51,397 nt of DNA. It comes from a virus. Its lineage: Duplodnaviria > Caudoviricetes. This document shows positions 1 through 51,397 of this stretch, in pieces. Positions within the stretch are counted from its first letter, which is position 1, and each line of letters begins with the position of its first letter. Below the pieces are notes generated by a model. That model was not told the origin of the DNA, ran no database searches, and saw only the letters and a list, made by a program, of their open reading frames with translations. The stretch covers positions 1-51,397 of IMG/VR virus record IMGVR_UViG_3300048588_000723; one strand, 5' to 3'. A program made the translations under genes and the position numbers.

Positions 1-230
1 TGGAGTTATCCCCGATTATGGAGTTATCCCCGATTCTGGAGTTATCCCCGATTCTGGAGTTATCCCCGATTCTGGAGTTATACCCGATTCTGGAGTTATA
101 CCCGATTCTGGAGTTATCCCCGATTCTGGAGTTATACCCGATTCTGGAGTTATCCCCGATTCTGGAGTTATACCCGATTATGGAGTTATACCCGATTATG
201 GAGTTATACCCGATTATGGAGTTATCCCCG
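1..230. repeat. 18-bp tandem repeat TGGAGTTAT(C/A)CCCGATT(C/A), about 12.5 copies
   Basis: Directly visible; same unit as 51137-51397. Confidence 0.97.
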
Positions 231-343
231 CCTTTAAATTCAATTCCTCTAGCTTTAAATTCAGCATCAAGTTCAGAGATGTCTTCATATTCAAACTTTT
301 TAGTATCATAATTTTTGTCGTACAGATAAATTTTCTTTTTCAT
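1..343 (-). CDS. Hexapeptide-repeat (left-handed beta-helix-like) protein, 5' part; continues across the circular junction
   Basis: ATG at 343-341 reads MKKKIYLYDKNYDTKKFEYEDISELDAEFKARGIEFKGGDNSI, then IG(D/Y)NS(R/I) repeats open to position 1. Absent from the ORF track because it spans the ends. Confidence 0.85.
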   Translation of the reverse strand, partial: MKKKIYLYDKNYDTKKFEYEDISELDAEFKARGIEFKGGDNSIIGYNSIIGYNSIIGYNSRIGDNSRIGYNSRIGDNSRIGYNSRIGYNSRIGDNSRIGDNSRIGDNSIIGDNS

Positions 344-361
344 GTTGCAGATTTTAAGGTT

Positions 362-459
362 AAACTATTTGTTTCGCTCATACTGCCGAGCCTTTTCCGT
401 TTGGCAGTTCATTAGGCCCTCCTTCCTCAAGGGTGATTCTGGCACCTCACAAATAGTTT
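362..459 (-). ncRNA. Candidate structured intergenic RNA (closing stem, hairpin, pseudoknot)
   Basis: 11-bp inverted repeat 362-372/449-459 enclosing a GC-rich insert with crossing pairings ACTGCC/GGCAGT and GCTC/GAGC. Confidence 0.5.
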
Positions 460-462
460 GTG

Positions 463-732
463 TTATTTATTTTTATTTAATGGTTCCAATACAATTGTTT
501 TGTCATCTAATTTTGCAGCTACTTTATACAGGTCCGCTTTCTTATATTTATATCCATCAGCTCTACTATATCTCGGCAATAACCCTCGTTGAAATAACTG
601 AGAAAGGAATCTGTAGTTATTTACCCCTATGATTCTACACGCCTCTTTTGAATCGCAATAGTCAGATTGATTACTAAGTAATGCTATTCGAATAAGCCTC
701 AACTCTTCCAGTACAGCTTTATCGTTACTCAT
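463..732 (-). CDS. Excisionase-like/HTH DNA-binding protein
   Basis: Small basic protein with a CDSKEACRIIGV...YKYKKADL winged-HTH-like pattern; second gene of the leftward early operon. Confidence 0.55.
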   Translation of the reverse strand: MSNDKAVLEELRLIRIALLSNQSDYCDSKEACRIIGVNNYRFLSQLFQRGLLPRYSRADGYKYKKADLYKVAAKLDDKTIVLEPLNKNK

Positions 733-961
733 GCTCTAATGCTTCTTGAATTAATTTTTCTTCCTGGCCATCACCTTCTTTATAGTATTTTGCAATAACA
801 TCAAATGTTTCTTTTTCACAACGACCAGTATTTAATGCTGTACCTATTGTTTTGGTGCTGACTTTTTTATTTATCTTTTTAGATAGATCGTGGATTTTTT
901 CAATATCTCCATGCTCTCTCTTCAGCTTCCAGCTTTTTAGGATTACTTTTGGTATTTTCAT
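725..961 (-). CDS. Cro-like small DNA-binding protein
   Basis: 78 aa basic protein, divergent from the repressor-like gene. Confidence 0.45.
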   Translation of the reverse strand: MKIPKVILKSWKLKREHGDIEKIHDLSKKINKKVSTKTIGTALNTGRCEKETFDVIAKYYKEGDGQEEKLIQEALEHE

Positions 962-981
962 CGAATTACTTTTTTTTGTAT

Positions 982-1082
982 TATCTTTGTATTTGTGTTC
1001 CCTTTTAGGTTCTCATTTAAGTTCCTATTTGGTAAGACAAAGTAAAGTCAAATATTGTCAAATTGCAAGTTTTTGACAATAT
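982..1082. promoter_or_regulatory. Divergent immunity control region: TATCTTTG (-7 element) and operator-like inverted repeat
   Basis: TAnnTTTG at 982-989; ATATTGTCAAA (1052-1062) and TTTGACAATAT (1072-1082) form an 11-bp inverted repeat. Confidence 0.5.
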
Positions 1083-1106
1083 ATTTTTATTAACAATTAC
1101 CTAAAA

Positions 1107-1475
1107 ATGGCAAAATTTGTACAAAATCAGCAAACAACAAGGCTTTTAGAGGTTTATAAAACTTTGATAAAAAAGGGTGTTGTTAATAAACCATTAGATT
1201 TTTGCAGTCAAGTTGACTATTTAAATACCTCTTTTGTTCATGTTGCAGCAGGAAGAAGGAACTTCCCTACATTGATAATTAACAATGCTTGTAAGGTGTT
1301 TGGAATAAATCCGGACTACATATTTGATGGAAAATTGCCAATTTTCGTTAAAAAAGAAGATGTTGGTGATGATTCCGAAATTAATCTTTTACGAATTAGA
1401 GTGGAATACTTGGAGCGAATAAACGCATTGTTGGAGAAGCAGTTAGAACAATATCAGAAAAAGCAAAAACCGTAA
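1107..1475 (+). CDS. CI-like repressor (HTH plus C-terminal coiled coil)
   Basis: GRRNFP...CKVFGINPDYIFDGK resembles phage repressor HTH ends; divergent from the cro-like gene. Confidence 0.65.
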   Translation: MAKFVQNQQTTRLLEVYKTLIKKGVVNKPLDFCSQVDYLNTSFVHVAAGRRNFPTLIINNACKVFGINPDYIFDGKLPIFVKKEDVGDDSEINLLRIRVEYLERINALLEKQLEQYQKKQKP

Positions 1476-1556
1476 TTTTCTTACATCGTAAGTGTTTTGT
1501 AGATTTTATAAATGTAATCTTTTTGATCCCATTTCGTTATAGAATAAATAAAACCT

Positions 1557-1733
1557 ATGTGTATGGAGCAAAATAATAAAGCCAAATGTGAGGGGTGCAA
1601 ACTCTCTCTCCTAATTCAGAAAATTCAAAATGATTACTTAAAGTTAAGAAGCTTAACAGAGCTTGAAAGCAAACAACGTTTTAAATTTATTAGAGCCCGG
1701 CAGGGTGTGTTGGACAAAATTTTTCCAAACTAA
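1557..1733 (+). CDS. Small hypothetical protein (58 aa, CxxC)
   Basis: Open frame MCMEQNNKAKCEGCK... ending at the terminator; below the ORF-track cutoff. Confidence 0.45.
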   Translation: MCMEQNNKAKCEGCKLSLLIQKIQNDYLKLRSLTELESKQRFKFIRARQGVLDKIFPN

Positions 1734-1765
1734 AAAAAGCCTCCAATAATATGGAGGCTTTTTTA
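1732..1765. terminator. Bidirectional rho-independent terminator
   Basis: AAAAAAAGCCTCCA-ataata-TGGAGGCTTTTTT between convergent genes. Confidence 0.85.
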
Positions 1766-1797
1766 CTATCTGTAAATAGGTTTATTTTTTTATTCAG

Positions 1798-2154
1798 CTA
1801 AGAATTATACCAGACCGAATACTTCCATTTGACTATATTGTCAACAAATGGACTTTGATAAGCGAGGTTTTCATCTCTTATAATCGCTAATCGATTGTTT
1901 CCCGTCTGGACGGGCTCAACCAAAACCGCAAAAGAGTTATTTCCTGCATTCGTCAATTCAATTACTTCAAAACTTCTTGCCTCAAAGGAAAAAAGCGCAA
2001 CCGGTTGGTCAACAGCAGTTACATCTGTAATCAAATAATCTACGCTGACAGCGTATTCGGTTTTCGGAACTTTGGCCTGATCAAAGCCATAAGCTACGTG
2101 TGTTACCATAATCCCTAGGAATACAAAACACAAAGTGAATAATTGTTTTTTCAT
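1798..2154 (-). CDS. Secreted/periplasmic hypothetical protein
   Basis: Likely start MKKQLFTLCFVFLGIMVTHVAYG, which is signal-peptide-like. Confidence 0.6.
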   Translation of the reverse strand: MKKQLFTLCFVFLGIMVTHVAYGFDQAKVPKTEYAVSVDYLITDVTAVDQPVALFSFEARSFEVIELTNAGNNSFAVLVEPVQTGNNRLAIIRDENLAYQSPFVDNIVKWKYSVWYNS

Positions 2155-2181
2155 GCCGCTAATATAATAATTATTTGCAAA

Positions 2182-2204
2182 TCGTGTCAATTTGACTATT
2201 TTTG
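2182..2204 (+). promoter_or_regulatory. Putative late promoter TTGAC-TATTTTTG
   Basis: TAnnTTTG at 2197-2204 just upstream of the first rightward late gene; motif shared with 9628-9640. Confidence 0.45.
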
Positions 2205-2464
2205 CCATTGTGAGTGCAAAAAATAAATATATAGAAAATAATATTCCTGCTCTTTACAGAAGAACTATTCTTGATGTTATGATTTATACTTTTATTGATG
2301 CAGTAAAGCATACTATTCCAGGCATATCAGTTGATGAGGCCGCATTGGCTTTTTCTAAAAAATACAAAATAGATGAAGATGAAATGACCCTCACTTCAAT
2401 TACACGCGTGTATTATCGAATCCAAAAAGAACTATTTGAAGATGAACGTACTAAGAATACCTGA
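2192..2464 (+). CDS. Hypothetical protein (probable start GTG 2210)
   Basis: ORF track; first gene of the packaging operon. Confidence 0.6.
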   Translation: MTIFAIVSAKNKYIENNIPALYRRTILDVMIYTFIDAVKHTIPGISVDEAALAFSKKYKIDEDEMTLTSITRVYYRIQKELFEDERTKNT

Positions 2465-2744
2465 AAAATCAAATTCTGAGAAGCTCAGAGATAAGTCGGA
2501 AGCGAAACTGAACAGTCTTGTTATTAAATATTTTGAAGAGGCAAAAGACAAGCCACTTAAAAAAGAACTCATATTTAAAAAGCTAAATACTGAATGGTGC
2601 AACTATGCATTTCTTGCAAACAAAACTCAAAAAGGGATTCAGGTATATGCAAATGCTTTTAAAAAACGAGTAGACTATGTATTGCAAAAAGTAGAAGAAC
2701 AAAATCAATCACAAACCAATGACAGAGAGGACGATAAAGAGTAA
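2442..2744 (+). CDS. Hypothetical protein
   Basis: ORF track; overlaps the upstream gene in operon fashion. Confidence 0.6.
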   Translation: MNVLRIPEKSNSEKLRDKSEAKLNSLVIKYFEEAKDKPLKKELIFKKLNTEWCNYAFLANKTQKGIQVYANAFKKRVDYVLQKVEEQNQSQTNDREDDKE

Positions 2745-2833
2745 GATTCGTTTCCATGAAAAAAAGCTCAAGCACTATGAAGATAAGCTACATGAACTTA
2801 TTCACCCTAAAATCGGTTTTATAATTCCTACAA

Positions 2834-3319
2834 ATGGCAAGAAAAAAAGTAACAGTAAAAAAGAAAACAGGACGTAAAACATTATACGATCCTCTTATTG
2901 TATTGCCAAGACTCGAAGCGCTAGCAAAGAAAGGCGTTACAAACATTGATATTGCAAAATCATTAGGAATTACTGAAAGTACTTTTTATGAATGGAATGA
3001 TAAGTATCCGGAGTTTTCGCTGTCCTTAAAGAAGTACAAGGGTTTGGCCGATATAGAAGTGGAGAATGCTTTATTTAAAACAGCTGTCGGATTTGATTAC
3101 GATGAAAACAAATATGAGCGCGTTAAGAACAATAAAACAGGTAAGTATTCCATGCAGTTGGTTCAAAAAACCGTTAAGAAAGTAACCGGCAATGCAACAG
3201 CTCAAATATTTTATTTGAAAAACAGAATGCCTGACAGGTATCGTGACAAAACAATACACGAACATTCAGGTAAAATAGAAATGGAAGCAATCACATTTAA
3301 AGCAAAACGTAGAGAATAA
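2834..3319 (+). CDS. terS: Terminase small subunit
   Basis: GRKTLYD...IAKSLGITESTFYEW HTH, VENALFKTAVG and AQIFYLKNRMPDRYRDK, typical of TerS; upstream of TerL. Confidence 0.85.
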   Translation: MARKKVTVKKKTGRKTLYDPLIVLPRLEALAKKGVTNIDIAKSLGITESTFYEWNDKYPEFSLSLKKYKGLADIEVENALFKTAVGFDYDENKYERVKNNKTGKYSMQLVQKTVKKVTGNATAQIFYLKNRMPDRYRDKTIHEHSGKIEMEAITFKAKRRE

Positions 3320-3374
3320 TGGAAGATTTTGAAATCATCGCATTCGATGACCACTTTGTAATAATTAAAAATTA

Positions 3375-3779
3375 ATGAGAACGCCTAGAATATTCTATTG
3401 GAAGTACACATTCAATTACAATGGCTTTATAATTCCTTACGTTGGAATTGTATTAAATAGTAGCGTTCGAGGCGTAAGAGGTGAAGATGTTTTAATTGAG
3501 CACGAAAAAGTTCACTACAAACAATTTGAAAAGTATGGAGCTATTCTATTCATTCTATTGTACTTGATGGACGTTATGTATCATTCTTACGATTTGTCAT
3601 TATTTGAAATTGAAGCGCGATTTGCTGAAGACAATTTTGCAAAGTACAATTATACATATGCTGTTAGAAACGGTTTAGCTAAAACTCCGCACAATCCAAA
3701 TTTTAGAAAAGGTAAATCAATTTATAAATTAAAATCATATCAAGATGAGTTCAGAAAACTGGAGCAAAACAGCCGGTAA
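3375..3779 (+). CDS. HExxH metallopeptidase-like hypothetical protein
   Basis: LIEHEKVHYKQ...FEIEAR motif; inserted between terS and terL. Confidence 0.55.
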   Translation: MRTPRIFYWKYTFNYNGFIIPYVGIVLNSSVRGVRGEDVLIEHEKVHYKQFEKYGAILFILLYLMDVMYHSYDLSLFEIEARFAEDNFAKYNYTYAVRNGLAKTPHNPNFRKGKSIYKLKSYQDEFRKLEQNSR

Positions 3780-3894
3780 AACAGCCGGGGTAATTACAGG
3801 TGTATGGGTAGGTATAGCAATTGCAGTACTAGCTTTAACCGCACCAACTAAAGGAATAGTAATGCTAGTTACTTGGTTTTGGAATTTGTGGTAA
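3745..3894 (+). CDS. Small membrane protein (49 aa)
   Basis: MSSENWSKTAGKTAGVITGVWVGIAIAVLALTAPTKGIVMLVTWFWNLW ends 3 nt before the terL ATG. Confidence 0.5.
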   Translation: MSSENWSKTAGKTAGVITGVWVGIAIAVLALTAPTKGIVMLVTWFWNLW

Positions 3895-3897
3895 TAA

Positions 3898-5367
3898 ATG
3901 AAAACTGTTGAAATTGAATTCTCTGACCCTCAGCTGGACATTATTGAAAGTACTGCTCAGCGTAATCTATTCCATTCTGGAGTAGGTTCAGGGAAGACTC
4001 ATTGCATAGGAGCAATTTCGGGGGACTTTGTATTAAACAATCCTGAAGTACGAGGATTCATTGGAGCAAATACTTATTCCCAATTAAGTAAATCAACTCT
4101 GAATGGTGTATTTAAGTTTTGGGAGTCTACATTAAAATGGAAGCGCGACATACATTACGTAAGCAATAAAATGCCTCCTCCACATTTCAAAAGTTTTGGA
4201 CCTAAACTAGATGATTATGCTCATACTATTTCATTTGAAAATGGTGCGCTAGTTTTTACAGCTTCACTTGATAACTATAAAGTTATCGATGGAACTGAAT
4301 TTGCCTGGGCCTGTTTAGATGAAACGAAAGATACAAAAGAAGAAGGAGTTAGAGAGGTTGTTACTGCACGTTTGAGACAGCCGGGTATGTACATTAATCC
4401 TAAAGGGCAATTGTGTAAAGAAAAAAAAGCAGACAACTACACCGGTTTCAATCCACTTTATATATTTACTTCTCCTGCCAAAACAGATTGGCTTGCTGAA
4501 TGGTTTGATATACCAGAGTATTTTGAAGAAATCAACGAAAGCATATTTTCTGAAACAGATTATTTTAGAAAAAGGAAAGGGGATAAATTAGTGGTGATAT
4601 CATCTACTTACCACAATAAAAAGAATTTATCAGAAGGATTTATTGAACGGCTAATTGAAGACAACAAACACAATAGCCACCGTATAAATATGCTTGTATA
4701 CGGTTCGCCTCTTGCTAAAACAGGTGGTGAATATTTTTCTCGTTTTGATAGATTAAAGCATATTAAATATTTGCCTATCAATCCAGAGCTGCCGATTCAT
4801 TTATCATTTGACCAAAACAGAAATCCATACATCACTTGCACCTGCTTTCAAACATGGTGGAATGAAGACACACAAAAATGGATAGTTAACAAATTTGATG
4901 AGTTTTGTTTAGAAGCTCCCAAAAATTATACAGAAGCTTTGTGCCAGGAGATTTTATTTAAATACGGACACCTGATGAAAAACGGTGTGTTTTATTATGG
5001 TGATTGGTCCGGAAAGAATAGTAGAACTAATTCTCAAGAAGACGATTACGATGTCATACGAAGAGTATTTGGAAAATTTGTAGGGCCATATTCCGATAAA
5101 GTTATAACAAATAAAGGGTTGGTTAAGCGACACGACTTTATGAATAAAATATTGTTTGGAGGTTTACCTATTGAATATTACCAGGCACCTCATTGTAAGA
5201 AGTCAATAATGGAATACGAATACCTGAAAGAGGATCCTAATGGAGGAAAATTAAAACAATTAGCGACTAACCCTATAACACAAGTACAGTATCAGAAATA
5301 CGGACATATTGCTGATGCTGACGAATATTTTTTCACATCTGCATTCGACACATTTTATAATCAATAA
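3898..5367 (+). CDS. terL: Terminase large subunit
   Basis: Walker A SGVGSGKT, Walker B WACLDE, nuclease motifs HLSFDQN and GHIADA. Confidence 0.92.
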   Translation: MKTVEIEFSDPQLDIIESTAQRNLFHSGVGSGKTHCIGAISGDFVLNNPEVRGFIGANTYSQLSKSTLNGVFKFWESTLKWKRDIHYVSNKMPPPHFKSFGPKLDDYAHTISFENGALVFTASLDNYKVIDGTEFAWACLDETKDTKEEGVREVVTARLRQPGMYINPKGQLCKEKKADNYTGFNPLYIFTSPAKTDWLAEWFDIPEYFEEINESIFSETDYFRKRKGDKLVVISSTYHNKKNLSEGFIERLIEDNKHNSHRINMLVYGSPLAKTGGEYFSRFDRLKHIKYLPINPELPIHLSFDQNRNPYITCTCFQTWWNEDTQKWIVNKFDEFCLEAPKNYTEALCQEILFKYGHLMKNGVFYYGDWSGKNSRTNSQEDDYDVIRRVFGKFVGPYSDKVITNKGLVKRHDFMNKILFGGLPIEYYQAPHCKKSIMEYEYLKEDPNGGKLKQLATNPITQVQYQKYGHIADADEYFFTSAFDTFYNQ

Positions 5368-5375
5368 TTACAACC

Positions 5376-7232
5376 ATGGCAAAAATAGACAAAGAAAAAG
5401 GTAAAGGAATTCTAAAAAATACAATTAGAAAAGACCTTCGACATATCGATTACAAAAGAGTAACCAGCTTGGCTAGCAAGTATGCTGGGTATACCATTGC
5501 AGATGAAGATGAGTTAAAAAAATTACTGCGCCAATTCACTCCTAGAGAGGACGAATCTTTATTTGATCAACGTGTTCGACTAACCTCGCTGACTACTCCA
5601 GATATTGTTAATTCAATGATAACCCCTATGTATAAAATTGGTCGTACTACGGCCAATGAAAGATGTGTATGGGATAAAAAGGATGATAGTGAAAAAAATG
5701 AAGCGGAGTTAAATGAAGTTTCCTCTAAATTTTATGGAGAATTATCAGTAAAAGACTATTTAACAACTAGAATGGTTGACTTGGATTCTATTGATCCGAA
5801 CAGTTTTATCATTGTTGAATTTTCTGGCAAGGTAGATCCTGCTAATCCGGAAACAAAAGCAGACCCTTATCCATTTGAAGTAAATTCGCAAGAGGCCATC
5901 AATTATGAATATATAAACAATGAGCTACAATGGTTAATTGTAATGATAGGTCAATCGGAGAAGTTTACTATATATTTAGATGATGATTCAATAGTTGCGA
6001 CCCGGATTACAAAAGAGCAAATGGTACAGATTAAAGCTGAAAATCCACAAGCTGAAATATTTTTCAAAAACGAAGAAGAAAAAGAAGCCGGACCAATCTT
6101 TCTAATTGAAGAGTTTAATCATAAAGCAGGAAGAGTTCCCGCTAGAAGAGTTGGAACTAAATTAGACCCTAAAACCCGTTATCGTACATGTGTACCGATG
6201 ATACATCCTGCACAATCTTATTTGGAGAAAGCCATTAAAACGATTTCTGAGTTCGATTTAACGAATGCATTGCACACTTTCCCGAAGATATTTCGATATG
6301 ATGAAATATGCCCTGGAAATATGGCTAAAGGACTTGTTTGTCAATCTGGAATATTAACGACAGGAGAAAAATGTCCTGAATGCAAAGGGACTGGATGGAA
6401 ATCTCAAACAAGCACAGCCCAAGAGTTTATTGTTAAACTGCCTAAAGACCCTAAAGACATGGTTTCTCTTGAAAACATGTTAGCATACAAAGCTCCTCCT
6501 GCAGAGCTTTTAGAGTTTCAAAAGAACTTAGGTTTGTATGAGTTAAGACAAGCTGCTATAAAAGCGGTGTATAATTCGGATACATATGTATCTGATTCTA
6601 CAGCCAAAACGGCCACAGAAAAGAATATTGATTTGGAATCTGTTTATGATACCTTAAAACCTTTTGGAGACAATTGGTCTGGTATGTATAAACACATCAT
6701 TTATGTTTGTGCAGCATATCGGGATTTAGAACAGGGATTACGTGTTGAACATGCGTTCCCGAAAGACTTGAAGATGAAATCTCTAAACATTCTATTAGAC
6801 GATTTAAAAAAGGCAAACGATTCTGGGGCTCCATCTTATGTAAAGAAATCAATACATAGAGACATTGCACATAAAATGTACATCGATCAACCAGATGAGT
6901 TGCTAAAGCTTCACGTTAAAGAACTCTTCTATCCATTCAGCGGCAAGACAGAAAGTGAAATCAATATTATACTCACAAATCAATTGAAATCAAAATTTGA
7001 CATGGTTTTATATGCAAACTTTGACCAAATATTTGATGAGTTAGAGCAAGAGCAAAGCCTTAATTCTATCAACTTCTACAAGATGGATTTTATAAAACAA
7101 CGTGATTTAGTAAGAAAGAAAGTTGAAGAATACAAACTTGTTATTGATTCAGAAGAAGAGGCTGTGAGGGCAATACCATTTGGTAGTGATTTAAATAAAA
7201 ATCTAGATTCTGAAAAAAATGCCAACGTATAA
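5376..7232 (+). CDS. Portal protein with Cys-rich insertion
   Basis: 618 aa gene directly after terL; contains CPECKGTG zinc-finger-like insert. Confidence 0.75.
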   Translation: MAKIDKEKGKGILKNTIRKDLRHIDYKRVTSLASKYAGYTIADEDELKKLLRQFTPREDESLFDQRVRLTSLTTPDIVNSMITPMYKIGRTTANERCVWDKKDDSEKNEAELNEVSSKFYGELSVKDYLTTRMVDLDSIDPNSFIIVEFSGKVDPANPETKADPYPFEVNSQEAINYEYINNELQWLIVMIGQSEKFTIYLDDDSIVATRITKEQMVQIKAENPQAEIFFKNEEEKEAGPIFLIEEFNHKAGRVPARRVGTKLDPKTRYRTCVPMIHPAQSYLEKAIKTISEFDLTNALHTFPKIFRYDEICPGNMAKGLVCQSGILTTGEKCPECKGTGWKSQTSTAQEFIVKLPKDPKDMVSLENMLAYKAPPAELLEFQKNLGLYELRQAAIKAVYNSDTYVSDSTAKTATEKNIDLESVYDTLKPFGDNWSGMYKHIIYVCAAYRDLEQGLRVEHAFPKDLKMKSLNILLDDLKKANDSGAPSYVKKSIHRDIAHKMYIDQPDELLKLHVKELFYPFSGKTESEINIILTNQLKSKFDMVLYANFDQIFDELEQEQSLNSINFYKMDFIKQRDLVRKKVEEYKLVIDSEEEAVRAIPFGSDLNKNLDSEKNANV

Positions 7233-8142
7233 GGAGGTTTCTAAAATTATTGATGAGTTTATTGCACAGCGTGAAAACCAAATAAAATCAAAGGTTTCAT
7301 TGATGCAGAATAAACTTTATGAAGATGTGATACTCGATTTCTTAAATAAAATTAAGAAAAGTGGGGAGGATTTTTCATACACAGATTTAGTACAGCTGGA
7401 GAACAGAATTAAAAAATTTGGGGTGAATGGCCACCCGGAAGTACTACAAGAAATCATTGATGCAACAAAGTCAATGAGCAATCTAAATTTATTATACTTC
7501 TCCACGCTTATCGACAGTCCTGAAAAACTAAATGATATTAAAATCAAAACAGAAAAACTTGTTAATCGCAAGCTGGGACTAGATGATAAGGGACGTATAA
7601 AACCGGGTGGATTCCTGGATCGAATGATTACAGATAAATGGGTACAACGTACTATACTAAAAGAGGCTCGTAAAGCATTGGCCGGAGGCTTCGACTTTCA
7701 ATCAACAAGAGAAAAATTTAAACAAATTATCGTTGGTGGCCCAAAAGAAAGTGGTGTGATTCAAAAGCATTATACTACATTCACTAACGATTTGCTAAGC
7801 AGCGTTAATAATAACAATAACAATATTTATGCAACAGAATTGGGCCTCAATTACGCGCGATATGCAGGAGGTTTGATTAAAACATCTAGAAGTTTATGTA
7901 TAAAAAATAACGGTAAAATATTTTCTAGAAAGCAAATTGAAGCATTAAAGGAAGACCCATTTATAATAAAAATGTATGGGGGTAATATCGATGATTACAA
8001 CCCATTTGAGTTGCCTGGAGGTTATGGTTGCAAACATAGTTGGAACTGGATTACAGACGACTATGCTGTTGGTTTAATCCGGGAACAAAACAAAAAAGCT
8101 ACTGAAAAAAATCAGAAGTTTAAGGATAGAAATGGTTTATAG
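7219..8142 (+). CDS. Minor head/head morphogenesis protein (SPP1 gp7/Mu F-like)
   Basis: Follows the portal; YAGGLIKTSRSLC and GGYGCKHSW resemble the GGxNCRH motif. Confidence 0.7.
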   Translation: MPTYKEVSKIIDEFIAQRENQIKSKVSLMQNKLYEDVILDFLNKIKKSGEDFSYTDLVQLENRIKKFGVNGHPEVLQEIIDATKSMSNLNLLYFSTLIDSPEKLNDIKIKTEKLVNRKLGLDDKGRIKPGGFLDRMITDKWVQRTILKEARKALAGGFDFQSTREKFKQIIVGGPKESGVIQKHYTTFTNDLLSSVNNNNNNIYATELGLNYARYAGGLIKTSRSLCIKNNGKIFSRKQIEALKEDPFIIKMYGGNIDDYNPFELPGGYGCKHSWNWITDDYAVGLIREQNKKATEKNQKFKDRNGL

Positions 8143-8367
8143 AGACTTTAACATTTCGTATGTAATACTATCTTGATTTTTAACAGCTCTTGTCGCCTCA
8201 TTTTCATCCATGCCTGCATCCATTAGTTTAATTACATTATTGTAAAACTTTTCGGTCGAATCTTTTTTATCAGTAGCAGATTTAATTTCTTGGTTTAATT
8301 CTTTTGTTTCTTCTGATTGACCACATGACCATATAAATATAATTGCAAATAATAATATCACTCTCAT
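8137..8367 (-). CDS. Small lipoprotein (possible superinfection exclusion)
   Basis: MRVILLFAIIFIWS-C lipobox; counter-oriented moron in the head cluster. Confidence 0.65.
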   Translation of the reverse strand: MRVILLFAIIFIWSCGQSEETKELNQEIKSATDKKDSTEKFYNNVIKLMDAGMDENEATRAVKNQDSITYEMLKSL

Positions 8368-8477
8368 TCTTTTAGTTTTTTAAACTCGTACATCCACCTA
8401 TTAGGGTGAATAAGTACAAGTATGATTAAGCACCTGAAGATTTTCTTCATTTTATTTTGCAAGTTAATAATTATTTG

Positions 8478-8485
8478 TATATTTG
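8478..8485 (+). promoter_or_regulatory. Bacteroidota -7 promoter element TATATTTG
   Basis: TAnnTTTG match with TTTG at 8456-8459 upstream. Confidence 0.55.
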
Positions 8486-8534
8486 CAATGCTAAATACAA
8501 CAACATGTTTCCATTTTCAACTAATCTTTTTAAA

Positions 8535-8608
8535 TGTTCGGGTGCCGTAACCAGTAATGGTCGGAAATATCTACAACCTTGTGTTGTTGTGTTTAGCACA
8601 CCCGGACA
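8535..8608 (+). ncRNA. C4/CI-like antisense RNA
   Basis: Closing stem TGTTCGGGTG/CACCCGGACA, GTAA-tetraloop hairpin, and a 21-nt segment (8578-8598) complementary to 8624-8644 and nearly to 8489-8505. Confidence 0.7.
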
Positions 8609-8622
8609 CCATATTAAATACC

Positions 8623-8931
8623 ATGCTAAACACAACAACACAAGAAACAAGCACGAACAACAGTAGTGCTATTTCACAACGTGCAAAAGACGATTTGCAC
8701 AAAATCATTAATGAATTTCTAGAACTTGGTGGTGCGGCCTATCCTATTGAAACCTTAAGCACATTGCTTACAGAGCTGTTTAATACAGATGAAGAGGATA
8801 AGGATTTTACACAAAAATTTATTATTGAAACCGTTGGCGAATCTCAACGCATCATTCTGTTTCTTGTAAAGCTACAAGAGGCTTGGAACCGTTATCAATT
8901 ATTTTGTATAAACCAATCCTTGAAATCATGA
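8623..8931 (+). CDS. Hypothetical protein under antisense control (start MLNTTTQ)
   Basis: ATG 8623 overlaps the antisense target; stop overlaps the next ATG (ATGA). Confidence 0.65.
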   Translation: MLNTTTQETSTNNSSAISQRAKDDLHKIINEFLELGGAAYPIETLSTLLTELFNTDEEDKDFTQKFIIETVGESQRIILFLVKLQEAWNRYQLFCINQSLKS

Positions 8932-9248
8932 TAACGAAAAAAGAAGAAAAAAAATTACACAGAAAATTTCAAATTTCAAGCATTAAGTTTTTGTTAGAAA
9001 CATCCCAAATGTCTTATGAAGAAAGAGGGAAATATATTACATTAATTTGTTCAATGCACCAATTTGGCAAATTAAGAAAAGCGCATATAATTGAAATTTT
9101 AGGTGAATTTCCTGATAAAATAATGAAAAAATTTATTATTAATTCCGGTGGGTATTATTACCATGAAATAATAGAAAATGCAGATAGAAAAAGTAGGTCT
9201 AGGTCAGCTGCTGGAATTATTGGCAATAAAAAACGGTGGAGTAAATAA
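8928..9248 (+). CDS. Truncated YdaU/DUF1376-like protein
   Basis: MSYEERGKYITLIC...SAAGIIGNKKRW parallels MSAEQVGAYILLL...SGLAGNAKRW of 39586-40260. Confidence 0.7.
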   Translation: MITKKEEKKLHRKFQISSIKFLLETSQMSYEERGKYITLICSMHQFGKLRKAHIIEILGEFPDKIMKKFIINSGGYYYHEIIENADRKSRSRSAAGIIGNKKRWSK

Positions 9249-9265
9249 AATTTATTTTTGATTGC

Positions 9266-9302
9266 AAAAAGAGCGTTATAGTAAAAAATAACGCTCTTTT
9301 TT
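9266..9302 (+). terminator. Rho-independent terminator
   Basis: AAAAAGAGCGTTAT...ATAACGCTCTTTTTT. Confidence 0.85.
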
Positions 9303-9328
9303 ATTTAATTAACTAATAGAGAGTAAAT

Positions 9329-9523
9329 TATCCTGATGGTATCCCAAAGGTATCCTGATGGTATCGCACTACATAGTATTAGGATACCATAAATGCAATA
9401 TTTTATTTATGTAAGCAATGTGTTTTTATAATTTTAAGTTTATATTTTTTAATTAATTGTCTGACAGTTATTTAAAAATCGCATTTGCGAGGCATCAGGA
9501 TACCATCAGGATACCTTTGGGAT
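9329..9523. repeat. Inverted arrays of 11-bp iteron-like units flanking an AT-rich spacer
   Basis: TATCCTGATGG/TATCCCAAAGG x3 at 9329-9361, inverted copies at 9492-9523; perfect 25-bp inverted repeat 9341-9365/9499-9523. Confidence 0.85.
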
Positions 9524-9617
9524 CGCTCTTCATCTTCTACTATATTATATATAAATAGAAAGGCTTTAAAAATCAACATTGCAATGTGATAATTTTATTG
9601 GAATAAAAACAATCATT

Positions 9618-9646
9618 TTGACTATTCTTGACTATGTTTGACACGA
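9618..9646 (+). promoter_or_regulatory. Putative promoter with three 10-bp-phased TTGAC repeats
   Basis: TTGAC at 9618, 9628 and 9638; TATGTTTG at 9633-9640. Confidence 0.5.
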
Positions 9647-9666
9647 ATTATTTAATCAAACAACTC

Positions 9667-10128
9667 ATGTCATACATTCTCGCACAAAAAGGAAAGTTAA
9701 GAAAAAAATTTCCAATTTCAACTTGGGAGCTTTTAGTAAACAAGAACGGATGGGTTCCTGTTGAAGAAAAGGAAACTCAGATTGTTGTTAACAAAAATAA
9801 AGCAATTGTTAGTCCCCCTTCTAGTGGAGATAAAAAAGTTGTGAGTGACGCTACTAAATCACAAACACAAGTTGTCAAAAATGAAATTGATTTTGTTGCT
9901 TCAGATGATTTCAAAAAAGTAATTGAAGAAAATAAAATTTCAAAATCCAATATCAAAGACAAATTGGATGAGAAAGAGATTACTTATAAAAACAATTCCA
10001 ACCTCGAAATATTAACAGCCATTTTGGCTAAAGAATTAAATAACGATGTTAAATCGCTTAAGGAACTTTTCGTAATTGAAGAAGATATTAAATCTGAAGA
10101 AGGTACTCAAGCTACAAATGACTTATAA
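9667..10128 (+). CDS. Hypothetical protein
   Basis: ORF track; likely start MSYILAQ. Confidence 0.65.
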   Translation: MSYILAQKGKLRKKFPISTWELLVNKNGWVPVEEKETQIVVNKNKAIVSPPSSGDKKVVSDATKSQTQVVKNEIDFVASDDFKKVIEENKISKSNIKDKLDEKEITYKNNSNLEILTAILAKELNNDVKSLKELFVIEEDIKSEEGTQATNDL

Positions 10129-10130
10129 AA

Positions 10131-10337
10131 ATGTTAGTTAAAAACAAAACAAACGGAAAAAAAATCTCCATTTCTGAAAAAGATTGGGATAAAATTTCAG
10201 CAAAGAGCAAATCAAATTTTATCATTCTTGTAGAAAAAAAAGAAGATAAAATAGTTCAAATTGTTGAAAACAAAGCAACTCCAACCCCACTTCCAGATAG
10301 TGGAACAAAGCCAGGAGTTGAGAAAAAGAAAAAATAA
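10131..10337 (+). CDS. Small basic hypothetical protein
   Basis: ORF track; operon spacing. Confidence 0.6.
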   Translation: MLVKNKTNGKKISISEKDWDKISAKSKSNFIILVEKKEDKIVQIVENKATPTPLPDSGTKPGVEKKKK

Positions 10338-10342
10338 AATAG

Positions 10343-10418
10343 TGCGAGATGGAGCAGTTGGCAGCTCGTTAGACTCATACTCTAAAGGTCACCGGTTCGA
10401 GTCCGGTTCTCGCTACCA
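10343..10418 (+). tRNA. tRNA-Met(CAU), initiator-type
   Basis: 76-nt cloverleaf with encoded CCA, anticodon loop CTCATAC, T-loop TTCGAGT, U1:U72 mismatch and A11:U24 pair. Confidence 0.93.
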
Positions 10419-10460
10419 AATAAATTAATGAATAATGCTGACGGGTAAGCCGTATGAATT

Positions 10461-11375
10461 ATGACAAAATCAGAAATTGAATTCGTTACAACGTTGGTCG
10501 GGAAAACGTTAAACACTCCCGCTGCTGAAGCTGCCTCGCTTCTATTTGAAATAAAAGAGGATGGATCAGGTGATTTGAAGGACACAGCTCTTCAAGCCTT
10601 ATTAGACAAAGATAGCGCACGCATTCAGAAAATTAAAGATGAAGGTAAAACTTTATTCGATAATGGCTATAAAAAAGCTCAGGGCGAAGCGCTTACAAAG
10701 TTTGAAAAAGACTTAAAAGAAAAGTTCGGAATAACAACTGATAAGCAAGGAGTAGAACTAATCGAACTCGTTGTTACAGAAAAGTTAAAATCCCAAGGTG
10801 GTGAATTAGACGATGAGAAAATAAAGCGCTCAAGTGCTTATTTGGCAATGGTCGATAAACTAACAAAGGAAAAGGCTGACGCTGTAAAAGCAGAAACAGA
10901 CAAGTTCAATGAATTGCAAACATCGATTCAAAGAGAATCAACCTTTAGTGAAATTTCTAAAGCTGCCGAAAAAATTATTAATGAATTGAATCCTATTTTA
11001 CCAGAAAGCAAAGAAAAAGCTAACGCTCAAATCAATCGATTAATCAAAGAACTAGGTTCTGAATACTCGTTTGAAATTAAAGATGGCAAAACTATTGTAT
11101 TAAAAGACGGTAAAGTACTTGAAGACAAACATGGTCACATGGTTGATTTCAAAGAGATAGTTAAATCCAAAGCTTCTGAAGTTTGGGATTTTAAACAAGG
11201 TCAACAGCGCCAAAGCGCAGGAAACAATAATAATGCCGGTGGAAATGGAGATGGAAATAAAGGGTATGCAGGACCAATACCAAAGAATGCTGACGAGTAC
11301 ATGGAGATGATTAAATCAGCTCCTGATGATGCTACAAAGCAAGAAATTACTAAGGTATGGACTGCGCAAAAATAA
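10461..11375 (+). CDS. Capsid scaffolding protein
   Basis: Charged coiled-coil protein with Gly/Asn-rich linker near the C-terminus, immediately before the capsid gene. Confidence 0.7.
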   Translation: MTKSEIEFVTTLVGKTLNTPAAEAASLLFEIKEDGSGDLKDTALQALLDKDSARIQKIKDEGKTLFDNGYKKAQGEALTKFEKDLKEKFGITTDKQGVELIELVVTEKLKSQGGELDDEKIKRSSAYLAMVDKLTKEKADAVKAETDKFNELQTSIQRESTFSEISKAAEKIINELNPILPESKEKANAQINRLIKELGSEYSFEIKDGKTIVLKDGKVLEDKHGHMVDFKEIVKSKASEVWDFKQGQQRQSAGNNNNAGGNGDGNKGYAGPIPKNADEYMEMIKSAPDDATKQEITKVWTAQK

Positions 11376-11404
11376 GCAGTATAAACCCTTAATTATTTAA
11401 AACC

Positions 11405-12454
11405 ATGGCAATAGATTTAACATGCGCAACATTAACAGCCGCATATTTTTTAGCACAAACAATGTTTGCAGACTCTGCAAAAAAAGCAGATTATGTTTCA
11501 GAAGTTGAATCAGCAAAAGCATTGATTGAAAACTCAACTGCGAAAGTTGATTATTTAGAAGATCCAAAAAAAGAGCGTGAAGCTCGTATTTATTGGACAA
11601 AGTTTTGTAACGAAACAACAAGCACAAGCGCACCTGATTTCTGTGAGTTCACAGGAGCTGAAGCTGACGCTGCTTGTAAAGACTATGCAATCGAATTGCA
11701 AGTTTCAAAATCGTTCACCATTGATGAAAAAAATTACGTTACAAGCAACCTGAACGTTCCGGAAGTGTTTGCTGATAACATGTTGAAAACCAAAAAAGCA
11801 TTGGATGAAAAAGTAACACAAATGCTTTTAGCAAAATTGGCTACATTCGCTTCTGCTAACTTGTACCAACAAGCTGGCATCGGATGTTCTGATGAAACCG
11901 GAGATTGGATTACAACATTTATTAATCCTACCTATTGGACACCTTCAGTATATGCTTACTTCTTGAAAGTAGCAAAAATGAATCACTTTTCTTCTCCATT
12001 TTTATTGGATGGTGAAAACTTGTTTGACATGATTGTTAATGCAGGTTTAAACGAAGGAAATGCAAATGGAAAAGGTGCAGCAGCAGCTGTTAAGTTAATG
12101 AAAACTTACAGCGATTTATTCAACATGACAAGCGTTGCGCCAAGCAAAACTTACATGATTGAAAGAGGAACTGTTGCTTTTGCTAATAAGGTTCTTTGGA
12201 AAGGATCTTCCGCACAAGCGCCAATCAAACGCGGAGACCACATTGGATTTAAATACAGTGAGCCTTCGATGAACATCCCTGGTTTGATGTACGATGTTTA
12301 CACCAAAACTACTTGTTCTGAGCAATATGAAAAAGTAGATGTACTTGTTCATACTCGTTTCGATTTGTTCAACGGAGCTGAAGGTTGTGATGGTGCTACT
12401 GGAGTTTTAGAATTCGAGTGTGGCGCTTGTCCTGAAATCGAAGCTGGATCATAA
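11405..12454 (+). CDS. Major capsid protein
   Basis: 349 aa, after the scaffold and followed by a strong terminator; call rests on gene order. Confidence 0.75.
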   Translation: MAIDLTCATLTAAYFLAQTMFADSAKKADYVSEVESAKALIENSTAKVDYLEDPKKEREARIYWTKFCNETTSTSAPDFCEFTGAEADAACKDYAIELQVSKSFTIDEKNYVTSNLNVPEVFADNMLKTKKALDEKVTQMLLAKLATFASANLYQQAGIGCSDETGDWITTFINPTYWTPSVYAYFLKVAKMNHFSSPFLLDGENLFDMIVNAGLNEGNANGKGAAAAVKLMKTYSDLFNMTSVAPSKTYMIERGTVAFANKVLWKGSSAQAPIKRGDHIGFKYSEPSMNIPGLMYDVYTKTTCSEQYEKVDVLVHTRFDLFNGAEGCDGATGVLEFECGACPEIEAGS

Positions 12455-12477
12455 TCCAATTAATTATTATTTGAACT

Positions 12478-12513
12478 AAAAAGAGCCGCTTCATATTTGG
12501 GGTGGCTCTTTTT
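12478..12513 (+). terminator. Rho-independent terminator
   Basis: AAAAAGAGCCGCTTCA...TGGGGTGGCTCTTTTT. Confidence 0.8.
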
Positions 12514-12528
12514 ATAAAGCGCCTAATC

Positions 12529-13596
12529 ATGGAAGAATGCTTAACAAATGTGATTAAACTATCACGTACAACTTGCGAATGCTTTGATGAAAATAAACCG
12601 GAAGAATTTGCTGATGGCAAGTTTGATATTTACTTGGATGAGTTAGAAGGAATGAATCTTAAAATGGTTTCAGGAGCTGAAGGATGTGAAGAAGGTGGAA
12701 TATGGGATATACTTGATAAAGCACGAGAAAACGCTACAAAGCAATTTAAAGCAGATTTATTGTCCTGCTTAAATACCAACTATATAAATCGCAGAGAAAG
12801 TTATTCCGGAGTGGTTGGCAAAACAACATTCACCGGGTCCTTATCATTGACAAAATCTACAATTGGTTGGAAGGTAAAATTTAATCCTATTGATGGTGGC
12901 TATATGACAATTAAGCGCATAGCAATTGGAATAAATACAACTCAATCAGTTACTGTTTCAGTTTTTGATAATAACGAATATGCAGATACTCCTCTTGGGG
13001 TATATACAATCAATGCTGTAGCAAATGTATTAACCTATGCAACTCTTGCAACTCCATTAGAGTTACCAATGTGGAGCACTTCAGGAAAACGATTAGAGTA
13101 CTATTTTGTTTATGACAGAGGTTCCGCTCAGCCAAAAGACATGAAAGTCGATTGTAATTGCGGTGGCATAAAACCAGCATGGACACAATGGATTGCTGTC
13201 AATGGAATTCAAGGAAACAATACTGACTATGCTACATTTACTTCAGACAATTATGCAAATGGATTAATACTAGATATAGCATTTAGTTGTAAAGCAATTA
13301 GTATCATTTGCAATGAGCACAAGCCATTGAGCGAAGATAATGGTTATGATTTGCAAATTGCCTATGCTATTCGTTGGAAAGCCGGAGAATTAGTTTGGGA
13401 GAAAATATTAAGCTCTCAAAACATCAATAGATACACGCTGATGGATAGAGAGGCTTTGTATGGCAAAAGAAATCATGCACGAAAATTATATGGTGAATTC
13501 ATTGCTTATCTATGTGAAAATGTACCGGCACAAAAGTATGGATGTTTAACATGCAGGCCTAATAATAATTTTCATAAATCAAATGCATTGGCATGA
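12529..13596 (+). CDS. Head-tail adaptor-like structural protein (Cys-rich)
   Basis: Directly after the capsid gene; likely start MEECL. Confidence 0.5.
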   Translation: MEECLTNVIKLSRTTCECFDENKPEEFADGKFDIYLDELEGMNLKMVSGAEGCEEGGIWDILDKARENATKQFKADLLSCLNTNYINRRESYSGVVGKTTFTGSLSLTKSTIGWKVKFNPIDGGYMTIKRIAIGINTTQSVTVSVFDNNEYADTPLGVYTINAVANVLTYATLATPLELPMWSTSGKRLEYYFVYDRGSAQPKDMKVDCNCGGIKPAWTQWIAVNGIQGNNTDYATFTSDNYANGLILDIAFSCKAISIICNEHKPLSEDNGYDLQIAYAIRWKAGELVWEKILSSQNINRYTLMDREALYGKRNHARKLYGEFIAYLCENVPAQKYGCLTCRPNNNFHKSNALA

Positions 13597-14168
13597 AAGC
13601 AAACCAATTTGATGATAAGCTAAATAAATTCAGAGCCTTATTGGCTGCTGAAGTTCCTGCTATTAATGAAAGGATTGCGTTAAATGCATATGATATGGCC
13701 AGCACACGTGTTATAAATTCTGGTGTCGATGGAGATGGAAATCAATTAGGATCTTATTCAGAAAATGAATTGCCATTATTTTTTTACACAGGAAAAAGTT
13801 TAAATAAAGCTGGTGAAGCGGCAGTAGAAAAAGCAAAGAAAGCCGGGAAAGGGCTGTCCTATAAAGATTTCAGAGAAGCGAATAACAGACCTACAGACCA
13901 TGTGACACTTTCCTTTTCTGGTGACATGTGGAAAGACATAGGTGTTGTAAAGCAAATTGTTGATGCAAATAAAATTGTAACTGTTGTAGGAGCCAAGAAC
14001 ACGAAAACAAGAAAATCTGGAAAGAAAACATTGAGTACAGATGATATATTGGATGGAAATAAGGAGCGTTATGGAGATTTTTTGGAAGTAAATGCTGAGG
14101 AAGAAAAAAAATTACTAAACACATATGATGTTTATTTACAACAATTAATTAATAAGGTATTCGAATGA
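13593..14168 (+). CDS. Neck/tail completion (virion morphogenesis)-like protein
   Basis: GVDGDGNQLGSYS...VTLSFSGDMW resembles phage virion-morphogenesis proteins. Confidence 0.55.
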   Translation: MKANQFDDKLNKFRALLAAEVPAINERIALNAYDMASTRVINSGVDGDGNQLGSYSENELPLFFYTGKSLNKAGEAAVEKAKKAGKGLSYKDFREANNRPTDHVTLSFSGDMWKDIGVVKQIVDANKIVTVVGAKNTKTRKSGKKTLSTDDILDGNKERYGDFLEVNAEEEKKLLNTYDVYLQQLINKVFE

Positions 14169-14515
14169 TAACAAGCGATTTTTTTATACTGTCATTTTTA
14201 ATAGCCATTCTCGCATTTGTTTATGTGTGCATACTTGCTATTCCAGGAGAAGTATTCGGCAAAATCAATAATTTTTTGTACTTGTATTTTAAGAACAATG
14301 AAAGAGAACAAGCTGGGATGTTTCCTCATCCTATATACAAATTGTTAATTGGTTGTGAAAAATGTATTGCCGGCCAAATAGCGCTATGGTCATTCCTTGT
14401 TAAAAATTGGACTGAATACACTTATAAGTTGATTTTTACACATGTCTTATTTGTTGGGCTTACAATTTTCATCACAGTAATTATTAAATCAATTTATAAA
14501 CGCTACATCGAATGA
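14165..14515 (+). CDS. Membrane protein with CxxC
   Basis: Hydrophobic segments and GCEKCIAGQIALW. Confidence 0.6.
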   Translation: MITSDFFILSFLIAILAFVYVCILAIPGEVFGKINNFLYLYFKNNEREQAGMFPHPIYKLLIGCEKCIAGQIALWSFLVKNWTEYTYKLIFTHVLFVGLTIFITVIIKSIYKRYIE

Positions 14516-15003
14516 GTGAAGTAAAAAGTATTGAAAAAAAACAACGTGAATTTATGGCTAATGGCCATAAGTACATTGTTATGGACAAGATTTCTATTGC
14601 TCGTTTTAAAGAGTATGAGAAGCTAGTGCCACGCTTAAGTTTTGGATTATCATTCAAAGAAATTTTTGATAAACTAAATAAATTGTACACCGCATTGAAT
14701 AAACAACAGTTTGCAAATGCAGCTGTATTGTGTCATAATATGATGAATGGAATCAATGCTGTTGATGATAATAAACGCGTTAACCCGGCATTAATGATGG
14801 CTGCTCTTGTTATTAATCGTGTAGATGAAGATCCAACGACATACAACGAGGAATTAATGTTTGATAAAATAGCAGACTGGCAAACGGAGGGCTATAATAT
14901 GATGGATTTTTTCGAATTGTCTCTGAATTCTATCCAGGGCTTCAGAGAAACATTGCTAAAATATACTCAGGCGCAGGCGGAAACAATGCTGGAGAAAAAA
15001 TAG
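14512..15003 (+). CDS. Tail assembly chaperone (G-like)
   Basis: Upstream of the tape measure gene; contains slippery T TTT TTC at 14907-14913. Confidence 0.7.
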   Translation: MSEVKSIEKKQREFMANGHKYIVMDKISIARFKEYEKLVPRLSFGLSFKEIFDKLNKLYTALNKQQFANAAVLCHNMMNGINAVDDNKRVNPALMMAALVINRVDEDPTTYNEELMFDKIADWQTEGYNMMDFFELSLNSIQGFRETLLKYTQAQAETMLEKK

Positions 15004-15227
15004 TCTTGCTGCAACAGCATGACATGGAAGTAGAAAAGAATTGGTCAGAACTATTTATGGTGATGACGGAAAGTGAATCTGGAAGAGTACAGGCAACAGA
15101 TGAGAAGGCACTCAGTGCAATGTGGGTAGAAGAGTTTTTTACAAAATTATTGGTGTTTAAAGAACGCCTAGACAAACGAGCCGCAGCGGCCGCAAAAGCA
15201 AATGGCAAAACTAACTCTAGATATTGA
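14907..15227 (+). CDS. Tail assembly chaperone -1 frameshift extension (GT-like)
   Basis: The -1 frame is open from 14898 (after TAA 14895) to TGA 15227, starting just before the slippery heptamer. Confidence 0.7.
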   Translation, partial: FFRIVSEFYPGLQRNIAKIYSGAGGNNAGEKIVLLQQHDMEVEKNWSELFMVMTESESGRVQATDEKALSAMWVEEFFTKLLVFKERLDKRAAAAAKANGKTNSRY

Positions 15228-18200
15228 ATCGAATGCGCTCAGTGTATTTGATAAAGCATTAGAAAGCATGTCAGAGCTTAGCTCTGGTGTTTCTGATTTT
15301 GAAAAACAGGGAAAAAAATCATTTGATAATGTTACAAAAGAAGCTGAAGGATTAAATAATGAGATTGTAAAAGGAGCAGAATCTACATCTGATTTTGTTG
15401 ATGAAACAATTAAGCTGAGTAAGTCCTCTAATGTAATAAAAGATTTAAAAAAACAAATTAAAGAGTACGAATCTCAGGCATTTAAAGCAGCATTAGCAGG
15501 AGATAAGGCATTAGGGGAAGAGTTTCAACGTAAAGCAGGTGCTGCTAAAAACCAGTTATCCAGTTTTAATACTGAGGTTAAAGCATTAACAGGAAATTTT
15601 GGACAAAACTTAGCAAAAGCAGCTAGTGAAGCCACTACTGTCATAGCTACAGGATTTGAGGGGATTTTATCAACTCAAATTTTATTAGGCGATAAATCTA
15701 AAGAGTTTGAAGAAACATTATTAAAGTTGCAAGCAATAAATGGTATTGCAAATGTTGCTAGAGAATTTGCAGGTATCTCAGACAAGCTTACTGAAATAAA
15801 GCTAGGTTTCGCACCAGTAACACAATTATTTACAAATGGAGCTTCGTCAATAGTTGATAGTTACAGTAACGTAAATGAATCATTAAAAGGATTCTTTTCC
15901 AATTTTACAGGAAATGCTAAAGCAGCCATTACAGGTGCAGCAGGTTATTTAAAAGATTTCGGTAAGCAATCTGTACAAGTTGCAAAAAATTTAGGAACAG
16001 GATTTGTTTCCTTCTTCTCTAATTTCGGCACCAACATGAAAGCGTTTGCAACATCTGCAAAGGCTGGAATTAATACAATAGGAACTGCTATACGAGCAAA
16101 TCCACTGGGAATTATACTAACCATTGTAGGTTTAATTATAGGGGCAATGGTTTTACTAAGAGATAAAGTAAAACCAATAATGGTCCTTTTCCAATTTTTG
16201 GGAGACATTATAGGTGCTATTGCTGACCACATAGAATCATTATTACAAGCAATTGGATTAACTGCATCGGAATCTGAAAAGGCTAATCAAAAAATAATTG
16301 ATAGTCATGCTGAGGTAAGAGAAGCAATTGAAAATAGATATGACAATGAAATCAAATTATTAAATGCTGCCGGGAAAGAAACTGCTGAAAAGGAAAAGGA
16401 AAAACTAAAAGCTGTTCGAGAATCAATAAAACAACAGCTTACAGCAATGGAAATTAAAAAAGCCAGAGGAGAAGAATTGTCTGATGAAGAAACAGAGGCG
16501 TATAAAAAAAGTATGATTGAACAAAAAAATATTTTGTTTGATTTGGCAGCAATCGATTTACGTGTTAAAAAAGAGCGTGCAGATGCAGCTAAAGCAGCTG
16601 CGAAAGAAGCTGAAGCAGCAGCTAAAGAGGCTGCACAAAAACAATTGCAATTACAAAAGGATTTACAACAAGGCTTAGCAGACCTTGCTAAACGTGCTCA
16701 ACAAGCAGAATTAGAAGGCTTGTATGGCAAAGAGCGATTAGACAGACAGAAAGAAATTAATGATAAGGATTTACAAGCATTGCGCGACTTACTTCAAAAG
16801 AAAGGCGAATTGCTTAATAAAAATTTTAAATTCTCAGCAGAGCAGGAGGAGCAATTTGCTATTCTTAAAACTCGAATCAATGAAGACTATTATGATGCTA
16901 TTTTAAAACTCGAAGTTGAAAACTCAAATAAAATAGCGGAGTCTAGAAAAAAAGAGATTGATTCTGAAGTAGAATTTTTAGAGTTAAAAGCCAAACTTGC
17001 TGAAGAAAGAATTAAAGGCACAACTGCACCAAAAGGTATCTCCAAAGATGCTGAAGTAACATTTGAATTACTTAAACAAAAGCAAATTCTTGAAATACGC
17101 AAACAAGCAGCTATTGATTTGTTGCAAATCAAACAAGATGCTATTGATGCTGAAACGAACAAATCTACAACCGCTTTAGAAAATGAATTAAAGCTATTGG
17201 AAGGAAGAAACGATGCCATATCAATAGCAAGAGCATCCGCAATCGAAAAAGAAATTGAGGCAATTGAAAAAAGTGCTGTAGTTCAAAAAGAAATATTGGT
17301 TGCTCAAACTCAATCTACTGTTTCAGAAATTAATAAGGAATTGGATAAAATAGGTGAAAACCTAAAACCTAAAAAAATTGATTTAGAGAAGTTGTTAGGT
17401 GGTGATGCTTCTGAGATTTCCTTTGCACTTAAAGCCAAAGTAAATATTGAGGTTTCCCAAGAAGATGTACAATCTGCTAAAGATGCACTTTCAACCCTTG
17501 CTGATAGTTTAAAATCTATCATGAATGATTATTTCGAAGCGGCACAAGCGCAACTTGACCAGGAGTTAGAAATGAATGCTCAAAGAATTGAGTCTCATGA
17601 AGAAATGATTAGTAGTTTAAAGGATCAGCTAGCAAATGAAAAAGAATTACGCGATCAGGGATTAGCAAATGATGTTGAACGTATTCAAGCTCAAATAAAA
17701 GAAGTAGAAGCTGCAAGGCAAAGAGATTTAGACAATGAAAGACGCTTGAAAAAAGAGAAGTTGAAGTTGGCAAAAGAACAATTAGTGATTGACACAATTA
17801 CTCAAGCATCACAAATGGTTTTAGCCATTGCTCAGTTATATGCATCCTTATCGTCTTTCACAATTGGACCTATTCCGGTAGGTGTTATTATTGCAACAGC
17901 CACAAGTGCTGCAATGGTAGGAGCTTTTATTGCAGGTAAAAAGAAAGCATTTGAAGCAGTTAATTCAGGAAATCAAGGATTGAGAAAAGGTGGTTATACA
18001 GGTGATGGTAATTGGGATGAACCTTCCGGCCACTTCACTCATAAGGGAGAGTTTGTTAATACGGCTGAAGACACTTTGAAATATAAGCCATTATTTGAAG
18101 GTATTCATAAGAAGGATAAATCTTTAATGGAGATTGGATTGCGTGATTTATTAAAAGATACAGGAGTAGTTTTAGATTCCGAAATACCAAAAGGTCTTTC

Positions 18201-18405
18201 AGATAAAAAAGAGTCAACACGTGCAGCTGAAATAAAAATGCAGTTTGCAAACGATAATTCGGGTGTTGAAAGCAGAATTGATAATGTGGAATCACACATA
18301 AAAAAATTAGTGAAACAAGGAGAGTTTTCTACAACAGTAAAACCGGATGGTACTGTAATTGAAAAAAGAGGAAGCATTACACGAGTAATCAAGCCAAGAA
18401 AATAG
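15202..18405 (+). CDS. Tape measure protein
   Basis: 1067 aa, helical Ala/Glu/Lys-rich, ANPLGIIL hydrophobic segment and C-terminal KGGYTG...GEFV motif. Confidence 0.88.
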   Translation: MAKLTLDIESNALSVFDKALESMSELSSGVSDFEKQGKKSFDNVTKEAEGLNNEIVKGAESTSDFVDETIKLSKSSNVIKDLKKQIKEYESQAFKAALAGDKALGEEFQRKAGAAKNQLSSFNTEVKALTGNFGQNLAKAASEATTVIATGFEGILSTQILLGDKSKEFEETLLKLQAINGIANVAREFAGISDKLTEIKLGFAPVTQLFTNGASSIVDSYSNVNESLKGFFSNFTGNAKAAITGAAGYLKDFGKQSVQVAKNLGTGFVSFFSNFGTNMKAFATSAKAGINTIGTAIRANPLGIILTIVGLIIGAMVLLRDKVKPIMVLFQFLGDIIGAIADHIESLLQAIGLTASESEKANQKIIDSHAEVREAIENRYDNEIKLLNAAGKETAEKEKEKLKAVRESIKQQLTAMEIKKARGEELSDEETEAYKKSMIEQKNILFDLAAIDLRVKKERADAAKAAAKEAEAAAKEAAQKQLQLQKDLQQGLADLAKRAQQAELEGLYGKERLDRQKEINDKDLQALRDLLQKKGELLNKNFKFSAEQEEQFAILKTRINEDYYDAILKLEVENSNKIAESRKKEIDSEVEFLELKAKLAEERIKGTTAPKGISKDAEVTFELLKQKQILEIRKQAAIDLLQIKQDAIDAETNKSTTALENELKLLEGRNDAISIARASAIEKEIEAIEKSAVVQKEILVAQTQSTVSEINKELDKIGENLKPKKIDLEKLLGGDASEISFALKAKVNIEVSQEDVQSAKDALSTLADSLKSIMNDYFEAAQAQLDQELEMNAQRIESHEEMISSLKDQLANEKELRDQGLANDVERIQAQIKEVEAARQRDLDNERRLKKEKLKLAKEQLVIDTITQASQMVLAIAQLYASLSSFTIGPIPVGVIIATATSAAMVGAFIAGKKKAFEAVNSGNQGLRKGGYTGDGNWDEPSGHFTHKGEFVNTAEDTLKYKPLFEGIHKKDKSLMEIGLRDLLKDTGVVLDSEIPKGLSDKKESTRAAEIKMQFANDNSGVESRIDNVESHIKKLVKQGEFSTTVKPDGTVIEKRGSITRVIKPRK

Positions 18406-21068
18406 TGAACGATAAAAAAAAATATCAAATTACTGTTGGCGCAACCACACGACAAGTATATCCAATAAACGACAAGGATGTGGTGTATACCTTTGCGCGT
18501 GAAGATGACCATATTTTCTATGGCAAAAAATTAAAAAACAAACTCGTATTTCACAACAACGCAAAAGCAACTATTGATGATTATTCTTTTTTCTACGGTT
18601 ATGAAAGCAACCCTGCCCTGCGTTGTGAAACTTTTTATTTAGAAATATTCAAATTATGTGAAGGAGAATATGTTACTGAATTCAAAGGCAAGTTCTCGTT
18701 AAATGATGGTGATTGGGATTTAGATAAATGTACGTTTGCTGTTAAGCCAGAGCCCAATGATATATACGCCTGCATCAAAGCAAATAAGAAAAACGAAGTG
18801 AACATCCTAGATGTTTTATCAGTTGTTACCACATCTGCTCAATTAGCATACAACTATGAATTTTATTACTGTATCGGAGCAGGTGCGCCTTATGCTGGAG
18901 CGTGTGCGCCTCCGGGTCCGAATGCATCAGAATGGGCGCTTCTTCATCGCTTTCAAAACTATACCTATTATGATGAAGATTGTGTGTTGCAAACAATCAA
19001 TGTAACTATTTATTATCGTGAGTTTGTTGTTACCACTTGTGTTGCAGGAGCTCCCAATTATCCATCAACAGGATCAGGTTGGGCGTTAGAAGATGATAAT
19101 TGTACTTTAAACGGAACAGCTAAATATGTTCGCACACCAACGATTACCTATTCACTTATCTCAAGCAATGAAAACCCCAATGTCGTGTCAAGCAACTGCG
19201 ATGACACTCCGCCACAAAAGACGTGTTTAGAAGTTACAAAAACGGCAACTCCAAACACTGTTACTATTGTAGGTTTTAGTGCTGTTGATATTGCAACACA
19301 AACTACAGGAAAGTATCTTGTTGAAGAAATACCTGGTGCAACTTATACTTGGAGCATTACCGGTTCAGGAAATACTATTGATGCAGGAAACGGTACAAAT
19401 GTGATTGATGTTACTTTTAATAACAGTGGTACTGTATCAGTTGCTATTCTAACTGTTTGTGGAAATACAATTAATGCTTCCCTTCCTTTCGTTGTAACCG
19501 TTGGTGGTACAAACAATGTTGTAAATGGAATAGAACTATCTGGCAGAACCCGTGTTTGTCCTGGAAGCAAAGCTCGTTTTAAATTCAATTACAATCCTGG
19601 AACATCCATGATTGCAACTGTATTGACAGGCACTCCTACTATTGTTGGAAATACAACTATAAGCTCAAGCCCGGATTATGAATTTGAGTTGGAGTTTGGA
19701 AATGATGAGGGAGCTATTCAATTGTCATTTGCACCAAGTGCATCGACATCTGTTGACAATGCTCCTGGAATAACTGTTGTTGTTTCTAGAGCAGCTGCTA
19801 CTCCTACCATAAAAGGATATACGGATGTATGTAATTCCGGGGAGTATTATTATGAGGTACCGGCAATGGATACTGTTACTAACTATGCATGGACAGTGTC
19901 CGGAGGAACAATTACGGCAACAGCAAACCCCAACAGAATTAAAGTAACATGGGATGGAAACAATGGGCCGGAAATAATTACATTAAAAGAAACGATTGGA
20001 TGCGCCTGCTCTCTGATTTTAATAACAGATTATTTGTCCGGTTTGCCTTCATGCCCTCGATTTTGGTTGTGCCCTAAAACAGATACCAATGTAATCTTTG
20101 ATAGAAACAGACCATTTCAGGATGTTTGCGAATATGTTGTAGATGCGCTAGGATGCGGTGTTGACAATGTAGTGTCTGATTTTTTTGATTGGAACGCTAT
20201 TGGAGATGCTCCCGGATATACAGCCGGCATCAACTATGTAACAACAGCTGCAAATAAATTAACTCGTATGACAATCGCTCAGAAGAGCGACATTATCAAT
20301 CCTACATCATCTGGAGCAGCTACAAAAGGCATGATTACTTTTGAAAAACTTGAAAAGATTTGGAGAGAGCTATTTAATGCATATTGGTTTATTGATGCAA
20401 ATGATAATTTACGAATCGAACACATCAGCTATTTTCAAAAAACGGTAGGTTACGATACAACTATTTCTCCGAATGCAATATACAATATTGCAAAAAGAAA
20501 ATACTCTTATGATAAATCAAAAATGCCAAAAGTGGAACGCTTCAAGTTTAGCGAGGCATTACAAACGGATATGGTAGGAGCTGACATTTGGTATGATTCT
20601 ATTTGTGTAGACCAAGACAGTGATAGTAATGTAAAAGAGAGAGGAACAGCAGATTTCCTTACGTGTGATTTGTATAACATTTTCCAAAATCCGGGCGACA
20701 TAAATAAGCAAGGATTTGTTTTGATGGCCAATACATTTGATGGTGTAAATTATCAGGTGGATAGTGAACAGGGTAAAATTTCAAACCTCATCATTCAAAA
20801 TGGACACTTGTCATGGGCTAACCTTCATCACAATTATCATAAATACAATCGAGTGTTGCTGCAAGGTTATATGAATTTGGTAGTTACCAATTTTATAACA
20901 GCCATTAAAGCAAAAAAACAATCTGAGATAGTTATTCAACTATGTTGTGATGAAGAATTTGAGCCAAGCAATTATTTAGTAAAAACAGATTTAGGTGATG
21001 GCATAGTAGATGAAGCAGATTATAGTACACGCTCCAATAGAGTGAGCGCAACCATTTTACACACATAA
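18405..21068 (+). CDS. Tail tip/baseplate protein with inserted PKD/Ig-like domains
   Basis: After the TMP; two TYTWSITG/NYAWTVSGG PKD-like repeats. Confidence 0.6.
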   Translation: MNDKKKYQITVGATTRQVYPINDKDVVYTFAREDDHIFYGKKLKNKLVFHNNAKATIDDYSFFYGYESNPALRCETFYLEIFKLCEGEYVTEFKGKFSLNDGDWDLDKCTFAVKPEPNDIYACIKANKKNEVNILDVLSVVTTSAQLAYNYEFYYCIGAGAPYAGACAPPGPNASEWALLHRFQNYTYYDEDCVLQTINVTIYYREFVVTTCVAGAPNYPSTGSGWALEDDNCTLNGTAKYVRTPTITYSLISSNENPNVVSSNCDDTPPQKTCLEVTKTATPNTVTIVGFSAVDIATQTTGKYLVEEIPGATYTWSITGSGNTIDAGNGTNVIDVTFNNSGTVSVAILTVCGNTINASLPFVVTVGGTNNVVNGIELSGRTRVCPGSKARFKFNYNPGTSMIATVLTGTPTIVGNTTISSSPDYEFELEFGNDEGAIQLSFAPSASTSVDNAPGITVVVSRAAATPTIKGYTDVCNSGEYYYEVPAMDTVTNYAWTVSGGTITATANPNRIKVTWDGNNGPEIITLKETIGCACSLILITDYLSGLPSCPRFWLCPKTDTNVIFDRNRPFQDVCEYVVDALGCGVDNVVSDFFDWNAIGDAPGYTAGINYVTTAANKLTRMTIAQKSDIINPTSSGAATKGMITFEKLEKIWRELFNAYWFIDANDNLRIEHISYFQKTVGYDTTISPNAIYNIAKRKYSYDKSKMPKVERFKFSEALQTDMVGADIWYDSICVDQDSDSNVKERGTADFLTCDLYNIFQNPGDINKQGFVLMANTFDGVNYQVDSEQGKISNLIIQNGHLSWANLHHNYHKYNRVLLQGYMNLVVTNFITAIKAKKQSEIVIQLCCDEEFEPSNYLVKTDLGDGIVDEADYSTRSNRVSATILHT

Positions 21069-21070
21069 CC

Positions 21071-22870
21071 ATGGACATAATTATTACGCCATATAGATGG
21101 TATAACCAATACCACAAACAAAACAGATTTGACAGAGAGTGTTCAAATACCTGTGAATTCAAATTAATCACTCATCGTAGTGCATTGTTACCTTTTCAAT
21201 TTACTCGCTCAGCTAGTCCTTACGCAATTGATAAATGGTTGTTACGTCCAGCATGTAAAGCATATGAGCCAACATTATTAGAAACAAATGAATCAAAATT
21301 TATTTCACCATTTAATTGGAATCAAAATGGTAGTTTTCAATTTGATTGCAGTGTGGCAAAAATTAGTGGGGCTGATAATGATTCACTTGAGTTGGGAGGA
21401 GTTCTTACAATTGGCATTAAATATAGAATTACTTTTTCGTGTACCGATTTGTTGCTTACAACTGGTAGTACTCAATTTCTTTCATTTCATAATGGTGGAG
21501 GCTCAGCAATTGTAAATAATGTTAATGCATTAGGTTTTTACGAAGCTGAATTTACTGCAACTTCAACTGATGTAGAATTTGTTCTTAACAATTCGCAAGT
21601 TTCAGTAAACGATTTTATTGGGATAAAAGATGTACAAATATTTGAAGTATTTAAACAAGAATCATTTGATATTGAGCTAGACAAAAGTTTAATTCAGCTT
21701 AAAAATTTTGGTGTTGTTGATTACTTTGTTTATTGTGGAGCGGAACTTGGTCAAGTATTGCCAGTTGGAGATTATTATTCAATCATTATTGATGACAACC
21801 AAGAGAAGAATTTTTCTGAGATAATAACTGTTCGTGATTTTCTTCCCGAAAAATCACCCTATTATATTTTAAAATGGGAAAACACATGTGATATAAATAA
21901 TGTATTATATCAGGACATTGATTGCGATTATTACAACTTACTATATCTTGATGAAGCAATTTTAACAAAGCCAGAGTATCCATTTAAAGAAGAGGGAGAG
22001 GAAGATGGAAATCAGGATTTTAATGCAACATTTCAAAAGTGGGAAAAACGCGTAGCATTTATTATTGGTAAATGCCCTGAATTCATTGTTGATGCATTAA
22101 CAGCAATACGTTTGCACGAAACAATTTTGCTAACCAGTCCTCTTAGAAAAAAACAATTAGTTGTGGATGATGCTGTATCTATAAAAAGTGTTGATTACGA
22201 AGTGTTGCCTATTTTTAATGATTGTTTTTCTAATGTTCAATTAAATCTTCTTTTACATGATAAGTATATTGACAGCACATGTTGCAATAACAATGAAATA
22301 ACGCCATGTGTAGAATGCGAAAATGCATTTAACTATTATAATGACCTTCCTGAAGACGCAACAGGAGGAGAATTAGCTATACTCATAGGGTATGGTGAAT
22401 ACCCAGATGGTCTTTATCAATACGATGAGGGGGAAGATACTTGGGTTTTTGAAGAAGGAGAAGAAGATACCATTTATTGCATGTCAGTAGATGAAGATGA
22501 TTTAGTATTTATTTATACTGCAGGAGCATTTCAACAATTACCCTCTATTTATAATTGGGGAACTACTAGTTACTGGTTCCTTTCACCAACACCACACTTT
22601 CATATAGAAGGATATGGGTATCCAGGTTCGTATATTCAAATAGAAATATCAGACGATGGAGGAGCATCATGGACTAAATACTCTCCTATTGTTACTGCTG
22701 CCGAATTTGCCTTGCTTGGTGTCGATATCCCATTTATAGATGACGATAATCTAGTTAAGGTGCGTGCTCATAATTTCACATTAAACTGCGATTATGGATA
22801 TTCTGATGTAAAACAAATAAACATGGTAGGTGATTATAACAATGATTACAATGACGATTTTTTCCGATAA
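21071..22870 (+). CDS. Tail structural protein, acidic and Cys-rich
   Basis: Tail-cluster position; C-terminal GDYNNDYNDDFFR. Confidence 0.55.
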   Translation: MDIIITPYRWYNQYHKQNRFDRECSNTCEFKLITHRSALLPFQFTRSASPYAIDKWLLRPACKAYEPTLLETNESKFISPFNWNQNGSFQFDCSVAKISGADNDSLELGGVLTIGIKYRITFSCTDLLLTTGSTQFLSFHNGGGSAIVNNVNALGFYEAEFTATSTDVEFVLNNSQVSVNDFIGIKDVQIFEVFKQESFDIELDKSLIQLKNFGVVDYFVYCGAELGQVLPVGDYYSIIIDDNQEKNFSEIITVRDFLPEKSPYYILKWENTCDINNVLYQDIDCDYYNLLYLDEAILTKPEYPFKEEGEEDGNQDFNATFQKWEKRVAFIIGKCPEFIVDALTAIRLHETILLTSPLRKKQLVVDDAVSIKSVDYEVLPIFNDCFSNVQLNLLLHDKYIDSTCCNNNEITPCVECENAFNYYNDLPEDATGGELAILIGYGEYPDGLYQYDEGEDTWVFEEGEEDTIYCMSVDEDDLVFIYTAGAFQQLPSIYNWGTTSYWFLSPTPHFHIEGYGYPGSYIQIEISDDGGASWTKYSPIVTAAEFALLGVDIPFIDDDNLVKVRAHNFTLNCDYGYSDVKQINMVGDYNNDYNDDFFR

Positions 22871-22968
22871 TTAAATTGTGACAATTGGTCGTTGAAGTTA
22901 AATGTTGTTTTCTTGTGCTTTGTATAAAATTATAAACATATAAAATTATAAACTAAAAATTATACAAA

Positions 22969-23556
22969 ATGGCATCAACCTGTGAAGATATAGTATGTTC
23001 TACGTCATGCGCGGCAGAACTTCCAGCAACATCATTCTCCATTTGTGCTCCAAACACAAATTTTGGTCAAATCGCAAAAATTTACATTGCTAATGATGGA
23101 TATCCTTTAACGGATGAAAATGATTTAGCAGAATGGCAAGCTCGAGCAGCACTAGCTCAATCTGATCCTGCTCGAATCATGGAGTTGTCAGTAATTGGCG
23201 ACCATCCATTGCCGGCAGCAAATGAAATTCCTTTAAGCCGAGGAAGAATTACTAATGGTGCAAAAGACCGCGTTATCAATTTAACAATTGACGAAACTAA
23301 CCAAACGAATTACGAAATGATGCGTGCTTTTGAGTGCGGAAAAACTGTTCGTGCTTGGTATGAAACATATGGTGGATTGTTATATGGAGGAACAGAAGGT
23401 ATTTTGGGCTCTATAACTTTAGGTGAAGTTATCACCGCAAACACAACAGAGTTAATTACATTCCAAGGGACATTCAAATGGAAGTCCAAATTTTCACCTT
23501 GTCGTACAGAATCGCCAATGGCAGGTATCGACTTGGTTGAAGAAGCCGGTAGTTAA
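22969..23556 (+). CDS. Probable major tail tube protein
   Basis: 195 aa beta-rich protein with FGQIAKIY motif, own upstream intergenic region and a downstream terminator; inferred. Confidence 0.55.
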   Translation: MASTCEDIVCSTSCAAELPATSFSICAPNTNFGQIAKIYIANDGYPLTDENDLAEWQARAALAQSDPARIMELSVIGDHPLPAANEIPLSRGRITNGAKDRVINLTIDETNQTNYEMMRAFECGKTVRAWYETYGGLLYGGTEGILGSITLGEVITANTTELITFQGTFKWKSKFSPCRTESPMAGIDLVEEAGS

Positions 23557-23584
23557 TTAGTATTCACTTTTAAAATTTCAAACA

Positions 23585-23824
23585 ATGCCAGAAGATTTTA
23601 TCACTTGTGAGAATGCTCAATTAACCCCTGAGCAAATCCTTGCAGCTTTAGTAACTAAAGATGCATCGGGAAACTGGGCGTTACGTACCATGAATGTAAC
23701 AGCATGTGCAGATGATGCAATAGGTTGTAATAACAACCAATTAACTCCAGTAGACATTTTGAAAAAATGTATTGGAATAAATGAATGCGGAAAACCTGCA
23801 ATTCGTTTAGCAATAGAAGCATAA
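23585..23824 (+). CDS. Small Cys-containing protein with internal duplication
   Basis: Two ~32-aa modules. Confidence 0.65.
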   Translation: MPEDFITCENAQLTPEQILAALVTKDASGNWALRTMNVTACADDAIGCNNNQLTPVDILKKCIGINECGKPAIRLAIEA

Positions 23825-23825
23825 T

Positions 23826-23853
23826 AAAAAAGCGGAGGGCAACTTCCGCTTTT
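23826..23853 (+). terminator. Rho-independent terminator
   Basis: AAAAGCGGAGG-GCAA-CTTCCGCTTTT. Confidence 0.85.
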
Positions 23854-23879
23854 AGTTTTAATCTTTTAAAAAAAATCCA

Positions 23880-24083
23880 ATGGCAGTAGATTTTGATCCA
23901 GCAGAATGCGAGTTATTCATTGACGCTTGTACTAAAAAGTATTCTACAGAAGACCTTTTCAGATTTGTTATTGGTGTAGATGAGAGTGGATGTCCCTATG
24001 TTAAAACAAACGGACCCACAGCTGCTCAGGTAGTTGCTTTAACAGAAGCTATCAATGCATTAGCAGCTGCAATAAATCCATAA
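23880..24083 (+). CDS. Small protein paralogous to the 23585-23824 module
   Basis: FIDAC...STEDLFRFVIGVDESGCPYVKT. Confidence 0.6.
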   Translation: MAVDFDPAECELFIDACTKKYSTEDLFRFVIGVDESGCPYVKTNGPTAAQVVALTEAINALAAAINP

Positions 24084-24086
24084 AAC

Positions 24087-24689
24087 ATGATTATTGAAAT
24101 AGGCAATATTATTATTGATAAAATTAGCACACTCCCATTTTTAGATAAATATACTGGAGTGGTAAAACCTATTTCCTTTAACGATGAAAAAGGAGCAAAG
24201 AAAATATTTCCGGTTGCTTGTAATTTAACATTAGAGCAATGCTTAAATGGAAAAAATCATGAGGATTTATGCCCTGACAATTCTAAAAAAAGCGTTTTGT
24301 ATCTCGAAGATAAATCAATGCCATTTATAAAACGTGAAGGCGACTTGTTTTTTTTTCAAGCAAATTACGATTTAATCTGTTGGCTAAACATACCAAAATT
24401 AGGATTAAAACAATGTTCTGTAAGCGCAAAAGCATTTATGTCAATTCTAAACGAATTGCCTTCTACACCATTTAATAGTGGTGTTTATCAAAGAATAATG
24501 ATAAATGTGTTAGGCCAGGAGCCTAAAAGTAAAAACCCATTTTTGAAATACACATATGATATAGAAACACATCAGTTGTTAATGTATCCATATGATTATT
24601 TTATCATGCCACTACAGGTTGCTTTTGCAGTAAATAAAAGATGTATAAACGAATTAATATTGGCAGACCCAATATCATGTGCTAATTAA
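24087..24689 (+). CDS. Possible tail terminator/completion protein
   Basis: Size and position in the structural cluster only. Confidence 0.4.
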   Translation: MIIEIGNIIIDKISTLPFLDKYTGVVKPISFNDEKGAKKIFPVACNLTLEQCLNGKNHEDLCPDNSKKSVLYLEDKSMPFIKREGDLFFFQANYDLICWLNIPKLGLKQCSVSAKAFMSILNELPSTPFNSGVYQRIMINVLGQEPKSKNPFLKYTYDIETHQLLMYPYDYFIMPLQVAFAVNKRCINELILADPISCAN

Positions 24690-24701
24690 AAGGAGGGAAA
24701 G

Positions 24702-26330
24702 ATGTCAGTAAAAACAAAAATTCAGCTTAAAGCAGATACCGATTCATTTATTACCACAAACAATAATCAAGAGATTACTGGTTTAATTGATAATGGACTT
24801 CGTACAGATATAATTGATTCAATGGCTCAGGTAAATCCAGCTGTTAATTATTATGCAGTTAATATTTTAGGCGAATTTGGAGATGGTCACTTGTCGCAAG
24901 ATGCAACCGACTTATTGGTTGATACTGGATCTAGAATGTTATTTTCTTCAGGTTATGGTATTGACACCAAAGTAACGGGTGGAACTGATATATTGTATGT
25001 TGGAAATAGTAATGCTGATTTAGTTGTTATTGGTAGAGTTGGTGGACAGGTTCAAATATTGGGTGATGTTACAAAATATGATGCCACTAATGCAGAAATA
25101 AAAGATTCGTTAATTACTTTAAATAAAGGTGGTGGAGCAGGTACCGGGTCTGCTGTTGGTTTTGAAATTGAAGAAAACTCAACTATTACCGGATATTTTA
25201 AAACGAATGCAGCAAGGAATGGTTATTTAATGCTCTCCCCTGCTGTGGCTTATTATGCTGAATTTTTGCATTCATCATTGAGTGCAAACAGAAGCTATAC
25301 AATGCCTAATGCAAGTGGAACATTGGCTTTAACGAGTGATATTACCAACTATACTTTTTCAACCGGGTTAACCAATACTGCAAATACAATTACAAATGAT
25401 GTGTTAACTGGGAAAGCAGGAGGACAAACATGGGTTGGAGGAACAGCAGCGGGTGAATATATTATATTAAGCTCAACGTCACACGCAACAAAGGGAAGCA
25501 TTTTATTTGGGACTTCTTATTATAGTGAATTATCAAACAAATTGATTTTGATTTCCGCAACAGAACAATTTCGTTCAGGATATGATGGCACAACTAATTA
25601 TTGGAGCGCTACTACAAATAGTACAGGCGTAACTACATTTAAGGGAGCAGGTTCTTCCGGAGGTTTTAAATTTACAAATAATGCGGATGCGCAGTCGTTA
25701 GTAGTTGCGTCAGATGGCAGTGTTTATAATTGGGGAGCTGGGGCAGTCAGCTCTAATACTGTTTATGGAAATTTAGCATGGGGAACAAATACAACAGGAT
25801 TTCAATCCACAATATATGGCTATCGTGCTGCGAATGTAAATTCAACAGGTGGATACATTACAGCATTTGGTTACGATGCTTTGCGTTTTTCAACGCAGGA
25901 CGGAAATGCAGCTTTTGGACATAATGCTTTGGGGGCTTTAGCGACAGGAACATACAACACATCAGTTGGGACTTTTTCTATGCAAGGTAGAACTGGCGGA
26001 GGGTATAATACTTCTTCTGGGATTGGTTCAGGCGGCATTGATACTACAGCAATAGACAGAAGCGTTTTTTATGGTGCTTATGCCGGAGCGCACGAATCAA
26101 CATCGTATAAATTATATATTGATTCAATTAACAGGGGGTCACAAGTTTTAGGAAGAAATGAATCGTTGATTTATGGTAAAATTGATGCTTCAGTTGCTAA
26201 TCAATTTTTAGTTTTAAACGGTGCATTGTATTTACAAAATTCGGTTTCAGACACAAACTATTATAAAGGGGTTTTGGTTTCAGGCGTATTAACATGGACT
26301 GATACAGGAAGTACAAACGCACCATCATAA
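24702..26330 (+). CDS. Tail fibre/receptor-binding protein
   Basis: N-terminal anchor ITTNNNQEITG, Gly/Thr-rich body and NxAxG beta-roll repeats. Confidence 0.75.
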   Translation: MSVKTKIQLKADTDSFITTNNNQEITGLIDNGLRTDIIDSMAQVNPAVNYYAVNILGEFGDGHLSQDATDLLVDTGSRMLFSSGYGIDTKVTGGTDILYVGNSNADLVVIGRVGGQVQILGDVTKYDATNAEIKDSLITLNKGGGAGTGSAVGFEIEENSTITGYFKTNAARNGYLMLSPAVAYYAEFLHSSLSANRSYTMPNASGTLALTSDITNYTFSTGLTNTANTITNDVLTGKAGGQTWVGGTAAGEYIILSSTSHATKGSILFGTSYYSELSNKLILISATEQFRSGYDGTTNYWSATTNSTGVTTFKGAGSSGGFKFTNNADAQSLVVASDGSVYNWGAGAVSSNTVYGNLAWGTNTTGFQSTIYGYRAANVNSTGGYITAFGYDALRFSTQDGNAAFGHNALGALATGTYNTSVGTFSMQGRTGGGYNTSSGIGSGGIDTTAIDRSVFYGAYAGAHESTSYKLYIDSINRGSQVLGRNESLIYGKIDASVANQFLVLNGALYLQNSVSDTNYYKGVLVSGVLTWTDTGSTNAPS

Positions 26331-26342
26331 ATAATAATAAAA

Positions 26343-26801
26343 ATGGAAGATAATTTAGTGAAATTTAACAGCGACCGCAAATTTATTGATTTGCCTAATC
26401 ATCCTTACTTGCCAAACGTAACACGTAAAGCAAAGGTGCATGAAACGAATCCGAACTATCACAACAAATTTGTGGAGTTGGTAGTAGATGTATTTCATTA
26501 CAACGAAGATGGAGTATTGATTGAAAGTATGAGTGGCGCAAAAGGCCGTTGCATATTAATGGCTGATAACAACGATATTGTAAGTACTCAAACCGGAGAT
26601 GAAATTCCTAAGGATGCCAAAGGAAGTTATATCACACAAACTATTAATGGCGTATTAACTTATCCTGCAAATTCGGCTCGCAACTTTGATTACTTGTGGT
26701 ATTTAGTAAACATTGCTAAAGTTATGACAATGGAGGAAGCTGAAGACTTATACATCACAAAAAGAGTAGAAAAAATTAATTTAAAACTATACGGACAATA
26801 A
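26343..26801 (+). CDS. Hypothetical protein (possible fibre chaperone)
   Basis: Directly follows the tail fibre gene. Confidence 0.5.
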   Translation: MEDNLVKFNSDRKFIDLPNHPYLPNVTRKAKVHETNPNYHNKFVELVVDVFHYNEDGVLIESMSGAKGRCILMADNNDIVSTQTGDEIPKDAKGSYITQTINGVLTYPANSARNFDYLWYLVNIAKVMTMEEAEDLYITKRVEKINLKLYGQ

Positions 26802-27340
26802 TGAAAGCGATGAAAACCCAAGCGGAAGAAATTACATTTAAAAAGCTAGTTGATGTAATTGAAATGACAAATACTATTTCAACACTTAAAAAAGATCCTT
26901 TAACATTTGGTGTGTTAACCCTTCGTGATAATTTGGAAGGTCCACTAAAAAAGTATCAAAAAAAGGTGCAGGAAATTAAAAGAGAAACTACTGCTTTGGA
27001 TGAAGACGGATGCTATTATGTTACCGAAATTTACACCAATCCGAAAACAGGCCAAAGAGCAGGTGGTGAACCTGATTACAATAAAATGACTCCTGAATCG
27101 GACAGAAGACGCGAATCGTTAATGGACGCTTTGTTGAAAGAAAAAGTAATGATAGAGCCTGTTTGTGTAATAGACCATTCTCGCTTAAAAAAATTACCAT
27201 TGAAGTATTTAAAAGAATTAAATGGCATTTTGTTTCAAGTAACGGAAGAACAAATCATGCAATATTTTTCAGAATCGGAAACTGTTGAGAAAAAAGAAGT
27301 AGAAACTAAAACAGATGATGCAAATGGGGCTACTGCTTAA
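26801..27340 (+). CDS. Hypothetical protein
   Basis: ORF track. Confidence 0.6.
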   Translation: MKAMKTQAEEITFKKLVDVIEMTNTISTLKKDPLTFGVLTLRDNLEGPLKKYQKKVQEIKRETTALDEDGCYYVTEIYTNPKTGQRAGGEPDYNKMTPESDRRRESLMDALLKEKVMIEPVCVIDHSRLKKLPLKYLKELNGILFQVTEEQIMQYFSESETVEKKEVETKTDDANGATA

Positions 27341-27920
27341 TATTATTGCATCCATTTTAAAATGGATTTTTCAGCCTATTTGTTGGGCTGTTGGAGCAAT
27401 TGTTTCTATTCGTAAAAGGGAGTTTTTTCAATGGAATGAAGATATTGCCTACACGAAAGATGTGTACGGTAATGTGCTAATGAAATATGTTGCAAATTAT
27501 GTTTTGATTAAAAAAGAAAGTCAGCATAAGTTTGGAAATAAAAAACAAACTATTTCTGCTGTAATAGGCCTAAACAAACATAACTACACATTAGCATATT
27601 GGGGCATGGTGATAGATGGAGTGCTTGAGTTTTTTGATCCGGGACATTCGCTAGCTGCTGCCGGAGTGCTTCGCTTTAAAGTTGTTATTGATAAAGAATG
27701 GTATAAAACAAAAGTTGGTTGGCTGTATGTTTCAATGGCACAAGTTGTTTTATTTGGCATTATTTATCAGTTTCCTTCTATGGATTGGGCTTTTTATCCT
27801 ATGGTTGCAGGCTATATTTATCCTGTTGCGCTGGGTGTTGTATTAATAGCTTACGCTTTTATAATTAATCCGATTAATCATTTAAATGAAAAGTACAGAA
27901 ATGAGTCACGAAAAATTTGA
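27315..27920 (+). CDS. Membrane protein
   Basis: FGNKKQTISAVIG motif with N- and C-terminal hydrophobic helices. Confidence 0.6.
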   Translation: MMQMGLLLNIIASILKWIFQPICWAVGAIVSIRKREFFQWNEDIAYTKDVYGNVLMKYVANYVLIKKESQHKFGNKKQTISAVIGLNKHNYTLAYWGMVIDGVLEFFDPGHSLAAAGVLRFKVVIDKEWYKTKVGWLYVSMAQVVLFGIIYQFPSMDWAFYPMVAGYIYPVALGVVLIAYAFIINPINHLNEKYRNESRKI

Positions 27921-28107
27921 TCAGCTATTAACATCTATTTTAACTGTAGTAGGTGTTTCAACAGGCACAGCAGGCTTGTGGCTTGCACAAGTTGATTTGA
28001 TAATGGCTGTTTGTTTAAAATTTATAAGCATATTGGCTACTTTGCTAGTTATTGCTGTTAATTGGGAAAAAGGCAGCAAACAATTTAAAGATTGGTTTAA
28101 AAGATGA
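27901..28107 (+). CDS. Holin-like membrane protein
   Basis: Two hydrophobic segments and a basic C-terminus, just before the endolysin. Confidence 0.55.
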   Translation: MSHEKFDQLLTSILTVVGVSTGTAGLWLAQVDLIMAVCLKFISILATLLVIAVNWEKGSKQFKDWFKR

Positions 28108-28598
28108 AAATATCAGAAAATTTTGATTTGAGAGAATTTGTGCCAAAAAGCACATTTCAAAAGTATGGAGCCAATGCACGTTGGTTTGTGAGGTTGCTTA
28201 TTGTAACTATTGCTGAATTTTACAAAGAGTTTTTTACCAATTATTATAAATTAAAATATCCTGGTAAAGTGAGCCATGTTGTGATTACAATTAACAACTG
28301 GCATGTTGGCGGCACAAAACAATACAGCGGTTATCGGCCGCCTGAATATACTGAAGGTGCAAAAGAATCGCAACACAGGTTAGCAAATGCTTTTGATTGT
28401 GAAATAACCATTGTTTTTTTGGATGGTACCAGGCAGGAAGTGGATTATGTGGAAGTGCATAAAGTCATTAAAGAAAATGAAGCACTTTTTTTGTCAAAAG
28501 GAGTTACAACGGTCGAAGATGTAAGCATTGCTAAAGGATGGCTGCATACCGATTGCCGTTGGACAGGATTATCAATTATTTTAATTGTGAAGCCATGA
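28104..28598 (+). CDS. Endolysin, peptidase M15-like
   Basis: ISENFDLREF, SGYRP, SQH...AFD and WLHTD zinc-ligand pattern. Confidence 0.8.
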   Translation: MKISENFDLREFVPKSTFQKYGANARWFVRLLIVTIAEFYKEFFTNYYKLKYPGKVSHVVITINNWHVGGTKQYSGYRPPEYTEGAKESQHRLANAFDCEITIVFLDGTRQEVDYVEVHKVIKENEALFLSKGVTTVEDVSIAKGWLHTDCRWTGLSIILIVKP

Positions 28599-28897
28599 CA
28601 AATAATCAAAATTGGTTGCAAAATAATGTAGCTGCTTTAATAGCGCTATTGTTTACAGGGTTTACCCTGTTTATTTATGTTTTGGTTTTAACAAAGGTTA
28701 TATCAGCAACAGAAAACATTGCATTCCTAATCATCAATAGCGTTACAAATATTATGATGATTATAGTTGGTTATTTCTTTGGTTCAAGCGCTGGAAGTAA
28801 AGCAAAACAGCTGTCGCTTGATAAAATCAATGATAACACTGTTTCATATACCAATTCAATAAAAACAGAAACAAATAAAGAAGATAAAGCCCAATGA
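28595..28897 (+). CDS. Holin-like membrane protein
   Basis: Two TM helices and GYFFGSSAGSKAK motif. Confidence 0.7.
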   Translation: MTNNQNWLQNNVAALIALLFTGFTLFIYVLVLTKVISATENIAFLIINSVTNIMMIIVGYFFGSSAGSKAKQLSLDKINDNTVSYTNSIKTETNKEDKAQ

Positions 28898-29559
28898 CAA
28901 AAGAACGGATCCTATATATAATAGTTATCGTATTAACAATTACCTCATGTTTGCAACAATGCCACTATCAAAAAATGCAAGATGATTTGGTGAAAAATTT
29001 AGCTACATATACAGGAGAAGTTACTTTGTTGAAACTAAATAATGGAGCTTTAGTTTCCTCAAACAAAACTCTAAGCCTTAACTCAGAGAAGCAACTTAAG
29101 GCAATGGCATCCAGTATAAATGATACGGTTAAACAAATGCTGAAGAACTTTAAGAAGGTAAGCCAGTTTACATACATCACTAATAATTTTGTGGCCAGTG
29201 CCGATAGTTCCAAATTTGCAAAAGAGATTCCTTGCGATTTTAAACCTTTCCAAGCTTCTTATTCCGACAGCAGCTATTCATTGCATCAAACGATATCCAG
29301 GACCGGCTTTGTAGTTGACAGTCTAAAAGTGCCTAATAAAATGGCTTTGGTGTTTGGTCAGAAAAAATCAGGATTCCTAAAACGTGACAATTATGTCGAC
29401 ATCAATAATTCAAATCCTCTAATGACAGCTTCGAATATTAGAAACTATTCTTTCACTCCAGAAAAGAAATGGTGGGAAAGGACCTGGGTTCATGTATTAG
29501 GTGGAGCAATATTGTATAAGGCAGCTGAGCGAGGGGTAAACGCTGTATTACCCAAATAA
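28894..29559 (+). CDS. Membrane-anchored lysis-cluster protein (spanin-like)
   Basis: N-terminal TM, coiled coil and C-terminal KKWW plus hydrophobic tail. Confidence 0.5.
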   Translation: MTKERILYIIVIVLTITSCLQQCHYQKMQDDLVKNLATYTGEVTLLKLNNGALVSSNKTLSLNSEKQLKAMASSINDTVKQMLKNFKKVSQFTYITNNFVASADSSKFAKEIPCDFKPFQASYSDSSYSLHQTISRTGFVVDSLKVPNKMALVFGQKKSGFLKRDNYVDINNSNPLMTASNIRNYSFTPEKKWWERTWVHVLGGAILYKAAERGVNAVLPK

Positions 29560-30678
29560 TGTATCCATAGCACTATCTGTTTCCTCTTCATAAAACGATT
29601 TCATATACTGTTCAGTTGTACTTACTTTTGTATGGCCAAACAAATCCTTTAATGTATGTACATCAATTCCTTTCTTTTTCGCATAATCTGCAAAACTGTT
29701 CCGGGAAGTATGGAATGTTATTTTTTTGATACCAATCAAATCACACCCGTCTTTTAACTTTGTATTGTAAAATGAGTTGCGAGCATTAATGCTTTGATCC
29801 TCGTTTTTCCAATCCACTTTTGTATCAAACAGGTACTCCTTGGAATTTTTATATTTATCAATGACTGCTATCGCCTGTGGCATCAACTTAATATTCCTTT
29901 CAATTTTTGTTTTGTGCATTTTATATCTCAGGCGGCCGCCTTGTATCATTTCCATTTTGATCCTGCATAAATCACCAAAGCGGATGCCGGCACAATAAAA
30001 ACTGAAAATATACATATCCCGGGCCAACTGTATTGACGGATGTTTTACGAAGGATTCAGCTTCTAGTTTTTCGATATCACCAATTTCGATTCTTTCCTTC
30101 TTCGTTCTCTGAGTCGTCATTTTGAATGAAAGGAATGGATTTTTATGGTATTCCATTGCTCCTGATCGGATGATGCTATTTACAATAATTTTAATTCTCA
30201 TTAAATTATCGGCCACAGTATTCATATCATTACCTAACCCCAACATGTGTTTCTCAAAATCAAGCAGAAATTTGTAATCTAAACGCTTTATTGATAATTC
30301 AGGAGCAAATACCTTCAACTTATTATAAACTGCATTTAACTTCTTCCAATTGTATAATGAGTGCTTTTGTTTCGAATAGTTTAATCGCTCTTCAAACCAC
30401 CAATAAAAATCTTCTTTATTTCCGAGCTCCACTCCTCCTCCCTGCAGGTTGTTTTTTTCAATCGAATTACAAAGTTCCAGGATTTTTAAATTAACAGCTG
30501 CTCCATTTGGTCGCTTATCAATTTTCACTCTTCCTGATTTAGCGTCCCACTCTTCCTTTTTAATTTTTACACCAACTGGTACCAGCCTTCTTTTTTTACC
30601 TATATTTACTCTGATGTAAATGGGATAAGTTCCATCTTTCGATTTGTAATCATTCCCTAGAATAGGTTTAATTTTCAT
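29548..30678 (-). CDS. int: Tyrosine integrase
   Basis: N-terminal arm-binding domain (DGTYPIYIRV); catalytic GIRFGD, HKT, FHTSRNS, LFGH and TEQY motifs. Confidence 0.95.
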   Translation of the reverse strand: MKIKPILGNDYKSKDGTYPIYIRVNIGKKRRLVPVGVKIKKEEWDAKSGRVKIDKRPNGAAVNLKILELCNSIEKNNLQGGGVELGNKEDFYWWFEERLNYSKQKHSLYNWKKLNAVYNKLKVFAPELSIKRLDYKFLLDFEKHMLGLGNDMNTVADNLMRIKIIVNSIIRSGAMEYHKNPFLSFKMTTQRTKKERIEIGDIEKLEAESFVKHPSIQLARDMYIFSFYCAGIRFGDLCRIKMEMIQGGRLRYKMHKTKIERNIKLMPQAIAVIDKYKNSKEYLFDTKVDWKNEDQSINARNSFYNTKLKDGCDLIGIKKITFHTSRNSFADYAKKKGIDVHTLKDLFGHTKVSTTEQYMKSFYEEETDSAMDTLFG

Positions 30679-30908
30679 TGTGACGATTTTGTGACGATTG
30701 TATTACTTAAAAGTACTAAAAAATACTTTATTATACGTACAATAAAAGCACTCAAATCCCATTTATATAACGGAATCCTTTATTAATATGGTGTTTCGGT
30801 AAAAACGCAAATTATCCCGATCCCGGGTACAGTTGAATGTGTAGAAAGCCTCATTAATATGAGGCTTTCGCATTAAACAGAAAACATTGTGACGATTTTG
30901 TGATGAAA
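30676..30908. other. attP: arm-type repeats flanking a tRNA-3'-like core
   Basis: TTGTGACGATT at 30678, 30689 and 30887 (degenerate copy at 30898); core candidate TCCCGATCCCGGGTACA at 30815-30831. Confidence 0.7.
30844..30869 (+). terminator. Hairpin downstream of the att core
   Basis: GAAAGCCTCAT-TAAT-ATGAGGCTTTC. Confidence 0.7.
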
Positions 30909-31214
30909 AAAGAAAACGAAAATATCAGAATCAGGCAGGTTCAAGAGTGGTTATTGCAAGGGCATCTTGTTACTGACATTTGCCGGAACATTATAAAATT
31001 GTGGAGCATTGACCAGCCTGCAGCACTCGAATATATCGCCAGTGCATTTGATGATTTTACAAAGCAAACCAAGCAAGGGTATCAAGAAACAAAAGCCTAT
31101 CACGTTCAGTTAAGGCTTTCGTTGTACAAACAAGCTATGGAGGCAAAGGAATTCAAAACAGCTCTTCAGGTTCTAACTGACCTTGCAAAAATTGACGGTG
31201 TTTATCCCGAATAA
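30903..31214 (+). CDS. Hypothetical helical protein
   Basis: ORF track; divergent from int. Confidence 0.6.
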   Translation: MKKENENIRIRQVQEWLLQGHLVTDICRNIIKLWSIDQPAALEYIASAFDDFTKQTKQGYQETKAYHVQLRLSLYKQAMEAKEFKTALQVLTDLAKIDGVYPE

Positions 31215-31567
31215 ATTAATTCTTTTCCTGTTAATGCAAAAACTAGGTTTTGAAAACTATGTATATACTCTAATTCAATAATATAACTTCCATTGTAAAA
31301 GCAGCGCCATTTTTTATCTAGATATTCAAGCCTAAAGCCATTTTTTTCAAAATAAACTTTTACAAGGTTGTTTTTCACTCCAAACTTTAATAGCAACTCT
31401 GAATTTATTTTAATAGGTTTATGAGGAAGCGATGTTTGTGGACCATCTAGTGCCGGAGCCTCTATTGTGTGTCCTTCTTGTTTATCAAATACAATCGCTT
31501 GTACTCTGCACAATCTTCCTTCTCTATCATGAAGATAATTGCCTATCCTAAATTGTTCTGCTTTCAT
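31202..31567 (-). CDS. Hypothetical protein, paralogue of 36569-36970 (YopX-like)
   Basis: FRIGNYL...PIKINSELLLKFG...YIHSFQNLVFALTGKEL. Confidence 0.65.
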   Translation of the reverse strand: MKAEQFRIGNYLHDREGRLCRVQAIVFDKQEGHTIEAPALDGPQTSLPHKPIKINSELLLKFGVKNNLVKVYFEKNGFRLEYLDKKWRCFYNGSYIIELEYIHSFQNLVFALTGKELIYSG

Positions 31568-31573
31568 GTGTTA

Positions 31574-32935
31574 TTATTTAAAGTTTTCAATTGTTAAATC
31601 TCCATTCAAATGCGAGAAATGGAGAGGAATGTTGTTTTTCTCGCAATGCCTTATGTAACGCTTAATATCTGATTGCACATAGCCCGGCATAATTTCAGTA
31701 CCAAAACAAATTCTTCCTGCAATCTCAGAAGCAATAATTGTGGTACCACTTCCCATAAACCAATCAATCACTAAATCATTTTCATTGGTTGTATCCATAA
31801 TAGCATCTACTACCATTTGAACTGGTTTTGGTGTAGGATGATTTAACAATTCTTTTCTGTCCGGGTTATTAAAAGCTGTTGAAGTAGGATAGTCCCAAAC
31901 ATTATAACGAATGCGGTCCATTAACTCCAAATGTGATAGATGCTTTGCTGTACCGTTTTTATAAATAAAAACCAACTCGTGCTTGGCCCGGTAAAAAGAA
32001 CCATTCGCTCCATTGCTTTTATTCCACACCACAAGCTGCTTTGGAATCATAGAGCCATAAACCCTGTTTGATGCCTCGCACATGTGCCACATGTGACGGA
32101 AATCCATACAGATGTAATGTATTGAACCATCAACTGAATTTTCGCACGATACCTCCATAATTGATTTTAGAAACAACATAAACTCCTCCTCTGTCATTTC
32201 TCCTCCACCCATAGCAAAATCTTCGTGTCGCTTCTCTCCTTTGTTCGAAAAGCGGTCTGCTTTTAAATTGTAAGGAGGGTCAGTAAATATAATCCTTGCC
32301 TGTTCACCATTCATTAATTGCTTAACAATATCTTTATCCAAGCAGCTGCCACAAATTAAACGGTGCTTACCTAATTGAAACAAATCTCCAGGCTTTACAA
32401 TAATATTCTCATCCACTCCCGGAAGCTCTTCATCTTCTTCAGTAACTTCAATTCCCATAGGATTAAATTTCTGTTCGAATCTCGGAATGCTTAACTCAGG
32501 TAAATCCATTTCCATTTTCAATTCATCAAATACCAATTCATTTAACTTTACGAAATCGAATAACCCTTCCTGAGTGATTTTAGCATACATGGAGGAATAA
32601 ATCAATACCAATCTGGCTGCCTCCTTTTTATTATCACAATGAATAAATGTTGCCGGAAGTTGGTATGGAACTTCCACTCCTTCTTTTACCAATTCTTCTA
32701 ATATTACTCTTCGGTGATAACCATCCAGACACCATCTAGCGCCTTCAAAATCTTCATACACATAAAATGGTTGTGTGAAATTATTGGCAACAATAGAAGC
32801 TTTCAACTTATGTTTTGCTTCTGGAGATAGTTCTTTAAAATTATTTGCCTGAATAGAACCTAGTTCTCTCCAGTTAATTAATTCAGTTTTGAGTACTCGA
32901 GATTTGATGTTGTTGTTTTCGTTTAGTGTTTCCAT
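31574..32935 (-). CDS. ParB-like domain fused to N6A/N4C DNA methyltransferase
   Basis: LDGYHRR ParB-like motif; DPPY, HPTPKP and DWFMGSGTT. Confidence 0.9.
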   Translation of the reverse strand: METLNENNNIKSRVLKTELINWRELGSIQANNFKELSPEAKHKLKASIVANNFTQPFYVYEDFEGARWCLDGYHRRVILEELVKEGVEVPYQLPATFIHCDNKKEAARLVLIYSSMYAKITQEGLFDFVKLNELVFDELKMEMDLPELSIPRFEQKFNPMGIEVTEEDEELPGVDENIIVKPGDLFQLGKHRLICGSCLDKDIVKQLMNGEQARIIFTDPPYNLKADRFSNKGEKRHEDFAMGGGEMTEEEFMLFLKSIMEVSCENSVDGSIHYICMDFRHMWHMCEASNRVYGSMIPKQLVVWNKSNGANGSFYRAKHELVFIYKNGTAKHLSHLELMDRIRYNVWDYPTSTAFNNPDRKELLNHPTPKPVQMVVDAIMDTTNENDLVIDWFMGSGTTIIASEIAGRICFGTEIMPGYVQSDIKRYIRHCEKNNIPLHFSHLNGDLTIENFK

Positions 32936-33024
32936 TAATTATAGGTTTTAAATAATTTTTACAGTTTGTTTGCAAACAAAACCATTCAGGATATGCTCCT
33001 GCAACTAAATTACGTTTGCAATAA

Positions 33025-33756
33025 TTACATTTCATACTTTGATTTGTTAGGGAATAATTCGTTAAGCAATACTTTTACACTACTCTCTTTCTCTCCAGGA
33101 TAAGGATGTAAGCATTTGTCACCTATTGAGAATACGTTGCGGTCCTTTATTTTTTGTAACAATCTCCAATATGCTATACGTCCGGAAATTTTACAATCCT
33201 CTTGCATCTCAACTCCTTTTATTCCATTTGAATTACAGTACAAGGACTTGATTACATATTCTAAACTCCAATCATAAGAATCCATTGTTTCAATAAATTT
33301 CTTTTTGTTATACACTATAGGTGTATGTATATCAAAATTTAATGTTGTAAACTTGTTGTGTGATAACATGGCCAGTGTATTGTTTAGCGCATCCTTGTAA
33401 ACATCGTTTATCAACCTTTTTTTTATAGTTTTAGCCAACGAGCCTTTGTGATAAAACCGGAAAGCGACAGCATTAATATCTTTCAAAAAGAAATGGTCGT
33501 CATTTATGAACAGAAAATTTTCACTCGGCCGATTGTGCTCGCACAAGTGTTTTATTTTCTCCATGATATTTCTTTCGTGTCCGTACTTATCTTCAAATGG
33601 CAGATGAATAACATTTTGCAGCCAATGCGGACACTCTCCTACTATATAAACATCTCGATAGTTGGACACATGCTTTTCAACGCTTCTGAGCGAATATCTC
33701 AGCTCGTTGTTATCCCAAGTGCTGCCACTTCCTAATGCGTAAACTATGTCAATCAT
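33025..33756 (-). CDS. Stealth-family-like sugar-phosphotransferase
   Basis: IDIVY, ELRYSLRSV and FLFINDDHFF motifs. Confidence 0.8.
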   Translation of the reverse strand: MIDIVYALGSGSTWDNNELRYSLRSVEKHVSNYRDVYIVGECPHWLQNVIHLPFEDKYGHERNIMEKIKHLCEHNRPSENFLFINDDHFFLKDINAVAFRFYHKGSLAKTIKKRLINDVYKDALNNTLAMLSHNKFTTLNFDIHTPIVYNKKKFIETMDSYDWSLEYVIKSLYCNSNGIKGVEMQEDCKISGRIAYWRLLQKIKDRNVFSIGDKCLHPYPGEKESSVKVLLNELFPNKSKYEM

Positions 33757-33874
33757 ACTTTTTAAAATTTTCTGTTATAAATTGTGCTAATGAAAACAAA
33801 CCTATGCAGCAGATTATCAATAGTATAATTTGCCACCAAACTAGACTTAATAGCCATTGAACTATATCAATCAT
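33749..33874 (-). CDS. Small membrane peptide (41 aa)
   Basis: MIDIVQWLLSLVWWQIILLIICCIGLFSLAQF... fills the gap and overlaps the next start. Confidence 0.45.
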   Translation of the reverse strand: MIDIVQWLLSLVWWQIILLIICCIGLFSLAQFITENFKKYD

Positions 33875-33875
33875 C

Positions 33876-34247
33876 TTACTCAGGATTTAATTCTTTAAAC
33901 TCTTCTTCTGTAACTCCTGACCATTTAGCATGACTGAATACATGGAAATCTTTTTGCAGGTTTCTACTGGTCAAATATTCATCAATATGCTTAATTCCTA
34001 CAGATCGTATTTCAGAAAGAATTCCTTCATTACAATTTGTACAAAACGTTTCGTCAGCGCTTGTTACTATATTTTCAGGAGCAAAGTATCCATCACATGA
34101 CGTACACTTTTCTAGTTCATCAGTATTTTTTAATAAAACATGAGCTATATTGTTGACTACTGTTTCGTAAACTGCATCATTAATAAAATCGCTTTTCGTT
34201 AATTGAGCATCTGTTAATATTTTTTCGGCTTCTTTTTTATGATTCAT
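33876..34247 (-). CDS. Hypothetical protein with CxxC...CxxC
   Basis: CTSC and CTNC. Confidence 0.6.
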   Translation of the reverse strand: MNHKKEAEKILTDAQLTKSDFINDAVYETVVNNIAHVLLKNTDELEKCTSCDGYFAPENIVTSADETFCTNCNEGILSEIRSVGIKHIDEYLTSRNLQKDFHVFSHAKWSGVTEEEFKELNPE

Positions 34248-34251
34248 GGTT

Positions 34252-35583
34252 TTACTTTTTTTTAAATGAATTAAGTGGATGTTTTCTACTCATGTATGCA
34301 ATGATTTCATTGTGCTTTGCCATTGCATCTCTTAGCATGGACACAGAATGTTTTCTGTAATAGAAAAGGAATTCGTCAGTCAAGCAAGTGAAGTTAAATC
34401 CACATTTTGCAGCACGTATCCAAAACTCCCAATCTTCATATCCTAGCTTCATGTTCTCATCATAACCTCCGGCCATTGTCCACACGTCTTTCTTAAACAG
34501 CGAGCAGCAGTTCAATGGATTCTTATGAAGGAAATTTTCTAAGGTTGGATTTGTAAATGGCTTCACCCAGCGTTTGGATTGGTCACCAAATGTTACCAAT
34601 CCGGTTGCAACAATATCATTCTTGCCAATGGTACGTTCAATAAATTGCGGGTGTATTTTATCATCTGCATCAAGTGGTAGTATCCAACCTCCGGCCGCTT
34701 TTTTTATTCCGGCATTACGTGCTGAAGACAAGCCACCATTTTCTTTTTCAATCAGTTTTACTTTGCCATTGTTTGATATCGCTTTTCTATTTCTTGCTAA
34801 AGGAATACCATCCATGTATTGCTTAACAACCTCAGATGTATTATCTGGGGAGCCGTCATTAACAACTATGATTTCAATATCTTGATACGTTTGATTTAAT
34901 ACAGATTCAATTGCATCTGGTAGAAAGTGAGCTTGTTTGTAACAAGGAATTACTACAGTTACTTTGTTATTCCAACTGTTCCCCCAGTGATGAACTGATA
35001 GCGTGTTTTCTGTCACACATTCAGGAGTGTAAAATTCATCGTAGTGATAAGGGTAGAAATATTCCGGACGAAGTATCGCTACATCTTTATAAATTTTATC
35101 GAACTCGCCTACCTTCCATCCACGCTTCTTCATGATGTTGGTAAACATAATAGGCCCGGTTGCAAGTTCAATTTTTTCTGAATCAAACGGAAAAGCATCC
35201 ATGTAATCCAAACATTCCTTTAAATAAGGATGTCCTTTTTCTGCAACAATCACAGCATTGTTTATCCATGTTTTACTTTCTGCGCCCAATACAAGTTTGT
35301 TGTGCAACAAACAATCAAATGATTTCACAGCTTCCACATCAATATCAAAATAGATACCTCCATTTTCGTACAATTCCTGCACTCGAGCATAGTGGCCAGC
35401 TAGTGCATAGTTTTTGATTGCAATAGCTTTATCTACAAAGGTGCCATGTTTGACATTCTCCATTGAGATAATGTGTACTTCATAATCGGGCATCACTCGT
35501 TTCCATGACTCGATATACTTTTCAAATTTTTGTGGTACCGGCTTATCGCTGATCCATGTGCTGTAGATTTTTTTTGGTATCAT
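34252..35583 (-). CDS. Fused GT32 (DxD) plus GT2 glycosyltransferase
   Basis: MIPKKIYSTW and GGIYFDIDVE (GT32-like); VVIPCY, DGSPD, LDADD and EDWEFW (GT2). Confidence 0.9.
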   Translation of the reverse strand: MIPKKIYSTWISDKPVPQKFEKYIESWKRVMPDYEVHIISMENVKHGTFVDKAIAIKNYALAGHYARVQELYENGGIYFDIDVEAVKSFDCLLHNKLVLGAESKTWINNAVIVAEKGHPYLKECLDYMDAFPFDSEKIELATGPIMFTNIMKKRGWKVGEFDKIYKDVAILRPEYFYPYHYDEFYTPECVTENTLSVHHWGNSWNNKVTVVIPCYKQAHFLPDAIESVLNQTYQDIEIIVVNDGSPDNTSEVVKQYMDGIPLARNRKAISNNGKVKLIEKENGGLSSARNAGIKKAAGGWILPLDADDKIHPQFIERTIGKNDIVATGLVTFGDQSKRWVKPFTNPTLENFLHKNPLNCCSLFKKDVWTMAGGYDENMKLGYEDWEFWIRAAKCGFNFTCLTDEFLFYYRKHSVSMLRDAMAKHNEIIAYMSRKHPLNSFKKK

Positions 35584-35594
35584 AATTATTTTTT

Positions 35595-35777
35595 TTAGTC
35601 GATGTATCCTATTACTTTTAATGAGTTAGGCTCGTAAAGCGTAGCATTGTTGCTATATTCGTTTGGCTTCGTTACTAAATACACAGGAACTTTTTTATTT
35701 ACAAAAGCTTTGTTGTGAAACGTTCTTCCGGTTTTGCCATCCTTCGTTTCTACTATATATCCTGAATCCTTTTTCAT
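35595..35777 (-). CDS. Hypothetical protein
   Basis: ORF track; operon spacing. Confidence 0.55.
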   Translation of the reverse strand: MKKDSGYIVETKDGKTGRTFHNKAFVNKKVPVYLVTKPNEYSNNATLYEPNSLKVIGYID

Positions 35778-36286
35778 TAACCTTTAACAAACCACCATGA
35801 TTGATATTCTTTTCCTTCCCAAAAATCCTCTGTTGTAAAATTCATTTTTACTTCAGGATGAAGCTGCATGTATTCATCGATGAATTGCTTTACACCAAAA
35901 CCATTGTCACCGTAATCGTGTCCTGAAACTATTCCTCCGCTTCTTACTTTCGGAAACCATGCTTCAAAATCTGCTTTTACTTCTTCGTATGAATGTCCTG
36001 CATCTATGTAAACCCAATCAAGTCCTCCATTAGCATAATAGTCGGCTGCTGCATTAGAAGTGCCTTTAAATTTCTCAAAATGTGGCAATTCAAGGATAAC
36101 ACTTGCTACCTCCTCAATTTCTCGATTTTCCCATGAATCGACACAAATAATTCTGCCGGTCCAATGTTTTGAAATTGTTTTAGAAAATAATCCATAACGG
36201 ACACCAATCTCTGCTCCAGTTCCCTGTTTAAAATGTTCTTGGAATAATTTTCCGAATGTTTCTCTTGATTTATGTATCATAATCAA
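35777..36286 (-). CDS. Class I SAM-dependent methyltransferase (Methyltransf_24-like)
   Basis: AEIGV, DWVYIDAGHSYE and GGIVSGHDY. Confidence 0.85.
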   Translation of the reverse strand: MIMIHKSRETFGKLFQEHFKQGTGAEIGVRYGLFSKTISKHWTGRIICVDSWENREIEEVASVILELPHFEKFKGTSNAAADYYANGGLDWVYIDAGHSYEEVKADFEAWFPKVRSGGIVSGHDYGDNGFGVKQFIDEYMQLHPEVKMNFTTEDFWEGKEYQSWWFVKG

Positions 36287-36585
36287 TAAATTGATGTTTC
36301 GTCTGATTGTCTTAATAGTTTAGCAAATTGATCCACAAACTTTTCATTGGATGATAATTCTGATTCTTTCATGGTATCCAATATCATGTGAACTTTCTCG
36401 TGGTAGAAAGTATCTTTTATTTTGTCATCGGAAAGTTTATCTAACCCATTTGATGTAGATAAAAATATTTTGCTTTGACTGTAATCAGATTCTCCGTAAC
36501 ACTTTTTGTCATTGCAGTATTTATTATTCCATACCACATTTATTTTGGTGGCAAACAAGGTGAACGCTTTAGGTATTTTTTTCAT
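36283..36585 (-). CDS. HExxH metallopeptidase-like small protein
   Basis: TFYHEKVHMIL...NEKFVD. Confidence 0.65.
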   Translation of the reverse strand: MKKIPKAFTLFATKINVVWNNKYCNDKKCYGESDYSQSKIFLSTSNGLDKLSDDKIKDTFYHEKVHMILDTMKESELSSNEKFVDQFAKLLRQSDETSIY

Positions 36586-36970
36586 TTTTGATGTAGATTA
36601 ATTCTTCATTTTTGATTTCATAATACAAGTTTTGCAAACGATGCACATACTTTACTTTTAGATGACTAGATTTTTCAGAATTCAAAACAAACATTGGAGA
36701 GGTTAGCTTGTCAAGTATTGGAATTTTTACTTGTATCAAATAGAAATTTTCTTTTTGATATTCCCAATAGTCGCCCATATCCGTTACTTCAAATCCGAGC
36801 TCCTTGAATATTTCTTTTGTTAATTCAATTGGCTCGTGCTTTGAATTGAAATCTTCTGGATCATCTTGTAGCCACTTTAAAGTTTTGATATTTGTTATAA
36901 TATCACATGTATTGCCTTCTTCAATGAAGTTTAATAAATTGCCAAATCTCAATTCTGCTTTTTTAATCAT
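36569..36970 (-). CDS. Hypothetical protein, paralogue of 31202-31567
   Basis: LRFGNLL...PIELTKEIFKELGF...YVHRLQNLYYEIKNEEL. Confidence 0.65.
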   Translation of the reverse strand: MIKKAELRFGNLLNFIEEGNTCDIITNIKTLKWLQDDPEDFNSKHEPIELTKEIFKELGFEVTDMGDYWEYQKENFYLIQVKIPILDKLTSPMFVLNSEKSSHLKVKYVHRLQNLYYEIKNEELIYIKNEKNT

Positions 36971-36974
36971 AATT

Positions 36975-37283
36975 TTATTTTAAGTATTCTGGTTTAGATA
37001 ATGTTGCGTGTGGTACTGCCATCAATCGTTCTTTAGATATTAAATTTCCGGTTGCACGGCATATTCCGTATGTTTTGTTTTCAATTCTTTTTAGTGCATC
37101 GTTAAGCGATGATATAAATCGCTGTTGTCTTTCAAGTAACCTGTTGAATTCCTTTTTTGTTATCTGGTCAACAATTGGATGGTCTCGGTTTTCAAGATGA
37201 AAAAGCTCGTTTTTTGCTAATTCAATTTTCTGAAGCAGATTTGCTTTAAACTCTTCTAGTTCTATGTCTGAATATTGCACCAT
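36975..37283 (-). CDS. TraR/DksA-family protein (one-Cys type)
   Basis: ALKRIENKTYGICRATGNLISKERLMAVPHATLS. Confidence 0.85.
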   Translation of the reverse strand: MVQYSDIELEEFKANLLQKIELAKNELFHLENRDHPIVDQITKKEFNRLLERQQRFISSLNDALKRIENKTYGICRATGNLISKERLMAVPHATLSKPEYLK

Positions 37284-37284
37284 G

Positions 37285-37743
37285 CTATTTACTTTTTGAA
37301 TTAAAATATGTTAATACTTTTGCATAGCAAGGTCTGCAATCCATTCCCAATCTTCTGTTCGATTTATCATTGTTGTAAATTCCAAATGCCTTTATCCATA
37401 TTGGGTCAGATGAATTCCTTGTAAATAGGGAAATGGTTTGAGACATATGATATAATTCAAATTTTGAAATTTTATTTGCTTCAGCAACAAATCTATATTC
37501 TCCTCTAGGAGTCGAATAAATACAATATTCACTAGACCCAACAAATCCACCTTTTCTAAAAGCTGGCCGCTCATATTTTTTCTCCATGTATTGATTGAGA
37601 GCTCTTAAAATCAAACCATCAATAGCAATATTTACTTTCATAGCTAAACTCTTTTTTGCAATCAAGCTAAGCTGCTGCACGGCCTTATCTATTGCTACTG
37701 CATTTGCTTTGTAGTATTCTATTTGTTTGTTTATTCCTATCAT
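37285..37743 (-). CDS. Hypothetical protein
   Basis: ORF track; contains FRKGGFVG...GEY. Confidence 0.55.
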   Translation of the reverse strand: MIGINKQIEYYKANAVAIDKAVQQLSLIAKKSLAMKVNIAIDGLILRALNQYMEKKYERPAFRKGGFVGSSEYCIYSTPRGEYRFVAEANKISKFELYHMSQTISLFTRNSSDPIWIKAFGIYNNDKSNRRLGMDCRPCYAKVLTYFNSKSK

Positions 37744-38087
37744 TTTAATCTTGGTAAATTAAATATCAATTGGTTGTAATCGTTTCTAAATTGGGTGTTG
37801 CTGCTTTTTAATTCATGAAATTTTCTTATGCCACGAATGATAGACTCATGCTTCTTCCCAAAAATTTCGCCAATTTGCTCAAGTGTTAAATCGTGATGCT
37901 TCTTTAATAAGAAATAAGTCATATATTTTGTATCTCGTAAATGCACCGGCTTGTTTTTAGTCAGAAAATCTAAAAGTGGAATATTCTTAATCATGCTTAT
38001 TTTTTCGACTAGATGAAATGGCTCTATCTCATATCTGAGTAAAGCAGGAATGAGCATAGTGCTTATATTTTCTTGTTTAATTTTCAT
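37740..38087 (-). CDS. DnaA C-terminal (domain IV)-like HTH protein
   Basis: MTYFLLKKHHDLTLEQIGEIFGKKHESIIRGIRKF. Confidence 0.8.
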   Translation of the reverse strand: MKIKQENISTMLIPALLRYEIEPFHLVEKISMIKNIPLLDFLTKNKPVHLRDTKYMTYFLLKKHHDLTLEQIGEIFGKKHESIIRGIRKFHELKSSNTQFRNDYNQLIFNLPRLK

Positions 38088-38089
38088 AA

Positions 38090-39589
38090 TTATAAGTGAA
38101 CAAATTTGTCGTCATCTAAAAAATTGTCGTTTGATTCCATACTGTTTTTTCTTGGTTCTGTATAATCAATTGGAGTCACAGAATTATATGAAGGAGTGTC
38201 ATTCGATGGCAAAAACTTTGTCAGGTGACTAATGAATCGAAGTTTTTCTGTTCCAATAGGCCCATTCCTATGTTTTGCAAATATTATTTCAGCTACACCT
38301 CTAGCATCTTCTCCATTGTCATATTCAAATACATTGTAATATTCCGGACGATGTATAAAAGCAACGATATCGGCATCCTGTTCAATGGCTCCAGATTCAC
38401 GTAAATCTGAAAGCTGAGGTCGTTTATCTCCTCCCCTAGTTTCAACTGCACGACTTAACTGTGATAATGCAATTATAGGTATTTCTAATTCTTTGGCAAG
38501 TGATTTTAATCCTCTACTTATTGAGGATATCACTTGCTCACGATTTTCTTTTATACTATTATTTTTAACACCTTCCATCAATTGCAAGTAATCAACAATG
38601 ATATAACCAATACCCTTTTCTCTTTTCAGTTTCCGAGCTTTACTCCTTAATTCAGTGATAGAAATGCTTGGAGTGTCATCTAAGTATAAAGGTGAGTTGA
38701 TTAATTTGATACAATTATTTTGTATGTATGTTAATTGCTCGTTTGCAATTCCTCTTCTTGTAAAATCTGAAATAGAGGTATCGCTTTCTAATGCAAAAAT
38801 TCGTGTTGCAATTTGTCGGGAAGACATCTCTAATGAAAATATAACCCCTGGTATTTTAAAGTCAACAGATGCATTCCGAGCGAAATTACAAACCAGTGAT
38901 GTTTTACCCATTGCCGGACGAGCAGCTATAATAATTAAATCGGGTGATTGCCAACCTGCAGTTATCCTGTCAATGTTTGGATATCCCGAAGGAACACCTG
39001 AAATTCCTTTTTTTGTTAAAAGCACTTCATTGTGTGCCATCACTTCATTCCACATAGTTGCAATTGACTGAACCTTGCCAATTGCAACATCTTTTGTTAT
39101 AGCCGTTAATCCCTTTTCTAACGACTCTAAAACATCAAAGCAATCTGCATGGTCAGAATAGGCTTCCTGCATCACTTCTGTGCTTAATCGAATCAATTCC
39201 CTCTGAATAAATTTTTGTTGAATAATACGAGCATGGTACTCAGCTTGATTTGATTCTCGATTTGTGAGCTGAGTAATATACCAAGGACCTCCAACCAAAT
39301 CTAGCTTTTCAGTTCTTTTTAATTCCTGAGTTACACTAAGTATGTCAGGCGTGATACTTTTTTTATATAAATTTATTATTGCACTATAAATTAACTCATG
39401 TGTTTCTTTGTAGAACGATTCTGGCTTAAGTATATCTGCAATAACGTGAACAGATTCGAGGTTCAGCATTAATGACCCAAGCACAGCCTCTTCCAAATCA
39501 ATTGCTTGAGGAGGAAGCTTAACATCTAAAGAAGGTCGAGCTAATTGAGAGGATTTATTCTTTTTATTATATTTATTTACTTCATTCAT
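38090..39589 (-). CDS. dnaB: Replicative DNA helicase
   Basis: PPQAIDLEEAVLG, AARPAMGKT, IVDYLQL, LSQLSR and DLRESGAIEQDAD. Confidence 0.97.
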   Translation of the reverse strand: MNEVNKYNKKNKSSQLARPSLDVKLPPQAIDLEEAVLGSLMLNLESVHVIADILKPESFYKETHELIYSAIINLYKKSITPDILSVTQELKRTEKLDLVGGPWYITQLTNRESNQAEYHARIIQQKFIQRELIRLSTEVMQEAYSDHADCFDVLESLEKGLTAITKDVAIGKVQSIATMWNEVMAHNEVLLTKKGISGVPSGYPNIDRITAGWQSPDLIIIAARPAMGKTSLVCNFARNASVDFKIPGVIFSLEMSSRQIATRIFALESDTSISDFTRRGIANEQLTYIQNNCIKLINSPLYLDDTPSISITELRSKARKLKREKGIGYIIVDYLQLMEGVKNNSIKENREQVISSISRGLKSLAKELEIPIIALSQLSRAVETRGGDKRPQLSDLRESGAIEQDADIVAFIHRPEYYNVFEYDNGEDARGVAEIIFAKHRNGPIGTEKLRFISHLTKFLPSNDTPSYNSVTPIDYTEPRKNSMESNDNFLDDDKFVHL

Positions 39590-40260
39590 TTTAATTCAAA
39601 TGGCCTAGGTGCTGATGTTGTTGTAGTTTTATTAGCTTCTTTTTGGCCTCCTTTATATACAGGCTTATCTAATTCTTTGGCAGTTTTCTTTAATGAATTT
39701 TGAATATGATTCTCGTCAGTGAACTTGTATCCAGCATAGTCAGAATCCATTTGATTCAGCAATTTTGTTAAATCAATTGCCTTGTTTTTCATTCTCCAAA
39801 GATTTAAAAACTCAGGCATATTCTCTTTTATGTAATCAGAGATATTGGCTTTATAGCGAGTTAATCCAATGTAGAAAAATTCCTTTGCTGCCTCAGTTAA
39901 TAATGGTCTTGGTTGGATTTCAGTAATTTGTTTTTCGCCATTCCATCTTTTTGCATTCCCAGCTAATCCCGATTTTCTTCTTTTTTCTCTGTTTGCAATT
40001 TGTTCTTCCCGGATCAGTTCTAATCGTTTATTTCTCAACAAGCCGTCTTCTCCTTTTGGAAATTTATCAATGATAAATTCGATTGTTTCAACCTCACATC
40101 TTGCAATGCCAGCTAGCTTATCTTTATTCGTTGGCACCATTCCTTTGTCCCATTGATATAGCAACAGAAGTATATATGCTCCAACCTGCTCTGCTGACAT
40201 GTGCATAGTACCTACCAAAAAATCTTGTACGTATAATTGAAATGCAGGTGATTTATTCAT
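39586..40260 (-). CDS. YdaU/DUF1376-family putative replication initiator
   Basis: PAFQLYVQDFL...MSAEQVGAYILLL; immediately upstream of dnaB. Confidence 0.8.
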   Translation of the reverse strand: MNKSPAFQLYVQDFLVGTMHMSAEQVGAYILLLLYQWDKGMVPTNKDKLAGIARCEVETIEFIIDKFPKGEDGLLRNKRLELIREEQIANREKRRKSGLAGNAKRWNGEKQITEIQPRPLLTEAAKEFFYIGLTRYKANISDYIKENMPEFLNLWRMKNKAIDLTKLLNQMDSDYAGYKFTDENHIQNSLKKTAKELDKPVYKGGQKEANKTTTTSAPRPFELK

Positions 40261-41024
40261 AAATTAATTGTAGATATTTTAAGCGTTTGTAAATTCAGGA
40301 ATGCTCCCTGATAATCTAATTTTCCTTCCCGGAACATCTTCCATAATGTCCCCATTGCCAACTGCACTAATGTTGAGTTGATAAATAAATCCTGCTTTGA
40401 TAATGCTTCAGCAAGTGAACAGCTCGGAGTGTTCGTGTCTTCCTTTTGTTTTTTTAGTCCAGGAAATAATTGAAATAGGTCTTGCAAAATAGCAGCAGTT
40501 TTATGTTTGCTCTTTGGTTGTTGCTGGATATAAACAGTGCTTATAACGAATTGTCCGGAGTGCTGAGTGTTTCCAATATCCATCCAATAGTAAGGCTTTT
40601 CAAATGGCTCTGCATTTGTTTTTGTATCATGTATGCACTCATCAATAAGTATTCTGGAAGCAATTGTATCAACACAACTGATGGTGATGTTTGCATGTCG
40701 ATTAAGAGCCTTCAGATTATATCTTATAGGCATTGCATCCCATGAAGTCCCAAAGAATCTATTTAATCTAGTAATCAATACAACAGCTTTATTAACTCCC
40801 AAATCAGCAGGAGAAAACAATTGTCTTCCAAGATTTGCTTCTGTAACTATATCATCATCAAAGCAAGTAACATGCAATCCTAAGTGGCCAAGTTTCTTTA
40901 ATGATTGGTCTATGCGAGCCAACTGTGTTAATACCTGACTACCATTTCCTCCTGCGCCAATAACATTCACAGTGATTGGATGAACTGGGTTAAGTAAATA
41001 TTCGTGTACAAAATGTATTTTCAT
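40257..41024 (-). CDS. PRTRC system ThiF/E1-like enzyme
   Basis: GAGGNGS, DDDIVTEANLGRQ, CVD and PSCSLAEAL. Confidence 0.92.
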   Translation of the reverse strand: MKIHFVHEYLLNPVHPITVNVIGAGGNGSQVLTQLARIDQSLKKLGHLGLHVTCFDDDIVTEANLGRQLFSPADLGVNKAVVLITRLNRFFGTSWDAMPIRYNLKALNRHANITISCVDTIASRILIDECIHDTKTNAEPFEKPYYWMDIGNTQHSGQFVISTVYIQQQPKSKHKTAAILQDLFQLFPGLKKQKEDTNTPSCSLAEALSKQDLFINSTLVQLAMGTLWKMFREGKLDYQGAFLNLQTLKISTINL

Positions 41025-41237
41025 AATATATTACTTCAGTTTAACAACAAATGAATTAAATCCGCTTGCAATAAAAGTTCCTTCAGTTAGTGACAATTGA
41101 TTCAGTTCAAATAAATCATCTTTCATAAGTTTATTGGTTAACATTGATTTCAAATAGCTTTTTTCAACAGGTGTTGTGCCACACCATCCCTATTGATTTG
41201 ACTTATAAATATTAGTTCGTGAGCCTTTTTTTTCATT

Positions 41238-41957
41238 CTACTTGGTAATTGAGTTGATAAATCCATTAACTGTTTTGTATTTGCTGAGTACAAATGCATC
41301 TTTAAAAAACACTTGATTTGTACCAACATTTCTCTTTAAAATAACGGATAGGTTATACTTCTTCTGAACCACATTTGTATCTATTAGATGCGTGAACTCC
41401 GAGCCAAAATACCTACGCTCCCATCGCTTCATTTCTTCCTGAATAGTAGGTAATCTTTTTGCTTCAGTAGTGTTTCCCATGCAAACTTCGCCATCTTCGT
41501 ATTGATTGAAAAAAGGAGCTTTGTATAACTTTGATTTTTCTGTTGGTCGTGTGTTTTTCTCCAGGGCAAATACATACAAGTTTTTCTTTACAACTGCAAA
41601 TAGCATAGGAGGACACACGATTGTTCCGGATTTTAATTTCAATTGTTTGTTGAAGTGCAGCATCCTTTTTTGTGAAGGAATAAACCACATCAATGTTGTA
41701 TTGGCATATTCCTGTTTCAAATAAATCAAATTGTCAGGAAGAACACCTTTTGATTGCATGGGTTCAAATTGCTTTTCTCCAAGGGCTTTTGCTACCCCAA
41801 TTAAAGAATCTGATGTCAATGGCTTTCCTTCCGTCCACTTATATTTATCACCGTCCTTCAGTATAGCATGTGATTCTAAATAATAATCAGAGCCTTTTTT
41901 ATATACAATGATTGCTTGTACAGGATCAAAAGGAAGTATCGTCTCTTCTACTATCAT
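41238..41957 (-). CDS. PRTRC system protein B (prokaryotic E2 family D-like)
   Basis: LYKAPFFNQYEDGEVCMG and FGSEFTH. Confidence 0.88.
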   Translation of the reverse strand: MIVEETILPFDPVQAIIVYKKGSDYYLESHAILKDGDKYKWTEGKPLTSDSLIGVAKALGEKQFEPMQSKGVLPDNLIYLKQEYANTTLMWFIPSQKRMLHFNKQLKLKSGTIVCPPMLFAVVKKNLYVFALEKNTRPTEKSKLYKAPFFNQYEDGEVCMGNTTEAKRLPTIQEEMKRWERRYFGSEFTHLIDTNVVQKKYNLSVILKRNVGTNQVFFKDAFVLSKYKTVNGFINSITK

Positions 41958-43101
41958 AATGATTTTTATATTTTAAATTGTAATACTGAAAGTACATCGC
42001 TCTTCCTTCTTTCATAAACTCTTTTAGAGCTTTTAATGGCGCTATTGGTTCAGGCTGAATATGTTCGTTTTGATTAAATTCGCCAACTTCATAAGGCGCC
42101 ATTACTCCTAATTGGCCAGCTGTATCATTTTGCCACTCTTCAATTTTCTCGAATACTTTATCATAAAAAGAGTGAACAAATGAGTAATAATCAGATGGAA
42201 TAATTGGTGTTCCATCATTATTTTCCGGGTCGTCAGGATTAAAATTGAATCGATATAAATTAAATGGTTGCTCTAAAATAGGTATAGCTAATTTTAGCCA
42301 GTTGTGATGTATGCGCTGCTTTAGGCTTCTTGGCTTGTATTCATTTATTTTTTTGATGCAATCTGCCTCTGAAATTTCTCTGCCATACTTAAAAATAAAT
42401 TGCAACAATTGCCTCCATTGTCCATTGTGTTTATATTTTGCTACATCTATTTCAAACCAATGGTTCCATTCTTCATCATCTGATTCCTCCAATGGCAATT
42501 CGTGGACTATCATATCTTCGAATTGACTTCCAGTTGAAATGCTATGATTCAAAATCATCCTTCCGAGTGTACACAATGTTAGTTCGTAAAGCTCCACGTT
42601 CCATTTTTGTAAATCAGGCAGCCATTCGAGCGGCATGGTGTATAATCCTTCAAGTTCTGGATATTCTGTAAAATATTTTATTACATACCTGTCTGAATTG
42701 AAATCCATATAAATACACCAGTCATTATCTCCGGCAGCTTTCTTTACCTCTGAAAATAACCAATCTGCAATTTCATCAATAGTAGTAGAGCTGTTCCAGT
42801 CTGTTCTATCAACAAAAGTTGGCGCATTTCTTAAACAGTGATAAATATCAATCAATGTATCGTGGCCAGTAAATTGTTTTCTGAACTGATATTGAATGCC
42901 GTCTTTGAATGCACTCACCTTTTTAAGCTCAACACCTATAAAAGAGGGCAAAGCATTTCCGGAGGAGGAAGTTGTAAGTTTCCTTCTTTTTCCTCCTGAA
43001 ATTCCGTATTCAGATATTCTTTTCTGTTGATGAGAGAATCTCTGAATGCTTTTGCCAGATTTTGGTGCAGGTCTACGTTGTATTTTGGTTGTGTGTCGCA
43101 T
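41926..43101 (-). CDS. PRTRC system protein F-like
   Basis: Lies between C and B as in PRTRC cassettes; the sequence itself was not recognised. Confidence 0.6.
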   Translation of the reverse strand: MRHTTKIQRRPAPKSGKSIQRFSHQQKRISEYGISGGKRRKLTTSSSGNALPSFIGVELKKVSAFKDGIQYQFRKQFTGHDTLIDIYHCLRNAPTFVDRTDWNSSTTIDEIADWLFSEVKKAAGDNDWCIYMDFNSDRYVIKYFTEYPELEGLYTMPLEWLPDLQKWNVELYELTLCTLGRMILNHSISTGSQFEDMIVHELPLEESDDEEWNHWFEIDVAKYKHNGQWRQLLQFIFKYGREISEADCIKKINEYKPRSLKQRIHHNWLKLAIPILEQPFNLYRFNFNPDDPENNDGTPIIPSDYYSFVHSFYDKVFEKIEEWQNDTAGQLGVMAPYEVGEFNQNEHIQPEPIAPLKALKEFMKEGRAMYFQYYNLKYKNHYDSRRDDTSF

Positions 43102-43139
43102 TCGTTTTTCAGCCTTTTTAAAAGAGCCATTGTTTTCAT

Positions 43140-43361
43140 TTATCCTTTTGTTCCGATAACAGATTTAAATTCGTACACAGCTGCATCGTCTTTCATTTTC
43201 GGACCACTTACTGATGCAGTAATAAGTTGTGGATATTCTCCACTATAATGATTGATTACCTCCTGAATAGACATTTTTGGATTTGGATCCGGTAAGTCTA
43301 TTTTTTTACTATCCACTTGAATGGTGAATTTTCTTTTTGCAACATTTACTTGTAATGCCAT
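43140..43361 (-). CDS. PRTRC system protein C (ubiquitin-like)
   Basis: LPDPNPKMSIQEV...YPQLITASVSGP...GTKG with C-terminal Gly. Confidence 0.92.
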   Translation of the reverse strand: MALQVNVAKRKFTIQVDSKKIDLPDPNPKMSIQEVINHYSGEYPQLITASVSGPKMKDDAAVYEFKSVIGTKG

Positions 43362-43390
43362 TTATTGTTTCCTCCTATTTTAATTAATGA

Positions 43391-43993
43391 TTATAAACTC
43401 TCCACTGCTTTCACCCATTTAACAGCTTTCTCGTATTCTGTTTTTGCTGTTGCATCATCCGGGAATAAATCCAATGCTTCTTTGAAAGCATTTTCTGCAT
43501 CCTTGTATTTGCGCTCATCAAATAATTTTTTGCCAGTGGCCATTGAGTGCTTAAATACTGTTTTTTTGTTTTCAGTTTCTGCATCTACTGAAGGTGCATG
43601 GCTTCCTTCTTTCTTTTCTGTTTCTATTTTTTCTACTTCCGGCTTTGCACCTGCCTTCTTTTCCTCTTTTTTATTAGCAGCTTTTTTATCCGCTTTTTTT
43701 GCATCTGCCTTCTTTGATGCTGTTTTGTCGTCATCGCTTCCTTCTTCTTCCTCTTCCGTTTCAGGAGCATCACTTACTTCAGCAGTGAACTTTTTTTCCT
43801 GATTAGGAATAGATTTGATTTGATTTAAAAATTCAGCATCAAATTCAGCAGCTGTACCACTCATGTTAATGTGCTTTCCTTCATGCACAACAAGAGCTGT
43901 TAAATCCTCACCAACTTTTGTAACGGTGATTCTGATTGATTGTTTGTCTTGCAACACTATGGCTGCTAATTCTTGAAAAAAAGTTGTTTCCAT
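43391..43993 (-). CDS. PRTRC system protein E with C-terminal TPR-like helices
   Basis: FFQEL...GTAAEFDAEF, charged linker, then KYKDAENAFKEALDLFPDD. Confidence 0.8.
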   Translation of the reverse strand: METTFFQELAAIVLQDKQSIRITVTKVGEDLTALVVHEGKHINMSGTAAEFDAEFLNQIKSIPNQEKKFTAEVSDAPETEEEEEGSDDDKTASKKADAKKADKKAANKKEEKKAGAKPEVEKIETEKKEGSHAPSVDAETENKKTVFKHSMATGKKLFDERKYKDAENAFKEALDLFPDDATAKTEYEKAVKWVKAVESL

Positions 43994-44013
43994 TTTGATT
44001 GGTTTTTAATTAA

Positions 44014-44391
44014 TTAATTGTTTTGAGTTGTATGTGAGCTATGATTGCCTTTTGAATTTTCAATGTCTATTTTCTTTGCTAACTCTTCTAATATTTTTGT
44101 TGTATTCAGAAAAGTATTCCCGTTGACATCAGTAAAATGAGTGAACATGTTCACAGTATCAGATACTTTTTTATTCCATGCTTGTTTATCCCCTTGAAAA
44201 TCCTCTTCAAGTTTGGCTTTAATTCTTAAAAAATCACCTTCAAATTTTGCGCAAGAATATGTAGTATCTACCTTCAACAAATATTCGCTGAAGCCTGGAG
44301 TGTGCAAAACAATTGATGCAGCAATATCGTATTCTTTACAAATTGCTTTGATGCGCTCCATGGCTGTTTTTAATTTTGGACTGTATTTCAT
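44014..44391 (-). CDS. Hypothetical protein
   Basis: ORF track. Confidence 0.65.
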   Translation of the reverse strand: MKYSPKLKTAMERIKAICKEYDIAASIVLHTPGFSEYLLKVDTTYSCAKFEGDFLRIKAKLEEDFQGDKQAWNKKVSDTVNMFTHFTDVNGNTFLNTTKILEELAKKIDIENSKGNHSSHTTQNN

Positions 44392-44394
44392 GTT

Positions 44395-45561
44395 TTATTT
44401 TTTAGTGAATGTTACGTTAGTTAATTGCTTTCCATTGTTCCAAATGGACATTAGACCTTTTTCTGTGGTTTGTATTTTCATTGTTTCAATCTTTCCGAAG
44501 AAGTTTATGTTACCTCCCATATCAACCACCCATCCAATTTTTTTAGTTCCATCAGGATAAGTAAATGGCCTCATAACACGTCCTACAATTTGATAATACA
44601 ATGCCAGTGACATAGTTGATCGAGCTATCAATACAGCTTCTAATTCAGGATAATCAAAACCGGTTGTGAGTACTCCCACATTTATGACACATCTTATTTT
44701 GCCTGACTTGAATTGCATTAAAATTCGTTCTCTAACTTTTGCATCCGTTTCTCCAGTTAATACAACTGATCCTGGTATTCCTTTTGAAACTTCGTTTGCT
44801 TCCGATATCAGTGTGCAGAAAACAAGTATGTTATTTCGCTTTTGCAGAATTCTATTTGCATAACCAATGGTGCGCTGAGGCATATTGATTTGTCGGTAAT
44901 AGCTTTTCAAACTTGCATCTGTAAAATCAGTTCCATTAGAATTTGTTTGAAGCATACTTCTGTCCACTACGTTGAAGTTATAATACTCTAGTTGGGCTAA
45001 GTGTCCAGCATTGAAAAGAACATCGTTCTGAATGTGATATATGCACTTATTAAAGATTCTGGGATTCGTTCTGTTGATGAATTTTAATTGCGCTCCATCA
45101 AATCCTGTTGTTAAGCGATAAGGTGTTGCTGTCAATCCTAAGACTTTTGCATCCGGAAGAGAGTGAATAAAATCGTGATACATTCCTCCATTTGCATTTA
45201 CTAAATGGCATTCATCAATAATAATGTTTTTTACATCTCGGAATAAGTGATGTTTTTTTGCAACACTACCAATCGTTGCGAATGTAATTTTATCAATGAA
45301 TTTACTTCCGGCAGATGCTGAATACACTCCTGCACGATATCCGTAAGACATAAACTTTTTTAAGTTCTGTTCCAATATTTCTTTGGATGGTTGGAAAACA
45401 ATTGTTTTAGAATCCAAACTCATTGCCGTGTTTGCAATCACAACACTTTTTCCTGATCCTGTTGGAAGAATCTCAAAAGCATTGTGATTGCCCTTACCTT
45501 TAAAGTAAGCTACATTGGCATCAATTGCCTCAACTTGATATGTGCGTGGAGTGAAAATCAT
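44395..45561 (-). CDS. SF2 DExH helicase (RadD/YejH-like)
   Basis: LPTGSGKS, DECH, TATP, TGFDYP and QIVGRVMR. Confidence 0.92.
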   Translation of the reverse strand: MIFTPRTYQVEAIDANVAYFKGKGNHNAFEILPTGSGKSVVIANTAMSLDSKTIVFQPSKEILEQNLKKFMSYGYRAGVYSASAGSKFIDKITFATIGSVAKKHHLFRDVKNIIIDECHLVNANGGMYHDFIHSLPDAKVLGLTATPYRLTTGFDGAQLKFINRTNPRIFNKCIYHIQNDVLFNAGHLAQLEYYNFNVVDRSMLQTNSNGTDFTDASLKSYYRQINMPQRTIGYANRILQKRNNILVFCTLISEANEVSKGIPGSVVLTGETDAKVRERILMQFKSGKIRCVINVGVLTTGFDYPELEAVLIARSTMSLALYYQIVGRVMRPFTYPDGTKKIGWVVDMGGNINFFGKIETMKIQTTEKGLMSIWNNGKQLTNVTFTKK

Positions 45562-46146
45562 TTACTGTTTTGCGTTTTCAAATTCGTCTGCTTGGTCTAC
45601 TAGGCTTAGTTGGTCTGGATCGTTTGTTGTCTCCACTTCAACTGGAGTGCATTTGCCGTTTCTGTATTCTTCCACTTCAGCAATGCATTTGTTTGATTCT
45701 TCTAGTAACTCATTGTACCATTTATAGGATGTACCAGGCTCTAAAAGAATTTTTGGTGTTTTCATTTCAATGCGTCCACCAACATTGATGTGTTTGCTTC
45801 CAATTAAAATAATTTGTCTATTTTCTTCGGAACCTTTAATTTCAAAGCCTGTTACAATGTAGAGGTGGGCTTGATCGCTATTGTGATACTTATCGATGTT
45901 ATCTACATCAATAGATTTAAAAGCATCATCAATAGCTGCCATGTGAACATTTAACCGGGCAAATGCAATTTTTAAATCTTCATCAACAATACCACTTCCT
46001 TTTACATTGTGTTTGTCACCAATTCCTACACCGGAAAGGATAGCGAATGAATAGTGACAGAAATCGTCTTTGATTGCTGCTGCGGTGATTTCAATTGCTT
46101 TTGCTTCTGTAGCTTCAGTTTCTTTTTTGTTTTTTTTCTTTGCCAT
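45562..46146 (-). CDS. Hypothetical protein
   Basis: ORF track; abuts the helicase. Confidence 0.65.
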   Translation of the reverse strand: MAKKKNKKETEATEAKAIEITAAAIKDDFCHYSFAILSGVGIGDKHNVKGSGIVDEDLKIAFARLNVHMAAIDDAFKSIDVDNIDKYHNSDQAHLYIVTGFEIKGSEENRQIILIGSKHINVGGRIEMKTPKILLEPGTSYKWYNELLEESNKCIAEVEEYRNGKCTPVEVETTNDPDQLSLVDQADEFENAKQ

Positions 46147-46150
46147 TTTT

Positions 46151-46540
46151 TTAGTTATTAATTGTTAGGTACTCGTTGATAATATTCTGTGCCATTTCAT
46201 ATCCAATTGCAAATTCACACTTGAATCCTCTTCTTTGTAATTCAAGCTTTACTGCAAACTGCTCAGCCACATGGTCGGATATAGGTGTGGTGCCATCTTT
46301 CATAAGTAGCTTTTCTCCAGTCCGTTTTAATTCGATGAACAATCCTGCATACTCTCCTCTTTTTTCGATGATGAATAAATCAGGGAATCCATTATGAGAG
46401 CGTAATGTTTTTGCTTTTACTGCCATACCAACTGACAAACGTATTCCACTCATATCAGTATTAAACATTACTCCAGGGTGTACTTGTTTGAGCCACTTAC
46501 AAACTAGTGAATGCTCTTGTGCTTCAGTTAATTTACTCAT
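46151..46540 (-). CDS. VRR-NUC-like PD-(D/E)xK nuclease
   Basis: TEAQEH, GFPDLFI and LFIELK. Confidence 0.8.
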   Translation of the reverse strand: MSKLTEAQEHSLVCKWLKQVHPGVMFNTDMSGIRLSVGMAVKAKTLRSHNGFPDLFIIEKRGEYAGLFIELKRTGEKLLMKDGTTPISDHVAEQFAVKLELQRRGFKCEFAIGYEMAQNIINEYLTINN

Positions 46541-47130
46541 GCTGCAACCCTCCCGAATTTTATAATTTTATCGGCCCAGAAATCATTCATGTTATCACGA
46601 CAGTCTAATGGGATAAGAAAATTCTTTTTCAATGGTATGCTATGGATCATAAAATATCCATCATTCACTTTAGCCATTTTAGCATAGTGCCATACCTGAT
46701 TTTTATAACCCATGTATTCAATTAATCCATGTACATCTTTTGATTTGGTTACTTTCAAATCAAGCACACAATGTTTAGGAAGAAGAAAATCTAATCTTCC
46801 TGTTGTTGCCATAATAAATCCGTTGTGAACAATATCGGCTGTGTAACTTAATTGCTTTTTGAATTGAGGTAATACAGCCCCGAAAGTGTTTTTTATTTCC
46901 ACGGCAATGGCTCTTGCTGTTGGATATAATGGATCCAACATATTAACAGTTTCGGGGTCTGTGATTATCCCATCCACTAACTTACCAATAGTAATGTTTT
47001 CGGTAATGGTTAGTTCTTCTACAACTCCAAAGCGTTCACGCTTCAGAAATGAATGGCTGTATCCCGGTAGTTTTAAATAGTCCTCAAAAGGAATATTATC
47101 GTGTTGGATGATGTTTGTGTATTCAATCAT
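46537..47130 (-). CDS. RecE/exonuclease VIII-like PD-(D/E)xK nuclease
   Basis: YSHSFLK, GRLDFL, LDLKVT and GYKNQVWHY. Confidence 0.7.
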   Translation of the reverse strand: MIEYTNIIQHDNIPFEDYLKLPGYSHSFLKRERFGVVEELTITENITIGKLVDGIITDPETVNMLDPLYPTARAIAVEIKNTFGAVLPQFKKQLSYTADIVHNGFIMATTGRLDFLLPKHCVLDLKVTKSKDVHGLIEYMGYKNQVWHYAKMAKVNDGYFMIHSIPLKKNFLIPLDCRDNMNDFWADKIIKFGRVAA

Positions 47131-47132
47131 GG

Positions 47133-47576
47133 TTATAAATCAGATGAATTAGGAATGTTAGCACTTTCTTGAACAGCCGGTTTAGCTTCTGTGATTTCAA
47201 CTGATAAGTGAACACCTTTTACTTCAGAATTTATGTGCTTACCAATTGATTTAGCTACTAATAATTTCTTCCAATCCTTTTCAAGGAAGTCCTGATAAGC
47301 ATATTTTTTGTTGTTTTTAAATGTTACAACAAGCACTCGATTTATATTGTCAAACTCTGTCTTTTCAACATTGCTACTTTCTGGCCAGCATTTTTCATTT
47401 GGAACAATTTCATTGGAAGTGTTGTGATTAAAAATGCTATAAGAATTTTCAACAACAACTTGTAATACTTGGTCAGGAGTTTGGTCTGTTCTGCTTTCTG
47501 TTGTTATTATAGCAAGAGCCGCAAGCAGCAATTTGCCTTCAGGAATATTTGTGTTGATTTCTTCGATTGATTTCAT
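47133..47576 (-). CDS. KTSC-domain protein
   Basis: SSNV...LVVTFKNNKKYAY...AKSIGKHINSEVKG. Confidence 0.8.
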   Translation of the reverse strand: MKSIEEINTNIPEGKLLLAALAIITTESRTDQTPDQVLQVVVENSYSIFNHNTSNEIVPNEKCWPESSNVEKTEFDNINRVLVVTFKNNKKYAYQDFLEKDWKKLLVAKSIGKHINSEVKGVHLSVEITEAKPAVQESANIPNSSDL

Positions 47577-47751
47577 TTTAAATGGTATTTAATTACTTCA
47601 ATTTTATTCTCCATACACTCGATGGAGTCTTTTATTTTATTTATAATCTGAAGCCGCTTTTCCTTTTTTACATTTTGTAAGTGGCTTTCGGCTTTGTGCT
47701 TTTTAACAAGCAATCTTTTTGATACAAGGAGACCACAATGTGTTTTCGCCA

Positions 47752-48870
47752 TTAAAGCTTATCCACTTGTTTAAATGTGATACCTGATGGCTGAAAGTTA
47801 TTGTCATCACATTTTACTTTTGCTAGAGCAATTCCTAATTGTGATGCAGTACATGCAAACCATTTATTTACTTTCAACTTTGGTAAACACAAATGAATAT
47901 TAGCTGCAAATGCAGTTACGATAGCGATCATGTTCTCCACACTTTCTTCCATATCTAGTTCGTAAGATTGTTTCAGTGCTTTTAAGTCATTTGATACAAC
48001 CGGAGCAATAGCCAATGTGCTTAATTTTGCTGCTACATCCGCATTGGCTTTTTCGTTTTGGATATCTTGTGCTTTTGCAGCTGCTGCATCCTTGGCTAAT
48101 TTTAAAGCCTCTGCTTTATTATTTAATGCCACTTCATAGTCTGTGAACTTTGCTCTGATTTCGTTCTCGTATTGTGATAAATACTTCTTAGAATCGAAAA
48201 TTAAAAGTTCATTACATAATGCCATGTATTCATCAGTAGTAACAACATCACTAAAAGAATTTAATGGATATTGTATTTTGAAATCAACTTCTGTTAAACG
48301 TGTAAGTGCTAGTTTAATGAAGTCAGCTAATTCAGCCATTCCAATGTTTCCTTCACCTAATGCATACTCATATACTTTGGCAACTTTCTCATTGATTTTG
48401 TTTTGGAAAGCTGCCTCAGCATTATTTTTAGTGTTGATTAAAAATTCTCTACATTGTTTTCTCTTCTCAATTTTTTGTGATTCAACACGTTTTTTTTCTT
48501 CATCTGCTTTTTTCAATGCGATGATACTCTTTTCCAGTGCTTCAATATGAGGCAGGAATGATTTTTCCGGTTCCATTAATCGTTTACTCACATCATCGAA
48601 TTTTGATGTGATCGATTTTCTTGAGTTGGTAATAGCTGCACAGTCTGCTTTTATTTCCTTCATTAAAACCTCTGCATCTTTCACTTCCTCAATTTTTGTA
48701 GGGATTTTAATTTTAGCAATTGACTGTTGTGCTCTTGCTTGAATAAGCAATTCATTTTCATAAATTGATACACCTAAGTCGCCCCAGGCTATTCTTTTCT
48801 TTTCCATCATAGTAGGGTCAATATCAATTTTCGCTACTAATTTTTTTGTTTCTGTTGCAGTTGTTTCCAT
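47752..48870 (-). CDS. Coiled-coil recombination-module protein
   Basis: Helical and charged; lies between recT and the exonuclease. Confidence 0.6.
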   Translation of the reverse strand: METTATETKKLVAKIDIDPTMMEKKRIAWGDLGVSIYENELLIQARAQQSIAKIKIPTKIEEVKDAEVLMKEIKADCAAITNSRKSITSKFDDVSKRLMEPEKSFLPHIEALEKSIIALKKADEEKKRVESQKIEKRKQCREFLINTKNNAEAAFQNKINEKVAKVYEYALGEGNIGMAELADFIKLALTRLTEVDFKIQYPLNSFSDVVTTDEYMALCNELLIFDSKKYLSQYENEIRAKFTDYEVALNNKAEALKLAKDAAAAKAQDIQNEKANADVAAKLSTLAIAPVVSNDLKALKQSYELDMEESVENMIAIVTAFAANIHLCLPKLKVNKWFACTASQLGIALAKVKCDDNNFQPSGITFKQVDKL

Positions 48871-48908
48871 TTTGATTTTGTTATTAGTTACTAGCTATTT
48901 TTTAAATT

Positions 48909-49055
48909 AAGGGGAGGAGAAGTACAATAATTATCGTGTACCTTTTGAATCCTCCCCTTCTCTCATTGTGGCTCCGGTTCCACACACATCTGGTTGCTAT
49001 GTTCTCTGTGTGGAAAAAACATAGCCCACTTTTCGCCTCAACCGTTTTATGAGCC
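48909..49055 (-). ncRNA. Candidate pseudoknotted intergenic RNA plus hairpin
   Basis: Crossing helices 48978-48986/49007-49015 and 48996-49003/49018-49025 inside a closing stem; second hairpin at 48909-48959. Confidence 0.55.
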
Positions 49056-49066
49056 TCTGTGGTTAT

Positions 49067-49921
49067 CTATAAATCGTTTGTTGTTGCAAATTCAGTATTC
49101 GGCTTTATTGCTTCATTGGTAGTTGATTCAACTACTTCAGCATAATTTGCTTCTTCGCTTCCGGCAGCATTATCTTTTTCAGCATCTACTATTACTTCAA
49201 TAGGGTGTGCAATAATGCTTTTAAATTTTCCTTCATTAGGATTAGTTCCAAGTTTTTTCAATCCGTGACGCACTGCTTTTGCTCTTGCAAACTCCGGGTC
49301 AATACCGCCTTTCCAATTGGTATAATTTTCATTGGCATACTTCAACGACTCGGTTGCAGCAGCTGTGCCAAAATCATCTTTGTAACGTCCATTTTCTTTG
49401 TGTGAAGCTCTTCTCCAACGATAAAAATCTGATTCATCAAATTCTCTTTTTTCCCATCTAGGTTCAGGAGTAGAAGGAAGAAGTATTTCAACTGATACAG
49501 CAATAACTTTTCCTGTTGCATCTTTTGTGACAACCGGATTTTTCATATCCAATATTCTACCACATTGGCGATTAATAGAAATAATTCCGTTGGCAGATGG
49601 CATTATCTCTAATGCTTTTTTGGTCACCATTTGTCCATTGTTATCTTTTACTTTAACATTTCGAGTTTTCACATAAACCAAACCTGCGTTTGGATCAAGT
49701 GATAAATTTTGCTTTAACACTGTTTTAACGGCCATAACAATTGTGGCCGGAAGGCAATCTAATATTTCAGGTTTTGAAATGCAATGCATTCGTATGTGTT
49801 CTAACTCCTGGAGTGCTAATGTTTTTACATCTACACCATCAGCTGCGTTAAGTCTTAATACAGCTTCTAATTGTGGGAGTTCCGCTTTTAGCAATTCTAT
49901 TGGTTTTAATTCTGTTGACAT
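49067..49921 (-). CDS. recT: RecT-family single-strand annealing protein
   Basis: LDCLPATIVMAV...NLSLDPNAGLVY...FARAKAVRHGLKKL. Confidence 0.7.
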   Translation of the reverse strand: MSTELKPIELLKAELPQLEAVLRLNAADGVDVKTLALQELEHIRMHCISKPEILDCLPATIVMAVKTVLKQNLSLDPNAGLVYVKTRNVKVKDNNGQMVTKKALEIMPSANGIISINRQCGRILDMKNPVVTKDATGKVIAVSVEILLPSTPEPRWEKREFDESDFYRWRRASHKENGRYKDDFGTAAATESLKYANENYTNWKGGIDPEFARAKAVRHGLKKLGTNPNEGKFKSIIAHPIEVIVDAEKDNAAGSEEANYAEVVESTTNEAIKPNTEFATTNDL

Positions 49922-49932
49922 GATATTTGGTT

Positions 49933-50142
49933 TTAGTGAATAATTTTACATTTATATGATTCGATTGATTCCTTTTGAAAAAAACGAGAGACAAAAAACT
50001 TTCCATTTACAGGATTGTAGCAAAAGTGAACAGGATGCAGATCCTTTAATTTTTTGTCTTTTTCATATTCCTCCATTGCGGTTTTATAGTTATCACTATT
50101 CCGCTGTTCAATAGGGATTTCTATTTCAAGCTGTTTGCTCAT
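49933..50142 (-). CDS. Hypothetical protein
   Basis: Likely start MSKQLE. Confidence 0.5.
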   Translation of the reverse strand: MSKQLEIEIPIEQRNSDNYKTAMEEYEKDKKLKDLHPVHFCYNPVNGKFFVSRFFQKESIESYKCKIIH

Positions 50143-50506
50143 CTGGAAGTGATTTAATTTCTTCTTCAGCATGTAAAACAAAATCTCTCAATACTCCAAT
50201 CAAACCTTCTGAAAGTATTCTCTCCTGTTCGCCTCTACACTCCGGACCTGCAATTGATTTTAATTCTTTAACAAAGTCTAAAAGCTTTTTCTTGTCAGGA
50301 ATTTTTGATAGCTCAAGCTTTGTGTTGGCTACAGATTTTGTGAGATAATCAATGTATCTGTTCCAATCATCATCAGTCATATATTTGATGTGATAAGAGG
50401 TTACGAAAATAATGTTGAAAGAGAATCCGAAAATTCGCTTAGCAAATCCTAGTGATAATAGCTCTTTTTCTCTTTGTGATTCTTTTTCTGTTGAAGATGT
50501 TTCCAT
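50126..50506 (-). CDS. Hypothetical protein
   Basis: Likely start METSS. Confidence 0.6.
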   Translation of the reverse strand: METSSTEKESQREKELLSLGFAKRIFGFSFNIIFVTSYHIKYMTDDDWNRYIDYLTKSVANTKLELSKIPDKKKLLDFVKELKSIAGPECRGEQERILSEGLIGVLRDFVLHAEEEIKSLPDEQTA

Positions 50507-50563
50507 TTTGATTACTTTTGTTTTAGTTATTAATAATTGATTTCCATTTTGATAACTGATTGA

Positions 50564-50593
50564 ATAATGCCCGGTGTTGCAGTCGGGCATTAT
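50564..50593. terminator. Intergenic hairpin (possible terminator)
   Basis: ATAATGCCCG...CGGGCATTAT. Confidence 0.5.
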
Positions 50594-50598
50594 TTATT

Positions 50599-50886
50599 TT
50601 ATATTGCCTCAATTTGTATTTTCTTTCGGTATTGCTGTTTAGTCCTTACCGTGATAACTATTTCACGATTTGATGGCAGGTGATAATCGAAATGATAATA
50701 ATCTAGCGATGGCACTTCGAAGGGGTTATATAAATGGCACTTTACATAAGTGGCCGCCTCCATTAATTGGGTTATGCTATCAACGCAGATGGTTGCATGA
50801 GCTTTACTTGTGTGTTTTAAATTTTTCAATTCCGCTTCTAAAGCAAAAAGGCTTTGAACTACTGGGTTGCTTGATGAGTTATTCAT
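50599..50886 (-). CDS. Hypothetical protein
   Basis: Likely start MNNSSS at 50886, overlapping the stop of the hexapeptide gene. Confidence 0.6.
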   Translation of the reverse strand: MNNSSSNPVVQSLFALEAELKNLKHTSKAHATICVDSITQLMEAATYVKCHLYNPFEVPSLDYYHFDYHLPSNREIVITVRTKQQYRKKIQIEAI

Positions 50887-51397
50887 TTGTTGCAGGTTTG
50901 TTTTTATTTTCGATTGGCAATAATATTTTTGAATCGTGGATTTTGGATATGGTGTCAATGTATACTTTGTACTCTTGTTTTTCTTCGGAAGTGTAACCTT
51001 CGTCTTCTCCAACTTCTTCATACAACTGCTTCCATTCTTTAATATTCATGCTTTTGCATCCAATTTGAATCGCATCGTAACCCCAATAAGAAACAAAATG
51101 CTTTGATCCTGAAAAACAAATGGCTTTTATAATAAGGTTATACCCGATTCTGGAGTTATCCCCGATTATGGAGTTATCCCCGATTCTGGAGTTATCCCCG
51201 ATTCTGGAGTTATCCCCGATTCTGGAGTTATACCCGATTCTGGAGTTATCCCCGATTCTGGAGTTATCCCCGATTCTGGAGTTATCCCCGATTATGGAGT
51301 TATCCCCGATTCTGGAGTTATCCCCGATTCTGGAGTTATCCCCGATTCTGGAGTTATACCCGATTCTGGAGTTATACCCGATTCTGGAGTTATACCC
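50879..51397 (-). CDS. Hexapeptide-repeat protein, 3' part
   Basis: IG(D/Y)NS(R/I) repeats run into IGYNLIIKAICFSGSKHFVSYWGYDAIQIGCKSMNIKEW...PATNE, TAA at 50881-50879. Confidence 0.85.
   Translation of the reverse strand, partial: GYNSRIGYNSRIGYNSRIGDNSRIGDNSRIGDNSIIGDNSRIGDNSRIGDNSRIGYNSRIGDNSRIGDNSRIGDNSIIGDNSRIGYNLIIKAICFSGSKHFVSYWGYDAIQIGCKSMNIKEWKQLYEEVGEDEGYTSEEKQEYKVYIDTISKIHDSKILLPIENKNKPATNE
51137..51397. repeat. 18-bp tandem repeat, about 14.5 copies
   Basis: Same unit as 1-230; 51277-51397 matches 1-121 except for one base. Confidence 0.97.

Follow-up and report, generated by a model that had tools for sequence, protein, structure and literature searches.

Canonical PRTRC cassettes (NCBIfam TIGR03734-03742), with examples in Cupriavidus necator plasmid pHG1, Ralstonia phage Dina, and Burkholderia phage BgVeeders33, correspond to class 6d, which was predicted in 2006 to be a prokaryotic ubiquitin-like protein (Ubl) conjugation system (Iyer, Burroughs and Aravind, PMC1779556). 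In the portion of that paper used here, the class consists of a Ubl with a C-terminal Gly, an E1-like protein, an E2-like protein with a Cys and a downstream His, a fast-diverging alpha-helical protein, and a JAB protein with JAB-N. Papers naming PRTRC describe its function as unknown in the text available from them, and our literature and PDB searches turned up neither experiments on PRTRC or class 6d nor structures. The occurrence of PRTRC in phages is already known, both from the literature and from the RefSeq annotation of Ralstonia phage Dina.

Other bacterial systems with separate or fused E1, E2, and Ubl components, namely Bil (types I and II), Bub/6E, and CBASS Cap2, carry out real protein conjugation, according to the accessible part of one report (10.1101/2024.11.21.623966). 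They differ from the cassette described here in that their operons have other E2 and Ubl families, include a peptidase or deubiquitinase, and, as far as that source goes, serve host immunity or the stress response.

Here we describe a PRTRC-type cassette in a phage. The window, meaning the whole stretch of DNA that was analyzed, is a 93%-complete temperate siphophage record of 51,397 bases. The phage has an integrase gene at 29548-30678, and its host probably belongs to the Bacteroidota.

Results

A preliminary description of this DNA had proposed that five open reading frames (ORFs) form a PRTRC-type Ubl/E2/E1 cassette inside a replication operon, between an SF2 helicase gene and initiator and dnaB genes. 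All five are present on the minus strand at 40257-43993, in the order E, C, F-like, B, and ThiF-type E1, with the motifs that had been described. The region contains the following features.

44395-45561, minus strand: RadD-like SF2 helicase, upstream of the cassette (NF053632, 1.8e-67; ResIII; Helicase_C; PHROG 16)
44014-44391, minus strand: 125-amino-acid protein upstream of E, without a family match
43391-43993, minus strand: protein E, 200 amino acids (sub-threshold PRTRC_E match, and position)
43140-43361, minus strand: protein C, a Ubl of 73 amino acids ending in GTKG (TIGR03738, Prok_Ub)
41926-43101, minus strand: F-like protein, 391 amino acids (no family match; position)
41238-41957, minus strand: protein B, E2-like, 239 amino acids (Prok-E2_D)
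41025-41237, minus strand: B-ThiF spacer, 213 bases, with two short ORFs only (about 28 and 37-40 codons)
40257-41024, minus strand: PRTRC ThiF-family E1, 255 amino acids (TIGR03736)
39586-40260, minus strand: DUF1376 primosomal/initiator-type protein, downstream of the cassette (PF07120, 9.4e-12; PHROG 3992)
38090-39589, minus strand: DnaB helicase, downstream of the cassette (DnaB_C, 2e-94)

The SF2 helicase gene and the 125-amino-acid ORF are co-oriented with E and packed tightly against it, and at the other end the ThiF gene shares 4 bases with its downstream neighbor. The 125-amino-acid ORF has no Pfam family and no homologue among related loci. There are no minus-strand terminator-like sites within 39500-45700. 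Together, the flanking genes and the HMM matches given below support the proposal of a PRTRC-type cassette in the replication operon of a phage.

A blastn search of the region against GenBank phages gave no match, scanning IMG/VR with a single protein turned up no close relatives, and the nearest locus in our scans for relatives had a ThiF identity of only 57%. There was no match to PRTRC ParB (TIGR03734) or protein D (TIGR03739) at E<=1. Because the record is 93% complete, either gene could lie beyond its ends. The record has no beta-clamp gene. A P. vulgatus prophage is reported to have a DGR, and we considered one here and rejected it; the 49 window ORFs of at least 90 amino acids include no reverse transcriptase.

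Protein C scored 60.3 bits on TIGR03738 (cut-off, 45.95) and 81.8 bits on Pfam Prok_Ub (cut-off, 25). Both alignments reach its last residue, and no extension follows the GTKG end that had been noted from the start. The terminal KG was kept in 70 of 72 viral homologues and in all 71 genome homologues, and the Ubl terminus was exactly G-x-K-G in 141 of 143 JAB-less cassettes. In contrast, the Ubl runs 5 or 62 residues past the glycine in JAB-bearing cassettes (3/3 examined). This comparison fits the earlier suggestion that an exposed Gly removes the need for a maturation protease. The C-terminus is Lys-Gly rather than Gly-Gly, which counts against the explanation that we favor in the Discussion.

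The ThiF-type E1 scored 249.2 bits on TIGR03736 (cut-off, 144.75). The nucleotide loop and PSCS cysteine reported for it were both found: GAGGNGSQ is at 22-29, with the loop spanning G23-G28, and PSCS is at 200-203, with Cys202 as the candidate catalytic residue. G23, G25, G26, G28, R67, K79, D119, and C202 were invariant in 30 sequences. When its profile was compared with PDB sequences, the best matches (~1e-5) were to UBA5 and NAE. An E1-like adenylating enzyme and a beta-grasp protein with a C-terminal glycine are also found in ThiS/ThiF and MoaD/MoeB, but the window proteins score far under the cut-offs for those systems, have an E2-like partner, and lack biosynthetic neighbors.

Similarity between the ThiF-type protein and Cap2 was weak and at the Rossmann level only. 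PADLOC CBASS E1-E2 models gave it 12.8-26.4 bits, confined to the Rossmann part, and PADLOC 2.0 (2023; it may lack Bil/Bub models) had no match for E, C, F, or B. Judged by the PADLOC 2.0 models, the cassette is not a known defense system.

Protein B, described at the outset as E2-like with a GEVCMG motif, scored 117.9 bits on Pfam Prok-E2_D (cut-off, 25) and 130.1 bits on TIGR03737, which is 1.3 bits under the cut-off of 131.45. GEVCMG lies at 156-161 and contains the candidate catalytic Cys159, with His190 downstream. In an alignment of 46 sequences, C159 was invariant and H190 nearly so. A Cys with a downstream His is the class 6d E2 signature, as given in the consulted part of Iyer et al. 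2006 (PMC1779556). The B profile had no match among PDB sequences at E<=1. The PRTRC assignment of the cassette was sustained in part by HMM searches: C and ThiF pass the PRTRC cut-offs and B passes Prok-E2_D, whereas B falls just short of the TIGR03737 cut-off, E is sub-threshold, and F has no match.

The absence of a JAB peptidase (protein A), another point of the preliminary description, extends to the whole 51,397-base record, in which neither PF14464 nor TIGR03735 found a match at E<=1. Both models matched both positive controls (Dina and BgVeeders33, 2/2). With the same controls, JAB was found in 0/50 related viral records, 17 of which are at least 90% complete. Where canonical cassettes have their JAB gene, the window has the 213-base spacer, which had not been mentioned before. 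We rejected a JAB remnant there, as tblastn with Dina protein A gave nothing in the spacer; its sole matches in the cassette region were at 41643-41672 and 42713-42802, with E values of 8.4 and 9.4. Because B is full length (239 amino acids versus a median of 235), we regard the sequence as an insertion or spacer and not as a truncated gene. In 52/79 viral loci, the B and ThiF genes have 4 bases in common, and gaps of more than 100 bases occur in 9/79. The spacer sequence is unlike the spacers of nine other loci with gaps above 100 bases. It breaks the B-ThiF coupling typical of most loci, which counts against the explanation that we favor below.

Protein E had been described as TPR bearing. 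Its PRTRC_E scores were sub-threshold (16.2 bits on TIGR03741, cut-off 37.95; 17 bits on PF19556, cut-off 26), but a TPR-like C-terminal unit was borne out by a weak TPR_2 match at 154-180 and by an AlphaFold2 (AF2) model. In the model, residues 1-62 fold into an N-terminal domain, residues 63-135 are a disordered linker rich in Lys and Glu, and residues 137-199 make up a three-helix TPR-like C-terminal unit. As modeled, this unit resembles TPR domains with a Z of ~10 and an rmsd of 1.1-1.2 A over 56-59 residues. An iterative HMM seeded by the window and Dina E proteins found 74 ORFs at the same position across 83 records, and one relative linked in this way (L080) scored 189.5 bits on PF19556. 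Most relatives carry a C-terminal [LMI]F motif and an acidic tail, neither of which is present in the window E; its LF at 157-158 is part of a TPR-like helix.

The identification of the middle protein as PRTRC F was not upheld. It has the size and position of F, but TIGR03742, which matched 3/3 canonical cassettes used as positive controls, was silent, and we rejected membership in the PRTRC_F family. Searches of NCBIfam (E<=10), Pfam (E<=0.01), PHROGs, and PADLOC found no family match, and 0/54 relatives matched any NCBIfam model. Alignment with canonical F by hhalign was not significant (probabilities of 0.1% and 0.9%). Both runs aligned one D-G-x-x-I ... F-x-W ... D stretch, which we treat as a hint and not as evidence. 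Because the 391-amino-acid ORF has no family match, the label F denotes position.

Relatives of the F-like protein numbered 71 among 1.84 billion representatives. The last 32 bases of its gene are shared with the start of B. The N-terminal arm of the protein (~1-60) is basic and disordered, whereas the body is mostly helical. The AF2 model is confident (pLDDT 87, pTM 0.80), although the body as modeled has no recognized fold: Foldseek against PDB found none at E<=0.001, the top Z from VIA-align among 48,161 chains was 4.2, with no PDB match, and the ESM Atlas gave no usable match. There was one match in BFVD, to an uncharacterized Caudovirales protein. A 67-codon ORF (42936-43139) that begins immediately past the Ubl stop would shorten F to 341 amino acids, its length in the public gene call. 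We rejected that ORF, which has no homologue in 80 loci. Relatives of F share a similar basic arm, with an [RG][IVL]SG[GR] motif in 5/9 inspected. Because of this arm and the lack of homologues of the 67-codon ORF, we prefer the long start that yields 391 amino acids, which is not proven. Mean column identity was 28% for E, 24% for F, 42% for B, and 54% for ThiF, making E and F the fastest-diverging proteins.

To place the cassette, we surveyed related loci. At least 126 IMG/VR stretches carry it, as found by two peptide patterns only. The JAB-less E-C-F-B-ThiF order occurred in 70/80 related IMG/VR loci and in ~69/80 Bacteroidota genome loci. The frequency survey that had been suggested therefore shows that the JAB-less five-gene cassette is the standard Bacteroidota form, common in IMG/VR and no rarity. 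A clamp, DnaB, or SF2 helicase gene was co-oriented within 7 kb in 55/80 viral versus 14/80 genome loci, counts that are uncorrected for relatedness of the loci. A beta-clamp gene was directly upstream of E in 26/68 viral loci. Immediately downstream of ThiF, the neighbor had no Pfam match in 57 of 73 viral loci. We rejected the idea that the related IMG/VR records are conjugative transposons, since the Bacteroidota TraG ATPase (TIGR03783) was found in 0/50. Terminase_6N, the sole terminase type used, was found in 15 of these 50 records (of 80), 11 of them above the cut-off.

The window, the RefSeq-annotated Dina cassette, and plasmid pHG1 have the order E-C-F-B-(A)-ThiF in common. The window also resembles canonical PRTRC in its Ubl, E2 (Prok-E2_D, Cys and downstream His), and E1 families, in the fast-diverging helical protein between C and B, and in being carried by a mobile element. 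Four of the five class 6d components are present, JAB being the one missing. Unlike canonical PRTRC, the window lacks JAB (A), ParB, and D; its Ubl stops at the glycine instead of extending 5 or 62 residues beyond it; its middle protein has no PRTRC_F match; its E is barely recognizable; and a 213-base spacer lies at the position of A. Its resemblance to JAB-less Bacteroidota-type PRTRC extends to the five genes, their order, the G-x-K-G end, and the replication-module setting. The C-to-B spacing is 1182 bases, versus a median of 1157 in those loci. The window stands apart from these JAB-less loci by its B-ThiF spacer, by having no adjoining beta-clamp gene, and by an E that ends TPR-like, whereas most relatives have the [LMI]F motif and an acidic tail there.

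Discussion

The window genes are identifiable, tightly packed, and co-oriented, their catalytic residues are conserved, the Ubl has a ready C-terminal glycine, and JAB, ParB, and clamp genes are absent. The reading that we favor, with a probability of roughly 0.55, is that this is an intact JAB-less Bacteroidota-type PRTRC (6d) cassette that a temperate siphophage carries in its early replication operon, where Ubl conjugation would aid the setting up of replication. The ThiF-type E1 would adenylate Gly73 of the 73-amino-acid Ubl and load the Ubl onto its own Cys202. The Ubl would then be handed to Cys159 of B and from there onto lysines of target proteins. Since the phage encodes no peptidase, the tag would need no trimming and the phage could not remove it. 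E and the F-like protein, which diverge fastest, would most likely select or constitute the targets. Because the cassette lies in replication modules when phages carry it, we see it as helping the incoming element to start replication, at the host replisome or close to it, and not as a means of prophage defense.

Counter-defense or host takeover is unlikely but deserves weighing. Here, early tagging by the phage would inactivate immune or other proteins of the host, and E and F would be fast-evolving substrate adaptors. The cassette is in an early operon, and E and F diverge fastest, as expected for an arms-race interface. Some related loci adjoin anti-restriction-type genes (ArdC downstream in 1/73, DpnD/PcfM upstream in 2/68), and PRTRC protein B is a recurrent mutational hotspot in a Phocaeicola vulgatus prophage, according to part of a preprint (10.64898/2026.10.01.756045). 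However, the phage neighbors are predominantly replication genes, and nothing in sequence or context ties the cassette to known anti-defense proteins. The family-wide context favors the replisome and sliding clamp at least as much as defense.

A more specific and quite speculative version of the replication set-up reading is that phage PRTRC is a viral Ubl conjugation system aimed at the replisome, with the tag placed on the sliding clamp or on clamp-bound proteins. E might be the docking arm and the F-like protein an E3-like specificity factor. Two features behind this idea, a clamp gene and an [LMI]F tail on E, are absent from the window, which counts against it; the TPR-like end of the window E might dock a host replisome protein instead.

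Defense by the prophage, such as superinfection exclusion, is improbable. The model would be Bil, which tags the tail protein of an invading phage, and the phage is temperate; moreover, the other characterized bacterial E1/E2/Ubl systems (CBASS Cap2 and Bil) are reported to be anti-phage. However, the genes occupy neither a moron nor a lysogeny position but are packed in a replication operon between helicase and primosomal genes, PADLOC gives no match for E, C, F, or B, and there is no deconjugating peptidase, whereas Bil operons encode one (10.1101/2024.11.21.623966, in the part cited above). Least probable is that no protein is conjugated and that the Ubl carries sulfur or is an adenylated intermediate for a cofactor (as in ThiS/ThiF and MoaD/MoeB), or that the cassette serves partition (a "ParB/ThiF partitioning cassette"): ThiF weakly matches ThiF and MoeB models, and one paper, in the part available, names a PRTRC partitioning cassette without any test, but the E2-like protein is always present with its invariant Cys and nearly invariant His, the 49 window ORFs scanned include no sulfur-transfer or cofactor-synthesis partner, and ParB was not found in the window record.

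The window adds no new principle but one clean, complete, and minimal example that consists of five genes, encodes its tag in finished form, and has no protease. The spread of PRTRC in phages is wide and steadily in replication modules. If it conjugates proteins, this would be widespread virus-encoded tagging in bacteria, as opposed to the host-defense roles of CBASS and Bil. If the replisome-aimed version were true, PRTRC would be a bacterial-virus counterpart of PCNA ubiquitination and SUMOylation.

Gene neighborhood of the cassette

The window comprises one IMG/VR virus record (51,397 bases), with an estimated completeness of 93% and a G+C content of about 35% throughout. The large terminase, portal, and tape-measure genes are on its plus strand, and its DNA-metabolism genes form a long minus-strand block. 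Together with a tyrosine integrase, this gene content marks the phage as a temperate siphophage. The host is probably a Bacteroidota bacterium, and the search gave no close host match. No DNA polymerase was seen in the phage, so it probably relies on the host replisome.

Genes of the cassette and its surroundings
29548–30678, tyrosine integrase (domains Arm-DNA-bind_5 and Phage_int_SAM_5)
31574–32935, minus strand, N6/N4 DNA methyltransferase
33025–33756, minus strand, Stealth CR2-like protein
34252–35583, minus strand, two-domain glycosyltransferase
35777–36286, minus strand, SAM methyltransferase
38090–39589, minus strand, DnaB
39586–40260, minus strand, DUF1376 primosomal-type protein
40257–41024, minus strand, ThiF (E1-like)
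41025–41237, minus strand, B-ThiF spacer, 213 bases
41238–41957, minus strand, B (E2-like)
41926–43101, minus strand, F-like protein
43140–43361, minus strand, C (ubiquitin-like, Ubl)
43391–43993, minus strand, E
44014–44391, minus strand, 125-aa unknown protein
44395–45561, minus strand, RadD-like SF2 helicase

The open reading frames (ORFs) from the helicase to DnaB are tightly packed in the listed order within the minus-strand block. There are gaps of 20 bases upstream of E, 29 between E and C, and 38 between C and F, and overlaps of 32 bases between F and B and of 4 between ThiF and the next gene. A scan that included no model of Bacteroidota promoters found no terminator-like sites on the minus strand from 39500 to 45700. 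The operon also encodes further helpers of replication and recombination (minus strand, 36283–38087 and 46151–49921), including SprT-like, DksA/TraR zinc finger, DnaA C-terminal HTH-like, resolvase-like (PHROG 5702), and KTSC-domain proteins and a weak RecT match. The modification genes at 31574–36286 (minus strand) form a block that flanks the early region on its integrase side, and they may be morons for modifying DNA or surface glycans. A tRNA-Met (CAT) gene is located within the structural gene block (10343–10418, plus strand).

ThiF and C pass PRTRC family cutoffs, and B falls just below its own

PRTRC cassettes were defined bioinformatically in 2006 (Iyer et al., PMC1779556) and are also defined by NCBIfam/TIGRFAMs. 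According to a 2026 BMC Genomics article (PMC13366799), Burkholderia gladioli prophage AB2 carries ParB, ThiF, and PRTRC A, B, F, C, and E; the article describes PRTRC function as unstudied. In an Elizabethkingia preprint, PRTRC is located on ICEs and its function is given as unknown, and a 2026 preprint reports that PRTRC protein B is a hotspot of mutation in a prophage of Phocaeicola vulgatus. Our literature and PDB searches found no functional or structural study of PRTRC.

The window cassette is of this known kind. What the preliminary description saw is confirmed, and every motif that it quoted was present on conserved columns. HMM searches placed ThiF (249.2 bits on TIGR03736; cutoff, 144.75) and C (60.3 bits on TIGR03738; cutoff, 45.95; 81.8 on Pfam Prok_Ub) above their cutoffs. 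B exceeded that of Prok-E2_D (117.9 bits) but fell below that of TIGR03737 (130.1 bits; cutoff, 131.45), E was subthreshold, and F had no match. In 30 aligned sequences, G23, G25, G26, G28, R67, K79, D119, and C202 of ThiF are invariant. In 46 B sequences, C159 is invariant and H190 nearly so. These two residues match the E2 signature of class 6d, in which the classical His is missing and a conserved His lies downstream of the Cys (Iyer et al. 2006, PMC1779556).

E and the F-like protein

E matched PRTRC_E at only 16.2 and 17 bits. Its structural model has a small alpha-beta3-alpha N-terminal domain (residues 1–62), a disordered Lys/Glu-rich linker (63–135), and a three-helix TPR-like end (137–199). 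This end matches peptide-binding TPR domains (Z of ~10 over 56–59 residues), which for helical repeats is evidence of a common arrangement only. The TPR_2 sequence match of E is weak.

For the 391-aa F-like protein, searches of Pfam, PHROGs, and PADLOC gave no match, and NCBIfam gave none even at E ≤ 10. A search of 1.84 billion representatives turned up 71 relatives at E ≤ 0.001. None of the 54 that were aligned matches any NCBIfam model, and profile comparison with canonical F was not significant. Its assignment as PRTRC F was therefore not upheld. Its AlphaFold model, a confident one (pLDDT 87, pTM 0.80), is disordered over residues 1–60 with a mainly helical body; it had no Foldseek match in the PDB at E ≤ 0.001 (best VIA-align Z, 4.2) and a single BFVD match, an uncharacterised Caudovirales protein.

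In the public gene call, F begins at an internal TTG and is 341 aa long. We prefer the 391-aa version because relatives have N termini 50 to 90 residues longer than the 341-aa form, with a similar basic arm, and because the motif [RG][IVL]SG[GR] occurs in the window protein and in five of nine relatives read. A 67-codon ORF (42936–43139, minus strand) starts on the base right after the Ubl stop and overlaps the F 5′ end in a different frame. It lacks homologues in the 80 related loci and is probably spurious, though it bears on the choice of F start (391 versus 341 aa).

The window lacks the JAB peptidase of canonical cassettes

The preliminary description saw no JAB peptidase (protein A), and searches agreed. 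PF14464 and TIGR03735 had no match anywhere in the record at E ≤ 1, whereas both matched in the positive controls, Ralstonia phage Dina and Burkholderia phage BgVeeders33. PRTRC ParB, protein D, and a beta-clamp gene were not found in the record either.

A tblastn search with ThiF matched 14 of 50,697 GenBank phage records. Four matched at 37 to 41% identity over at least 89% of ThiF, representing three phages: Ralstonia YO105_4, Ralstonia Dina (two records), and Burkholderia BgVeeders33. Dina (RefSeq annotation) has E, C, F, B, A, and ThiF, the order common to the window, with A in the exact place of the 213-base spacer. Cupriavidus necator plasmid pHG1 has ParB, E, C, F, B, A, and ThiF, and protein A relatives occur in 154 PLSDB plasmids. 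In each of the three JAB-bearing cassettes read, the Ubl extends beyond the conserved G-x-K-G, by 62 residues in Dina, 62 in BgVeeders33, and 5 in pHG1.

The window's spacer carries an ORF of 37 to 40 codons that stops 5 bases ahead of the ThiF start. Its peptide has D-D-L-F and Q-L-S-L, loosely like clamp-binding peptides, a post hoc likeness that may be due to chance. The B-ThiF spacers of other loci yielded no homologue.

The JAB-less cassette is widespread in Bacteroidota

Scanning IMG/VR with a ThiF alignment of 30 database relatives gave 180 pattern matches, 126 encoding a ThiF relative. The best 80 of these 126 (45 to 57% identity) were annotated with custom-built HMMs. Seventy have the order E-C-B-ThiF, most others being cut by contig ends, and none has a Dina-type A. 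C-to-B spacing is 1,182 bases in the window versus a median of 1,157. Of the 79 viral loci with both B and ThiF, 52 have a 4-base overlap of the two genes, and nine have a gap of more than 100 bases. Lys-Gly is the Ubl terminus in 70 of 72 viral loci, and Lys-Ala in the other two. Across the whole records of the first 50 of the 80 (17 of them at least 90% complete), there was no match to Prok-JAB or to the Bacteroidota conjugation ATPase TraG. Terminase_6N, the sole terminase type covered, matched in 15 of the 50 (11 above the cutoff).

A scan across prokaryotic species, with one genome for each, gave at least 600 pattern matches, at least 566 encoding relatives. The best 80 of these are Bacteroidota by title; three MAGs among them are labelled Clostridium, Lachnospiraceae, and Proteobacteria. 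HMMs found ThiF in all 80. Counts for the other genes were 78 (B), 71 (C), 69 (E), 56 (window-type F), and 0 (A), and the Ubl ends in Gly in 71 of 71. By these counts, then, a five-gene cassette that has a ready-made tag and no protease is the standard form in Bacteroidota, not a peculiarity of the window phage.

In seven viral loci (L023, L028, L047, L057, L067, L070, and L080), the ~1.1-kb C-to-B interval has only ORFs of 47 to 84 codons (table 11), which suggests that those phages have frameshifts or reassigned stop codons or that their assemblies contain errors. In three provirus loci (L039, L052, and L053), host-type genes (MatE transporter, hybrid histidine kinase) directly follow ThiF, and therefore the cassette lies at the extreme edge of the element.

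Association with replication genes

Of the 80 viral loci, 55 have a gene for a beta-clamp, DnaB, or SF2 helicase co-oriented within 7 kb, versus 14 of 80 genome loci; in 26 of 68 viral loci, the ORF immediately upstream of E encodes a DnaN-type phage clamp (raw counts that ignore kinship). Most E proteins have a conserved [LMI]F dipeptide near the C terminus; 68 of 74 have Phe in the Phe column, and an acidic tail often comes after the dipeptide. We take such endings to resemble clamp-binding peptides. The dipeptide is within 3 residues of the end in 12 of 70 E proteins, and a clamp gene is adjacent in 11 of those 12 versus 15 of the other 58, kinship again being ignored. These features are absent from the window: it has no clamp gene, and the LF at residues 157–158 of its E aligns better to the first TPR-unit helix, upstream of the motif in other E proteins. 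L004, the locus nearest to the window, shares this arrangement.

Discussion

The conserved residues, and the behavior of other bacterial E1/E2/Ubl systems taken for comparison (10.1101/2024.11.21.623966), suggest that the cassette conjugates proteins. Mean column identity is 28% for E, 24% for F, 42% for B, and 54% for ThiF. Because E and F are so divergent, they may select the targets or be targets themselves, and the overlap of F with the B start points the same way. The preliminary description proposed that the phage tags host or competitor proteins early in infection, with E and F as adaptors and an exposed Gly needing no maturation protease; as a whole, this is partly supported.

Our leading explanation is that Ubl tagging may aid replication of the element at or near the host replisome. 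This applies at the level of the family and is weaker for the window. After it we rank counter-defense, then prophage defense, and lastly roles without conjugation. The facts support a predicted active E1-E2-Ubl cascade with a prematured tag and no encoded means of removing it, which would be expressed together with the replication genes of the phage.
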